From: Laetmonice hystrix
Taxonomy: Eukaryota
Reading direction: 5' to 3'
Length of the DNA: 64,000 nucleotides
Assembly (NCBI GenBank): GCA_965235115.1
Contig: OZ249436.1
Span: 66,836,001 to 66,900,000, forward strand
Shown: positions 1 through 64,000 of the stretch, in pieces
Numbering within the stretch: position 1 is the first letter of the stretch
How the letters are laid out: each line of letters begins with the position of its first letter
Program-made: the position numbers and the translations under genes
Notes under the pieces: model-generated
Seen by the model: only the letters and a program-made list of their open reading frames with translations
Databases searched by the model: none
Told to the model about the DNA's origin: nothing

Positions 1-3000
1 GAATTGATGAGGACTGATGTTCAAGGCGGGGGAGGGTAGCGGGGTAAGTAACGTGGGGTGTAACGACAGACGGAGGGCAGGAGTTGTGCACCCCCAGACG
101 CTGGGAAACAGAACGCCAGGGTGTAGTAGTTAGCGGAGTACTCCGTCGTCAGGACTACTCTGGCAATGGATGAGGAGAGTACTCGGACCTGATCTGAGTG
201 GACAGTCCGTCTCTCAACGCTAGGGGGCGCCCCACACAGCACCACTAGAACCTCAAGGCTTTTAGTACAAATCTAACAGATTGGATAAAAACGATTTCAT
301 GTGTTTTTTTGTGTTCAGATATGATGGTGTAGTATGGGTTACCTGACTCTGTTCTGTATTCATTCAAAGCATCTAACCCTCAAACTGAAGACAGATCTCT
401 TGTTTTGATTCCACTGTAAAATGGAGAGTGACGATTCCTTTCTTTATGTAAACGCACAGGTCCCCAAAATTTGTAGAACGCTCTTCCAATATTTAACAAA
501 TACATTGTTACGTATAGAGACACACGGCCCAATGTTTTTAGTCTGGAGGTACAATTAGAAGTGGTTCAGTTGGGCGACTGGGACCATAAATACACATTCG
601 TATTATTTGTTTACTTATAAACGTTTGAGGGGAGTAGGGGAAAGTCAGAATGTTGTGAATGCTGAAGGTAAATAGACAAGAATTATCGTGACGGTTGGCT
701 AACAGCAAGAGGGGCATACCTGCATCACCTCAGCCAACATCCAACACCCAACACCCAACACCCAACACCAACATCAGCATGCACATCTGGCCGTCAACAT
801 TTCACAATCGTCTACATATGAAGCAATGGGTGTGCCGAGGTCAGGGAGACGCTGCCATGACGACGGGCTGCAACGTTTGATGTGCCGTGACACCAATGGC
901 CGCCAGATGGCTCTGATGATGCTACCAGTGACAAACGTCATCTCCATCCAAGAAGTGCTCCGATGGATTACGGCGTAAAAATGATGACGCTTCGGAGAAA
1001 ACGGCAGCTGTAGACTAAACAAGTGGGACCCGAGCGTAGGGCCTGCCGGCACGCAGCGCGGTCCTAGCATGTGGCATGAATTTGGGAGGTCCTCGGGTTG
1101 GGGGGAGGTGTGAGGGGCTGGGCCCCCGGAACGACGGGTAGGGATGACCCTATGGCGGCCTGTCACACCTCAACATATGTACCCCCTACCCCGGGGTGCA
1201 TAGCTGCGCCCCGTGCACATGGAGAGGGCACGTCATCAGCGGTGGGCGGGGTAGAGGGGGTAGATCTTGTTACCCTTACCTGCGCGTTTTACATCACTAC
1301 ATGTGTTGTTGCATCACTCAGGGGGCAACCTCTCTCCATGGCTCCACAACAACCGCAACGAGAAAAAAATAGGAATATGGCACGGTTAAGAAAAACCATG
1401 TGTATTCCCGGTTAATTGACGCTAGCCAGCCATCTCAAGTTCCCCAAAAGACACCCTTGTGCATGTCCTATGTTTGTCAAACAATTATTATATCAGGAAT
1501 AATTTCATATGTTGCCACCTACGGCCAAGTGTATCTTGTATGTGGTGTTTGCTCTGGGATACATGAGAGAAAACAAGTAGAAAAACAAAAGGGAAAAACT
1601 CTGTGGGTTTTATGTGATAAATAAATATAGACCCACTCCTCGCACATTGTGGGGTCATGTACCCAGGCTTATTTCAATGGGTCGACCTCGTCTGGGTGCT
1701 AAACATTGGCATACCTCCGTTTTTTACCTTTATTTAATTTGTATCGCTGCTCCACAAAGACTGTCAGAAATTATATAGATATGAAACGTGCAAACATGAT
1801 GAAGGTATGGTTTTAATTGTTTGCTGTTGTGGTTCTTTCAGACGAGTTTCGGTACGCGACCCTACCGACATCTGAGGCACGCCGGCCCAGGTAAATAGCA
1901 TCATGTCAATACCCCAGCCATTCGACATGAACATGACATGTCAGTTCCTCTAACTTGTTTTAAAGTCTTTTGTTTTTGAACAGTCAATGAAAATTCTCAT
2001 ATTTCCCGACCAAAATTTTTTTTAAACGCTTTATTTTTATGCGAACATTGTAATGCTGCCAGCTGCCATCTTTTGGTAAAAATTCACAGTCACCACATGA
2101 AATCATCGAAATCAGTCGAATTTACTATTACCCTTTGGATTTAGAGGATTATGTTACAGTATCCGTATTGTTATGGGTCATTATGGTTAATAATAAACTT
2201 GATATTAACTATAGTGCATTCCACTACATTTAGCCGCGAGTGGTTTGAAAGACGATGGAATGTTCCTTAGGAAACAGAAGAACCGTATTCTCAAATTATG
2301 TAGGTAACCATGTTCTCTTCGGGCTTTTGTTTCTGAAGGACATAAATATGGTGACAACGATACGTATTGGGAACGGACGGTTGTAAAATAATGGGCGGGG
2401 TTGGCGCCTACTGGGAGGGTCACAGAAACTTTACCACCCGAGAAATTGGTTCCCATGCTAAACCCGAGATACGGATACGGACCCCCAACAGTAGGGGTGT
2501 GAAATTTATCCTGCGGGCAAGGAAGTGGGTTCAGGGCCCACCGCCGGTTAAGGGTTGATGTAGAGAAATAGGGTTGAAGAAAGCCCCCATGCTGGTGGGT
2601 AAAGGAAACGTTTTGGGGCGCCCCCTGGTGAGGGTTACACGCTCGGGCGGGGTATGTTGCCAGAGGCAATGGTTGTCGTGGTGATCTGTACGGCAGCCGT
2701 CGGCCGGTCTCACACGGCCGGACAATCGTGGGCAGTGACGGCGGCGCACTGACCAATGTGTGGACTTGACGGAGTCAGCCACGCGGAGCGGGAGTTGGCT
2801 GGTGTCCGGTGGGAGGGTAGGGAGGGGAGTATAGGCGGCACGGGGCACTCTCACGGCCCCCGACCCCACCCCGCCCCCGTCTGTAGGTGGAGGTGGGCGA
2901 GCACGGGCAGGGTGACACCGTGCGCCCGTCCCTCCGTCCGTCCCAGGTGATACACATTTTATTTACAAACCGATGACTCATCTGCTAGCCCTGCTGTCCT

Positions 3001-3482
3001 CGTCCCTGTCCCCCTCGTGTCCGACACAATGGTAACAAGTTGATTGTCTGCAGACTGCTCGGGTCAGGTTGGAATCCCCCAGACACAAGGAAGTGAGTGG
3101 GCTGGAACCACAACGGGTCACATTCCAGGAGGGCCACCTTACCCCGGCCAGATTGGCGGGGTGAAGCCCCTATGAACCCCCTGCTCCCCTTGCCACTGCC
3201 CCGGCCGGGAGGAGTGTTTAACCCTGGAGGAGATCCTGTCAGGGCTAGGCCGGCCGGCCATCCCGGAGACTGTTGACCTGGGGGTCCCCGATGGCTCCAG
3301 TAGCCGGGCATACACCGGCGTGATGCTGGAGTGACATTTCGTTTGTTTCCTTTTTGTGACCTCGAGGATGGGATGGTCCCCCGAGGGACGACAACTCAGT
3401 CCCCATCCCCGGGTCGGGGGGGTGGGGGGCGGGGAGCGGGGGGGGGGCTGACACCCTCCCTGACGCGCCCCCTTACTCTGTA

Positions 3483-5043
3483 CTCTGTCTCTCTGGCCAT
3501 CCCTTGCTATACCTGACAGTCTCTCTGACCATTACCTTGCTACCTGACAGTATCTCTGACCATTCCCTTGCTACCTGACAGTCTCTCTGACCATCCCTTG
3601 CTACCTGACAGTCTCTCTGACCATTCCCTTGCTACCTGACAGTCTCTCTGACCATCCCTTGCTACCTGACAGTATCTCTGACCATTCCCTTGCTACCTGA
3701 CAGTCTCTCTGACCATTCCCTTGCTACCTGACAGTCTCTCTGACCATCCCTTGCTACCTGACAGTCTCTCTGACCATTCCCTTGCTACCTGACAGTATCT
3801 CTGACCATTCCCTTGCTACCTGACAGTCTCTCTGACCATTCCCTTGCTACCTGACAGTCTCTCTGACCATTCCCTTGCTACCTGACAGTCTCTCTGACCA
3901 TTCCCTTGCTACCTGACAGTCTCTCTGACCATCCCTTGCTACCTGACAGTCTCTCTGACCATTCCCTTGCTACCTGACAGTATCTCTGACCATTCCCTTG
4001 CTACCTGACAGTCTCTCTGACCATTCCCTTGCTACCTGACAGTCTCTCTGACCATTCCCTTGCTACCTGACAGTATCTCTGACCATTCCCTTGCTACCTG
4101 ACAGTCTCTCTGACCATTCCCTTGCTACCTGACAGTCTCTCTGACCATTCCCTTGCTACCTGACAGTCTCTCTGACCATTCCCTTGCTACCTGAAGTCTC
4201 TCTGACCATTCCCTTGCTACCTGACAGTCTCTCTGACCATTCCCTTGCTACCTGACAGTCTCTCTGACCATTCCCTTGCTACCTGACAGTCTCTCTGACC
4301 ATTCCCTTGCTACCTGACAGTCTCTCTGACCATTCCCTTGCTACCTGACAGTATCTCTGACCATTCCCTTGCTACCTGACAGTATCTCTGACCATTGCCT
4401 TGCTACCTGACAGTATCTCTGACCATTCCCTTGCTACCTGACAGTCTCTCTGACCATTCCCTTGCTACCTGACAGTCTCTCTGACCATTCCCTTGCTACC
4501 TGAAGTCTCTCTGACCATTCCCTTGCTACCTGACAGTCTCTCTGACCATTCCCTTGCTACCTGACAGTCTCTCTGACCATTGCCTTGCTACCTGACAGTC
4601 TCTCTGACCATTCCCTTGCTACCTGACAGTCTCTCTGACCATTCCCTTGCTACCTGACAGTCTCTCTGACCATTCCCTTGCTACCTGACAGTCTCTCTGA
4701 CCATTCCCTTGCTACCTGACAGTCTCTCTGACCATTCCCTTGCTACCTGACAGTCTCTCTGACCATCCCTTGCTACCTGACAGTCTCTCTGACCATCCCT
4801 TGCTACCTGACAGTATCTCTGACCATTCCCTTGCTATCTGACAGTCTCTCTGACCATTCCCTTGCTATCTGACAGTCTCTCTGACCATTACCTTGCTACC
4901 TGACAGTCTCTCTGACCATTCCCTTGCTACCTGAAGTCTCTCTGACCATTCCCTTGCTACCTGACAGTCTCTCTGACCATTACCTTGCTACCTGACAGTC
5001 TCTCTGACCATTACCTTGCTACCTGACAGTCTCTCTGACCATT
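3483..5043. repeat. 31-bp minisatellite, ~50 copies
   Basis: Unit cctgacagtctctctgaccattcccttgcta. Period 31 read directly; few variants. Confidence 0.98.
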
Positions 5044-8000
5044 CTGTCTGTCCACCTTCTTACAACTCTCCTTGATCATCCCCTTACTGCCTGACTCTGG
5101 CGATCTCCTTACCAGCGGACACCCTCCTCAGTTACCACCTCACATTCTCCCTACCACAATCCACCATCTCATTTAGGGCCACCTCTTAAGCAGGACCCGT
5201 CCCCTACTCTCCTTCTGAAGTGTCCTGAGAAAGGCTCCTCAAGGCATCATTAAGATTTAGTGGTTAAGGAACCAGGCGATCGTAGCTAATCTCACTGCCC
5301 CCTAGGCAGCAGAAAAATTACCAATTTCTTTGATCCAAATGTAGAAGAGCCTAGGCACACTTTGCAGGTGTCGTATTTAAAGCCCGCTGCAAAGATTGCT
5401 TTCACCGATAAACATATCGCAACCAGCGATCGAAATCGCCCGTCTAGTCACCTATAGTCGGAATTAATCAGACGGCCCGGCCGGCCGCCGGCCTCCAGGG
5501 CCGCCTCAATAGTCGTTATTGGGGGCCGTCTCAATGACAGCCATTTTGTTGGAGACGCGCTAAGTGTCCAGGTTTGTCCTCATGTCCTTAGACAGGCCAG
5601 GGAAGTTGACTGCTCCTGTGTCGACAGTCAGTGAGTCCTGAATACATGTAGCCGAGTAATGATTGCGTCCTCTGGCATACAATGAGAGGAGATCTTTCGG
5701 TAGACATATTGAAGGACCACCAACAAAAGGATAGACTCGGCCGCAGTATAAATACATACTTGACCTTCGGAAGATCAAAATGCCGCAGATATTTGAGATA
5801 GAATTCCGCATGATTCTTCAGCTACATATCCTCGGAGGTGTGCATATGGGGGGGGGGGGGGATCGTGGCACTGTTCCAGTGGCGCCACCTTTTGGCCATC
5901 CCCTAGCGGCAGAAACTGCTCACATCCGGGCCCTAAAGCTGACCAGGTTTCCGGACCTCAATTTGTTACTATACGTACTGGCATAAAACGGTAACCACTT
6001 TGGCACCGACACTAGTGATGTGGTCAAGATAGGATAAAACATGACAGAAGATGACATGTTACTTGTCGGGTGTTGATTAAGTGGAACTAATTACATGATT
6101 AATCACTACAGGAAGTCTTCCATCTCTCCTGTCTAGTGTTCTTTCACTCCGGAAATGATATCTTCGGCTTTTTGAGTGAACATTGTAACATTGTGCTTCA
6201 GTTCTCCAATTGATTTAATTCAGTATTACACACAGTATTGCCGGTTATATTTTATGTCAAAACAACAAATAGATTAAAAATAACAAATGCACCATCCTAA
6301 CGTGTAGATATGTAAGTTTATAGATTCGTGCACCGTGAAGTATGTTTCTGAGGAATTAGTAGGCGAAGCGTATATTTACCACAGGTATATAATTACACGT
6401 ATAGATTATTAGGTGCTGATGATGTTGACTTTTCTGGAATGTACAATGTATATATATCACTGCAGATATTTGACATAATATACATTTTGTACATATTACC
6501 GTTTCATTAAACTGCATGTCGCCACCCTCTATCTAACGTCAGTTCATTCATACCAATTTAGGAAGAGGTCACAGTTGAAAAACAAACAGGTTGACAGGTT
6601 TGTGTGTGGCTCGAACACAAACACACAATGAGGGGACAGTGTATAGGCCATCAGGAGGAAAGTGTTTGTTTTAGCCTTTGCCCCGTCTTCTGGCCCGTCC
6701 ATTTGGCGTACTGGCCTCTTCCCCTGTCTAATGTATTTCTGTATACCGTAGCTAAGCGTTGGCCTGAGGGTGGAGCGGGTCAGCTTACAGTGGCCATGCG
6801 CCACACTTTCATCTATCTCCAAACTGACACTGATTCAAATCTTGGGCAGGAATCGGGTTATTTTACTCCTCAAGAGGGCGTGACAGTCGCTGCTACTTCA
6901 AACGTGAGATGAGAGTGCAGCACGCACACCCGAGTTGAGAGCCTGTAAATGGCCGGATATGTTTCTGGGCAGACTGATTACAGAGGCAAGGATGTAAAAG
7001 ATGTCCTAAACACGCATCTCAAACTTACCATCGTTTTCATGAAGTACTCCCAAAGTGACAGGTTTTAGAGGAAGGTCATCTATTATGACTAGGTTACGCA
7101 CAATCCAAAATAATGTGATTCTCGTAACTATTGTGCAAGATCATTGCAGGCTCTCTGGTAAGGATTACATTATGTATATTGTCCCTGTAGCTATCACTTC
7201 TGAGAAAAAAAAACACAGGAAAGAATTCTAATACTTGCCTCAATAGCAGTTGGCAGCATTAGGCCGTCAAAAGGTGTTTGACGATGTTGACTGGCCCCAT
7301 GACGCCAGAATCAGCGCCTATTTCCGGTTCCTAATCCCAGACGCCGCAGTCGGTTTGTGGTGTGCGACGGACGGTCATGTTTTCATAGCCTTCCACAGCT
7401 TGGATCCATGTCAAATGTCAAATTCCAATTTCACCTGACATTGCATGCAAGAGGCATGTTACACAGGTACACTGCCCGCCTGGTCTGGTCTGCGAGGCCT
7501 GACAAAGACACAACCACAAAGACTGTAAAAAGACCAGCCATTCTGAAAAGTCGCCAGATTGAGGGCTCCGAGCCGAGCGGCTTGTTCAAACAGATTAGAG
7601 TATTTGCCTGTCTGTTCGTGCAGGTTGGGGGTTGGGGGTGACAGATCCTGATTATGACATCTTACCCCGGGTACAGAGACGAGCGTCTTCCGTCGACATT
7701 AAGGATTGTTCTTTCCCGTCATGATTCAAAGAACCCCAATCCCCCCACAAATAGCTCTTAACATTCCATGATGTCACATGCTTTACTAGCCTCCCTCCCT
7801 CCTACTGCCCCCCCCCCAGTACATATGAAGTCTCATGTCGTGGAATACCTCATGGAAGCGGCCGGCTGTCTTTGAACTGCTCAGATTATTAGTGACATAA
7901 TTCTTATAGTCCTGTCGATGTTGTAGTTGTAATGTAGCCGTGGCGTGGTGGCGTACGTCGTGATTGATCGCTGAGACGCCGAGACGTACACACCGTATCT

Positions 8001-9280
8001 TTGATGCCTGCGCATTTAGCGTTGATTGTCGTCGCACCGTGACGTGACTCGGCCAGGTCGTCGGGCGGCGGGTCACCCTGCTCGCATGCCTCACTCTGAG
8101 TCAAAGGGAAGACGCGGCCCTCCACCCGCCCCCACGGCACTGATCAGAGGGCGGCCAGGCGAGCTGGACACCCTAATCGACAGGTCGGGTGTTTTTGAGG
8201 GCTGGCGTTGAGCAGAAATCACTTTTGCACTTTAATAAGGAGCCCTTGATCAGCAGGCATGTGACGGTGCGACAAGCCCAGATGCAATACCTGAACATTA
8301 GCCTAATTGTCATTAATTTCTCGACGCTAAAACATAATATGACCGTAACATGATATAGGTACGGCGGCCTGTTCACGTGACGAGTTTTTTTTAACTTCGT
8401 GTCACCCGGCTCAAGCCATATATAAACCTACTGCTGCATGTAAAGTGATATGTCCTAGATTTAATTTTAGATAGCATTTTGGTTTTAGCTTCAATGATAA
8501 GACGAGCAGTTCTTATTTCACTTTCCTTGTCATAGAGTGCGCCAGATCAGTGCTCACTGCTGTCGTCTCCAGCGTTAGCATACAAACAGTAGGCCGATCA
8601 GAAACCCCAAACGTTGTGACATCAAAGCCTGAGCAGCGTGGCTGGAGCCGGTTCCATTATGGCCTTTACAAATTGAGTGATATTTGTTTGGGTGGCGAGT
8701 CGCCGTCGTGCCATGGGTGGCGGGGGTGGGGCTCAGCCATGTAAGCGTGTCTGCAGCGTGGTCACAACATCCCGGGGGGACCGCCAGCCCCTTACCGCGG
8801 ACTCCCCTCTCCTTCATACACACACACTCCTTCCCGACCCACCCAGCCTACAGACGCCGACATTTACCGCGCTCGTATTTATTTGACAAAGAGTCTTCAA
8901 CTAATGTTTCCAGAATGTGGAGTTGGTGGTGGAGTTGATAAGGAGTGCCACATGTATAAATTGTTATCAGATCATATCAAATAGACCGAAATCGTGAATA
9001 CAGTAGGAACAGAATCTCAATCCGAACTGAGGGGGGAGATAACAGTGCACGTACACTACAAAGTGACGAGAGAAGGTTTGACAGGGGGGCCCGTACAGTG
9101 AGTGAGCCGTACAGTAGCCGAGGTTCACTTTTATCAAGTGTTTTATGACTGAAGCATACGTCCAGAGTACAGACCTGCTCTTGGAGAGAAATCGCCATGG
9201 TCCCAAGGGCGCCATTTCTTAATTCTTAATTCATCATTGAGTTCATGATTTGTGTAAGGACCCGTATCTAACCATACGGG

Positions 9281-12200
9281 CAGCAGGGGGCGCTACAGTT
9301 GGCACCTCGTCCTGAACACATCGCTATTTTAAAGAGGAGTTTGGCCAGGATGGGCAGCGATCATTTGACCACGTTGACCCTGTCTCAGGTGGACTGTCCA
9401 GGCACGACCAGGAGTGGTGACTTTCCCAAGGTTGTGGTCCCCTAACGATGGGAAAGAACCACAGACGGGGTAGCTATGTCCATAGTGTTATAGTCTTTCG
9501 ACAACTGCTAAATACTATCTGGATGGGTGAACATTAGCCGGTAGGTGTTTAAAGGGCTATTAGCGTGAACTGATGAGGTTGGATCAGAACACATCAAAGG
9601 TGCCGACAGCGGGAGGCTGGTTTGGTGGACGCTGACACCAGAGGGCGCCTACAGTACCTCGTTGTATGGCCAGCAGTTTGTAACACAACGAGGGTTAATT
9701 TCGTACACATGTAGTCGTTCACCAAACGGTAGTTACACAATGTAGCCAGTAGATTGTGGCGGTAAAGATGAACGGTGTGTGTCGGGGAGGGAGGGAGGGA
9801 GCTCAGACAGACAATGTGAAGACCATGGTCGTGATCACTATACCCACTGGTGGCCGACTACCTGCTGGGGATCACCATGTGGGCACAACATGTAGTATAG
9901 CCCTGGAGGGCGGGGCTTCTCCAGGGCGGAGTCTCTGCCTGATTCCAGGGTTCTGACCACTTCAGCCGCACACTGGAGATATCCTCTCCATCACCCTCCC
10001 TCCTCCCCGCCCCTTGCTTTCATCCAGGGGCCTCCCATGCCTACAACCCCCACCCGCACCTACATTAAAAAGTCATTATCATTGTGCGAACGTCCAGATC
10101 TGAACCAAAGCATCTGGTTGTATACAGATATATCTGCCGTCTGTCTGTCTGATCCTGTCTGATTGTCGGCCGCCACAAGCCCTGCTCTGTGGTAGCGGCA
10201 GACCCTATAGGCCCTTGGCCACCCCGCCCCGCATTGTCTGGCCCATCACTCCTGACTTTTATTTTGACCACAGATGAAAGTAAACACTTCACATGCTCGC
10301 CGGTCGACCTGTCAGCCCTCATGCCAACTCGTCCTCTGTCCACAGAAAAACTCGCAGTTTAAAAATGAGAAAACAGATCGGTGTGAAATGAATGATAGCC
10401 GAGCAATTTGTCGGGATTGCGTTAACAGTCCAATATTGTTTTCATTTATTTTACATTAACAAGTCGACCTGAATACATTGTCGGCTTGTAGCAGCAGCAG
10501 TCAGTAGTAGGAGGAGCAGCGATGGAGGATAGTTGGCACTCGCACGGACACCAACAATGGGTTGGTGACTACCGGTTTTAGTACCAATGTTTCAGCCAGA
10601 GGGCGCTGCAGGCAGTGGTTGTGATGAAGAAGGGTTTTTGGCCGCTGTATTTTTAGCCTGCTGTCGGCTCCAATCAACGAGCTGCGACCAGCTTTCCACA
10701 AACGGCGTCAAATTGCGTGCGTTGCACCTTGAAACACGAGCGTTGGAATCCGTTATTACGGGTTCAGTCCCCTCCCAATCACGACGGCCTTGTCGCCTCC
10801 GATTAGCGACAGAGTTGGTCGGTTTCACACTGCAGACCCACACAACGCTGACCCCACCGCCGGAAGGTCAACAACCACGACAACATTCTCCACTGATCTC
10901 CACTCAGGGGAGACGCCTTCTTCAAGTCCTCCGCCCCCTCTCTGGCGCTAAGTGTTGTGCCACTCTGTATGAAACTTGGTTTGCTCCATCCGATACACAT
11001 GTCCTCGTCTTCTTGAAGAAGGAGAAACTGTCTTCTTGAAGAAGGAGAAACTGTCTTGGCCTCTCCTCCTTCCAGATACATGCTTCACCTGATGCACGTT
11101 ATAATTTCCTTCTTGACGAAGGAGATACCAAGGCAGTTTATTTTGGTTCAAGAAGAAGAAGAGAACATGTGTAGAACATGTTACAGGAAGAAAATAGAAT
11201 TTGGAACCAATGGTAAAATGCCAATCTCGCGGCAGCGTCGATGGTATTTTTACACAGTTTTGTGTGTAGTATATCGCAACCAAGCAAAGTGACCCCCCCC
11301 CCCCCCCCCGGCCGGAGGGAGAGGCGGCGGTTTGAACAGTTTGGTACTATATAAAAAAAATAGTGTTGTCACCGGAATTATTTTAGGTGCACAGAAATCT
11401 CTCAAAGGGCGGCGACACCCTACTGGCTTCTGTGATTACGCGCCTATTATAATTACAATGGAAAAAAGATTGTAAACAGAAAGAAAGACGTGTCTTATAA
11501 AGGACAGAAAGACGGGTCTTATAAAGGACGGAAACACGGGTCTTATAAAGGACAGAAACACGGGTCTTATAAAGGACAGAAACACGGGTCTGAAAGGCCT
11601 TCTCCAACGTCCTGCACGCCGACCTACCGGCCAGGGCCGCTGAAAGCAGTCTGAGCGTCCATTCCGTCATGCCATCCATTTAGGAGGCACGGGGCAGACT
11701 TTACGAGCCACCGACACGGCCGGGCCGGGGTAGGGGGCGGGTGGTCGGTAGGGGGTAGCCCGGGACCCTGCGGCCGGCTGGCCGGTGTTCGGGGTCAGTA
11801 TGGCCGGTAAGATCAGCCCGGCCTCGGCTTGCAGATGGCCGGGGCCCACGGTGATCAGGTGGCCCGGCCGCCCGCTCAGGCGGCGCTTCCGTGGCCTGGA
11901 TGGCGGGCCCAGTGTAACCTTAGCGGCCGAACCTGATATATGTGAGAAACCCTTGAGGACACATCGCTGGGGGCAGCCAGAGGCAGTAAAAGGTGGACTT
12001 CTGCCACCCCCACCCGCACCCCCACCCCCACCTCCACCCCCATACACCCTGTCCCGCACACAGCTTCTCAATCGACCACTCAATAGTAAATCTCGCCGAG
12101 GCGCGCAGATCTCGGTAATATATCACGTGACCTGCGCGGGACGCTCACTTGCCGTTCTAACGATCGGTATGCGGCGGTTTTTGCGGCGACACTCGTTGCG

Positions 12201-12509
12201 CCACCTGGCGAGCATCATCGCAAGGCCCGGCCGTGGTGTCATGGACAGTGACTGTCTGACAAACTATATTTACGTTCTTACATACAATACAACAGGAGAC
12301 AACTTAATCTGCTGCTACTGGAATGTCTCTCAGTTCAAGCGGTTCTTACTTTGGACAGTTATTGGATCATGAGCCGGGGAAAAACTGTAAAAGGCAGTCT
12401 GAGGGAGGCTGAATGGGAGAGTTTCTCTGTGAGGATGCTGGAGACAATTGAGATGATGGGCATACTTTGTACTTACCTCGATGACAGATCCTGTCCAACA
12501 GATGGCGCT
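9281..12509. promoter_or_regulatory. Cluster of CTCF-like motifs
   Basis: cagcagggggcgct 9281(+), caccagagggcgcc 9636(+), gccagagggcgct 10595(+), tcgccaggtggcgc 12198-12211(-) and ccaacagatggcgct 12495(+). Judged by eye against consensus CCASYAGRKGGCRS. Confidence 0.5.
11487..11592. repeat. 24-bp tandem repeat, ~4-5 copies
   Basis: Unit ataaaggacagaaacacgggtctt. Confidence 0.9.
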
Positions 12510-14476
12510 GTATGTTGTGTGCGGCAAGCCTCCAATCTAACTCCACTGTTTGCCTGAGATATTACGTGCTTTTGTTGACATTCCCATCCAGCTTTTTACC
12601 CCAAACAAAAACTGTGCCGGTGGAAGATGATCAGGGTATGTTTTGGTTTGGGGTAGTGTCAGTGGTGCGGGCCGGAGGGGGTGTATAGGGGAGGGGGTTG
12701 GCTGTTGGGAGGCTGGACACGTTTACACCCGAGCCGAGCCTCAGCTCTGGCGGCCGAGCTGAGGCATTGCCCTCCGCTGTCAACGTGACAGCCTGCAATA
12801 AAACAAGCCAACACTTGTGGCTACATATCTTAACTATTTCATCGACTGCCCTCGTAATGTCTCTCTGCTCTCAGTGGAAGTCTTCAGGTCCTTTGAGTAA
12901 CGTCAATGTGAGGAGAACACCCTTCCAGCCCTCCTAAAAAATGGAGGGTTGGGTAGATTTATGTAGGTGGGCATAATGTCAACATGAATCCGCGTGTAGT
13001 TGGTTCAGATATGTGCCACTGCACTCCCAAGTTTGACGATGATTATTTGTAGACAGCTGATTGATTAGCTGAGGAATTCTGAGAAGGTCTTACCCACTGA
13101 ACTTGTACCCAACCCCTGTAAGAAATCAACTTTGATCCAATTCGAGCCCCCCCCCCCCGGCTGTATAGATAGTCATAAACTACATTAGATTTATACCATT
13201 TCCTATCGACAAGGGGACCCTTACATACCCCTTTCCCCCGTTAGTATTACTATAGGCCTGGTATGGCAGTTTGACCTTTGTCCCATACGGCAGTATATAC
13301 CTAGATAAAAACCTCGACAGATTACATCTGAACGAAACGCTTCCATATCTCTACATATGCAGGAAACCAAAAAACATGGTACCAGTCTGTATACGTGAAT
13401 GTCTACCTGTCCGATTTCTCGGGGTTACCATTGTTCATGCATTTTCTTTTAGCCACAATTCATTTCGACTTCCGTTAAACGTTGCCGACCGTCGCTGGTT
13501 CGTGTGTAAGCCAGTTCAGTTCTTCTCCATTCACTTGTCAGATCGATCCGTGACTTGAGTACAATTCTTAATGTCTTTCTTAACCGGCTGACAACGTTAA
13601 GTATTTTATGGCTTAGGTAAATGTTGAACGATTTAACCCTTAGCCTTGCCCCTGGTTCAGTTTGCGCGGACTTAAGTTTCAGTTTGCGCGGACTTAGGTA
13701 TCCCAAGTCTGTATCCAAACCAAGCCAGTTTATTTACTATAAACCTCCGAAACTGATTTTCCGAAAATAGAATTTTTCATGTAAAACTGACCTTGCGCTC
13801 CCTTGTTTTCCTCAATGGAGCCACAACATGTAATCACGACAGATGGCTTTCCTCAGAGAATTATACAGAACTACACGGTCTGCAGGGGCGTCGGCACAGC
13901 AGCTGCTGGGGAGTTTCCCATAAATTTGGGGAAAGGTCAGATAATGGTCGAGTCTTATATAATGTAAAAAATGTCTCCTCACCTCGGAATACCTTGGTAC
14001 GCCCGTGATCGGGATTGGATAGCAAGTTTCTCGTTACTTAGTGAGCTTTAGCGTTTTTAAAGCGCAGAATTACAAGCAGATCGCCATGATAAATGGCCTG
14101 GTGGATGATGGCCTGTAGCTGTAGTGAGATCCAACCCCAGGACTAGAGTTAAAAACGTCGGCTGATCAAAGTGCCCGAGTGAGAACTCGAGAGTCGGAGG
14201 TGGCCCTTGAAATGAAGCCCAGTGCCCGCCACCGTATCTAGTGTTGGTTGGGAGAGGAGTTGTGTGGCCCGGTATAGGGATTATATAGGCGAGGGAAGGT
14301 TAGAAAGGAGGCAAATTAACATGTTCATAATTCATGGGGTTTTCTAACAGATTGTGGCGGGGTGTGAGAGGTGTGCGTGGATCCCCAGGGTGGAGGGTTA
14401 ATTCAGGCGGGCATGGGATTCAGACTCGAGTGTCAAAGGGTGGAAGTGATCCTGTACATCAACCAGCATGGTTCAG

Positions 14477-15240
14477 TGTAGAGGGAGGACGGTCAGCAGT
14501 CAGACGAGAATAGTTTGTAGGAGGACGGTCAGCAGTCAGACGAGAATAGTTTGTAGGAGGACGGTCAGCAATCAGACGAGAATAGTTTGTAGGAGGACGG
14601 TCAGCAATCAGACGAGAATAGTTTGTAGGAGGACGGTCAGCAGTCAGACGAGAATAGTTTGTAGGAGGACGGTCAGCAGTCAGACGAGAATAGTTTGTAG
14701 GAGGACGGTCAGCAGTCAGACGAGAATAGTTTGTAGGAGGACGGTCAGCAGTCAGACGAGAATAGTTTGTAGGAGGACGGTCAGCAGTCAGACGAGAATA
14801 GTTTGTAGGAGGACGGTCAGCAGTCAGACGAGAATAGTTTGTAGGAGGACGGTCAGCAGTCAGACGAGAATAGTTTGTAGGAGGACGGTCAGCAGTCAGA
14901 CGAGAATAGTTTGTAGGAGGACGGTCAGCAGTCAGACGAGAATAGTTTGTAGGAGGACGGTCAGCAGTCAGACGAGAATAGTTTGTAGGAGGACGGTCAG
15001 CAGTCAGACGAGAATAGTTTGTAGGAGGACGGTCAGCAGTCAGACGAGAATAGTTTGTAGGAGGACGGTCAGCAGTCAGACGAGAATAGTTTGTAGGAGG
15101 ACGGTCAGCAGTCAGACGAGAATAGTTTGTAGGAGGACGGTCAGCAGTCAGACGAGAATAGTTTGTAGGAGGACGGTCAGCAGTCAGACGAGAATAGTTT
15201 GTAGGAGGACGGTCAGCAGTCAGACGAGAATAGTTTGTAG
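14477..15240. repeat. 36-bp minisatellite, ~21 near-identical copies
   Basis: Unit tgtaggaggacggtcagcagtcagacgagaatagtt. Explains the 292-aa CRRTVSSQTRIV ORF. Confidence 0.98.
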
Positions 15241-16147
15241 ATGGTTTTCACAGTTTTCGAGAGCCACAGGGCCGGCTTCTCCTGACGCTGGGGATGGGGC
15301 ACTTGTGAAAACGGAGAACTTAAGTGAAAGTATAAATATTTTATAAAGCTAATGTGGATGACTACATTATGGCGAGTTTGACAAAAGGTCTATTTCTTTA
15401 CGGTTTTGACGACCCCTTAACGATAGTCCTGAGCCCGATGGAAGGTTGGCCGTAAAACGTGCGGTTGGCGACGAGGCTCACAACTCCAGCTGACAGGGTC
15501 ATCGCCGCTCTACCATCCCTCAACAACAGGCAGAGAGGCGGGCATGAACTTCACTAAACGAATTCAGACATTACCAATCGAGTCTACATGGTCAGTGGTT
15601 GAAGGTAAATCAGTGAGCGGAGGAGCACTTTGTCAGTGAATGTAAATACACCTGCAGAGAGAGACTAAACCGGCCCAAGGTGCGGCCTCCCGCGTGTGGC
15701 CCGACTACCAATGATGTGAGGGCGCCCACCGCCATGCAGCCCCTGGCCCGTGACACGGGACGCTGTCACCCTCATTCACACCTCCACCCCCGGCAGGCTA
15801 ACACACCTGGGCCCCCCGTCACTGGGAGGGGATGGGGCGGGCGGGTGCGAGGCCGTGTCCGTTACTTGCTAACAAAGCTCCCTCGCCGCCGGTGTGATCG
15901 AGGCTGAGTATCGCCGATTATTTATCGACCCATAAACCACGGCCACGGAGATCCTCAATGGAGGTGCGAGCGGGAGACAATATATTGGGTCGTTGGGATG
16001 ATGCGTTGTCAGGTAACGGAGGTGGCACTCCGAGGGAGCGACCACGAAGGGGCCGTCTTGACGGTCACAGACTGGGGAGGGTAGGGAGAGGGACCTTCTC
16101 ACGAATCACGGCCTGGGCGGGAGGGGGCAGGCCGTCTCATAGGTCAC

Positions 16148-16192
16148 AGAGAGAGAGGCAGAGATAGAGAGAGAGAGACAGAGAGATAGAGC
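16148..16192. repeat. Imperfect (GA)n microsatellite
   Basis: gagagagaggcagagatagagagagagagacagagagatagag. Confidence 0.8.
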
Positions 16193-19100
16193 GTACAGGT
16201 GGAAGGGGCCGTCTCACAAGTCAGGGCACTAGTGGGAATGGGTCCCCTCCACTGCAGGTTTGATGGCGGGGCCCTTCTTTTGGCGCATGGTCCTATGACC
16301 CATCATCCCATGGCCCCATTGTTTGGTAACATTGCCTATACTGACTGACTGCATGTGTGCATCTTCCAGACCAGCAGGACTCGTGACTATATACCAGTCG
16401 TCCAACATTGTTACTTCGTAGCTTTGATCAATGTTTACACAAATAAAGAAAATCATTACCGATTCGTGTAGCGTCACCAGTAGTTGTTGCCGTGGTTTCT
16501 GGGTGTTACGCGAGCCTGCAAGGTGACACCCTGAAACTGCAGAGTTAGAGATAAGATCGTTGTAATCAGTGCTAGGCGATGAGAGACCAGATGAGCACCG
16601 TGGACGCCGCAATCTGGGGGTTGATGTAAGACGGTCTCTGTGTGAGATATTAGTGTAGGGTGACCGATACTTGGCGATCAAATCCACGAGGGACACAAAA
16701 AGAGAGGGGCAGGCCGATTACCTGGTGGCAAGGCGGGAATCTGTTCACATTTATAGAAGGGATCCCGCCGCCCCCAGATGGCTGCAGATTGGACCCAGAG
16801 ACAATGTGAACACTGCACCTGGCCCAATGGTGACGACGATAAACTACACCTCACCTGAAAAAGGATAAGGACTTCAAAGGAAAGCGTTGATCACATATAG
16901 CATGTTACCTGAGCTCCGAGTGCACCAGCTCAACTGGCGCCCTAGTCGGAAGGTGTGGGGATGTGTGTGCAGAGATTACCAAGTGAGGGCCGAGTGCGGG
17001 GCTGAGGGCCGTTTGAGGAGGGTCAAGTGGGCCAGTATAACGGCCCAGGAGGGCCAGCTTACCCTACCCTCTCAAATACTGCTCGCACCCAGCCAAATGA
17101 TCCCAGATAAGCAACAGCGATGCAAACACATCAACTGTGGGGAATCAAGAAGCATAATCTACAGTGTAAAGATAGGGGTGGTAAGAAGGCAACATAAGTC
17201 ACCTCAAACAAGGAGAAAGTATGGGAGCGGGGGTAAAACATGACGACCGGGCTGAAACACCCCCACCCCCACCCCCACCCCCACCCCCACTCTCCCGTCG
17301 GCGGGCTCTGGCCTGACAATGACTGCGACGATTGGACATCGTTTTAGTGTGTTTGATATCGGTGATGGCGGCAGGCGAGTGGTGTACAATGGCTGTGTGT
17401 ATTGTATTCAGCCTAGGGATCAATGTGAACGGTTGAGACGGCCATGACCGCGCCAAGGCCACCGTCCGCCACTGCTGCTGTTGGAGCGAGCTCCTCGGCA
17501 AAGAGACAAGTGTGGACACGACTTCTTAATGAAGGCACTCGAGGTGTTTGCTCAGGTAGAGCGGCCTCTCGGAGGTGTTAGGATCCTCGTTTGACATGAA
17601 CCCCCCTGTCTGTTATGTGTCAGCTCAAGGACCCCTTCAAGGGCTGCACCCCCCCCCCGTACCCCCCCCCCCCCGGCGGCCTGGCTAAGTATCCACGGGC
17701 GGGGAAAGGCTCAAATAAAAACAACCCCGCATAAAAAAAAAATCAAGAAGGATTTGTCCGTCTTTTATATATTTATATGCAGCAAACAGCCGAGCTGTCT
17801 AACAAAATCAGTCCACTTTAAAGCTGTTTTATCATCAAGAGTGTAGAAATGGTTTGGCCAAAGAATTGTTTGGGTAGGGGAGGTATCTTGAGCTCGTTGG
17901 AAGGAGAGACTGAGGTGGAGTTGATGGTAGGATTGGGGAGCTCGGAACGTTTGATGTTCACAGTGGATCCCTCAAGTCACGTCCCAGTGTGACGGTCGGT
18001 CACACAGTCACACAATGAATGTGTCGAGACGCCTCAATCTGAACGGGATGTTGGTCTTAGGGCGAGCGCTCGAGCTACTTAGGCGGCACTCAATGTCCAC
18101 TGAGGAGCCATTCAAACAGGGCCCTCCCAAAGAGCTTTTTACTTTTTACCGTTTACCTCTCAGCTGGACCACCTGAGCCCATTGCTGTCTGGTTTTATGG
18201 AAACCTGTATTATCATTAAATGATGATATAAGAGGCGCGGCAAGGTTGGCTCAGCTCAGACTGACGGTCCGTATGGGGTCTGTACTTGATACCATCTGCA
18301 TGCAAATGGGCGCCAAGTAAATGTATTCTATGTATCTCAGACATGAGAATATCTTATCGGAATGCTGTTTGTGATCGAACAAGAGTTCGTATAGTAAATA
18401 ATGGTTTGGTGGTTGTGCGTGCTGTAAGAGGCGATTGGTCAGTTGGTCGAGCCAGTTCGTTATTCTATCAATCGTACAGATTGGTATACATGTACATGTT
18501 CAGTGACTGTGAGATATGGTGAGCTGTCAGTGAGATGGCTGTGTTAGCAAGTTGTCTTTGACAGGCTGTCTCTGACAGAGGTCATATACCTAATAGTTGT
18601 GATGACAGTTTGATATCTGGTTGGTTTCAGGCGCTGCTGGAGGACGAACGGAGGAGTGGTGACTAAGGAAGGTTCGGGGGGAAGGTGCCACCGGTAGGAC
18701 CACCGACTGTGGCGGGAGGAGGAAGAGGAGGGGGAGGAGGAGGAGGAACCGTGGCTGAGGGCTGGAAGCCTGCCAGTGCCAGGATAACCAGCTGCACCAG
18801 GAGGAAGGAGAGAGGGGAAGACAGGGTGATGAGGGCGGAGATGGACAGGAAGAGGAGGAGAAGCAATGGCGAATGACAGGAACGTTTCAAGCACCAGGTC
18901 TACCAACTCTGACAGAATTAGAAGGGGGGATATTAGGAGGGAGGAAGGGGGGAGTAAGGGGAACAGAGTAGAGAAGGTAAGTGGATAAAACAAGAAGGCG
19001 GAGTCACAGGAGGAGAATAGAGAGGAGAAGGGAGAGGAGGAGGGGGAGGAGGGGACGGGGATCTTGGTTGGATCAGAAGGCGGTGTCACTGATCGAGCCG

Positions 19101-20385
19101 TGCACCCGCCAGTCTCCGCGGACTCATTGAGTCACCACCAGGGTTGACGGCCGGGGTGATGTGGGAGGGGGAGTAGGGAGACATGACCCTGGGGTCAAGG
19201 GTCACATGTTACGCTGCACGCCGCTAATGACTACCAGATGTCGCCCCAAACCGGTCATATCTCACAATATAACATGATCTCCATTGAATCCTCGTTTTAT
19301 AGCTATGTCAATTTGGGACCTTTTTCGATTCTGTTACTCTCAAGGGGTGGTGGATTTCACGCTCAGGCAGAGCAGTGCTGACTTGATGGAGACTTGATAA
19401 ATAACGTACAGTGCCAAGTTCACTGAGCTAGCTACCCCTCACATCGTATATTTAGTGTAAACTGTGCATTCCATTTACAGCGGATTGCTACGATATTTAC
19501 AACACACTAAGCCTAAAATTTACATATTAGATTTTACAGAAAACTGTGATTAGATAGACAGGTACCTGTGCATAGACTTTACTGTAAATGTCACTTTACA
19601 CGTTACGAGGTATTGAAATAGGAAACATACAGTTACAGTATTACCCATGCATGTGTCTGCTGCAAGCCACATCCTGACCCCCACCTCCTGTTCTACCCCA
19701 CACAAGCTGCTCCGCCTGACCAATATATCATTATTGTTAATATCAAATATCCTTATTCATCGTTCACTGAGCTTTAGGAAGGGACAGGACCCGAGGGTGG
19801 TCAGGTAGTGCCCTAAGTTGGTCATTGGTCGCCTGGGGACATGTCCACGTGTTTCTCGGCCGGTCGGTCAGGGCAATAGTCGGAGAACCGGGTCGTGTAC
19901 TTCCGGACCCTACCACCCCAGCTCACCACAAGTTTAGAAAAACGTTTAATAAACGTCATTCTATGATGAAAACATTTGAATGACTGTGATACGTCCTCAG
20001 GGACCACAGGGACGGACGGATGGACAGTGCCAGCACGGGAAGTGGGATCTGACGGGGCCTGAACGTGTCGGAAGTCTGCCGCTCGCATTCTGATCACGAG
20101 CTCCAGATTAATCATCACCGTCACATGAGATACGGGCCGATACAAGCAACGGGAGGGCAAAAAGTCGGATTAGAACTCCCACTGGCCTCCCTATCGGCGC
20201 GGCAAAGTGAGCTTCAAAACATCGCTGACATTTCTACCTCAGTGCGCCGCGCTTGCAGACAACTTTTCAGTTATAAGAAAGCATCCGTTAATACGATATA
20301 TATACAGCTGAATGAAACACAAAAAAAGTTAATGTGCAGGTTTCGCGTACTCTCCTGGGGCGGGACATTGACATAAAACGTCGGG

Positions 20386-20982
20386 GGAGAGGAGCGTCAT
20401 GGTGTATGCAGGCGCGGATCCAGAAGGGGGTGGGGGGTTCGACCCCCCCCCCCCCTTGGGCTCCATAGTGCCCTTCTTGCCTAAGTTTTGGAGGCTATGA
20501 CATTCAAGACGGCGTCAGGAGGTGCCTTTGAGAAGACCCTGGTGATACGGGGTAAGGAGCGTCATGGTGTATGTGTGAGATGGGGGGAAAGGAGCGTCAT
20601 GGTGTAGCCCTATGTGTGAGCTGGGGGGGAGGAGCGTCATGGTGTATGTGTGAGATGGGGGGAAAGGAGCGTCATGGTGTATGTGTGAGACAGGGGAGAG
20701 GAGCGTCATGGTGTATGTGTGAGATGGGGGGAAAGGAGCGTCATGGTGTATGTGTGAGACAGGGGAGAGGAGCGTCATGGGGTATGTGTGAGACAGGGGA
20801 AAGGAGCGTCATGGTGTATGTGTGAGACAGGGGAGAGGAGCGTCATGGTGTATGTGTGAGACATGGGGAGAGGAGCGTCATGATGAGACAGGGGAAAGGA
20901 GCGTCATGGTGTATGTGTGAGACAGGGGAGAGGAGCGTCATGATGAGACAGGGGAAAGGAGCGTCATGGTGTGTGAGACAGA
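20386..20982. repeat. ~24-33-bp variable minisatellite interrupted by an insertion
   Basis: Core aggagcgtcatggtgtatgtgtgaga. The first copy is separated from the rest by a ~145-bp insert starting caggcgcggatccag. Confidence 0.9.
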
Positions 20983-23127
20983 GGAGGAAAGGAGAGTGAC
21001 ATAATTTATGGGGATACACAGGGCCTTGTGGCGTTGAGAGAGGTTGTGTGGGGTCGTTATTTAACCGGTCAGGTGAGGGCCACACGAGAGCTGTGACGTG
21101 CAGGGTCCGACCAGGACCATGTGTGGCCAGTTACTGGTCTCTCCACCTCCCGGCGTCAGCCTATGTCAGACTCAATCCCCATATTGTATTAACCCCACAG
21201 GTCATAAACCAACCATGGATCCTTCTCCTCCTATTCTGTGTCAGGTCTAGTCGAAAACACCGGTGGCGGAGGCTCTATTATAACAAGTCGCATTAATCAA
21301 GCCCCACGCTTTGTTGGATCCTTTCTCTGTTACATACAAAAGGTGGAAGAAAGCGTTATCAAGTAGTCGGTGTAAATCGGACGTCGTCTTCCTCATAACT
21401 TTCAACATTGTTCATGACGTTCGACAAGACTTGTCTCGATAAGATATACGGGGGCCCACTTCCGCAAGGTTTTCTCTCTTCACTTCAAAACAACAAAAGA
21501 AAACATCTGTCTTCGCCTGCCGGCAGCAGGTAGAGCCGCTAGATCGTGTGCTGTCCACCGGTGGCACATTTTAAATCGTCCTGAGTTTTAAAGGTTCCGC
21601 AGCCTACTGCGCATGCGGCCCCTGCATTTCTCGGACCTGACACCGGATCCCGACCCCCCCCCCCCCCCCCGCCCGCCTCTTTTATGGTGAATTTTGACCA
21701 CTACGCTGGTGAGAACCCTTCGTTCAAAATACTATACTAACAAGCCCATCTGTTTGTGATGGGGTGCGGTGTTCATTATGTTTGGGGGTGGGGGTGGTCA
21801 TTTTGTGACGTCATCCATGGAGACGGCTCATCAACAATTAAGGGTTTGGGGCTTAATCAAAGAAACTTCAGAGAGAGTCTGTAGGCTGGGAGACACTGCT
21901 GCCTTTAGGTGTCCTAATTGGTATCAGGTAGCATACCATTAATGTGAGAGTAAATCTATTAGCCCCTCCTGTTCTCAGCCACAAGGTCAAGCCGACGCCG
22001 TTTGGTGGTGGCATCGGTCGGGGTCAGAGGTGGGGTCAGAAAGGTCAGAAGAATGAGGTATTGTGTGAGTTATGGAGTGATGTGGTGATGTTGATCACTG
22101 CGCCCTGTGTCGCCGGTTGATGTCGCGGCCAGGATGACAGCGTCTTCATTCCTCCATTACCAGAGAGTGGTCAGCGTTCGCTCAGAGGTCCTGTCCAGGC
22201 ACAACGGACAACCACCCCAGACAGATCCGTCATTATTTTAGGATTTTGTTGATCCTGAAACATTACGGATTTCTTCCCACGGCAAGGCATGAAGGTCAAC
22301 ACGTGAAGGGTGCAGGAAGATGAGGAGTATTTAAGTACAGAACCTCTGTAATCTCCCCATGTATTACCTTGTTTTGAAAACATCCTGACAATCGGTTCAA
22401 AGATGGTTTTATTACAAAGTTGTATGACTTAGGTAATTTATGTCACTTGTCCAGGAAGTGGGTCAGTATTTTGTCGGAATCATGACTGTGTTTCTGTGCT
22501 GCCTGCATGTAATATCAAAATTTCGCGGTATGTGTATACGGTTGGGATCCGCTTAGAATAAATAGGATGGATGGAAAGAGAAGGGATTGATTGCCCATTG
22601 ATCTATTTGTGTCGGATTATCTGAGGTCTGTTGGCTGTGGCCCGGGAGGAGGAAGGACAGGGAAGTGGCTGAGGACAACCCATATAAACACTCGGACACC
22701 CTGGCCGGAGGCAGCGCCGCCTGGCGGGGGCCGTGGACATTATCAGCCGAGAGCCCTGAGTGGTGTCAGTGACCGCCTGATGGGGGTGAAGACACTTGCC
22801 CTGACCTCTGCACCCCTCCATAGGTGTAACGTCGGAGACGCCAGGAAATGTGGAGATGCCGATAAACTAACACTGCTAACATTCCCATACCCTTTGAACG
22901 CCAGGAACCCCTGCGCTGAACTCAGGGCACGGAGGCACTGCCCGAGTCCGCTGTCTGATGTCCATACGAAGAGCAGGGCTAAGGGCCACACTGTAAGGGC
23001 CTACTCTGTACGGGTAGAGTCACAGTTAAAGGTTGAGAGCTATCCTTGAAAAGATTATTATCAGACTTAGTCAGTTTCATTGATAAAACATACACAATTG
23101 AACTGAATGTCCTTATACCCGTCAGAT

Positions 23128-23382
23128 CGTCTGTAAGGGCCGAGGTGGGTGGGTTGTTCAGGGGGCTGGACCAAGGCCGTCTGTAAGGGCCGAGGTGGGT
23201 GGGTTGTTCAGGGGGCTGGACCAGGGCCGTCTGTAAGGGCCGGTGTGGGTGGGTTGTTCAGGGGGCTGGACCAGGGCCGTCTGTAAGGGCCGGTGTGGGT
23301 GGGTTGTTCAGGGGGCTGGACCAGGGTCGTCTGTAAGGGCCGAGGTGGGTGGGTTGTTCAGGGGGCTGGACCAGGGCCGTCT
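23128..23382. repeat. 50-bp tandem repeat, 5 copies
   Basis: ctgtaagggc recurs at 23131, 23181, 23231, 23281 and 23331. Confidence 0.95.
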
Positions 23383-25560
23383 GCTGGATCCACAAAGATC
23401 GGTACGGGTACCGACATGACTCATCCGTTTCACAGAACAGCTTTACCTGAAAGTTCTCAATGAATGCGAAGTACGGCAAACCGGAGAGAAAAACTCTCTG
23501 ACGCATACGTTTACTGAAGAATGAAAAAGGCAGGACAACATTTTCTTGGCTACAAACAGTATAGAAACACGTCGTCAGCAGCACACAAAACATGTGTGGC
23601 CAAAGGCCGAAGGTATCGTTTTGCACTGTGTACCGTTGGTAAGAACGAACCGCCGAGTCTTTAAGGCCGAGTTCTGAGTGCACTCTTGGGGGTCGTTTCA
23701 GCGTTTTCAAGGTCACAGCTCGGACATGAGACCAATTCATGATTGAGAGTTCACATCATCGTGGTAGTAGATTAACAGGTGGCAAGCTATCAGCATCGCA
23801 GTCGATTGATTCACTAGAAAAGTTTCTAATAGAATCGTATGTGGTTACTTCATTCATGAAAATGTGAAGAATGCGTCTTGGTCCATTGTCAATCTGTGAA
23901 TGAGATTGTTCGCAATGGCAGTAAAAAGGAGCATGGTTGATGGAAAAAGATTGCCCTGGTAAGAATAGAACACGCCGGAAAGGGCTGCTATGATTTATCT
24001 TCTGTTATTTGATTTACCAGAATACGGAGACATTACTTTGTAATAAACCAGTTTATGGCGACCCGCTTGCTGCATTTCATTCCAAATGCATATTAATTTT
24101 TTTTCTGCGCAATAAAGCATTGTGAGAGCGAGGCTAACGTCTTATTGACGGACAGGGGCGAAACCTTGGCTCGAGCCTCGCTCTGACCTCGCCGCCGACT
24201 TGCGATCTTGTTTTTATGATGGAAACACAACGGACTAAAGTCTACTGCAAACAACGTTCTGCTCATTTGGATCGGGGTGGGTTTGGGGCGTGATACGTAC
24301 GGCGAGGGAAACACTGCCTGAGCACCTGTGGGAATATTAGTCAGCTAGTCACCATGGTAACGGATTGGGGGCGTTATAGGGAGCGTAAGTATGTCACGTC
24401 ACAATGCGTGAATCGACGAGAAATGCGGTTTGGAGGCCCAAACTGGCGCCAGCCAAATTCCGGTTCCGTTCATTTAGCATTGGGAGGCCCATTGAAAAAA
24501 CGTTCTAACTGATAACTCCAAAAATACTGTTCTCTTTGTTATCAAACTGACTATACGTCAGAACCAACATCTCTTATGTCAGAAAAAATACATTTTATAC
24601 TCAAGAAATATTTAATTGTCAAAAGAAAGGCCGATGTTTGGAGAGGTGTACGCTCGCCCTATGTTAAACCAGTGGGGGATTGTGACGTAACGGAAGTTGC
24701 ATGTCGCCAGCGGTCTGACCCAGTTAGACAGAACCTCGTTTTCGGTCGCGAGACTTACGCTCCCTATGGGGAGGGTGTCGGAGACGGCAGGTAAGGAACT
24801 CATCACTAGAACTCGGGTTGAGACAACCAACCCGGCAAGCCGGCCCTAGAACACATCAATTAAAGGTGACCAACCAGACTCGCCTCATCGCCATACGGAT
24901 CGCCACGGCTCCTAGTAACGTTGTCAGGGGTGGACGAGGGATGGGGCGAGGGTGGGGAGGGGAAGAATGGAAAATAAATGACTCTTGACGTGGGGTCCAT
25001 TGTCCTCTATGACAGGTCATGGTTCCGCGTGTGTTAGTCATTGCACACATTATTGGTGTCAGAGTGGAGAGAGAGCGGGAGTAAGCGAACAAAAACTGGA
25101 TCCGCCGGTCGGTTGGTTATTGTTGGTGTATGTGGACGATATGATGATTGGGCTGAGGTGGTGGGGGGATCCACTCCACTTACCTGTATAGGTACCATTG
25201 TCTATTGCAACCCATCCCTTTATTACCGACTTACCCTCACCCCCATCCCCAACCCTCAGCCTCCTTCACCTGTATCGATATGCTAATGAGTTTTTTGACA
25301 TTAAATTTTGAGGGTGTCTTGTTATTAGGCAGATCCGTGAAGGCCGCCAGTCCATTCATATACCAGCAAGCCCGGCTCGTTGTAATGGAACATACGAAAT
25401 CGAATTAGGCTCGGGTGACGGGAGGAATGGTGGTTAGGGGGTTGGGTGGGGGGTGTGTGTGGGGGGGGGGGGGTTAGGGGAGATTGGGGAGTAAAGAAAC
25501 ATAGAGATGGTGACCCCAGAGTCGGAGGGCATACAATGGAGATTGGCAAGAGATGGGTTA

Positions 25561-25714
25561 GTGGGCCCGTTCAGAGACTCGGTGTGTCGGTGGGCCCGTT
25601 CAGAGACTCGGTGTGTTGGTGGGCCCGTTCAGAGACTCGGTGTGTTGGTGGGCCCGTTCAGAGACTCGGTGTGTCGGTGGGCCCGTTCAGAGACTCAGTG
25701 TGTTGGTGGGCCCG
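25561..25714. repeat. 29-bp tandem repeat, ~5 copies
   Basis: Unit gtgggcccgttcagagactcggtgtgt(c/t)g. Confidence 0.95.
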
Positions 25715-26941
25715 AACAGCTGGCCTTGTTCAAGGCCTCGTGACGTTATCCAGACCGACCCGTGCCTGTAGCGACCGCCCGCCCGGCAGCCACGATACGA
25801 CCGCCGCTACTTCTCACACCTTGCCCGTCGCCCCCTCGCCCTGTGAACTCCATCCGCCGCCTATTTCGAGACCCATTAATGCAGCATGTGAAATTCTGAT
25901 GAAAACCACGGACCAGTGGACCCTTGGCGGAGGTGTAAAAATCATTACACCGTTTGTAACTCAAATCGGACACACTCGGAGTGGGTCGTTGAAAAGCACA
26001 GATAGCTGGACGCGGCTGTGAGCGGGGAGCGGCTGTAAGCGGGGAACCTGGCGGTTTTCAACATGCTATCATTAGACCGACGATTAATCATGTGCAGTTG
26101 GCTGTATGGCAGATAGAAATGTCGACAATGGCCTTGGTGGCGGCCAGAGCAGGTTACCCCCACACTTGTACGATTGACAGGGGTCTCAAGTGTAGGGTTT
26201 CAGATGGCGGGGGAGGGTTTTCAGTGCAGCACTGGTTTGATGGACCTTACCCTGAGGCCATATCACGAGCGAGGTTTGGTGTCTGGATGGGTTCGGCTCA
26301 GCCAAGAGATCAGCAGCAGCAATAAACTAGTCCCGACAGTGGGCGGAGACTTTGGCAACGACCGATCTCGGAGCCTGGTGCCCGAACATTTATTGTGATT
26401 GTATATTTATAAGTGAATTGAAATGTGTGAAAGGGGGCAGTTTTCAGAGGTGATGACAGTCAGGTGACAGAAATGATTGAGGTAACTGGGAAGCTGCAAG
26501 GCGCCATCCCCGATACGTGTACAACCCACTAATCCGAACGGTGAGGCCAGCAAAAAAAAGGTCGGGAGAGCTTTATCTTGTAGGAGGAAGTTTGAGTCAA
26601 CATCCGACCATTGCGGGAGATGGTGGTCGGTTTCAGAGTGTCTGCCGGCCTAATCTCGGGGCAGATTGCCTTTTTGATGTAGTCCCTCCTAAAGAGTATG
26701 GTGTCAAGTCATGTACGTGGAATAGATTACTGGTTGTAAGCAAGCGGCGTTACATGTCCAAGTGGTGAGTGGAAGACACTTGACGGCACTACCAGCCGTG
26801 GGGCCCGGCTCGGGGGGAGCAGCAGGAGGAGGAGGGTCACAATAGGCCGGACCACCGGCGGCGCCTGCGTGAGAGGGTCCAAAGAAACTTTCTAAAGACG
26901 AGAAGAGGACGCCGCCATTCAAGTCAACGTCTTCAATCCCA

Positions 26942-27016
26942 GACGAAACTGGTTTTCATAGTGGTTTCCCAGAGTGTATTTGACGTTCTGAGATCATTAT
27001 GAAAACTGTTTTCGTC
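26942..27016 (+). ncRNA. bantam: bantam-family microRNA precursor; mature 3p ~26989-27011 UGAGAUCAUUAUGAAAACUGUUU
   Basis: Fold-back: 5' arm gacgaaactggttttcatagtggtttcccaga, 13-nt loop, 3' arm tctgagatcattatgaaaactgttttcgtc. The 3p sequence has the bantam seed GAGAUCA and matches Drosophila bantam (UGAGAUCAUUUUGAAAGCUGAUU, recalled from memory) at 20 of 23 positions. The 5' arm begins CUGGUUUUC like bantam star strands and gives a 2-nt overhang geometry. Confidence 0.93.
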
Positions 27017-30000
27017 GAACCAGACATCAGATTAAAAGGCTGAGAGAGGAGGTGATGGTGTTGGCCTGGAGGTCAGTATGAGGATCCGGCGGTGTCGGCC
27101 ACACAGGGCCCGGCAGGAGACCAACGTCGTGGGCCGCTGTCGACCCGCGGCTATAATGTGATATCGGTTTTATGGTGATGTATCGAAACGGCCAGCAAGG
27201 ATGTGCTGACTGCGAGTCATTATTGATAATAGTGAGATTATTTAGATAAAAAAAAATGTTGCAGTCACTTGGGGAACTGATGCATGTATGTATTTGGCGG
27301 TCTGAGGTCGTGAGGGCCTTAGCTGCCGTGCAAACTTCACACGAAACGTTCTCGCACGCAAGGGCATCATGCTATATTGCTTGTTTGTCCTGGGGTTGGA
27401 CAGGAGGGGGAGTGAAACTAGTACAATCATAAAGTCGTGGCGTATACACCTTCCTTTTACTATCACCGAAATCCTTACACTGTTTATTGATTATTTTTAC
27501 TGATAAGAGCCAGTTAAAAGGATCTGTCCCCAGCGTCGCCCTCCATCCCACCCCCTTGTTGCCCCAGGTATGTAATGTGCACTTAGTGGATGTTACTACC
27601 ATGTGTTTGGCGGGTTGTTCAATTGGAAGGCAGGGAGGATGAACAAGGCGAGCGTAATGGTGTGAGAGAAACCTAGCTACGAGGTACGCCCTCTTCTTAC
27701 TCCAGCGGGCCCCTGGGGTCGGATACTGTATTCATGTAGTTAGCCTTCTACTAGTCGAGGTAATGCATTCTCCCCAGCGTTTCTTAACGAACAAATAAAA
27801 GATCCACATCTCGTCGACCTGGAGGGATGTAGGTGGAAGGAGTGTTGGAGTGCCATCCTTTCTTCTACTCTAAAAAAAGAAATCATTTTAAAGCTTCGAC
27901 TTCCTCTGTATAGAAATACGCTTGGCTGAATATTATTGACTCTTCATGAAAAGGCTAAAAAGAAATTCTATCACACTGTTCTTGCTTAATAGAGAATTAG
28001 CATAAAATATTAAAACGATTGAATATTAAAAGTTTAAAATTCTATAATGTTAGAAAATAAAATATCCAATATCTATTCATGAAGCAAATCACCATGCAGG
28101 GGCGAATGGACACAACCCATTTTTAAAAAGGGATATCGTTGCCCCCGTCTCATTTCCTGACACCCCCCCCCCCCCGTCTTGTCTCTCCCTGTATACATAC
28201 AGTAGTCTTCACTCTGAGTGATGCTCGTACAGAATTCTCAGTCCTCACAACGAGTTGGTCCTCCCCAGCCATAACAGATGTTCTAGGGCGCGGTTTAAAG
28301 CAAGCAACATGATCGAGCTATTGCTTATTTACAGCATCCTTATGTAAATTGCTCACCTAGCCCTATTGTAAAAACATATCTGCATTGTTTAGAAACTAAA
28401 GCCTGTTTGCTTCTAGAAGGCTGTGGTGGCCAGGGAAAAAGGCGGAGGTTCTAGGCGGGCGGCCGCCTTGAAAGGGCAGCGGGCCGGCGGGGTGGTGCGG
28501 GACGGCCCCTAGAACCTGGCTGACTCGTGTTGGGCGGCCGGCCCGGCATGCCGACCCCTCCCCACTCCCCGGATTCCAACCGTTCACCCCTGCCTCACCT
28601 TCTTTATTTCACTGGGATTTATACTGAAAGAATGCGACAAATATGGTTCGAGTGGACAAGACGTTTGACGCGGTGGGTGGCGCGGCTACAGATCCGACCC
28701 CAGTCTGGAGATGCAAGAGGACGGATTGCAAACACGAGAGGGGACAACCAGGCCGGATTCTATATCACCAAGTTTGTTGATGTTTTGATCAAGAAAAAGT
28801 GGCTGGTTCCCATGTCAGAAGTTGGGAAAATTCTTATTTTTGTGTATATTTTTGGGAGGAGGTAAGTGGCGGCCTGGGTGCGGCGAGGTGGTCTGTCCAG
28901 GTCCCCTACATGTGGGCTGTATGTGCCGGAGGTAACGGCCAGCAACGACCTGTAGCATATGATGGGCAGATATCCACGTAAACTGATCCACACCATACTC
29001 CCGCTGTCTCTACCAAAGGGCAAAAATTTGTTTTCATTGAGATCCCAATGTCTACATTTCTTTATTCGTATGCTTTAATAGACAAAAGACATTGAAAAAA
29101 CACAAAAGAAGACAAGGGAAACGTTTGATAGCTCGATCTTCATGCAAGGCTCCAGAATAAAAACCTTTACATACGAACGGTCGGATTCAGCCAGGAGGTA
29201 ATAGGAATGTCTTCTCTCTCATTCATCCGTACCTGTATAACAACAGAAGCCTATAGGTTTATCCCCGGTAATTTTTAACAGTGGCACGCATAATTTATAG
29301 ACAGAGTCCCATAATAATGATGTGCCCCGTGAAGATGCTTTTAAAACAATACAGGTCTAGATTTTTCCTGGTTAACCCTAAATAATTTATAGGCCTCGAG
29401 CGATAACGACGTAAATATAGGCCTCCGTCGGATAAAAAGTTAAAACAATATAGTCTAGCCCTAGAGATTTATTCACAGTTAAAAGTTCTAGCAATAACCC
29501 CCTGAAGGCTAACAATTTAAGTTCTGTTAAATGCTCTAACAATAGAGTCCTGTTAATTTATTTATATCTCGGTTATAAATGCCCGGAAGTAGACTTATAG
29601 TGGGTTTTTTGACCTTGTGGGACCGTTTGTTCCTCGTGTAATGACAGAGCTTGGACGTTTTGCACTGTAACTGTTCAAATAAGAAAGCTCTACGTCCTGG
29701 TGTTTCCGTCAAGACAAGTATGTTGACCTGCCTCAACGATTTAACCCGCTTGCACATGTGCGGGTACAATTAACCGGGTATTTGGGACAAGGGCGAAGGA
29801 GTATACCGTAAATTATGGATGCCTGTGGCAGTGCTAGAGCAAACCACCTCCATTGGCTCTATCTCTGAGCGTATATTGTTTTGTAAACGTTATGTGGTCA
29901 CGCTATTTGATCGGCTCTGATGAACAATGGGGGAAAGTGACGTTCCGACAACCAAGATGGCCGCCGCTTACCAGTCGCGCCATCTGGCGTTGGTTACGTC

Positions 30001-32528
30001 GTGAACGCCAATCTTCCACGCTGTTCAGATCCGATGACGTCAGATACCCTGTGATAGCCAGCTGAAGGTCACCTGACCAGGTCAAGGTCAAGGCACGCTG
30101 AGTTGAATTTCCATGGAGGAGTTAATGTTGTCTAAGATTTTGAAGATCACACAGCCACTATCGCAATTCTCTGTCTCCTACATTGCCGATCCCTTACTTT
30201 TTGCAATTCATGAAAGGCTCTCCTTTCTGCCTGTCGATCTATTTTCTAGTCAACACTCAGTCAAGAGGGCGTTTTGTCCAATTTAACCAACGTAGGCATA
30301 TTCAATACTTTCGAGATTGAGTTTACACGTCGATATGTCGATTTACCTATACGCTCTATAATAGGCCTACCAAATGTATTTAACCTACAGAAAAATATGT
30401 ATCCCGACACTCCTCAATATAGAGTCAGATATTGCATCCACTTGGGTTTTCACTTGATTGATGCCAATCCTACTCCTACCCGTCCGATAATTTTCATGGA
30501 GAATGTCTCATGTTGCCTCTTACCGTATCCGTGTGAGGAAATGTTTAGGGGAGGGGCGGGGGCGCCCGTCCGGCAAGGACTAGAATAGAATGCGTGTCAG
30601 CATAGACAGGAAATCAGTCTTCAGCTCTGCTCCAACAATTACGTAACGTGTCATGCGTTGACTGTCGTACGTAAATACTCTAATGAGAGGTTGTTATCTA
30701 GAGGTAATATCAACCTGATCTACAATGATAAGGTACGCCAGCTGATTAAAGAATATCTCAACAATACAAAATTAGATGAACTGATTTTGAAGACAGGCAA
30801 GACGTTTCTTTTTCTAGTTGATTCAGCAAACACCTGTTGCTGACTAATCATGACTAATATCTAGGAACTCCTAGTATCTATCACTCAATCCCCATTCTGT
30901 TAACTCCAAACACGCTCGCTAAAAACGTGTCTGCTTTATACTAATAACCCTGAGAGCACGCCACGACCATTTACTCTCCCATTTAGTGGAGATTCTTCTG
31001 GTAAAGACTTAGTGGTCCCCAACCCGTCATTAATCATTTGATCTTTGTTGCGGAGCGATCACAATGGCTTTTGTTTCTCGTTATTGACTCCCCAATGGTG
31101 GTAGTCGATAGAGAAATACTACTTACCATATAAGTCTGCAGGGGTTCATGTTCTGACAGCGGTGGAATTAATCAACCGCAGAGATCTTTGATATCATTAT
31201 AAAGATATAATCTACATTATAGATAATTTGGCCTAACTTGTATCTATCTTTGAGAGCCAACGGTGCAACATGCGTGCCGACATCTCAAGTCTAAGGTCAG
31301 TAAGAGCAATGTTGTGTACAGGACATTATCATCAGTTTAATTGTAGGCCTATAGGCTTATGTTTACGTATATATACAGGCGAACGTAATATCTTCCTTTT
31401 ATCTGTAATCGTCATGAGATTCTCACTGCTGATGTCGAACCCGAAGTGTTCTAATAATGCGGAATGGGTCCGGTGTATGCAGGAACCGCCGTGGAGGGAG
31501 GGAGCAACAGTAACGACCAAATCATCAGGAAATATTGCCACCAATGTCTCCACTGATACGTTTATATCAACCTACTCTTTCTTTCCGGCTTCCTCTTCAT
31601 CTTCCTTCTCTTCATCATTTCAGTCGTAGCAGACTCGTTTATAACATAACGAGATGATGATAATTGTAATCGGCCGAATATGACGAGAGCGTACGGAAAT
31701 ATTCGGCCGAGTCAAATATACGGCCGACTATGAAATAATCGTATAAGTGGGAGGGCGGCTTAACTACATGCATGGTCTGTTTCACCTCCGGGTCAGAGGG
31801 CAAGAGGTGGGGTCAGGTGGGCGGGGCGGAGGTCAAGGCCGACCGTTGACGGATAAGGCCGGCCAACTGCTGACCAGCAGTGCATCATTTTCTCCGCTCG
31901 CCCTCACAATGCGATTATTGGCCTGAGAACCGTACGATAATAACCTGACTTTTACGTTTGGCATCATCTGTTTAAGAAGACGTCAGAAATAAAGCTCATA
32001 TAATTGTACTGTAGACTGTGCTTTATAGGCACAAGGCAAAATGTCTGATCGTTGTATCTGATGGGATTAAGCGAGACTCTGCTAGAGAAAACTGCCATGC
32101 GACTTCATAAAAGATATGCCTTAATTGCTTCTTTGGCCTATATGTCTTTTTTGAAGAAAAAGAGAAAATTAAAAAAGAAGATATTCACTAGAAATCGTTC
32201 TGAATCATCTCTACTTCTCGCTGTGTACCCGAGGGGTGGGTGTGCATGTGTGAGACCTACCCAGGGACAGACCGCGCTGACGGGTGGAGGCCGGGCTCCC
32301 GAAGGTTTGAGGTCGGGAGACACGGCACCCATGGCCCGGACTCTGACGGTCTCCTGGTCCTCGTCTGTCAGTACGACCAGCGTAAACTGACAGTCTCTAG
32401 TAAACAGGACCCTGGCAGTTACCTTACCACTAACCCCCATCTCACTTCACTATTATACCCCCACCCCTCTGACAGGGTTTCCAGTCGGTATAGTAGTCGC
32501 CTAGTGAGGAGCACATTATTGACTATAC

Positions 32529-32593
32529 TACTAGACTCTAGTACTAGACTCTAGTACTAGACTCTAGTACTAGACTCTAGTACTAGACTCTAG
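32529..32593. repeat. 13-bp tandem repeat, ~5 copies, containing the palindrome ctagtactag
   Basis: Unit tagactctagtac. Confidence 0.9.
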
Positions 32594-34335
32594 CGGCGCC
32601 TGATCATCCCATGAAGGTATGTCTTTAGCTCGGGACGATCTTATTCATTTGTGTGTATTATTGCTGCGACTAGATATCTCTACCTAGGAGCATTATATGC
32701 GATAAATATCTGATTTTGGGGAACCAAATCTATTTAGGACACAAGTCTTTGAAGGGAACATCACGTCATAGAATACCTGGTGTTTGTACATCAGTGACGA
32801 TCTTTTTGATTTGAATCCATTTGATTTGCATATCCTGTATATGGTTCGTTTCTTATTGAATGGAAATCATATAGGCGGATTCAGGGGTTGCGCCCTTTTT
32901 GACCCCCTCCCTACTGCATGGACCCCCTTGGGACCCTCCCCCTTCTAAAATCCTGGTTCTTCATCGCGAAACGTGGTTGAGCGATATTCCGGGAGATGCG
33001 TGCATCGCGCCTGCGCAGTCAATAGTGTTTCCGCTTTCGCAGTAAATCTGTTCAGCGAGGGAACGTAACAAATCTCCCATCTTCCTTCATACAGGTTTGT
33101 TGTTAATGACCTTGGCAAGTTCTAAGACACATGACATGGCGACAAGAAGGCAGAAAAACTAAAACCAGATGATTGACCAATCTATTTTGAAGTAAAGATA
33201 CTTTGAGGGAATCGATCAGATTATTGGGATAAATGTAATAGGTAAATGCCCATCCCCTCCGCCTCCACGAAATCCAATCCTATGGGACCAACTTCACCTT
33301 ACAATAATATCGTGTATCACTGGCATGAAGCACCTTTAAAATTCTTGGTCAGCGAAGTGGAATTTGTCTTGCGTTAAGAACGTAATTACTGACAACAATT
33401 AACAGAAGCGCTCGTATCTTTCTATCTCGTAGTGTTTATTATAAAGCGTCATGGCATAAATTACAGCTGTGAGACCCCGTGTAGTTACCAGTTTCCTACT
33501 CCTTCACTTTATCCTTAAAGCACATATGGTTGAAACAGGCCATTGAGACATATCAGCGACATAAAATAAATATACAAACTATTTCGCATCTACTGGAGAC
33601 TATATCCTGAAGGGTACCGTATAAATAAAGTATAACTCTGCCGAGGCCAAGACAATGCTATGGGCAAATAAACGCCATCACAAAACCGGTTGTGTAGATG
33701 TCTTTGCCAGTGCTGGAACTACAAATAACAATATAATCAGCCAGTATATGTACAGACGGTTTGGACCTGAATACACCATGAGACGGTTCTCAACTCGAGT
33801 CGCTCGTGCTCTGCTCAGTCAGTCCACAGTTCTAACGGCACAAGCCTGAGCACTCTTCTACACGATACGTTTTAATATCGATTATCAATTAAAGAAATAA
33901 AAAGTGTGTCAACGGAGTGTAAGTATCTTGTCCCGTAAGTATGAGCCGTACATACGGGAGCCCTTCACGATGAACAGGGCAGCACCATTGGCCTCACTCA
34001 TTAAGCATTATCTAGGAGCTGTTCCGTCCAAAAACAAATTTGGACATATTTTTTGTTATAACAATGGCTTATCAAGATCTGCCACCTCCGGTATTTGAAC
34101 TATATGCTGTGTACGACACCCACCCACTGAGGGCAGACACCGTGAAGTCAGTGTTGTTAGGTGTCCACTCAAGGAACGTCCGGGTGTATTGTACAGGTTT
34201 TCACTCATCGGTCGGCACCGTTGATTTGGCTGAATTCAGCCCGGGTCACACAGCACCGTAACATAGTCCACCTCACTTCGCGGCCCCGAACATTGGCGAC
34301 CAGCGTGAGGCATCCCGGCCTACGTACGAGAAACG

Positions 34336-34341
34336 TTTATT
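34336..34341 (-). terminator. Candidate distal poly(A) signal AATAAA for SoxE
   Basis: Forward tttatt, about 260 nt after the stop codon. A further candidate lies near 33435. Motif only. Confidence 0.3.
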
Positions 34342-34414
34342 ATGTCATGACGTTTCACGTCATTCCACGTACCGCTGGAGTCTACGCGTGACCCTTTAAC
34401 GGGGGAGAGTAGCC

Positions 34415-34423
34415 TGAGATCAT
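34415..34423 (-). promoter_or_regulatory. bantam 8mer seed-match site in the putative SoxE 3' UTR
   Basis: The minus strand reads AUGAUCUCA, complementary to bantam nt 1-9, about 180 nt after the stop codon. UTR extent is not proven. Confidence 0.6.
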
Positions 34424-34553
34424 GTAGGGACGTTGACGTACCGGAAGTGCGACGTACACCACATTCTCTTCACTTCCGGTCCGAAGAGTTTCATCATTTT
34501 CAACATGTCCTCTCTGGGAGCCGTGACAACCCCTGTCCTTGTAGTTGGGTGGA

Positions 34554-34559
34554 TTTATT
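34554..34559 (-). terminator. Candidate proximal poly(A) signal AATAAA for SoxE
   Basis: Forward tttatt, about 42 nt after the stop codon. Motif only. Confidence 0.3.
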
Positions 34560-34600
34560 TTATATTTCACAAGGATTACAACAGTTTATAAAGTTAACAG

Positions 34601-35427
34601 TTACGGCCGTCCGTAGCGGTCCCACTGAGAGTTAGCGTTGATGGGCGGTACGGTTCCCGTTGTACCGGTCGGGTAGAGGGAGCGGAGGCCTGGGGCCACA
34701 CACTGGTAGGGTGGCGGGGCCGGTGAGTACATGGCCCCGCTCTGGGCGTAGTATTGGGCGGCGGCGGCCGCCGAGCTGTCCGCTCCGAACCCCTCCATGT
34801 CCGGGTCGTCTTGATGCTGCAGCGTGAAGCTAAACCGAGGCTGGAGGTGTTCGTAGGTGAATTTGTGGTGATCGGACGGGCTTCGGAAATCGGCGACGCT
34901 CATGGCGGGAGTTTGCTCCATCTTAACAGGAGGAGAATGTTGGTCGGGGTATTTGCTACCGTTACCATTGTCACTTCCGGTGCTCGGCGGCGCATGCGCG
35001 TGCGTATGAGAATGGCCGTACGGGCTGTCATTTTGCATGCTTCCATTGGCGGAGTGCATGCCGCCGTGCAGTTCGTGGTTACTGTCGGGAGATATGGGAC
35101 TTCCGGTGCCGTTGCTATGGGAACTCGTGGTAGAGGCCATACGTTGTAGCTGGCCGCTGGCCGATGACGTTGACATCCGGTAAGAGTTGACCCAGGTGGG
35201 TGCCGTGGTGGTGTTGGTGGTCTGTTGGTTGGGCGCGTAGGGTGGGGGAGGGTGGGGACCCATGGGTTGCCCCCGGCCCGGCTGGCCTGGGTGAGGGTGG
35301 CCGTTGGGTGGAAGGTACTGGTCAAGCTCACTGTCCTCGAACTGACCCATGTTTACTACGACGTCCGTGCTCAGATCCCGGATGTCCACACCGCTGAAGT
35401 CGATTGGCTGAGTTTGTGAGGGCTGGC
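34601..35427 (-). CDS. SoxE: SoxE coding exon 3 (K2 region and C-terminal region, stop TAA)
   Basis: Acceptor ctgtcttttccag|GC is in phase with exon 2. Encodes [33 protein letters not shown], matching the SoxE K2 motif, and ends ...SQWDRYGRP*. Exons total 440+371+827=1638 nt, or 545 aa. Confidence 0.93.
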
Positions 35428-35737
35428 CTGGAAAAGACAGAACAGCCGTTTATTTTCAAGCAAAAGGAGGTTTTGAAATCATTGCAGTCGTGTGGAATTT
35501 GCATAGGACCGTATAGAATCGTAGGATACTCAGGAAAGTAATGTCTTTACGTATACAATGTAAGATTCTTCCCAATTATGTTTGTATTGTAAATTTATAG
35601 TCTCTCTGAATGCTAAGGAAGTTGTGTTGCGCTATATCGAAGCATACCCAAGTTCCCTTACAAAATAAGGATGGCTACCGAATCTGTTGGATTCCGGCTG
35701 TTTGGTGATCGTTAAAGCGGTTCTCTCACACACGTAC
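35428..35737 (-). other. SoxE intron 2 (310 bp, GT-AG)
   Basis: GTACGT donor and a pyrimidine-rich acceptor ending ttttccag. The join restores the frame into the K2 motif. Confidence 0.9.
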
Positions 35738-36108
35738 CTGGATGACGGTGAGCTGATGTTCGGACGCCCAGTGTCTCTCCATGGTTGGGGGTTGTCGGTG
35801 GGGTCGGGGGTCCCTGGCTACCCCCCTGACTCCGGGTGGCCCCTCCACCCCCGCCCCCTCCGCCACACTCTCCGTCACTCAGCGTGGACGTCGGCGACAC
35901 TTCTCCCATCGATCGGTACATGCCGGACGGCGCATGCGTCAGAGTGTGCGCATGCCCGTTCTGGTGTTCCGGGAACCCGTTTCCGGCGCCCTTAAGTGGT
36001 TTCCGGCGGCGCGGCTGGTACTTGTAGTCCGGGTGGTCCTTCTTGTGCTGTACTCGGAGTCGTTCGGCTTCCTCCACAAACGGCTTCTTCTCTTCATCAT
36101 TCAGCAAT
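35738..36108 (-). CDS. SoxE: SoxE coding exon 2 (end of the HMG box, GPPTPPTTP motif)
   Basis: Acceptor ttaacag|A completes codon AGA with exon 1. Encodes [36 protein letters not shown] and the SoxE motif GPPTPPTTP. Donor CCA G|GTACGT (phase 1). Confidence 0.96.
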
Positions 36109-38919
36109 CTGTTAACATAGGGAAAAACGTTTTAATATTAATAAATTGGGCTTCTACAAAACAGGAATGTTTACTGGTATAAATGTCAGTAATTCAAGGC
36201 CAAATTACCCAGACATGGGGACTTTTTCTGCCATTAGAATTCGTGCGATTTCAAACAACCAGTAGGCCTACATACATGTACATAACTCCAGACTTGCAAA
36301 TGTTCCTAATTTTGTAATGGAGAAAAATGTATGCTTCAGATTGTTAGTTTGTATGATTGTTGCTATCGTGACATTTTTAAAAGGAAATTAACTCATTTAT
36401 TTATCATAGTAACGTAATAATATAACACATACATTATGATGTAGCCTATAGTGACTGGTCATTGATCGCTCATCGTACGATCAATGTAACGAAATAGATA
36501 AAACGTAAACTTTGCTCTCAAACGACGCCAAAGATTGACCTAGATCCATCATTCCCTGCACTTCCCTGTCGACAAGGTTATCGCGTTATGTTTGGGAGTG
36601 AATTGTTAACAACGTGGTTTTCAAATTGGTATAAACGTGCCTGAATGTTTGCGGCTCGTCGTACTGCGTGCTGCACGCCGAGTTCACGCTAAGCCGAGCT
36701 CCAGGCACGCCGTCCGCACAGACCAACAACCCCCTCTAACTTCACCCCCTACCCCCTCCTCACACCCCTACCACCACACCCCCGTCTCATGCAGTTATCG
36801 GCGCTTACATGCATCTTATGAAATTCTATAGAAACCATTTGGGGTATCGAATTTGCCGACCTGGTGATTTTGATTGAGTTGAATGGCCGCGGGGTGGGGT
36901 ATGGCAGGGGTGGGGTACGTATAGTGTGGGGTTGAGTGGGGTGCGGAGAGGTGGTATCTCCTACCCCCGTCCCCAGTATATAATCAGTGCCTGACTACAG
37001 GTATATAGGCGAGGGACGCTTGGTTTAGCTTTCTTCATACACGGGTGAACTTCAGTGGGACGTCTACACCAACATCTCAGGTCTACCCCTGTTCATTCCA
37101 GTAGAACGCACCAAGAATGTTGACCATTATCAGTCCTCACCCTCTGTTAGGGTGTCCCTGTCATTATCCGAGCGTCACCTGTACCATCAGCGCTCCCATA
37201 TCACTGAAAACAACCTATAATTCCGGCAGTAACGAGACATATCGCTCTGTGGCCCCAACCTGTCCCAATGTACCGTCCTCTTAGGTTCATGGTCGTGCAT
37301 CAATCATTAGGCTGAGCGCTATCATTCACCGTAAGATAATACAGGATAAGTCACATGGACCAGATTACCACATGGCCATTGACGGAGTGAGGAGGTCGTC
37401 CATTTGTTTGGTCTCCATGCAGACGTATACTGTTGTGTTTAACACGGAGTTGAGTTTGAGCGTTTATTTACGGGCAGGAAAGTGAGCGTTTAACGTTTGG
37501 GAGCGAGGTGTTCGCTGAACGCTTCCATGCCTGACGACTGCTGAACTTGCCGCCGCCGTGGTACGATATGACGTGTCTTTGACCGGATTTGTCATCGGCA
37601 CGACAGGAACAGTCCGTCCTCAGGTCGTCTCAGGGACAGGTGGGTGGGTGGGTGTCTTTCTGTCGCACCTCTTGACGGCCACCCAGCGCCCTGACACAGT
37701 CTGACATCATTTGGCCAGTTGAAGTCACCACACCGTATGATTTGTCCGCTATTGTCCGCCCTTCACTTAGCCCGAAGCCTTTCAGGGGTTGTGCTCATCT
37801 CTCTGGTCAGTCAAAAACGGAGAACTGAGCCGAGAAATGGCTAAACGCGAGCATTTCTAAAAGAACTACCGCGGGCTGTTTTTCCAGGTTATCACTACCA
37901 ATCATGGCGTGATTATCAAGGCGTCGCGCATTAGTCGCTCCCATTTTTCCACAACCCCCACCCCCGCCCACCCCAGCCCTTGATTGAAACTGGGCCGTCA
38001 GGGTAAGCACTAACATAACCCCAAATACCCACCACCACCAAAAGAACCTCATCTCTAGCAAAACCTTTGAGATTTCGTGTTCATTTAGGGGGTCTGTCTT
38101 ATGGAAGATATGTGCCCTTTATATAACCTAGCAGTGGTCCTTACTGTGAGGCAGCACACCAACCAAATCCTACCAACCCAGCTCCAGGCCAATCATCTTG
38201 CGTGCAGGCAACCAAAGGCTGCTAGATTTATGGCAGTTCGTATTTGAAGGTTGTAAAATATGACACAGCCAGAGGGTAGCTCACCCAGCACCGGGAAGTC
38301 AATCGCATATCATCAGTGAATGGGGGTGTAATATTAGTCTGCATGAGCGCCGATGATAGGCGGTCCAGTACATTGAAATGAAGGTGACGTTTTGAAAAAA
38401 CACCCAAATCTTTCCCTGTAGACTTCCTTCATGGTTGGCCTTTGTCGAGGTAGACTGGGACTGGGTAATGTACCAGGAGCAACCACCTCGGGACAGCTCC
38501 TGTAATTGTGACACTCAGGTAAATCAAGCTTCAAGGTGTAATTATGGTTAGGCCGACAACCTAGTGTTAATTCGTTGTCCTTTTCGACAAACTACGTCTT
38601 CAAGAATGATTCGACTCTCACAGGGGTCCTTTACATGTATACAGGACGTGCAGGTCTAGGACGTTGGTTTAGACAAATGTTTTTAATGTGATAACATAAA
38701 ATTTTAACTGGACTGTCTGTCTGAGGGAGGGGGACGTGGGACGTGTTGTTATTGACGGCTTATCTTCAATCAGGATGTCGACGTGTCGCGTCCAATGTGC
38801 ACGTTTATCTGGATCTCGATGACGGTGGGAGCAGTCGATATGCCATCATGGCCGTCTGATTACAGGTCAACCGTCACGTTACATATCGTGTAGTCACATA
38901 ACCCGGACCACGTGTACCA

Positions 38920-39302
38920 TTGGTCACACCCAGCCAGGTCCTTGGCCGCTAGTCACGTTGGTCACACTCAGCCAGGTCTTCAACATAACCGCTAGTCACG
39001 TTGGTCACACTCAGCCAGGTCTTCAACATAACCGCTAGTCACGCTGGTCACACACAGCCATGTCCTCAACATGGGCGCTATAGTCACGTTGGTCACAGCC
39101 AGCCAGGTCTTCAACATAACCGCTAGTCACGTTGGTCACACACAGCCAAGTCTTCAACATAACGGCTAGTCACGTTGGTCACACCCAGCCAAGTCTTCAA
39201 CATAACCGCTAGTCACGTTGGTCACACCAAGCCAGGTCTTTGACATGGCCGCTAGTCACGTTCGTCACTACCAGCAACATAACCGCTAGTCACGTTGATC
39301 AC
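38920..39302. repeat. ~43-bp degenerate minisatellite, ~8 copies
   Basis: Unit ctagtcacgttggtcacactcagccaggtcttcaacataaccg. Confidence 0.9.
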
Positions 39303-39424
39303 ATCTTGCGAACATGGTCGGGATGGCAGGGACTCAGGTACGCTGAGACACGTGGTAATCTGGGCAGGCCTTTTTATGTCAACTCAATCAACCGTACACA
39401 CTACAGATGATAAGCCCTTACAAG

Positions 39425-39575
39425 CAGTACCGGATCCAGGAGAGGGTTGGGTCCTGTGGGTCAGGACTCCGCCCATTTCTATTTTCCCCATAGAGCTTGT
39501 TGAACTAACCGTGCTGGGCCCCCTTTTGCCCCCATGGACCCCCTCCCCCTTTCCCAATTCCTGGATCCGCCCCTG
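39425..39575. mobile_element. MITE-like element (~151 bp) with imperfect TIRs and a 5-bp flanking direct repeat
   Basis: Left end cagtaccggatccagg versus right end cctggatccgcccctg. ACAAG flanks both sides (39420-39424 and 39576-39580). Related partial ends occur at 20409 and 32871. Confidence 0.65.
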
Positions 39576-39750
39576 ACAAGTATATTCCTCGTGAAACTCC
39601 AGGTAACCTATGTTTCTCAATCCGAACTCCAGATTTAAAACGGCACCATTGAAGTGTTGGGATAGACGTGACCTGACTGTACGTAATAATAACAAGCCAA
39701 CCATATTGGCCCATATAATATTGCGTGTCTGCGAGGGCCGATGCTAATCA

Positions 39751-39764
39751 GTGCCCCCTACTGG
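39751..39764 (-). promoter_or_regulatory. CTCF-like motif in SoxE intron 1
   Basis: The minus strand reads CCAGTAGGGGGCAC, a full consensus match. Confidence 0.4.
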
Positions 39765-40426
39765 GCATGGCAAGTAACTGCTGGCCGGGAGCGTGACTTC
39801 GCCAGCACGTTGTAATTCGTTCCAGCTCAGTTGACAAGGTTGCCGCTGGTAGTTTGTCCGCCACCCAAAGCAAACAACTCGGATTAATTATATCCGTGTT
39901 GTACTCCCCCCCCCCCTCTTATTTGCAGTGAATATGAAATGTTTCATAAATCTCGGCGTACGGGTGGTCCCGACTCTGTATACGGGAGTCGGGAGGTAGT
40001 GTTCGTGCGGAGCCTACTGCCGGTATAGACAGTCAGTAATCAGTGATTTTTTGTCACGGCTGGGGGGGGGGGTGATGTGTCTGAAAAGGGGGAAAGCTGA
40101 GCCCCGGACCATGGTAGGGGGTGGGGCGGGGTGGTGACGGTCCCGATTCCTAAAACCTTCCCGACCGCTCTCTGTGTGGAGAAGTTTCCGGCATCCTGCA
40201 GCACATCCGGTCTGGGGAGATCGATCAGAAAGCTACTCCCCCTAAGGCGGAAGGAAACATAATTTTATTAAATTAATCGTGACCAATTTCAACCCAATGA
40301 AGGGCGATAGCAAGGTCGCTGCCCCGGATGATAGAAGAGCCTCGAGATACAGGCATGTCGGGCTGCAACGTGAGAAAAGTGTGGAGTTGACGGACACGAG
40401 GCAGCGCCCCTAGCGGTGGCCTTGGA

Positions 40427-40910
40427 TGGTGGTGTGGCCGGCAGGGGTGTGACTATCAGAGGACCGTGTGGCCGGCAGGGGTGTGACTATCAGAGAGCCG
40501 TGTGGCCAGCAGGGGTGTGACTATCAGAGAGCCGTTTGGCTGGTAGGAGTATGACTATCAGAGGACCGTGTGGCCGGCAGGGGTGTGACTATCAGAGGAC
40601 CGTGTGGCCGGCAGGGGTGTGACTATCAGAGGACCGTGTGGCCAGCAGGGGTGTGACTATCAGAGAGCCGTGTGGCCAGCAGGGGTGTGACTATCAGAGA
40701 GCCGTTTGGCTGGTAGGAGTATGACTATCAGAGGACCGTTTGGCTGGTAGGAGTGTGACTATCAGAGGACTGTTTGGCTGGTAGGGGTATGACTATCAGA
40801 GGACCGTTTGGCTGGTAGGAGTATGGCTATCAGAGGACCGTTTGGCTGGTAGGAGTATGGCTATCAGAGGACCGTTTGGCTGGTACGAGTAGGAGTATCA
40901 GAGGACCGTG
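40427..40910. repeat. 34-bp minisatellite, ~14 copies, two variant classes
   Basis: Units ccgtgtggccggcaggggtgtgactatcagagga and ccgtttggctggtaggagtatgactatcagagga. Confidence 0.95.
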
Positions 40911-41805
40911 TAGAAGAGGACAAGGGCTGCACTCGGTACGATCAACTGACTACTTTCCCCTCACCGCCTCGCCTCGCCGCCCAAATCGTTTTTAAACTGT
41001 TCATCATTAATTTTAACACAAATTTGAGAAAAAAAGGTGGCTGTAGAACATATGTGGTTCCACGTACAAGCTATAAGATTTGTTAAAAAAGTTATGTACC
41101 ACATACTCTTAGCCCTGTAGGGTCACCTGTTACTGTTAGTATGTTTGTGTGGGTGGGTTAGGGGAAGTGGGTGGGGGGTACACTGTGGGGGGGAGGTTAC
41201 ATTATGATAAGTAATAATGATATCCTCCTTTCATTGTACGTTTCTTTGGGGGTCACAAAACCTTCAATTGGAACATCACGATTGCCACTTTCTAAATAAA
41301 GTAACTATCCATAAAAAGGTATGGGAGTTGGCAGGGGTACATCTTCCCCTTGTCCTCTAACCCCGAGTATTGTTGTCCAAGGAGGTTGGCCGTGAATGCC
41401 TACCAGGACACCCCGCCAGGGCTCAGTCATACCCTGATAGCTTTACATTGCTACCGCTAGGGGGCCGACATGCAGACATGTTGCACAAATGGTTTCGCAA
41501 TCAACCAATTCAATAAGAAGAAATAGACACACAAAAAGTAACGAAAGAAAAGGGCATTGTTCTTAAAAAATTATATTGGCAATAAAATTTCGGCCGGTAT
41601 AGGTTTATATCCTGAGTATCGCCGATATAAAAAGCTTTAAGCTGAGAGTTATTCTTGAAGCCTGGGTGGATATGTGGTTGGGCGGCGGTTAGAGCCGGGA
41701 TATAGGATGAGGGATTCAGGGTGTTGGTCCAACAGCTTGATGGCACCATCAGGTATCAATGTCAGCATCACAGCTTGGGTCAACATCGCCAGGTATGTCC
41801 GGGGT

Positions 41806-42991
41806 ATATCAACGTCGGCCGAATACAAGCTTGGCAGGCACCGTAATCATATCAACGTCGGCCGAATACAAGCTTGGCAGGCACCGCAATCATATCAACG
41901 TCAGCCGAATACAAGCTTGGCAGGCACCGCAATCATATCAACGTCGGCCGAATACAAGCTTGGCAGGCACCGCAATCATATCAACGTCAGCCGAATACAA
42001 GCTTGGCAGGCACCGCAATCATATCAACGTCGGCCGAATACAAGCTTGGCAGGCACCGTAATCATATCAACGTCGGCCGAATACAAGCTTGGCAGGCACC
42101 GCAATCATATCAACGTCGGCCGAATACAAGCTTGGCAGGCACCGTAATCATATCAACGTCGGCCGAATACAAGCTTGGCAGGCACCGCAATCATATCAAC
42201 GTCAGCCGAATACAAGCTTGGCAGGCACCGCAATCATATCAACGTCGGCCGAATACAAGCTTGGCAGGCACCGCAATCATATCAACGTCAGCCGAATACA
42301 AGCTTGGCAGGCACCGCAATCATATCAACGTCGGCCGAATACAAGCTTGGCAGGCACCGCAATCATATCAACGTCAGCCGAATACAAGCTTGGCAGGCAC
42401 CGCAATCATATCAACGTCAGCCGAATACAAGCTTGGCAGGCACCGTAATCATATCAACGTCGGCCGAATACAAGCTTGGCAGGCACCGCAATCATATCAA
42501 CGTCAGCCGAATACAAGCTTGGCAGGCACCGCAATCATATCAACGTCGGCCGAATACAAGCTTGGCAGGCACCGCAATCATATCAACGTCGGCCGAATAC
42601 AAGCTTGGCAGGCACCGCAATCATATCAACGTCAGCAGAATACAAGCTTGGCAGGCACCGCAATCATATCAACGTCGGCCGAATACAAGCTTGGCAGGCA
42701 CCGCAATCATATCAACGTCGGCCGAATACAAGCTTGGCAGGCACCGCAATCATATCAACGTCGGCCGAATACAAGCTTGGCAGGCACCGCAATCATATCA
42801 ACGTCAGCAGAATACAAGCTTGGCAGGCACCGCAATCATATCAACGTCGGCCGAATACAAGCTTGGCAGGCACCGCAATCATATCAACGTCGGCCGAATA
42901 CAAGCTTGGCAGGCACCGCAATCATATCAACGTCAGCCGAATACAAGCTTGGCAGGCACCGCAATCATATCAACGTCAGCCGAATACAAGC
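41806..42991. repeat. 43-bp minisatellite, ~27 copies, one HindIII site per unit
   Basis: Unit atatcaacgtcggccgaatacaagcttggcaggcaccgcaatc. Produces the same 43-aa repeat ORF in all three + frames. Confidence 0.98.
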
Positions 42992-45659
42992 TTTGTTGGC
43001 ACCGCAATCAGGTCTCAACCAATCAACACGGACCTCTTATACACCAATTATAAAAGGTGACTTACAATCACCGTTTTATAGTTAAACTCATATTATCCAA
43101 TCTGTATAAATTGTCTGGCATGCACGTGCACGTTGAGATGCGACATGAATGCCAGTGTGCACTTAAAGTCATTATAATATGGGGCCTACATCTGTGCAGT
43201 CATGGCTCGATATAATATAATGTATGATAACTCAGACGCAAGCGTGCGTATATATAGAGTATTTTAAAATGCGTGCGGTTCTTTAATTAGACACGCTGTT
43301 CATGTTCACGTTCATGATAAAATGGCAATTGGCTTCACATGAATTGTCCTAGGTGTTTCCATAGCGACAAATCTACGTGCGACACGCGAGATTTTCCTAA
43401 GTGCCACGGAGAGATTTGCTTAAATTAACCCAACTCCTATCGTATGATATCCACCTGACTTAGAACTATAATATTATTATAGAAATAATATACATGTAAG
43501 TACATACGCATGCTTATTATTGAAATTATTACGTATGCCTATTTTGGTTTGAGTAATGTACTGATGAGTAAACGTATCGTAACATTGACCGAGTCACCTC
43601 ACAAACCAAGCAATGGTTGTCACGTTTGTTTTCTATTCAATAATATGATACCCCGAACCCATTGCTTGAATCAACGTGTCGTGTAATTTTGAAGGTGGCC
43701 ACCGAAGGGAATCGTTTGGCTCCATCCGAGGTGCGCATGTTGGGGTCTGACCCACAGCCCTCACCTCCCACCGTTCACTGTGTGTGCACCACGGGGAAGG
43801 GGCAATCTTTAGTTCCAAAACACATAACTTGGAAGCGGCTTTATATCAGATTCTTATAAAAAAAAAAAAAATTCTTCAGCAGTGACAAATCTCAGCCGGG
43901 GTAGACGACATTAGAGCGTCATGAAGGGAACCATTAGGGGGCGGGTAAACACGCCGGGTTTCCTCATGAGGGGGCCGGAGAGGGTGGGGGGTAGTAAAGG
44001 AGGGTCACGTGCGTGGTAAGATGCTCTTTACATTAGGTGCCGTCCTATCAGTTTACATCATTAAATTCGGACCCATTCGGCCGCTGCAGTCCGCCAGCCC
44101 AGACCATCACGGCCGACACATGATAGCTGTATTTACTACCTATATATTTGTCGACACAGACCGGTCTCAAGGCGGTCCCAAATGTTCCATGCAAACAAAA
44201 GACAAAAAAAGGACGCCCATGCAAGGGTCGGGAACATGGAGAGAATCTTTTTGGTCTTCACTTCAAGGAGGCTCACTGGCGGGGTTGAATTTTTCTGTCA
44301 CGAACTCCCTTGAAGAACTTTGCCGTCCAAACACACGCTGGTTTATTGTTCCGCTTTTTAAAATATTGAAGTTGAAACGTCATGGGTTGGGCAGCGGTGT
44401 CATAGCACAGCGACATCTATCGTGTCGGCAGGCAGGGTCCGATACCCTCAATGGATAAACCACATGCTCGTCCTCACGCACGTGCTCCCTGCAGTCGTCA
44501 CCACGACCGACGTGAGAAACTGTCATTATTGGCAGGCAGCAACGTAAACGTAACTTCTCCAGTCTCCATGTGGAGAGTTACGTCTTTCAAACCAGACCTA
44601 GGGGGCGCTAGCGGCTGCGCCCATTATTATGTCGGGAGCGCGGTGATGGTATTCATCCAGAAGCCAGGTACCGTACACAACCAACTTTAACTGGCCGACA
44701 GGAGGAGGACCCCCCAGGTAATGTCCCAGCCAGCAAACTTGGCCTTATGGCGCAGGCTCTATGTGACCTTACGAGGAATTATTAGTAGTCCAAGATTTGA
44801 CCACTTGTGTTGTAAGGCCAACTCGGCCCAATCGTTCACAGGTGACTCCAATAGTGAGTGACTTGCCTGCATATGGTCCACACCCGGTCTGCACATTTCT
44901 TAGACTTACCAAAGAGGCAGTGCCATGTATATTTACCAGTAAATATAGGCATATTGTTTTTAACGTGTGGATACCACTGATGCATGTGTATGCCGGAGCC
45001 AGGATATTGATATGTTAGGGTTACCAAGTTTTCTGCCTCCCTTGAATACAATTTGTTGACGCTCCTAAATTAAAAAGGAAAACACACACACAAACACAAA
45101 CAAGAAAAGTTAGGTGCGCCATCGACGTCTCAAATACATGATCACAATACAAGGCTATGCCCATATTGGTTTTACCAAATAGGTGTGTCATTGTATAAAT
45201 CAATGTTTCCGACATCGACGCCCCACGCCCCTCACCCACTCCCACCCACCAAAATTACAAGCAGAGACCCGACCAAAAGTATACAATATATGAGGGTCGG
45301 TATGCCTGTATGGTCAGCGGAGAATGTGTGGACCTAACTTTTGACACCATGTCCTTCACTCCACCCTACTTAACTCAAACCATCAAATTAATCAACTCGG
45401 AGCACGCCGGCCCTTTGTGTCAGAACACGGTGACCTGGCAAGGTCTACAGGCGAGACATGGTTGCGTTTCTGTTTAGGAAATGATGACTGATTGACTACC
45501 GGGCTGACGACCACCACAGGTGACCCCGACCAGACACTGGTTGCGTGCTCAGTGACCCGTGACTGCCGTCATTTTGACGACCGCGCTGTGGGATGGCATG
45601 TCTCAGCAGCTAGCCCCAGTCACCATGTTGGGAGGGCCGGGGGGGGGGGGGGGCTAGAG

Positions 45660-46112
45660 GGTCCTGCACTGACTGAGGGCCCTAGCCCTGCCTAATGTCT
45701 TGATCTATGGTCAGTATCCTCTCTCTCATGCACCGACTGAGGGCCCCAGCCCTGCCTAACGTCTTGATCTATGGTCAGTGTCCTCTCTCTCATGCACTGA
45801 CTGAGGGCCCTAGCCCTGCCTAACGTCTTGATCTATGGTCAGTATCCTCTCTCTCATGCACTGACTGAGGGCCCCAGCCCTGCCTAACGTCTTGATCTAT
45901 GGTCAGTATCCTCTCTCTCATGCACCGACTGAGGGCCCCAGCCCCGCCTAACGTCTTGATCTATGGTCAGTATCCTCTCTCTCATGCACCGACTGAGGGC
46001 CCCAGCCCCGCCTAACGTCTTGATCTATGGTCAGTATCCTCTCTCTCATGCACTGACTGAGGGCCCTAGCCCTGCCTTTAAAGTCTTGATCTATGGTCAG
46101 TGTCCTCTCTCT
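45660..46112. repeat. 64-bp tandem repeat, ~6-7 copies
   Basis: gactgagggc recurs at 45671, 45735, 45799 and onward. Confidence 0.95.
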
Positions 46113-46946
46113 CCATACATTGTGCATGGTGACGACACCGAGGTCTCCCGCCGCCGATCCCTGCCTAGAAATCTTTACCCGTCTACAAATCATAGACCTG
46201 CAGGTCTAATAACTGGGACACACTATCGATGTTGATATAGATAATCTGTAGATGACACACATACATAATGTCACGCAGACTTATGCACGAATGCAAATAT
46301 GCGTATCTCAACACTAGATTTATCCCAGAATCAACCTCACTGAATGTTATGTCAGAGTAGGCCTAGGCCTGTCGGGTGTTCCGCACTAATATTTTAAAAT
46401 GGAACGAACATGTATATTTATAAATGATAGATATTCTTATATCCCCCCCCCGCCTGGCGCTTAATGAACAATCCTTGAGCACAAGATAATGTTTATGATT
46501 TATACCAATGTTTATACCATGGCCCAGAAACACTCTCGGCCATAGGTGAGGGTATCACCAATCATCATGTATCATCATGTCCGACCGTCTCGCAGTTCAT
46601 CGATCCCCGCGAGATGTTTCCGAGATGCTGCACATCCCGCCGCCAGGGGGCAAGACCCCCCGTGGAGCTCCGAGCGTGCGTTATGTTTCCCATAGTGAGC
46701 CGCCTCATCGCCCCGTTCCGGATGAGGACACCCCTCCCCCTCCTCCCCCTCCCCCTCCTCCCCCTCCCCTTCCTCCCTCCTCCCCCCTCCCTCTCCTCCC
46801 CCTCTCTCCTCCCCCGGGGGAGCAGGGGCTGACAGCAGGGAGCGGGACGCCGCCGGCTATCCCTCACTCTTATCTCACTCGTCCGACCATCTTCTTATCA
46901 GTAAAAAGAAAATTTATGATGATATTGACATCGCTTCCGAACGTCT

Positions 46947-47348
46947 TAAATTATGGTCATATAGCCTATGGTGACGCGGTGGGACAGTGTTCATATAGCC
47001 TATGGTGACGCGGTGGTTAAATTATGGTCACATAGCCTATGGTGACGCGGTGGTTAAATTATGGTCACATAGCCTATGGTGACGCGGTGGTTAAATTATG
47101 GTCATATAGCCTATGGTGACGCGGTGGGACAGTGTTCATATAGCCTATGGTGACGCGGTGGTTAAATTATGGTCACATAGCCTATGGTGACGCGGTGGTT
47201 AAATTATGGTCACATAGCCTATGGTGACGCGGTGGGACAGTGTTCCCATAGCCTATGGTGACGCGGTGGTTAAATTCTGGTCACATAGCCTATGGTGACG
47301 CGGTGGGACAGTGTTCACATCGCCTATGGTGACGCGGTGGGACAGTGT
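46947..47348. repeat. Composite 37/34-bp minisatellite, 11 units
   Basis: Constant atagcctatggtgacgcggtgg with two alternative linkers. Confidence 0.95.
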
Positions 47349-48179
47349 GGTGGACTCGGTGGCTATGTAGGCCGTCCTCCAGATACATGATACAGCCATA
47401 TAGATATCATACATATACAAATGTACGTATATAAAGTATGACTGTATAGATACTGTATATGCCTATCACGATCCCTGTACTCTAATGTTCCTCCCTCCGT
47501 CATATTACCAAACACTGCAGGCAGACGACTGACACATCAGTCCTATAGCACAGTGGACAGACCACGGCGACCCCCTGGTGACGAGTTTCAAGGCTAGGCT
47601 ATACGTTATTTAAGGTGTGCCTCTGAATTGTACCAACAGTTTCTGTTGGACAGATGTAACAATACATGAGGCCTGTTACTGAATGATTCCATGAGTACAC
47701 AATGACAGCAATGGGCCTGGTTGACCAATGATTCGTCTTAACAGGGCAACCCTGCTTCGAATTGACAACGTGCACCAAAGAACAAGGGACACGTTCAAAG
47801 ACGTTTCATAATAACATGAGCTCCCCTGACCCCCTGACCTCCGACCCCTGACCTCTGACGCGCTCCGTGTGGGTTCCGGTGGATCCTGCCAAGACAAACA
47901 CTGGTCGGACTGCCGGGATTACAACCTTGGGGCCCCGGCGAGTTGTGACCTTGTCGGCAGACAATTGGCCGTGAACACGGATATTTATCTATACGAGCCA
48001 CCAGCTCCCATACACAGACTGCTACCATTCTGACCTGGCTGTGCTTGCAAGAAAACAAACTTGTAAAACAAACCCCGCATACTAGCAGAGACATACCTTG
48101 AACATCCTGAAAACTAATAGCCCCACTGTGCCTTCTATAGTTATGATCCTGTATTCATATAACATCAGCATCATTTACC

Positions 48180-48760
48180 TACCAGTTCTTCACTGAATAT
48201 GTTAAAATCATTTATCCGGCAGTGAGATATCATACCATTATAACCAGTTCTTCACTGAACATGTTACAATCCTCTATCCGGCAGTGGACTATCATACCAT
48301 TATAACCAGTTCTTCACTGAACATGTTAAAATCCTCTATCCGGCAGTGGGCTAGCATACCGCATTGTAACAAGTTCTTCACTGAACATGTTAAAATCATC
48401 TATCCGGGTGTGGGATATCAAACCATTATAACCAGTTCTTCACTGAACATGTTAAAATCATCTATCCGGCAGTGGACTATCATACCATTATAACCAGTTC
48501 TTCACTGAACATGTTAAAATCATCTATCCGGCAGTGGACTATCATACCATTATAACCAGTTCTTCACTGAACATGTTAAAATCCTCTATCCGGCAGTGGA
48601 CTATCATACCATTGTAACAAGTTCTTCACTGAACATGTTAAAATCCTCTATCCGGCAGTGGACTATCATACCATTATAACCAGTTCTTCACTGAACATGT
48701 TAAAATCCTCTAGCCGGCAGTGGGATATCATATCATCATAACCAGTCCGTCAATGAACAT
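48180..48760. repeat. 62-bp minisatellite, ~9 copies
   Basis: Unit ataccattataaccagttcttcactgaacatgttaaaatcctctatccggcagtggactatc. Degenerate at the edges. Confidence 0.95.
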
Positions 48761-51700
48761 TAAAAGGACTTGCTTATTTGGAATACATGTACCATGATCT
48801 CCACACATTTGTTTGTATCAATCGGTATAGACCTCTGACTAGAATAGGTTGGGTGGGATAACATAATCATAGAATATCAGTGTGAAAACTGTTTGTCTGT
48901 TGGTCGGCTGTTTTGGAAGGGATATCAAAACATCATTTATGGATTGTAGAAGTCCCTTTTGTAATCTGCTCCTTGCTGATATTTTCTTCATGGCTGTGAC
49001 TCTGAACCATTTGAGACCATAACACATTCCACGAGGCCAGTGCCATGGATGCATCAAGGGGGTGACCAGAGCACCATATCGTCACTTAATACAACAGCAT
49101 CTCATCCCGGGACAATATTATTCATACTGCAATATATTGCAGTTGTACAAGGTATATCTATTTGAGTTAGCATGTTCTGGTTACGTCAAGGTGTCCCTGA
49201 CTATCCCACTGACGGCCCTGGATGGTAACACGGTGTGTCCCACATCGTTCGCCACTGTTATAATTAGGTGTGTTGGGGGCGGGGCGTCCCCTTGTCAGGG
49301 TGTGTGTGTTCACTTTACCAACCATGTATGAAATTAACATGTGAAACAGACCCCTGCTGCTACAGTTCTGGCAACGGAATTACTTGAACATCCTGAGGGG
49401 GAAAGGGCAATTCTCAATGAACAGTTCAAACTACGGCATTTGTTAGTCGCATTATTTGAAAACCATAAGCTACCAAAGTGTTTCTGATTGAAAACCAAAG
49501 TTGCTCCTCATTGGGGAGACTGTATTTTGACGGAAGGCCTCGACGGTTTGGACTTGAGCGAGTGGCAAACATCGCAGGTCGTGTGGACAGTGAGATGGAA
49601 GTGACTCATTGCGACTTGTCGGCCGCTTTCAGCAAGCGTTCACGAGGCGTGTCTTTTCTCCGGTTTGACCCCAAGTCGTGACCAAAACAAGTTCGATACG
49701 TGCTCACTGTATCACAAAGCGGGCGACCACAAGTATCTCCAGACTCAGGGGTGGAAATGAAGTCCCCAGTCGCGTGTCAACCCCTCTGGCCGGGTTTATA
49801 CAGGACGGGGAATCACCGTCTTCAGTATTTTTGTCCAGTTACTCGATGGATTGCGTAGATCGTATGGAATCTGGTTGAGCACATACAATTGGAACACAAG
49901 GGTGGAAGACGAGGTTTGGAATTGGTGTGCCCCAACCCCCCACCTCCCGTTGGGGGTAAATGTGCAGGGACCACCCCCGTCCCGTTATATACCCAGCACC
50001 CTTTTATAGAATCAATTCATTTTGTTGTCATGTTTCTCTATTTGGCGACACACTATCAGCAGCACCACCTGAAATTGATTTCAATAAAGCTCGGCGAAGA
50101 GGCCATTCACTCGGTGTCACCCTGGTCTCAGCTTTCCCATTGCCTGCGCCCCCGAGGGCCGAAAACCCCCCTCCTCCATCCCCCTATTCCTCCTACCAGG
50201 ACCCCGCTCCCCCCGCCCGCCTGACCTGGGATGCCCTCCCGACTTCATCCCGTCCCCTTTTTCAGGTGGTCGGATTTCACATTTCATCGCTTTCAATGGA
50301 CCATTGCCCGTGCAAGCTCGACTTTCTCTTTTATAGGGTGGCGGCGGCGGCGGTGGTGGTGGCGGCCGGTCGGCCTACGATGATCAGCGCCGCCTGACGG
50401 TGACCGCCTGCCGTTTGTATGGCGGAACAGTCGCTAGGCCAATCACGCAGCAAGGAATCGCTAGGCCCGCTTGTAGACGATTTAATGGTCTTTGATGTCG
50501 GCGGCAGAGCCCACCTCAGGATATAGCTCAGGTGCTCCCTTTGAGTTTGCAGCCTACAATTCATAGCTTCCGTTTTTTCATAAGGCTCTAAGGTAACTTC
50601 TTATCGGTGCGAAGCGGCGGAGTTGATGGGTAGTTTGTATTCCGGCCGGGTAGCAGCACCATGCAGCGCCGCAAGGCCAACCGGCATGGGAGGCGGGGGG
50701 TGGGGGTGGGGGTGGGGGGTCGTCATCATAACATGGGACACTTCGTATAGGCCTATACCACACTGTTTCACACTTCATAGTCATTGGTAGGGAGAGGGAG
50801 TAGCACTCGTCGAACTGACAATGATGAAATCACGGATGGACAACTATCAGTCAGGTCATAATCTACAGAAGAACTGACCACGGATATGGTTGGCGACCCG
50901 ACTGGTTTCGCCCAACTCGCTCACGGAACTTTTTGTTATGATTTCATGCCCCCCCCCCCCCCCCCCCGGTCATTGTGTCGGATGTCAGAACCAATACTGA
51001 CGTCCCCGTCATGGCGACTACAGTCCGACCACACATCTCGAGGGTAAAACTTTCCCAGTAACATTGTTCACTCGGTCTGGTCGTCCATGATTAAACCCTG
51101 CGGTAGGGGATGAATGATAGAAGGGCGTTCATTACTCTCCACCAGTGACGTCATAATACCGCTGACGTCTGATTATCGTGAAGACACTTTTACCGTCCGG
51201 GGTCCGATTTCAATGAGGGCGACTTGTCTCCTGTAGAAAGTGCAGAGCGAGAAATGATATGGGCAAAGTAAATTTCATGCCATGTCAGTCGTTCTGCAGT
51301 CACTCTGTCACCGACCTTCACAGGTCTGTTGCCCCATTCAGCCCGGCCATGGCTCGACCACGACTATTTGCTCTAACTACAGGCGGTGCTGGGCCGACAA
51401 CAGGTTGTTTTGACTCTTTCCCCAGGTAATCCAGCTCTCTAATTCCACCAAATTATATTTCTGGTGTAGGGGGTGGGGGTTCTCTGACAGTGGGGGTGGA
51501 ATCAGTGGCCGAGTCCCTGTCTACGGAAGCTGAGCACTCAAGCAGCCGTTCTGATTGCCGCAAAAAGACCTGCAATTACGCGCCTGGTGACGGGTGGATG
51601 TGGGCCTGAGTTATTGGGTCAGTGGTAGCTGTGTGTGGCAGGCAGGTCGGCAGGGAGGGGGTGGAAGGACGCCGAGGATCAGGGCAGGGGTGGGGTGCGA

Positions 51701-51914
51701 TCACCTGGGGTGTTGTCCTGTCAGGTCATGCATGACCGGCCGGTTCTGACATGAGGGCCAAGTCCTTTCGTCTCCACCCTCGACCATGCTGGGTTGTACC
51801 TCTCTTACGCCAAATTTGCTCACACACAACCAGAACGCAGACCCCCCACACATGCATGTCTCACGCACATAGTACATACTTACGCACACCCCGACCACCA
51901 CCGTCTCTCGCGCG

Positions 51915-51998
51915 ACTCCTCGCCCTCCACCCCCAGCCCCCCAGCCCCCCAGCCCTCCACCCCCAGCCCCCCAGCCCCCCAGCCCTCCACCCCACCCC
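51915..51998. repeat. C-rich short tandem repeat
   Basis: Repeats of ccctccacccccagccccccagcccccca. Confidence 0.8.
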
Positions 51999-52899
51999 CC
52001 TTCGTGTCACTCTCGCATAAACCAGCAAATAAACTTTCGTGAGGCAACGTTTTCCAGAAAGCTTTACACTTCACATCACAACTCCTCGTTCTTTTCTGCG
52101 GATAGATTGATATGAACTACCTCCCCCTCCCCTCCTCACTGTCAACTGCCAAACCAAGCCTGTTACTGATCCACCAGCAAAACGTCCATATCGTTGTCAT
52201 CGACTCATAAAACTGTCCATCAAATTTAAACAGGGTGACAATCAAAGGCGACAAATGCAGTCGTCACCACTGGGTTGTGACGTCATTTTGACGAACGTAA
52301 ATCAATCTGGTTTAGAGCCACGCGCAGCCATTAGTTTCAGGTTATAGGAGCACTAATTCTCGCTATAGGTGGCCAAGGTGACGATTTCCAGTGGATACAG
52401 GGGTATACAAACGGACTATTCCGTTAACGCTTTATCTGACACAATGTTATGAAGTTCCTAATGTTAGAGTCCAGACATTCAGTCATTTATGAAATCAATA
52501 CTGGACTCCGTAGACTCTGAGAAAGGTCAGGTAGACCCAGCGAGAGCAGACGGACGGAAAACTCCGAGTGGCATGGGTTTTGACTCCTACCACACAAAAC
52601 GGGATCGAGTTGGGAATAGGGATACGAGCTCCCTTCAGATTGTAAGTGTTCACCTTGAGCCAGATTCAGGCCCCCCGACTCAAACAGAGATAACACATTC
52701 TCCGACTAGCCCATTGGTTTACTAAGACCTATTTTGTATATGTTTTATTCCCATGTGGAAATCATAGACCCCCTTTCTAGGCCTACCACGACTTCAAAAT
52801 CAGAAGCGTCACATTAAACGTTTCGGTCACCTCGGCCGTGAGGATGGGCCGTCAGAAAATGTGTTCTCTAACTGTGAGAGATGTTTCAGACACACGTAA

Positions 52900-53930
52900 C
52901 CCATGACATTGTATCTATAAATATCCTCTGACTGTTTCAGACACAGGTCACCATTGACATCGTATCTATGGTATCCTCTGGGCGACTGTGACAGATTATG
53001 TAACCATTGACATCGTATCTATGTTATCCTCTGGGCGACTGTGACAGATTATGTAACCATTGACATCGTATCTATGGTATCCTCTGGGCGACTGTGACAG
53101 ATTATGTAACCATTGACATCGTATCTATGTTATCCTCTGGGCGACTGTGACAGATTATGTAACCATTGACATCGTATCTATGGTATCCTCTGGGCGACTG
53201 TGACAGATTATGTAACCATGGACAGCGTATAGTATCTCTCCTCTGACTTTGGGCGACTGTTTCAGACACACAGGATCTTGGTATCCTCTGGCCGACTGTG
53301 ACAGATTATGTAACCATGGACAGCGTATGGTATCTATACTCTGACTTTAGGCGACTGTTTCAGACACACGTCACCATTGACATCGTATCAATGGTATCCT
53401 CTAGGCGACTGTGACAGATTATGTAACCATGGACAGCGTATCTATGTTATCCTCTGGGCGACTGTGACAGATTATGTAACCATTGACAGCGTATAGTATC
53501 TATACTCTGACTTTGGGCGACTGTTTCAGACACACGTCACCATTGACATCGTATCTATGGTATCCTCTAGGCGACTGTGACAGATTATGTAACCATTGAC
53601 AGCGTATAGTATCTATCCTCTGACTTTGGGCGACTGTTTCAGACACAGGTCACCATTGACATCGTATCTATGGTATCCTCTAGGCGACTGTGACAGATTA
53701 TGTAACCATTGACAGCGTATCTATGTTATCCTCTGGGCGACTGTGACAGATTATGTAACCATTGACAGCGTATGGTATCTGTACTCTGACTTTGGGCGAC
53801 TGTTTCAGACACAGGTCACCATTGACATCGTATCTATGGTATCCTCTAGGCGACTGTGACAGATTATGTAACCATGGACAGCGTATAGTATCTATCCTCT
53901 GACTTTGGGCGACTGTTTCAGACACAGGTA
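52900..53930. repeat. ~53-bp minisatellite with A/B higher-order alternation
   Basis: A = gactgtgacagattatgtaaccattgaca..., B = gactgtttcagacacaggtcaccattgacatcg.... There is a run of A units first, then A and B mostly alternate. Confidence 0.92.
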
Positions 53931-54964
53931 TAGATTGTCCCATGTACAACTCATTCAGATAAATGTGATCTCCCACACACAGAGATTTGTTCGCAAAGAA
54001 TGGTGCTCGGCGGGAGCTGTTATTAATCGTTGTCAAGGAGTGTAAACACATTATAGGGATCTATAGTTTCCACAAAGCTAATTTACACGTAGTCTCGGTA
54101 AAAAACCAGAACGATGTCGTCTATATGTACGAATACCTCCACACGGCAATGTCCTCTATGCTGTGTTAAAGTTAAAGCGCCTTGGAAAAAGAAACTTGGC
54201 ATGGTGTTCTACACATGAAATATTTCAGGTCAAAGTGATTTGTTAAATGTCTCTCCTCTCCCCCTCCCACCCAAACAGGCCGCGCGGACTTGACAGCTGA
54301 TATTTTGAGAGCCCCCGCCCCGCCGTGGCCACTCCTCCGTTGCCCCCTAATTGCGTTTTATGCTGTGTGATCGCATTGACTGAAGAACAGGCCTTTTGAC
54401 ATGTGTAACGGAGTCACCTATAGCTCGCTTACTGCTCTCTGCCAGCACACGGTGAAAACACAATCTGGGCGATTAGCTGCGATTGTTAACACGTGCCCCC
54501 ATTACACAATGTTAGCTCTGATGTCGGGTCGGGTCGGGTCGGGTCGGGTCGGCTTGGCTATGTAGGGGGAACCGTTTCCACCCCCGGCCTTCCTTGCCCG
54601 CCGTCGCTGCCGCTGGATAAGCCCATGTCCAGCCAACTTTTGCTCAACCGAGAAGCCCTATATTGACAAACCAATGTCTGTTGAACTACTCCGGTCGCAC
54701 GTTTTGCACTCTGTTAGCTTACGTGTCGATGCCTAATGACGCCTGAAGGGCCCCCCTAAACACCGACCCCCCTGAACCCCGCCCCCAGACCCCCCCCCCC
54801 CGACATGTCCAAACTGCCAAGGTGTTGCAATGAAGCTAGGGTTTCGGCTCGACTTCGTCGGTCAATATTGATGTAGATGGGCCATGTTACTGTGTACATG
54901 GACGTCCTAACCGTTGGAGCAGGAACCCAGGCCAAGGACACGTCCCAACCCCTACCGACTCAGT

Positions 54965-55113
54965 NNNNNNNNNNNNNNNNNNNNNNNNNNNNNNNNNNNN
55001 NNNNNNNNNNNNNNNNNNNNNNNNNNNNNNNNNNNNNNNNNNNNNNNNNNNNNNNNNNNNNNNNNNNNNNNNNNNNNNNNNNNNNNNNNNNNNNNNNNNN
55101 NNNNNNNNNNNNN
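54965..55113. other. Assembly gap (149 N)
   Basis: Run of N. Confidence 1.
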
Positions 55114-56033
55114 CGGTTTGCCCCAACACCTTTTGGACTGTTTGTCTCATGGTCTGACGGGAGATCCTCCCGTATCTGAGATTGAAGTGGAAGATTTAGT
55201 TCATGTATGCCGCCCTAAACCTGTATACAGTGGGCGGCCCTAGCGAGGAGCAGGCATGTTTTTAGCCCCTGCTGAGACCTGCTGATGTTTACATCCCCTT
55301 AGCGTGTAGAATGCGAGCACACTGTCCTGAGATGCATTGGGATGCATGACCAAACCAAAAAGAAAAAAGCCGGGCGTTAAGTGGCCTTCCTTCCGATGGT
55401 GATTACAACTGTATTAAGTGCGGTTCGCAGCTCGTCAACGTCCCGGTAATTCCGTCAGCATGTGTGTGGGTTGTGGCTTCTGTCTCAGTCCTCGTTCCTG
55501 GATACTGGAGGACGTCAACGGGTGGGGGCGGGGTGGTCTGAGGGCTGCCTCCCGTAAGTCTAGGACCTCCCTCCAACCCACCCACCAACCCCGGCCTGCG
55601 GTCAGTGCACCTGATCCGGCCTCCTCGGCCCCACTCCCGGGGGAAGTGACCCCCTCCCGGTAAATCACTCGGTGCGGGACCCCTAGCCCTCCCCCCGGCC
55701 CCCACCTAAAGGTGTTCCTTCTCATGGCGGAACATGGAACGCAGCTACACGGAAAGTGGATCAATGTTTATGTCAACTGTCTGGAGTCACTGATTACGGT
55801 CTGGAGGGAGGGAGGGCGGGTCCTCCAGCAGTAGATCTACACGTACCGTGAGGGGATCTTCCTGATACAACTCCCACTCCCATCCACCTCCGGGTCCAAA
55901 AAATGATTTATATCAAAAACATTACATGCCTACTTGCCTTATGGTTCTGACTAAACAGGGCCCCGTGCACATCAACCTAAAATACATTGGATCACCTCAG
56001 AAAATAGGTACGTAACAGACATGGCACACTCAC

Positions 56034-56473
56034 CTCCATAGCTTGCCCAGGGTCTTGGAGAGTTCGGCGTTGTGAAGGTGCGGGTACTGGTCGGCTAGTT
56101 TCCGTCGGGCTGCCTGAGCCCACACCATGAACGCATTCATCGGCCGCTTGATGTGAGGTTTCCGCTTCTCTCCACCAGGAGGCCTGGTCGGCATGGGAAC
56201 CAACGTCCAGTCGTATCCTTTGAGCACCTGGCTGACAGCATCCTGGATCTGGTTGGTGCACTTGTCGTCGGCGGCGGCGGCCAGTTTGCCGGCCAGGGAG
56301 GCCATTGCCTTCTCTGTCAAGTGGACGGAGCGCGGACTGCCGCTGGTCGTGTCGTCGTCAGAGCCGAGCGGTGAGTCGAGACTCGGTGAGCGGCCTGGTG
56401 ACCCGGGACTGTCCGCCCCCAACCCGCTACCACCACTACCGTTACCCGGCTTCGGGTCGTTGACATCCGTCAT
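56034..56473 (-). CDS. SoxE: SoxE coding exon 1 (N-terminus, dimerization domain, first part of the HMG box)
   Basis: First in-frame ATG at 56473 (MTDVNDPKP...). Encodes the SoxE dimerization motif [20 protein letters not shown] and the HMG start [42 protein letters not shown]. Ends at AG|GTGAGT (phase 2), the conserved SoxE intron position LWR^LL. Confidence 0.97.
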
Positions 56474-56974
56474 TCTCAACTCGACCCCGGTTGTGACTTG
56501 AAGAACACGCCGATCCCAAGGCTCCACGCTGGCTGATCTCTGAGCACTCCTCTCGATCCCAATCAATCCGATTAGCTTTCTCCACCTTTCTATAATCGAT
56601 GGGGCCCTGCTTATCTTTCTCCTCCTCGAGTATCTCAACCTCAGATTATAAACCACTCTATCAGAAGTGATTTAAAAGGTGTCAGTGGAGAAGGTAACTA
56701 TGTACACTCCGGGATGACGAGGTGGCAGGTCCAAAGGAAAGTTTTCCTAGATGTGTGTCCAGTTGACCCCCAGTCCAGTAACAAGTGACAGTCCGAACTA
56801 ACGACCAAGTGACAGTGACGAAGGGGTGCTGCCGTATGAGCGGTGGCAAGTAGAGAGCAGGCAAGTCGTAAGTCCACACGTGTTTGTCTGCCCCCATCAG
56901 CTAGCGGAATGTCCACACGGGCCAGAATCAGCGAGCAGTATGTCAAGACATCACGCTCTCGTAGTACTATTATA

Positions 56975-57040
56975 CCCTAGACGTCACGGCCCGGCGATGG
57001 CCGATGATTGACAGCAACCCTCCTTTGACTCCGCCCCGGC
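56975..57040 (-). promoter_or_regulatory. Candidate SoxE proximal promoter motif cluster
   Basis: About 0.5 kb upstream of the ATG and within 60 bp: CRE-like TGACGTCT (~56979-56986), Pbx/Prep decamer TGATTGACAG (57005-57014) and GC box GGGGCGGAG (57029-57037). TSS not determined. Confidence 0.45.
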
Positions 57041-58532
57041 CTGGGCCACTCGAGATAGTCAAACTAATTTGCATACGAGAGGCGTCGAGGGAGTTTTACA
57101 TCTCGATGCGGATGTCCCTGTAAGGAGGCTTCTGATAGGAGGACGTTCAGATACGACATATCGAATAAACAATAAACACAAGTTGCATGGAGGAGGAATC
57201 ATTCAAAGTGTGGGTGCAGGCGGCAGCCTGTATCTACCGACTTGGTTTATGGGTCGGAGTTAGCCTACACGTATGGGGAAGAGTTTGAAAACGGTGGCGA
57301 TTTCTCACTTTCACAGAGCGAGCGGCATACTTTTTATATGTTTCGCAGCAAGTGAAGCGACTCGACAGGACCTACTAGACATTGTTGTCCTCTTACTCAT
57401 GCCTTGCCCACGTGACTGAGTCCGGATGGCTGGAATACCAGCATCAGACTGCCATGTTGACAGATCTTCTAATCAAAGAACTTTCCGACCAATCGGGCAG
57501 ATACAAATCGTGATGACCACCTCAAAACTAGATTTCCCCTCTCCTGATACAAAACATTTGTCTCAACAAACCTGTTTTCAGATTGTTTTTCTCTTCTACA
57601 ATCGTAGTTCGCGAAGAGATGTGCTTTATAGAAATTGGAATTGTGTATTTTTCTAGAATACCGTTTGATTATTTGTTTTAATCGCAGCACGTTTATCTAT
57701 AGGACATTTTATGGTCCTAAGTGACTTGTAGAGGGCCGAGTCGTTGCCCACACACTCTGACTCAAAAGTCTAGTGTATACATTAACGTCTATGTTGTGCC
57801 AGTACATGTATGTTTACATATAATATTTGTACAAAAGGTACGCTTGCATGTTTGTATAAAGAATGTATGCCCGTATACACGTGATGTATACGTCTGTATA
57901 TTTCCGTATTATGTAATAATGCATGTCCGTCGTATATATAATCGTATTTGGCTTGGTGTACATGTGTGCATGCCTGTGCGTCTGGTCTAGGGGGTCCAGG
58001 AGGAGGACCCCCCCCCCCCCTCCAGTCCACCCATTCGCACGGTTCCCCGACGTATTTTCCGTAGCGCTGCGCCCATTATTCCAGGCATGCTTGACGTTGT
58101 GTTTGGCGAGTTGACACCCATCCTCCCTCACCCCCCCCCCACCACCACCACCACCGCCACCATTACCACCACCGTCTTCATGCACCACTGAGCCGTTTCA
58201 ACTGACGTCCTCTTCCAAACCCTGCACGTGACAAAACTCGCTAAACGCTCGTCCTCATTATATAATTGAATATGCCAATCTGTTATGCCTTTAAAGACTG
58301 CACCATATACTTATTACCCTCTACCTATACAACCCCATGTGCTGTGACGTATATACTAGACCTCGCACATAAAGGTTTGACGGACGGAAACGTCGCCTCT
58401 GATCCCACACCTCTCTTGACGTGATGATATGTAAGATATATAATCGTTTTTCAAGTTAGTGGTGTTCGATTGCTGAACCAGTTGTCCCCCGTTCATTCAG
58501 AAGGAGGTAGTGTAAACGGGTGAGAGCCCATT

Positions 58533-60985
58533 CACCGGTCGGCCCCAAGCTGTCCGTACATACCCGGCCACGGTCCTACTCATACCCACGGCCAGTATAA
58601 ACTGTCAGTTCCTCACACGGCAGTCGTCACCGGTCGGCCCCAAGCTGTCCGTACATACCCGGCCACAGTCCTGCTCATACCCACGGCCAGTATAAACTGT
58701 CAGTTCCTCACACGGCAGTCGTCACCGGTCGGCCCCAAGCTGTCCGTACATACCCGACCACGGTCCTACTCATACCCACGGCCAGTATAAACTGTCAGTT
58801 CTCCACACGGCAGTCGTCACCGGTCGGCCCCAAGCTGTCCGTACATACCCGGCCACAGTCCTGCTCATACCCACGGCCAGTATAAACTGTCAGTTCTCCA
58901 CACGGCAGTCGTCACCGGTCGGCCCCAAGCTGTCCGTACATACCGGGCCGTCCTACTCATACCCACGGCCAGTATAAACTGTCAGTTCCTCACACGGCAG
59001 TCGTCACCGGTCGGCCCCAAGCTGTCCGTACATACCCGGCCATTCTACTCATACCCACGGCCAGTATAAACTGTCAGTTCCTCACACGGCAGTCGTCACC
59101 GGTCGGCCCCAAGCTGTCCGTACATACCCGGCCACAGTCCTACTCATACCCACGGCCAGTATAAACTGTCAGTTCTCCACACGGCAGTCGTCACCTGTCG
59201 GCCCCAAGCTGTCCGTACATACCCGGCCGTCCTACTCATACCCACGGCCAGTATATATACTGTCAGTTCCTCACACGGCAGTCGTCACCGGTCGGCCCCA
59301 AGCTGTCCGTACATACCCGGCCACGGTCCTACTCATACCCACGGCCAGTATAAACTGTCAGTTCCCCACACGGCAGTCGTCACCGGTCGGCCCCAAGCTG
59401 TCCGTACATACCCGGCCACGGTCCTACTCATACCCACGGCCAGTATAAACTGTCAGTTCTCCACACGGCAGTCGTCACCGGTCGGCCCCAAGCTGTCCGT
59501 ACATACCCGGCCGTCCTACTCATACCCACGGCCAGTATAAACTGTCAGTTCCTCACACGGCAGTCGTCACCGGTCGGCCCCAAGCTGTCCGTACATACCC
59601 GGCCACAGTCCTGCTCATACCCACGGCCAGTATAAACTGTCAGTTCCTCACACGGCAGTCGTCACCGGTCGGCCCCAAGCTGTCCGTACATACCCGGCCA
59701 CGGTCCTACTCATACCCACGGCCAGTATAAACTGTCAGTTCCTCACACGGCAGTCGTCACCGGTCGGCCCCAAGCTGTCCGTACATACCCGGCCACAGTC
59801 CTACTCATACCCACGGCCAGTATGAACTGTCAGTTCCTCACACGGCAGTCGTCACCGGTCGGCCCCAAGCTGTCCGTACATACCCGGCCACAGTCCTACT
59901 CATACCCACGGCCAGTATAAACTGTCAGTTCCTCACACGGCAGTCGTCACCGGTCGGCCCCAAGCTGTCCGTACATACCCGGCCACAGTCCTACTCATAC
60001 CCACGGCCAGTATGAACTGTCAGTTCCTCACACGGCAGTCGTCACCGGTCGGCCCCAAGCTGTCCGTACATACCCGGCCACAGTCCTACTCATACCCACG
60101 GCCAGTATAAACTGTCAGTTCCTCACACGGCAGTCGTCACCGGTCGGCCCCAAGCTGTCCGTACATACCCGGCCATCCTACTCATACCCACGGCCAGTAT
60201 AAACTGTCAGTTCCTCACACGGCCCAGTCGTCACCGGTCGGCCCCAAGCTGTCCGTACATACCCGGCCATTCTACTCATACCCACGGCCAGTATATACTG
60301 TCAGTTCCTCACACGGCAGTCGTCACCGGTCGGCCCCAAGCTGTCCGTACATACCCGGCCACAGTCCTGCTCATACCCACGGCCAGTATAAACTGTCAGT
60401 TCCTCACACGGCAGTCGTCACCGGTCGGCCCCAAGCTGTCCGTACATACCCGACCACGGTCCTGCTCATACCCACGGCCAGTATAAACTGTCAGTTCTCC
60501 ACACGGCAGTCGTCACCGGTCGGCCCCAAGCTGTCCGTACATACCCGGCCACAGTCCTACTCATACCCACGGCCAGTATAAACTGTCAGTTCTCCACACG
60601 GCAGTCGTCACCTGTCGGCCCCAAGCTGTCCGTACATACCCGGCCGTCCTACTCATACCCATGGCCAGTATATATACTGTCAGTTCCTCACACAGCAGTC
60701 GTCACCGGTCGGCCCCAAGCTGTCCGTACATACCCGGCCACGGTCCTACTCATACCCACGGCCAGTATAAACTGTCAGTTCCTCACACGGCAGTCGTCAC
60801 CGGTCGGCCCCAAGCTGTCCGTACATACCCGGCCATTCTACTCATACCCACGGCCAGTATATATACTGTCAGTTTCCCACACAGCAGTCGTCACCGGTCG
60901 GCCCCAAGCTGTCCGTACATACCCGGCCGTCCTACTATACCCACGGCCAGTATAAACTGTCAGTTCCCCACACGGCAGTCGTCAA
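58533..60985. repeat. 95-bp satellite, ~26 copies, ~2 kb upstream of the SoxE ATG
   Basis: Unit caccggtcggccccaagctgtccgtacatacccggccacagtcctactcatacccacggccagtataaactgtcagttcctcacacggcagtcgt. Period 95 (58533, 58628). Confidence 0.98.
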
Positions 60986-63319
60986 CGACAGTTTGAGTTA
61001 AGTGTCGATTTGACCCGAGATCAGAGCGTCACTCTGTAACATGAAAACGTCCAGGTTAAAGTTGTACCTATAGCCATGACACAATGGGTAAGACCTGCTT
61101 AGTCAATAGGGTTGGGGGTGTATTCACCTCAGCTGTCAAAGTCATCCGCTCTCATGCCATATATTACCTTTTTTTAACAAAGACTTTAATTCGGTACATA
61201 AATCGTTCACTGTTTTCCTTCTCTTGTAATAGTCTTTCAGTCGTATCAAACATATCAAACATAATTAAGGGTGATTCATCTAAAATTTCATATTTGACGT
61301 GATATGTCGCTAGAATTACCTGGTGAGAACTCCCACGAAAGAGTTTAACTGTTTACGTACCTTTCTGGGTGCATGGGGCATTATTATTCAATACAGAAAC
61401 ATCTAAAGAGTTTTGGGGCCCTGGGCCAATAAGCCAATCTCAGCGCCATCATTTTGACGCTCTGGCAGATTTCAAAATGGTGGATTGCAATTAAGTTATC
61501 ATCAAGCTAGCTAGTTGTCCACGCTTTATTCCCAATATTGAAGCATGTCAATGCGGCCGGGGCACACAACATTATCTCAATGTATGCGATAAGTCTCCAG
61601 CCACACAGAAATACGCCAACTCCCGAGGTTAAGCGTCAATTTGACTTCAGGTCATGACCTGTATATCTTTAATCAGGTTAACAAACGAAAAGATAAATGC
61701 ACGCCACTGACATGAAGTGTACGTGCACAGTTAGTGTTGTTACGAGACGTGTATAGAAGTTATACCTCAGCAGGCAATCTCCCCACTGAGGGTGTCATGT
61801 TGTGATAAACTGTTACCGGGATTCACACAGAGGACGATAAGACCTCTCTCCACCGGACGTGACCAAGGAACTAACTTCCGGTGAACCGTTTATTATCAAT
61901 TCTATGATAGTAACACTCGGTATAGGAGGTTTCAGGCACTACGTCACTTCCGATAGCGGGGGTGGTTACGTAACCACCTACAGCGCTCTGGCTGGCAGAA
62001 AGTCAACAATGGAGCCAGTGATGCACTGTAAACAATACAGATTCTTCTCCGTATTTTGTCTGTTTATGCACGTTTTTCGAAGAACAACCAAATATGGTTG
62101 TATCCTGCACAGTATACATACTAAGCACTATTAGCGAGGTCAAGGAAGGCTGGACAGATCAGGTCTGGGTGGTTTACGGAGCGGGCAGGGATTTTTTTAT
62201 GCAACGGGCCCCAGGCCACGGGTGTAAGCATGCACGGTGCCGGGGGTGGCTGCGTGAACGCCGGGAGCTGGGTACACTGACACGCGTGCTTGTGTTCTGG
62301 TGGTTACCTTCCCCTTTTTTTACCCAAATTTAGATGACGGGGGGGGGGGGGTATTTTACCTCCATCTGTCTATTCGTCAAAAAAGTTTCCCCAGTCCCAT
62401 GCAACAAAATGTTAGGGATTCATTTAAAAAAAAACATGAGAAACTACATACGTATAAACTGAAAGTGAAAGAGAGCATGCCAACCAGCGCTCTCAGTACG
62501 GCTCGTCGGTAGAGTGCAACCGGGTCAACTAACACTGGGGGCCGGGCGGTCAAGAAGCTGTGACGGCTCGCGGGCTGACTGGGCCCGACTGGCCCGAGTC
62601 CACCCTTCTTTGTCGAAATACGGGTCAGTTAAAAATCAAACTGCCATCATACTGAAGTTTGGCTTTACATCGCTCTTTAGTGTCTGTAGCCTATCTAGGT
62701 TTAGAACGTACACGGACCAGTTATTATCCATGATTGCAGCATAGTTTCCGACGGACTCTGTGGTCAGTGGTAGTAAACACAGCTGCTGGTGTGTACTTTC
62801 TGCCAGCCAGAGTCATGGCGCCAGTCATGCGCATGCGCGAATCACCCCCATGTTTGTAAACATGAAATCTCCTATATGGAAGAGTACCTGATGGAATGAT
62901 TGGGGATTTGTAAAGGTGATTCACTGACCGGCATCTCTGGGCCATCTTCAGGGCAGGACATGAAGAGAGGTTTCACTTAGTCACGCGTTCTCTTTGTGAT
63001 GGTGAGATTATTGAGGCCGTGATAAACACCTGGGGGTAAACACCACTACCCTTCATGATGACGTAACCTGGGGCCGTTTCTACAGATATAGGAGCGATAG
63101 GTTTCTCGTGTTGCAGACCACACTGGCAGCAGGATCTCTCACAGTGTTCCCGTTTCCGTCGTATCACCAGAAAATAGTGTAAGCCGAACAACGGTAGTAA
63201 TGATGACGATCGTCAGATTATAATAATTACAATATAACAGGAATGTAGGCTTATCTTACATAACATTATTATGTAGCATTCACGCATTCATGCTTCACAA
63301 CCTCTTTGCAACTATTTTC

Positions 63320-63395
63320 GCGACTGATTCGCAATTTGTCATCAAAGTTGCGAATCAGTCGCAAAGTTTTGTTTGTGACTGATTCGCAACTTTGA
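63320..63395. repeat. Triple alternating inverted repeat
   Basis: gcgactgattcgcaa (63320-63334), ttgcgaatcagtcgc (63348-63362) and gtgactgattcgcaactttga (63375-63395). Confidence 0.85.
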
Positions 63396-63814
63396 TTCTT
63401 TAGGCTAGTCAGTTGCGAACTGGTCACCATCGGTGGATCAGGGCCATTACTCGCACACCGGGATAGCGTCTTTTTTTTTTTTTTACTCATTTCGGTTAGT
63501 GGCAAGGGTTCTTCAACCTTACAGACTTACATGCCCGGCCATTGATATTGTTTCACAAGGACGGGGTCAGGGCTGGGGATGTGGGCGTAGTATAAGTCTT
63601 GGTCTAGTCTCTGGTGTAACACAAGAAGCCGGTCCCATCTCATCTTCGGGATGGTGTGATACAAGCAGTTGGTCCTATAAGTATAATGACAAAGGTACAC
63701 AAGGTATGTCAGTCGGTTCAATCGACGGGCGTGTGTCAGAAACAAAAAATCGGTCCTTAATACCGTACAAAGATGACGGTACGGGCCCGACGCCCTCTGG
63801 CGGCCTCTCGTGGC

Positions 63815-64000
63815 AGACCACCGGCTATAGAAGGGACAGGTCCGGCTGTAGAAGCAGCAGACCACCGGCTATAGAAGGGACAGGTCCGGCTGTAGAAGCA
63901 GCAGACCACCGGCTATAGAAGGGACAGGTCCGGCTGTAGAAGCAGCAGACCACCGGCTATAGAAGGGACAGGCCCGGCTGTAGAAGCAGCAGACCACCGG
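63815..64000. repeat. 44-bp tandem repeat, ~4 copies, cut by the window edge
   Basis: Unit agaccaccggctatagaagggacaggtccggctgtagaagcagc. Confidence 0.95.

What the first reader, a model, noticed from the sequence alone, without database searches (positions are those of the whole stretch)
26942..34601. Linked miRNA-target pair: bantam sits ~7.5 kb from SoxE, whose 3' UTR has a perfect bantam site
Seen: a bantam hairpin on + (26942-27016) converges on SoxE on -. The SoxE sense strand carries AUGAUCUCA at 34423-34415, pairing with bantam nt 1-9 (an 8mer site extended to position 9). It was the only other TGAGATCA I noticed in the window. A given 8mer is expected in a ~270-nt UTR about 0.4% of the time (270/4^8). 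Established: bantam is a protostome growth and stem-cell miRNA; SoxE is a gonad, glia and skeletogenic regulator. Inference: this is a cis-linked repressive or feed-forward module sharing one regulatory domain. I do not know of a description of it but cannot search.
Basis: partly seen in the sequence, partly recalled or inferred. Interest (0 to 1): 0.85.

Follow-up and report, generated by a model that had tools for sequence, protein, structure and literature searches.

The report
bantam microRNA beside its possible target SoxE
A real bantam microRNA gene lies 7.6 kb from the end of a real SoxE gene whose tail carries a perfect bantam seed match; the neighbourhood recurs in other probable annelid worms and similar matches recur after several of their SoxE genes, but nothing yet shows the microRNA represses SoxE.

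Summary
A single-copy bantam hairpin lies at 26935-27018 (+) (Rfam 66.7 bits). The genome's only SoxE gene is on the minus strand (Sox_N plus HMG box, best solved match SOX-9). ATGATCTCA sits at 34423-34415, 179 nt after the SoxE stop, and is the only other TGAGATCA in the window.

Comparison with nine SoxE lineages (probably annelids) adds two things.
- **Linkage:** a convergent bantam hairpin lies 1.8-2.5 kb after the SoxE stop in three species of one other clade. So the linkage is inherited, not chance. It is not within 10 kb in five other lineages.
- **Seed matches:** a 7mer-m8 or 8mer bantam match lies within 500 nt of the stop in 4 of 9 lineages. Leaving the window out, rank tests give p of about 0.002-0.04. 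All four are lineages where bantam is adjacent or the contig is too short to tell.

Weak points:
- No RNA data exist for this organism.
- An AATAAA at +42 could end the mRNA before the site.
- The 3' regions do not align between lineages.
- The nearest relative's DNA could not be fetched.

Verdict: a plausible, partly supported bantam-SoxE target pair with conserved linkage. It resembles Hox-cluster microRNAs. Function is untested.

The parts
26935..27018 (+). bantam pre-miRNA hairpin, single copy in the 627-Mb genome
   Evidence: Rfam RF00727 66.7 bits, gathering score 61. MFE -34.5 kcal/mol, z -4.65. Only full match in the genome. Aligns with the L011, L014 and L016 hairpins, with one compensatory pair.
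26989..27011 (+). predicted mature bantam-3p, TGAGATCATTATGAAAACTGTTT
   Evidence: Lies on the 3' arm and aligns to the mature part of the Rfam consensus. The seed is identical in L011, L014 and L016. Processing has not been observed.
34415..34423 (-). bantam 8mer seed match extended to nt 9 (ATGATCTCA on the SoxE sense strand), 179 nt after the stop
   Evidence: Not a decayed hairpin. Single-copy sequence. Predicted unpaired probability 0.45 against a median of 0.046.
34601..35427 (-). SoxE last exon (exon 3) with stop codon at 34603-34601
   Evidence: ORF. Acceptor AG at 35429-35428. Homologues P0020 (85%), P0001 and P0002.
35738..36108 (-). SoxE exon 2 (second half of the HMG box)
   Evidence: Pfam HMG_box. 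tblastn with the Paralvinella and Owenia proteins. Splice sites read.
56035..56473 (-). SoxE exon 1, coding part (Sox_N dimerisation domain and first half of the HMG box); the 3' boundary is approximate
   Evidence: tblastn 65.8% to Owenia P0018. Pfam Sox_N 59.9 bits, HMG 53.8 bits. SOX-9 is the best solved match.
34554..34559 (-). AATAAA 42 nt after the stop; if used, the mRNA ends before the site
   Evidence: Use not tested.
34336..34341 (-). AATAAA 260 nt after the stop; if used, the site lies inside a UTR of about 280 nt
   Evidence: Use not tested.
28304..28411 (.). single-copy conserved non-coding element between bantam and SoxE
   Evidence: 78.7% identity over 108 nt to L005:13505-13611, E 4e-17. 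Single copy in the genome. Inverted relative to SoxE in L005.

Best explanation
bantam is an independent, single-copy microRNA gene transcribed towards the 3' end of the genome's only SoxE gene. The two have stayed neighbours since before the split of at least two SoxE lineages (probably annelid). The likely reason is that bantam sits inside the gene-poor regulatory landscape downstream of SoxE. Mature bantam-3p (seed GAGAUCA) can pair with an 8mer site 179 nt into the SoxE 3' region. If the mRNA uses the poly(A) signal at +260 or a later one, and the two RNAs meet in the same cells, Argonaute-bound bantam would dampen SoxE by ordinary seed-based repression. Shown here: both genes, the site, the conserved linkage, and the recurrence of sites in other lineages. 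Inferred: that the site is transcribed, that the RNAs are co-expressed, that repression occurs, and that linkage and targeting are connected.
For: The bantam hairpin is confirmed and so is SoxE; the SoxE last exon is single copy in the genome. A convergent bantam lies after the SoxE stop in L011 at 2.0 kb (63.1 bits), in L014 at 2.5 kb (63 bits) and in L016 at 1.8 kb (59.5 bits). Seed matches near the stop are: window 8mer at +179, L006/L007/L008 8mer at +199 (followed by AATAAA at +214), L017 8mer at +490, and L014 7mer-m8 at +124. Within 500 nt of the stop, TGATCTCA is among 1-8 of 65,536 8mers present in at least 3 of 9 lineages. Without the window it is present in 2 of 8 lineages, with rank p of 0.002-0.004 at 500 nt, 0.008-0.014 at 1000 nt and 0.03-0.04 at 250 nt. 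TGATCTC occurs 4 times on the sense strand of these regions and never on the antisense strand. The regions behave like real UTRs: the miR-124 match GTGCCTT is the top non-repetitive 7mer, 9 on the sense strand and 0 on the antisense strand, and repression of Sox9 by miR-124 is known in vertebrates (PMC4406026, citing PMC2766245). The window's site is predicted to be accessible and lies in single-copy sequence.
Against: No RNA run could be listed for this organism or for L016. An AATAAA at +42 precedes the site. L005, the nearest relative whose DNA could be fetched, has no site within 4.3 kb and no bantam within 10 kb. L012, L013, L019 and L020 also lack both, and L011, L015 and L016 lack a separate site. 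The 3' regions do not align, even between L011 and L014, whose last exons are 84% identical. The sites may therefore be independent gains or chance. Local A+U content around the window's site is low (0.37-0.43) and there is no 3' supplementary pairing. The window as a whole holds no more TGAGATCA than chance predicts. The choice of 500 nt as the test length was made after seeing the data.
Confidence: 0.45

Rival explanations
1. Bystander linkage plus a chance seed match. bantam is trapped in the SoxE regulatory landscape, where rearrangements would break long-range enhancers, so the neighbourhood is kept for reasons unrelated to targeting. The 8mer in the window is then a neutral or very recent match with no selected function, and the mRNA may even end at the +42 signal.
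For: Five of nine lineages have no site. The site differs between close relatives L011 and L014. The window-wide count equals chance. A single-copy conserved non-coding element lies between the two genes and is shared with L005, which points to a constrained regulatory region. No protein domain was found in the ten longest ORFs of 1-34000 (those of at least 138 aa), which fits a gene desert. AATAAA lies at +42.
Against: The bantam seed ranks among the few most recurrent k-mers just after the stop, with p of 0.002-0.04 even without the window, and it is strand-specific. Canonical 8mer sites usually respond when the miRNA is present (general knowledge of miRNA targeting).
Confidence: 0.4
2. Coupling in cis through convergent transcription or antisense overlap, not through the seed site. 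The primary bantam transcript and the SoxE 3' end run into each other, so transcription of one interferes with the other, or long SoxE UTR isoforms carry a full antisense copy of bantam.
For: The convergent orientation is the same in all four linked species. In L011, L014 and L016 the hairpin is only 1.8-2.5 kb from the stop, with candidate poly(A) signals on both sides of it.
Against: The gap in the window is 7.6 kb and no transcript data exist. Nothing shows SoxE UTRs longer than 1.8 kb.
Confidence: 0.05
3. The match at 34415 is a relic of a second, decayed bantam hairpin rather than a target site.
For: Ten of the first eleven bases match mature bantam (TGAGATCATGT against TGAGATCATTA), and in the other clade bantam lies much closer to the SoxE stop.
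Against: No hairpin forms there: MFE z = +1.09, and 173 of 200 shuffles fold at least as well. There is no Rfam match even at E = 10. Similarity to mature bantam ends after base 11.
Confidence: 0.01

Closest known systems
Hox-cluster microRNAs that regulate flanking Hox genes: iab-4/iab-8 with Ubx and abd-A (PMC3597655, PMC3041157); miR-10 and miR-196 (from my own knowledge)
   Same: A conserved microRNA gene is kept next to a developmental transcription-factor gene whose 3' UTR carries seed matches to it. Sites turn over between species while the linkage persists.
   Different: The Hox cases have reporter and genetic evidence, and the microRNAs lie inside a multi-gene cluster. Here there is one microRNA and one gene, convergent in orientation. 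The linkage was seen in only two clades and there is no functional evidence.
miR-124 repression of Sox9, a vertebrate SoxE gene (PMC4406026, citing Cheng et al. 2009, PMC2766245)
   Same: A SoxE 3' UTR acts as a target of a deeply conserved microRNA. miR-124 seed matches are also the most enriched non-repetitive 7mer in the SoxE 3' regions compared here.
   Different: miR-124 is not linked to Sox9. The window's own proximal 3' region has no miR-124 7mer within 4.5 kb. bantam is absent from vertebrates (my own knowledge).
Drosophila bantam and its established targets such as hid (my own knowledge)
   Same: Same microRNA family and seed (Rfam RF00727), with the same expected Argonaute and seed mechanism.
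   Different: No searchable paper mentions bantam together with SoxE or Sox100B. From memory, fly bantam is on chromosome arm 3L and Sox100B on 3R, so they are not neighbours. The linkage is therefore not shared by all protostomes.

Membership tests
bantam microRNA (Rfam RF00727) | Covariance-model score at or above the gathering score | tested here: met
   66.7 bits against 61.
bantam microRNA (Rfam RF00727) | Stable hairpin of about 80 nt with the mature sequence on the 3' arm and seed GAGAUCA | tested here: met
   -34.5 kcal/mol, z -4.65. Mature sequence TGAGATCATTATGAAAACTGTTT.
bantam microRNA (Rfam RF00727) | Conserved in orthologous loci with the structure kept | tested here: met
   Four hairpins align; 25 pairs, one compensatory change, three kept through a change on one side.
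bantam microRNA (Rfam RF00727) | Small-RNA reads showing Drosha/Dicer products | not testable with these tools
   No RNA run could be listed.
SoxE group of Sox transcription factors | HMG box closest to SOX8/9/10 | tested here: met
   Pfam HMG_box in exons 1 and 2. SOX-9 is the best solved match by 35 bits.
SoxE group of Sox transcription factors | N-terminal dimerisation domain (Sox_N, PF12444) directly before the HMG box | tested here: met
   59.9 bits against a cut-off of 23.1.
Canonical animal microRNA target site | Match to miRNA nt 2-8 with A opposite nt 1 (8mer) | tested here: met
   TGATCTCA at 34422-34415, extended to nt 9.
Canonical animal microRNA target site | Lies inside the 3' UTR of the mature mRNA | not testable with these tools
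   No RNA runs. Poly(A) signals at +42 and +260 lie on either side of the site.
Canonical animal microRNA target site | Conserved in orthologous UTRs | tested here: inconclusive
   Present in 4 of 9 lineages within 500 nt, rank p 0.002-0.04. The UTRs do not align and five lineages lack the site.
Canonical animal microRNA target site | Seed-dependent repression and co-expression | not tested
   Needs reporter assays, AGO-CLIP and in situ data.
Cis-linked microRNA-target module (Hox-microRNA type) | Linkage conserved across lineages | tested here: inconclusive
   Convergent bantam lies 1.8-7.6 kb from the stop in the window and in L011, L014 and L016. It is not within 10 kb in L005, L012, L013, L019 or L020. 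L006 and L017 contigs are too short to tell.
Cis-linked microRNA-target module (Hox-microRNA type) | Shared regulatory domain or co-regulation of the microRNA and its neighbour | not testable with these tools
   Only indirect hints: a conserved non-coding element between the genes and no recognisable protein domains in the ten longest ORFs of 1-34000.

The most novel reading that the evidence does not exclude
Linkage and targeting evolve together. bantam is kept convergent just downstream of SoxE, inside one regulatory landscape, so the same enhancers switch on both genes. bantam then dampens SoxE (an incoherent feed-forward loop written in cis), and the seed site survives only where the linkage survives. 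In the present sample, both lineages with adjacent bantam have a site in at least one species. None of the five lineages without bantam within 10 kb has a 7mer-m8 or 8mer within 1 kb. That is 2 of 2 against 0 of 5, Fisher p about 0.05, with very few and phylogenetically related points.
Probability: 0.12. Interest if true: 0.75.

Novelty: new member of a known kind. Interest (0 to 1): 0.5.

Why it matters
Outside Hox clusters there are few cases where a deeply conserved microRNA is kept next to a developmental transcription factor that it may target. If bantam really represses SoxE, two things would follow. It would link a growth and stem-cell microRNA to a regulator of gonad, glia and skeletal fates in spiralian animals. 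It would also give a compact system, one microRNA, one gene and a few kilobases, for asking whether genomic linkage helps build microRNA feed-forward circuits. Even if targeting fails, the conserved convergent bantam-SoxE neighbourhood is a useful microsynteny marker for annotating annelid genomes.

Tried and rejected
**No RNA evidence could be obtained**
- No RNA run could be listed for the window's SoxE region or for L016. The three runs that hold the window's stretch are of unrecorded type and share one sample and study.

**Site as a decayed second bantam hairpin: rejected**
- No fold (z +1.09) and no Rfam match at E up to 10.

**Aligning 3' regions**
- Window against L006 and L005, and L014 against L011, gave no credible alignment.
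- Positional homology of the sites therefore could not be tested.

**DNA that could not be fetched**
- The closest relative P0020 (85% identical): file too large.
- P0024: file too large.
- Owenia P0018: withheld.
- All 12 contig look-ups are used, so flanks beyond 10 kb and named mollusc or annelid genomes could not be examined.

**Naming the lineages failed**
- Accession searches in papers found nothing.
- A search with the Paralvinella C-terminal region found only one more unnamed protein.
- 'Annelid' rests on Paralvinella and Owenia being the only named hits.

**Other dead ends**
- Literature: no paper holds bantam together with SoxE or Sox100B. Two papers that mention bantam and synteny do not treat its neighbours.
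- The ten longest ORFs (at least 138 aa) in 1-34000 gave no real Pfam domain.
Full report
**1. The observation**

The window holds exactly two copies of TGAGATCA, at 26989 and 34415. Dinucleotide shuffles give 2.46 on average, so the window as a whole is not enriched.

The first copy starts the 3' arm of a hairpin that Rfam calls bantam: RF00727, 66.7 bits against a gathering score of 61, at 26935-27018 +. It folds at -34.5 kcal/mol, z = -4.65. It is the only full bantam in the 627-Mb genome.

The second copy, read on the minus strand, is ATGATCTCA at 34423-34415, 179 nt after a TAA stop at 34603-34601.

The gene ending there is SoxE:
- Exon 1 (56473 to about 56035) has the SoxE-specific Sox_N domain (59.9 bits) and half an HMG box. 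SOX-9 is its best solved relative.
- Exon 2 (36108-35738) holds the other half of the HMG box.
- Exon 3 (35427-34601) is a fast-evolving C-terminal exon.
- Intron 1 is about 20 kb. The C-terminal exon is single copy in the genome.

**2. What is uncertain in the window itself**

- Candidate poly(A) signals lie at +42, +260, +725 and +1161. The first would end the mRNA before the site.
- The site is not a relic hairpin and lies in single-copy sequence.
- It is predicted to be unusually accessible, with unpaired probability 0.45 against a median of 0.046. However, its flanks are G+C-rich and there is no 3' supplementary pairing.

**3. Comparative evidence: how the loci were found**

Homologues of the C-terminal exon led to genomic loci from other assemblies and from metagenome contigs. 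The only named relatives are the annelids Paralvinella and Owenia, so the organism is most likely an annelid. A tree of the exon groups the loci into nine lineages.

| Lineage (loci) | bantam near SoxE | Best bantam seed match after the stop |
|---|---|---|
| Window | 7.6 kb, convergent | 8mer at +179 |
| L005 (nearest relative with DNA) | none within 10 kb | none within 4.3 kb (7mer-m8 at +4316) |
| L006/L007/L008 | unknown (4 kb of flank) | 8mer at +199 |
| 'Q' clade (L011, L014, L015, L016) | 2.0, 2.5 and 1.8 kb, convergent, in L011, L014 and L016 (L015 contig too short) | 7mer-m8 at +124 in L014 only |
| L012 | none within 10 kb | none |
| L013 (Paralvinella) | none within 10 kb | 7mer-A1 at +1385 only |
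| L017 | unknown (1.7 kb of flank) | 8mer at +490 |
| L019 | none within 10 kb | none |
| L020 | none within 10 kb | none |

**4. Comparative evidence: linkage**

- In a second clade ('Q'), a bantam hairpin lies on the strand opposite to SoxE, convergent. It is 2.0 kb after the stop in L011 (63.1 bits), 2.5 kb in L014 (63 bits) and 1.8 kb in L016 (59.5 bits).
- The four hairpins align, with one compensatory change.
- The chance of such proximity in a 627-Mb genome is about 3 in 100,000. The shared orientation also argues for inheritance.
- A search for the mature sequence allowing five substitutions found no bantam within 10 kb in L005, L012, L013, L019 or L020.
- L006 and L017 have only 4 kb and 1.7 kb of flank, so they cannot be judged.

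**5. Comparative evidence: seed matches**

- The positions are given in the table above. In L006/L007/L008 the 8mer is followed by AATAAA at +214.
- P0024, whose frame runs through the stop, ends ...TLPTLISAGLS. This fits the L014 site sequence, so that species probably has the site too.
- L011, L015 and L016 have no site separate from the hairpin, and L005, L012, L019 and L020 have none within 1 kb.
- In a rank test over all k-mers, TGATCTCA is one of only 1-8 of 65,536 8mers present in at least 3 of 9 lineages within 500 nt of the stop.
- Leaving out the window, which was the discovery sample, it is present in 2 of 8 lineages. The rank p is 0.002-0.004 at 500 nt, 0.008-0.014 at 1000 nt and 0.03-0.04 at 250 nt.
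- The 7mer occurs four times on the sense strand of these regions and never on the antisense strand.

As a positive control, the miR-124 match GTGCCTT is the most frequent non-repetitive 7mer: nine on the sense strand and none on the antisense strand. miR-124 is a known repressor of vertebrate Sox9 (PMC4406026, citing PMC2766245). So these regions behave like real microRNA-regulated UTRs.

**6. Limits of the comparative evidence**

- The 3' regions do not align between lineages, not even between L011 and L014, whose last exons are 84% identical. The sites are therefore either retained while everything around them changed, or gained repeatedly.
- The test window length was chosen after seeing the data.
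- The nine lineages are few and unnamed.
- The closest relative (P0020, 85%) could not be read.

**7. Mechanism**

The most likely reading (confidence 0.45) has four parts:
- bantam is an independent gene inside the gene-poor landscape downstream of SoxE.
- The neighbourhood is ancestral to at least two of the lineages compared.
- SoxE mRNAs that use the +260 or a later poly(A) signal carry a canonical 8mer.
- That site lets Argonaute-bound bantam lower SoxE output wherever both are expressed.

The main rival (0.40) keeps the linkage as a bystander effect of a constrained regulatory block and treats the window's site as non-functional. Supporting that rival, a single-copy element of about 110 nt between the two genes (28304-28411) is 79% identical to one 2.6 kb after the SoxE stop in L005, in inverted orientation. 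It contains ATTGT motifs of the kind that Sox proteins bind (my reading).

A minor rival is coupling through convergent transcription or antisense overlap (0.05). This is more plausible in the Q clade, where the hairpin lies only about 2 kb from the stop.

**8. Comparison with known systems and novelty**

The closest known kind is the Hox-cluster microRNAs that regulate flanking Hox genes (PMC3597655, PMC3041157). The present case shares conserved linkage and turnover of sites. It lacks any functional evidence, and the linkage is seen in only part of the sampled lineages.

No searchable paper mentions bantam together with SoxE or Sox100B. From memory, the two genes lie on different chromosome arms in Drosophila. 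I therefore rate this a new member of a known kind, with interest 0.5.

An intriguing but very weakly supported pattern remains. Sites were found only in lineages where bantam is adjacent or the flank is unknown, and in none of the five lineages without bantam within 10 kb.

Noticed in passing
window 28304-28411; L005:13505-13611: A single-copy conserved non-coding element of about 110 nt lies between bantam and SoxE, 78.7% identical between two species whose UTRs otherwise do not align. It is inverted relative to SoxE in L005. It contains ATTGT (Sox-like) and TTATGTAA motifs, so it could be a SoxE enhancer.
   Followed up: partly
L006, L011, L015, L016, L017: first 1 kb after the SoxE stop: The miR-124 seed match GTGCCTT is the most frequent non-repetitive 7mer in these SoxE 3' regions (9 on the sense strand, 0 on the antisense strand). 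This suggests the vertebrate miR-124/Sox9 relation may be ancient. The window itself has none within 4.5 kb of the stop. The miR-71 match GTCTTTC also recurs, in 5 loci.
   Followed up: partly
window 14000-28000: Sustained positive GC skew on the + strand (0.10-0.25) ends just after the bantam hairpin. It may mark the primary bantam transcription unit. No recognisable protein domains in the long ORFs tested there.
   Followed up: no
L011:12862-12944, L014:13223-13305, L016:12061-12142: In this clade bantam lies only 1.8-2.5 kb after the SoxE stop on the opposite strand, with AATAAA signals on both sides of it. Long SoxE UTR isoforms could therefore carry a complete antisense copy of the bantam hairpin.
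   Followed up: no
window 41806-43010, 40432-40911, 38946-39275, 20542-20994, 23128-23383, 25557-25714: Several minisatellite arrays with units of 29-50 nt (up to 28 copies at 97% identity) lie in SoxE intron 1 and upstream of bantam. They create long spurious ORFs.
   Followed up: no
protein P0024 (locus DNA not available): In one relative the SoxE frame runs through the usual stop position for about 50 more codons into what is 3' UTR in L014. This could be a sequencing error or a real stop loss.
   Followed up: no
L011:1345-5253: A retrotransposon (reverse transcriptase, RNase H, integrase domains) sits about 2 kb upstream of the HMG-containing ORF, probably in an intron of that species' SoxE gene.
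   Followed up: no
window 54965-55113: A run of 149 N in SoxE intron 1, about 900 nt from exon 1. Left as it is.
   Followed up: no
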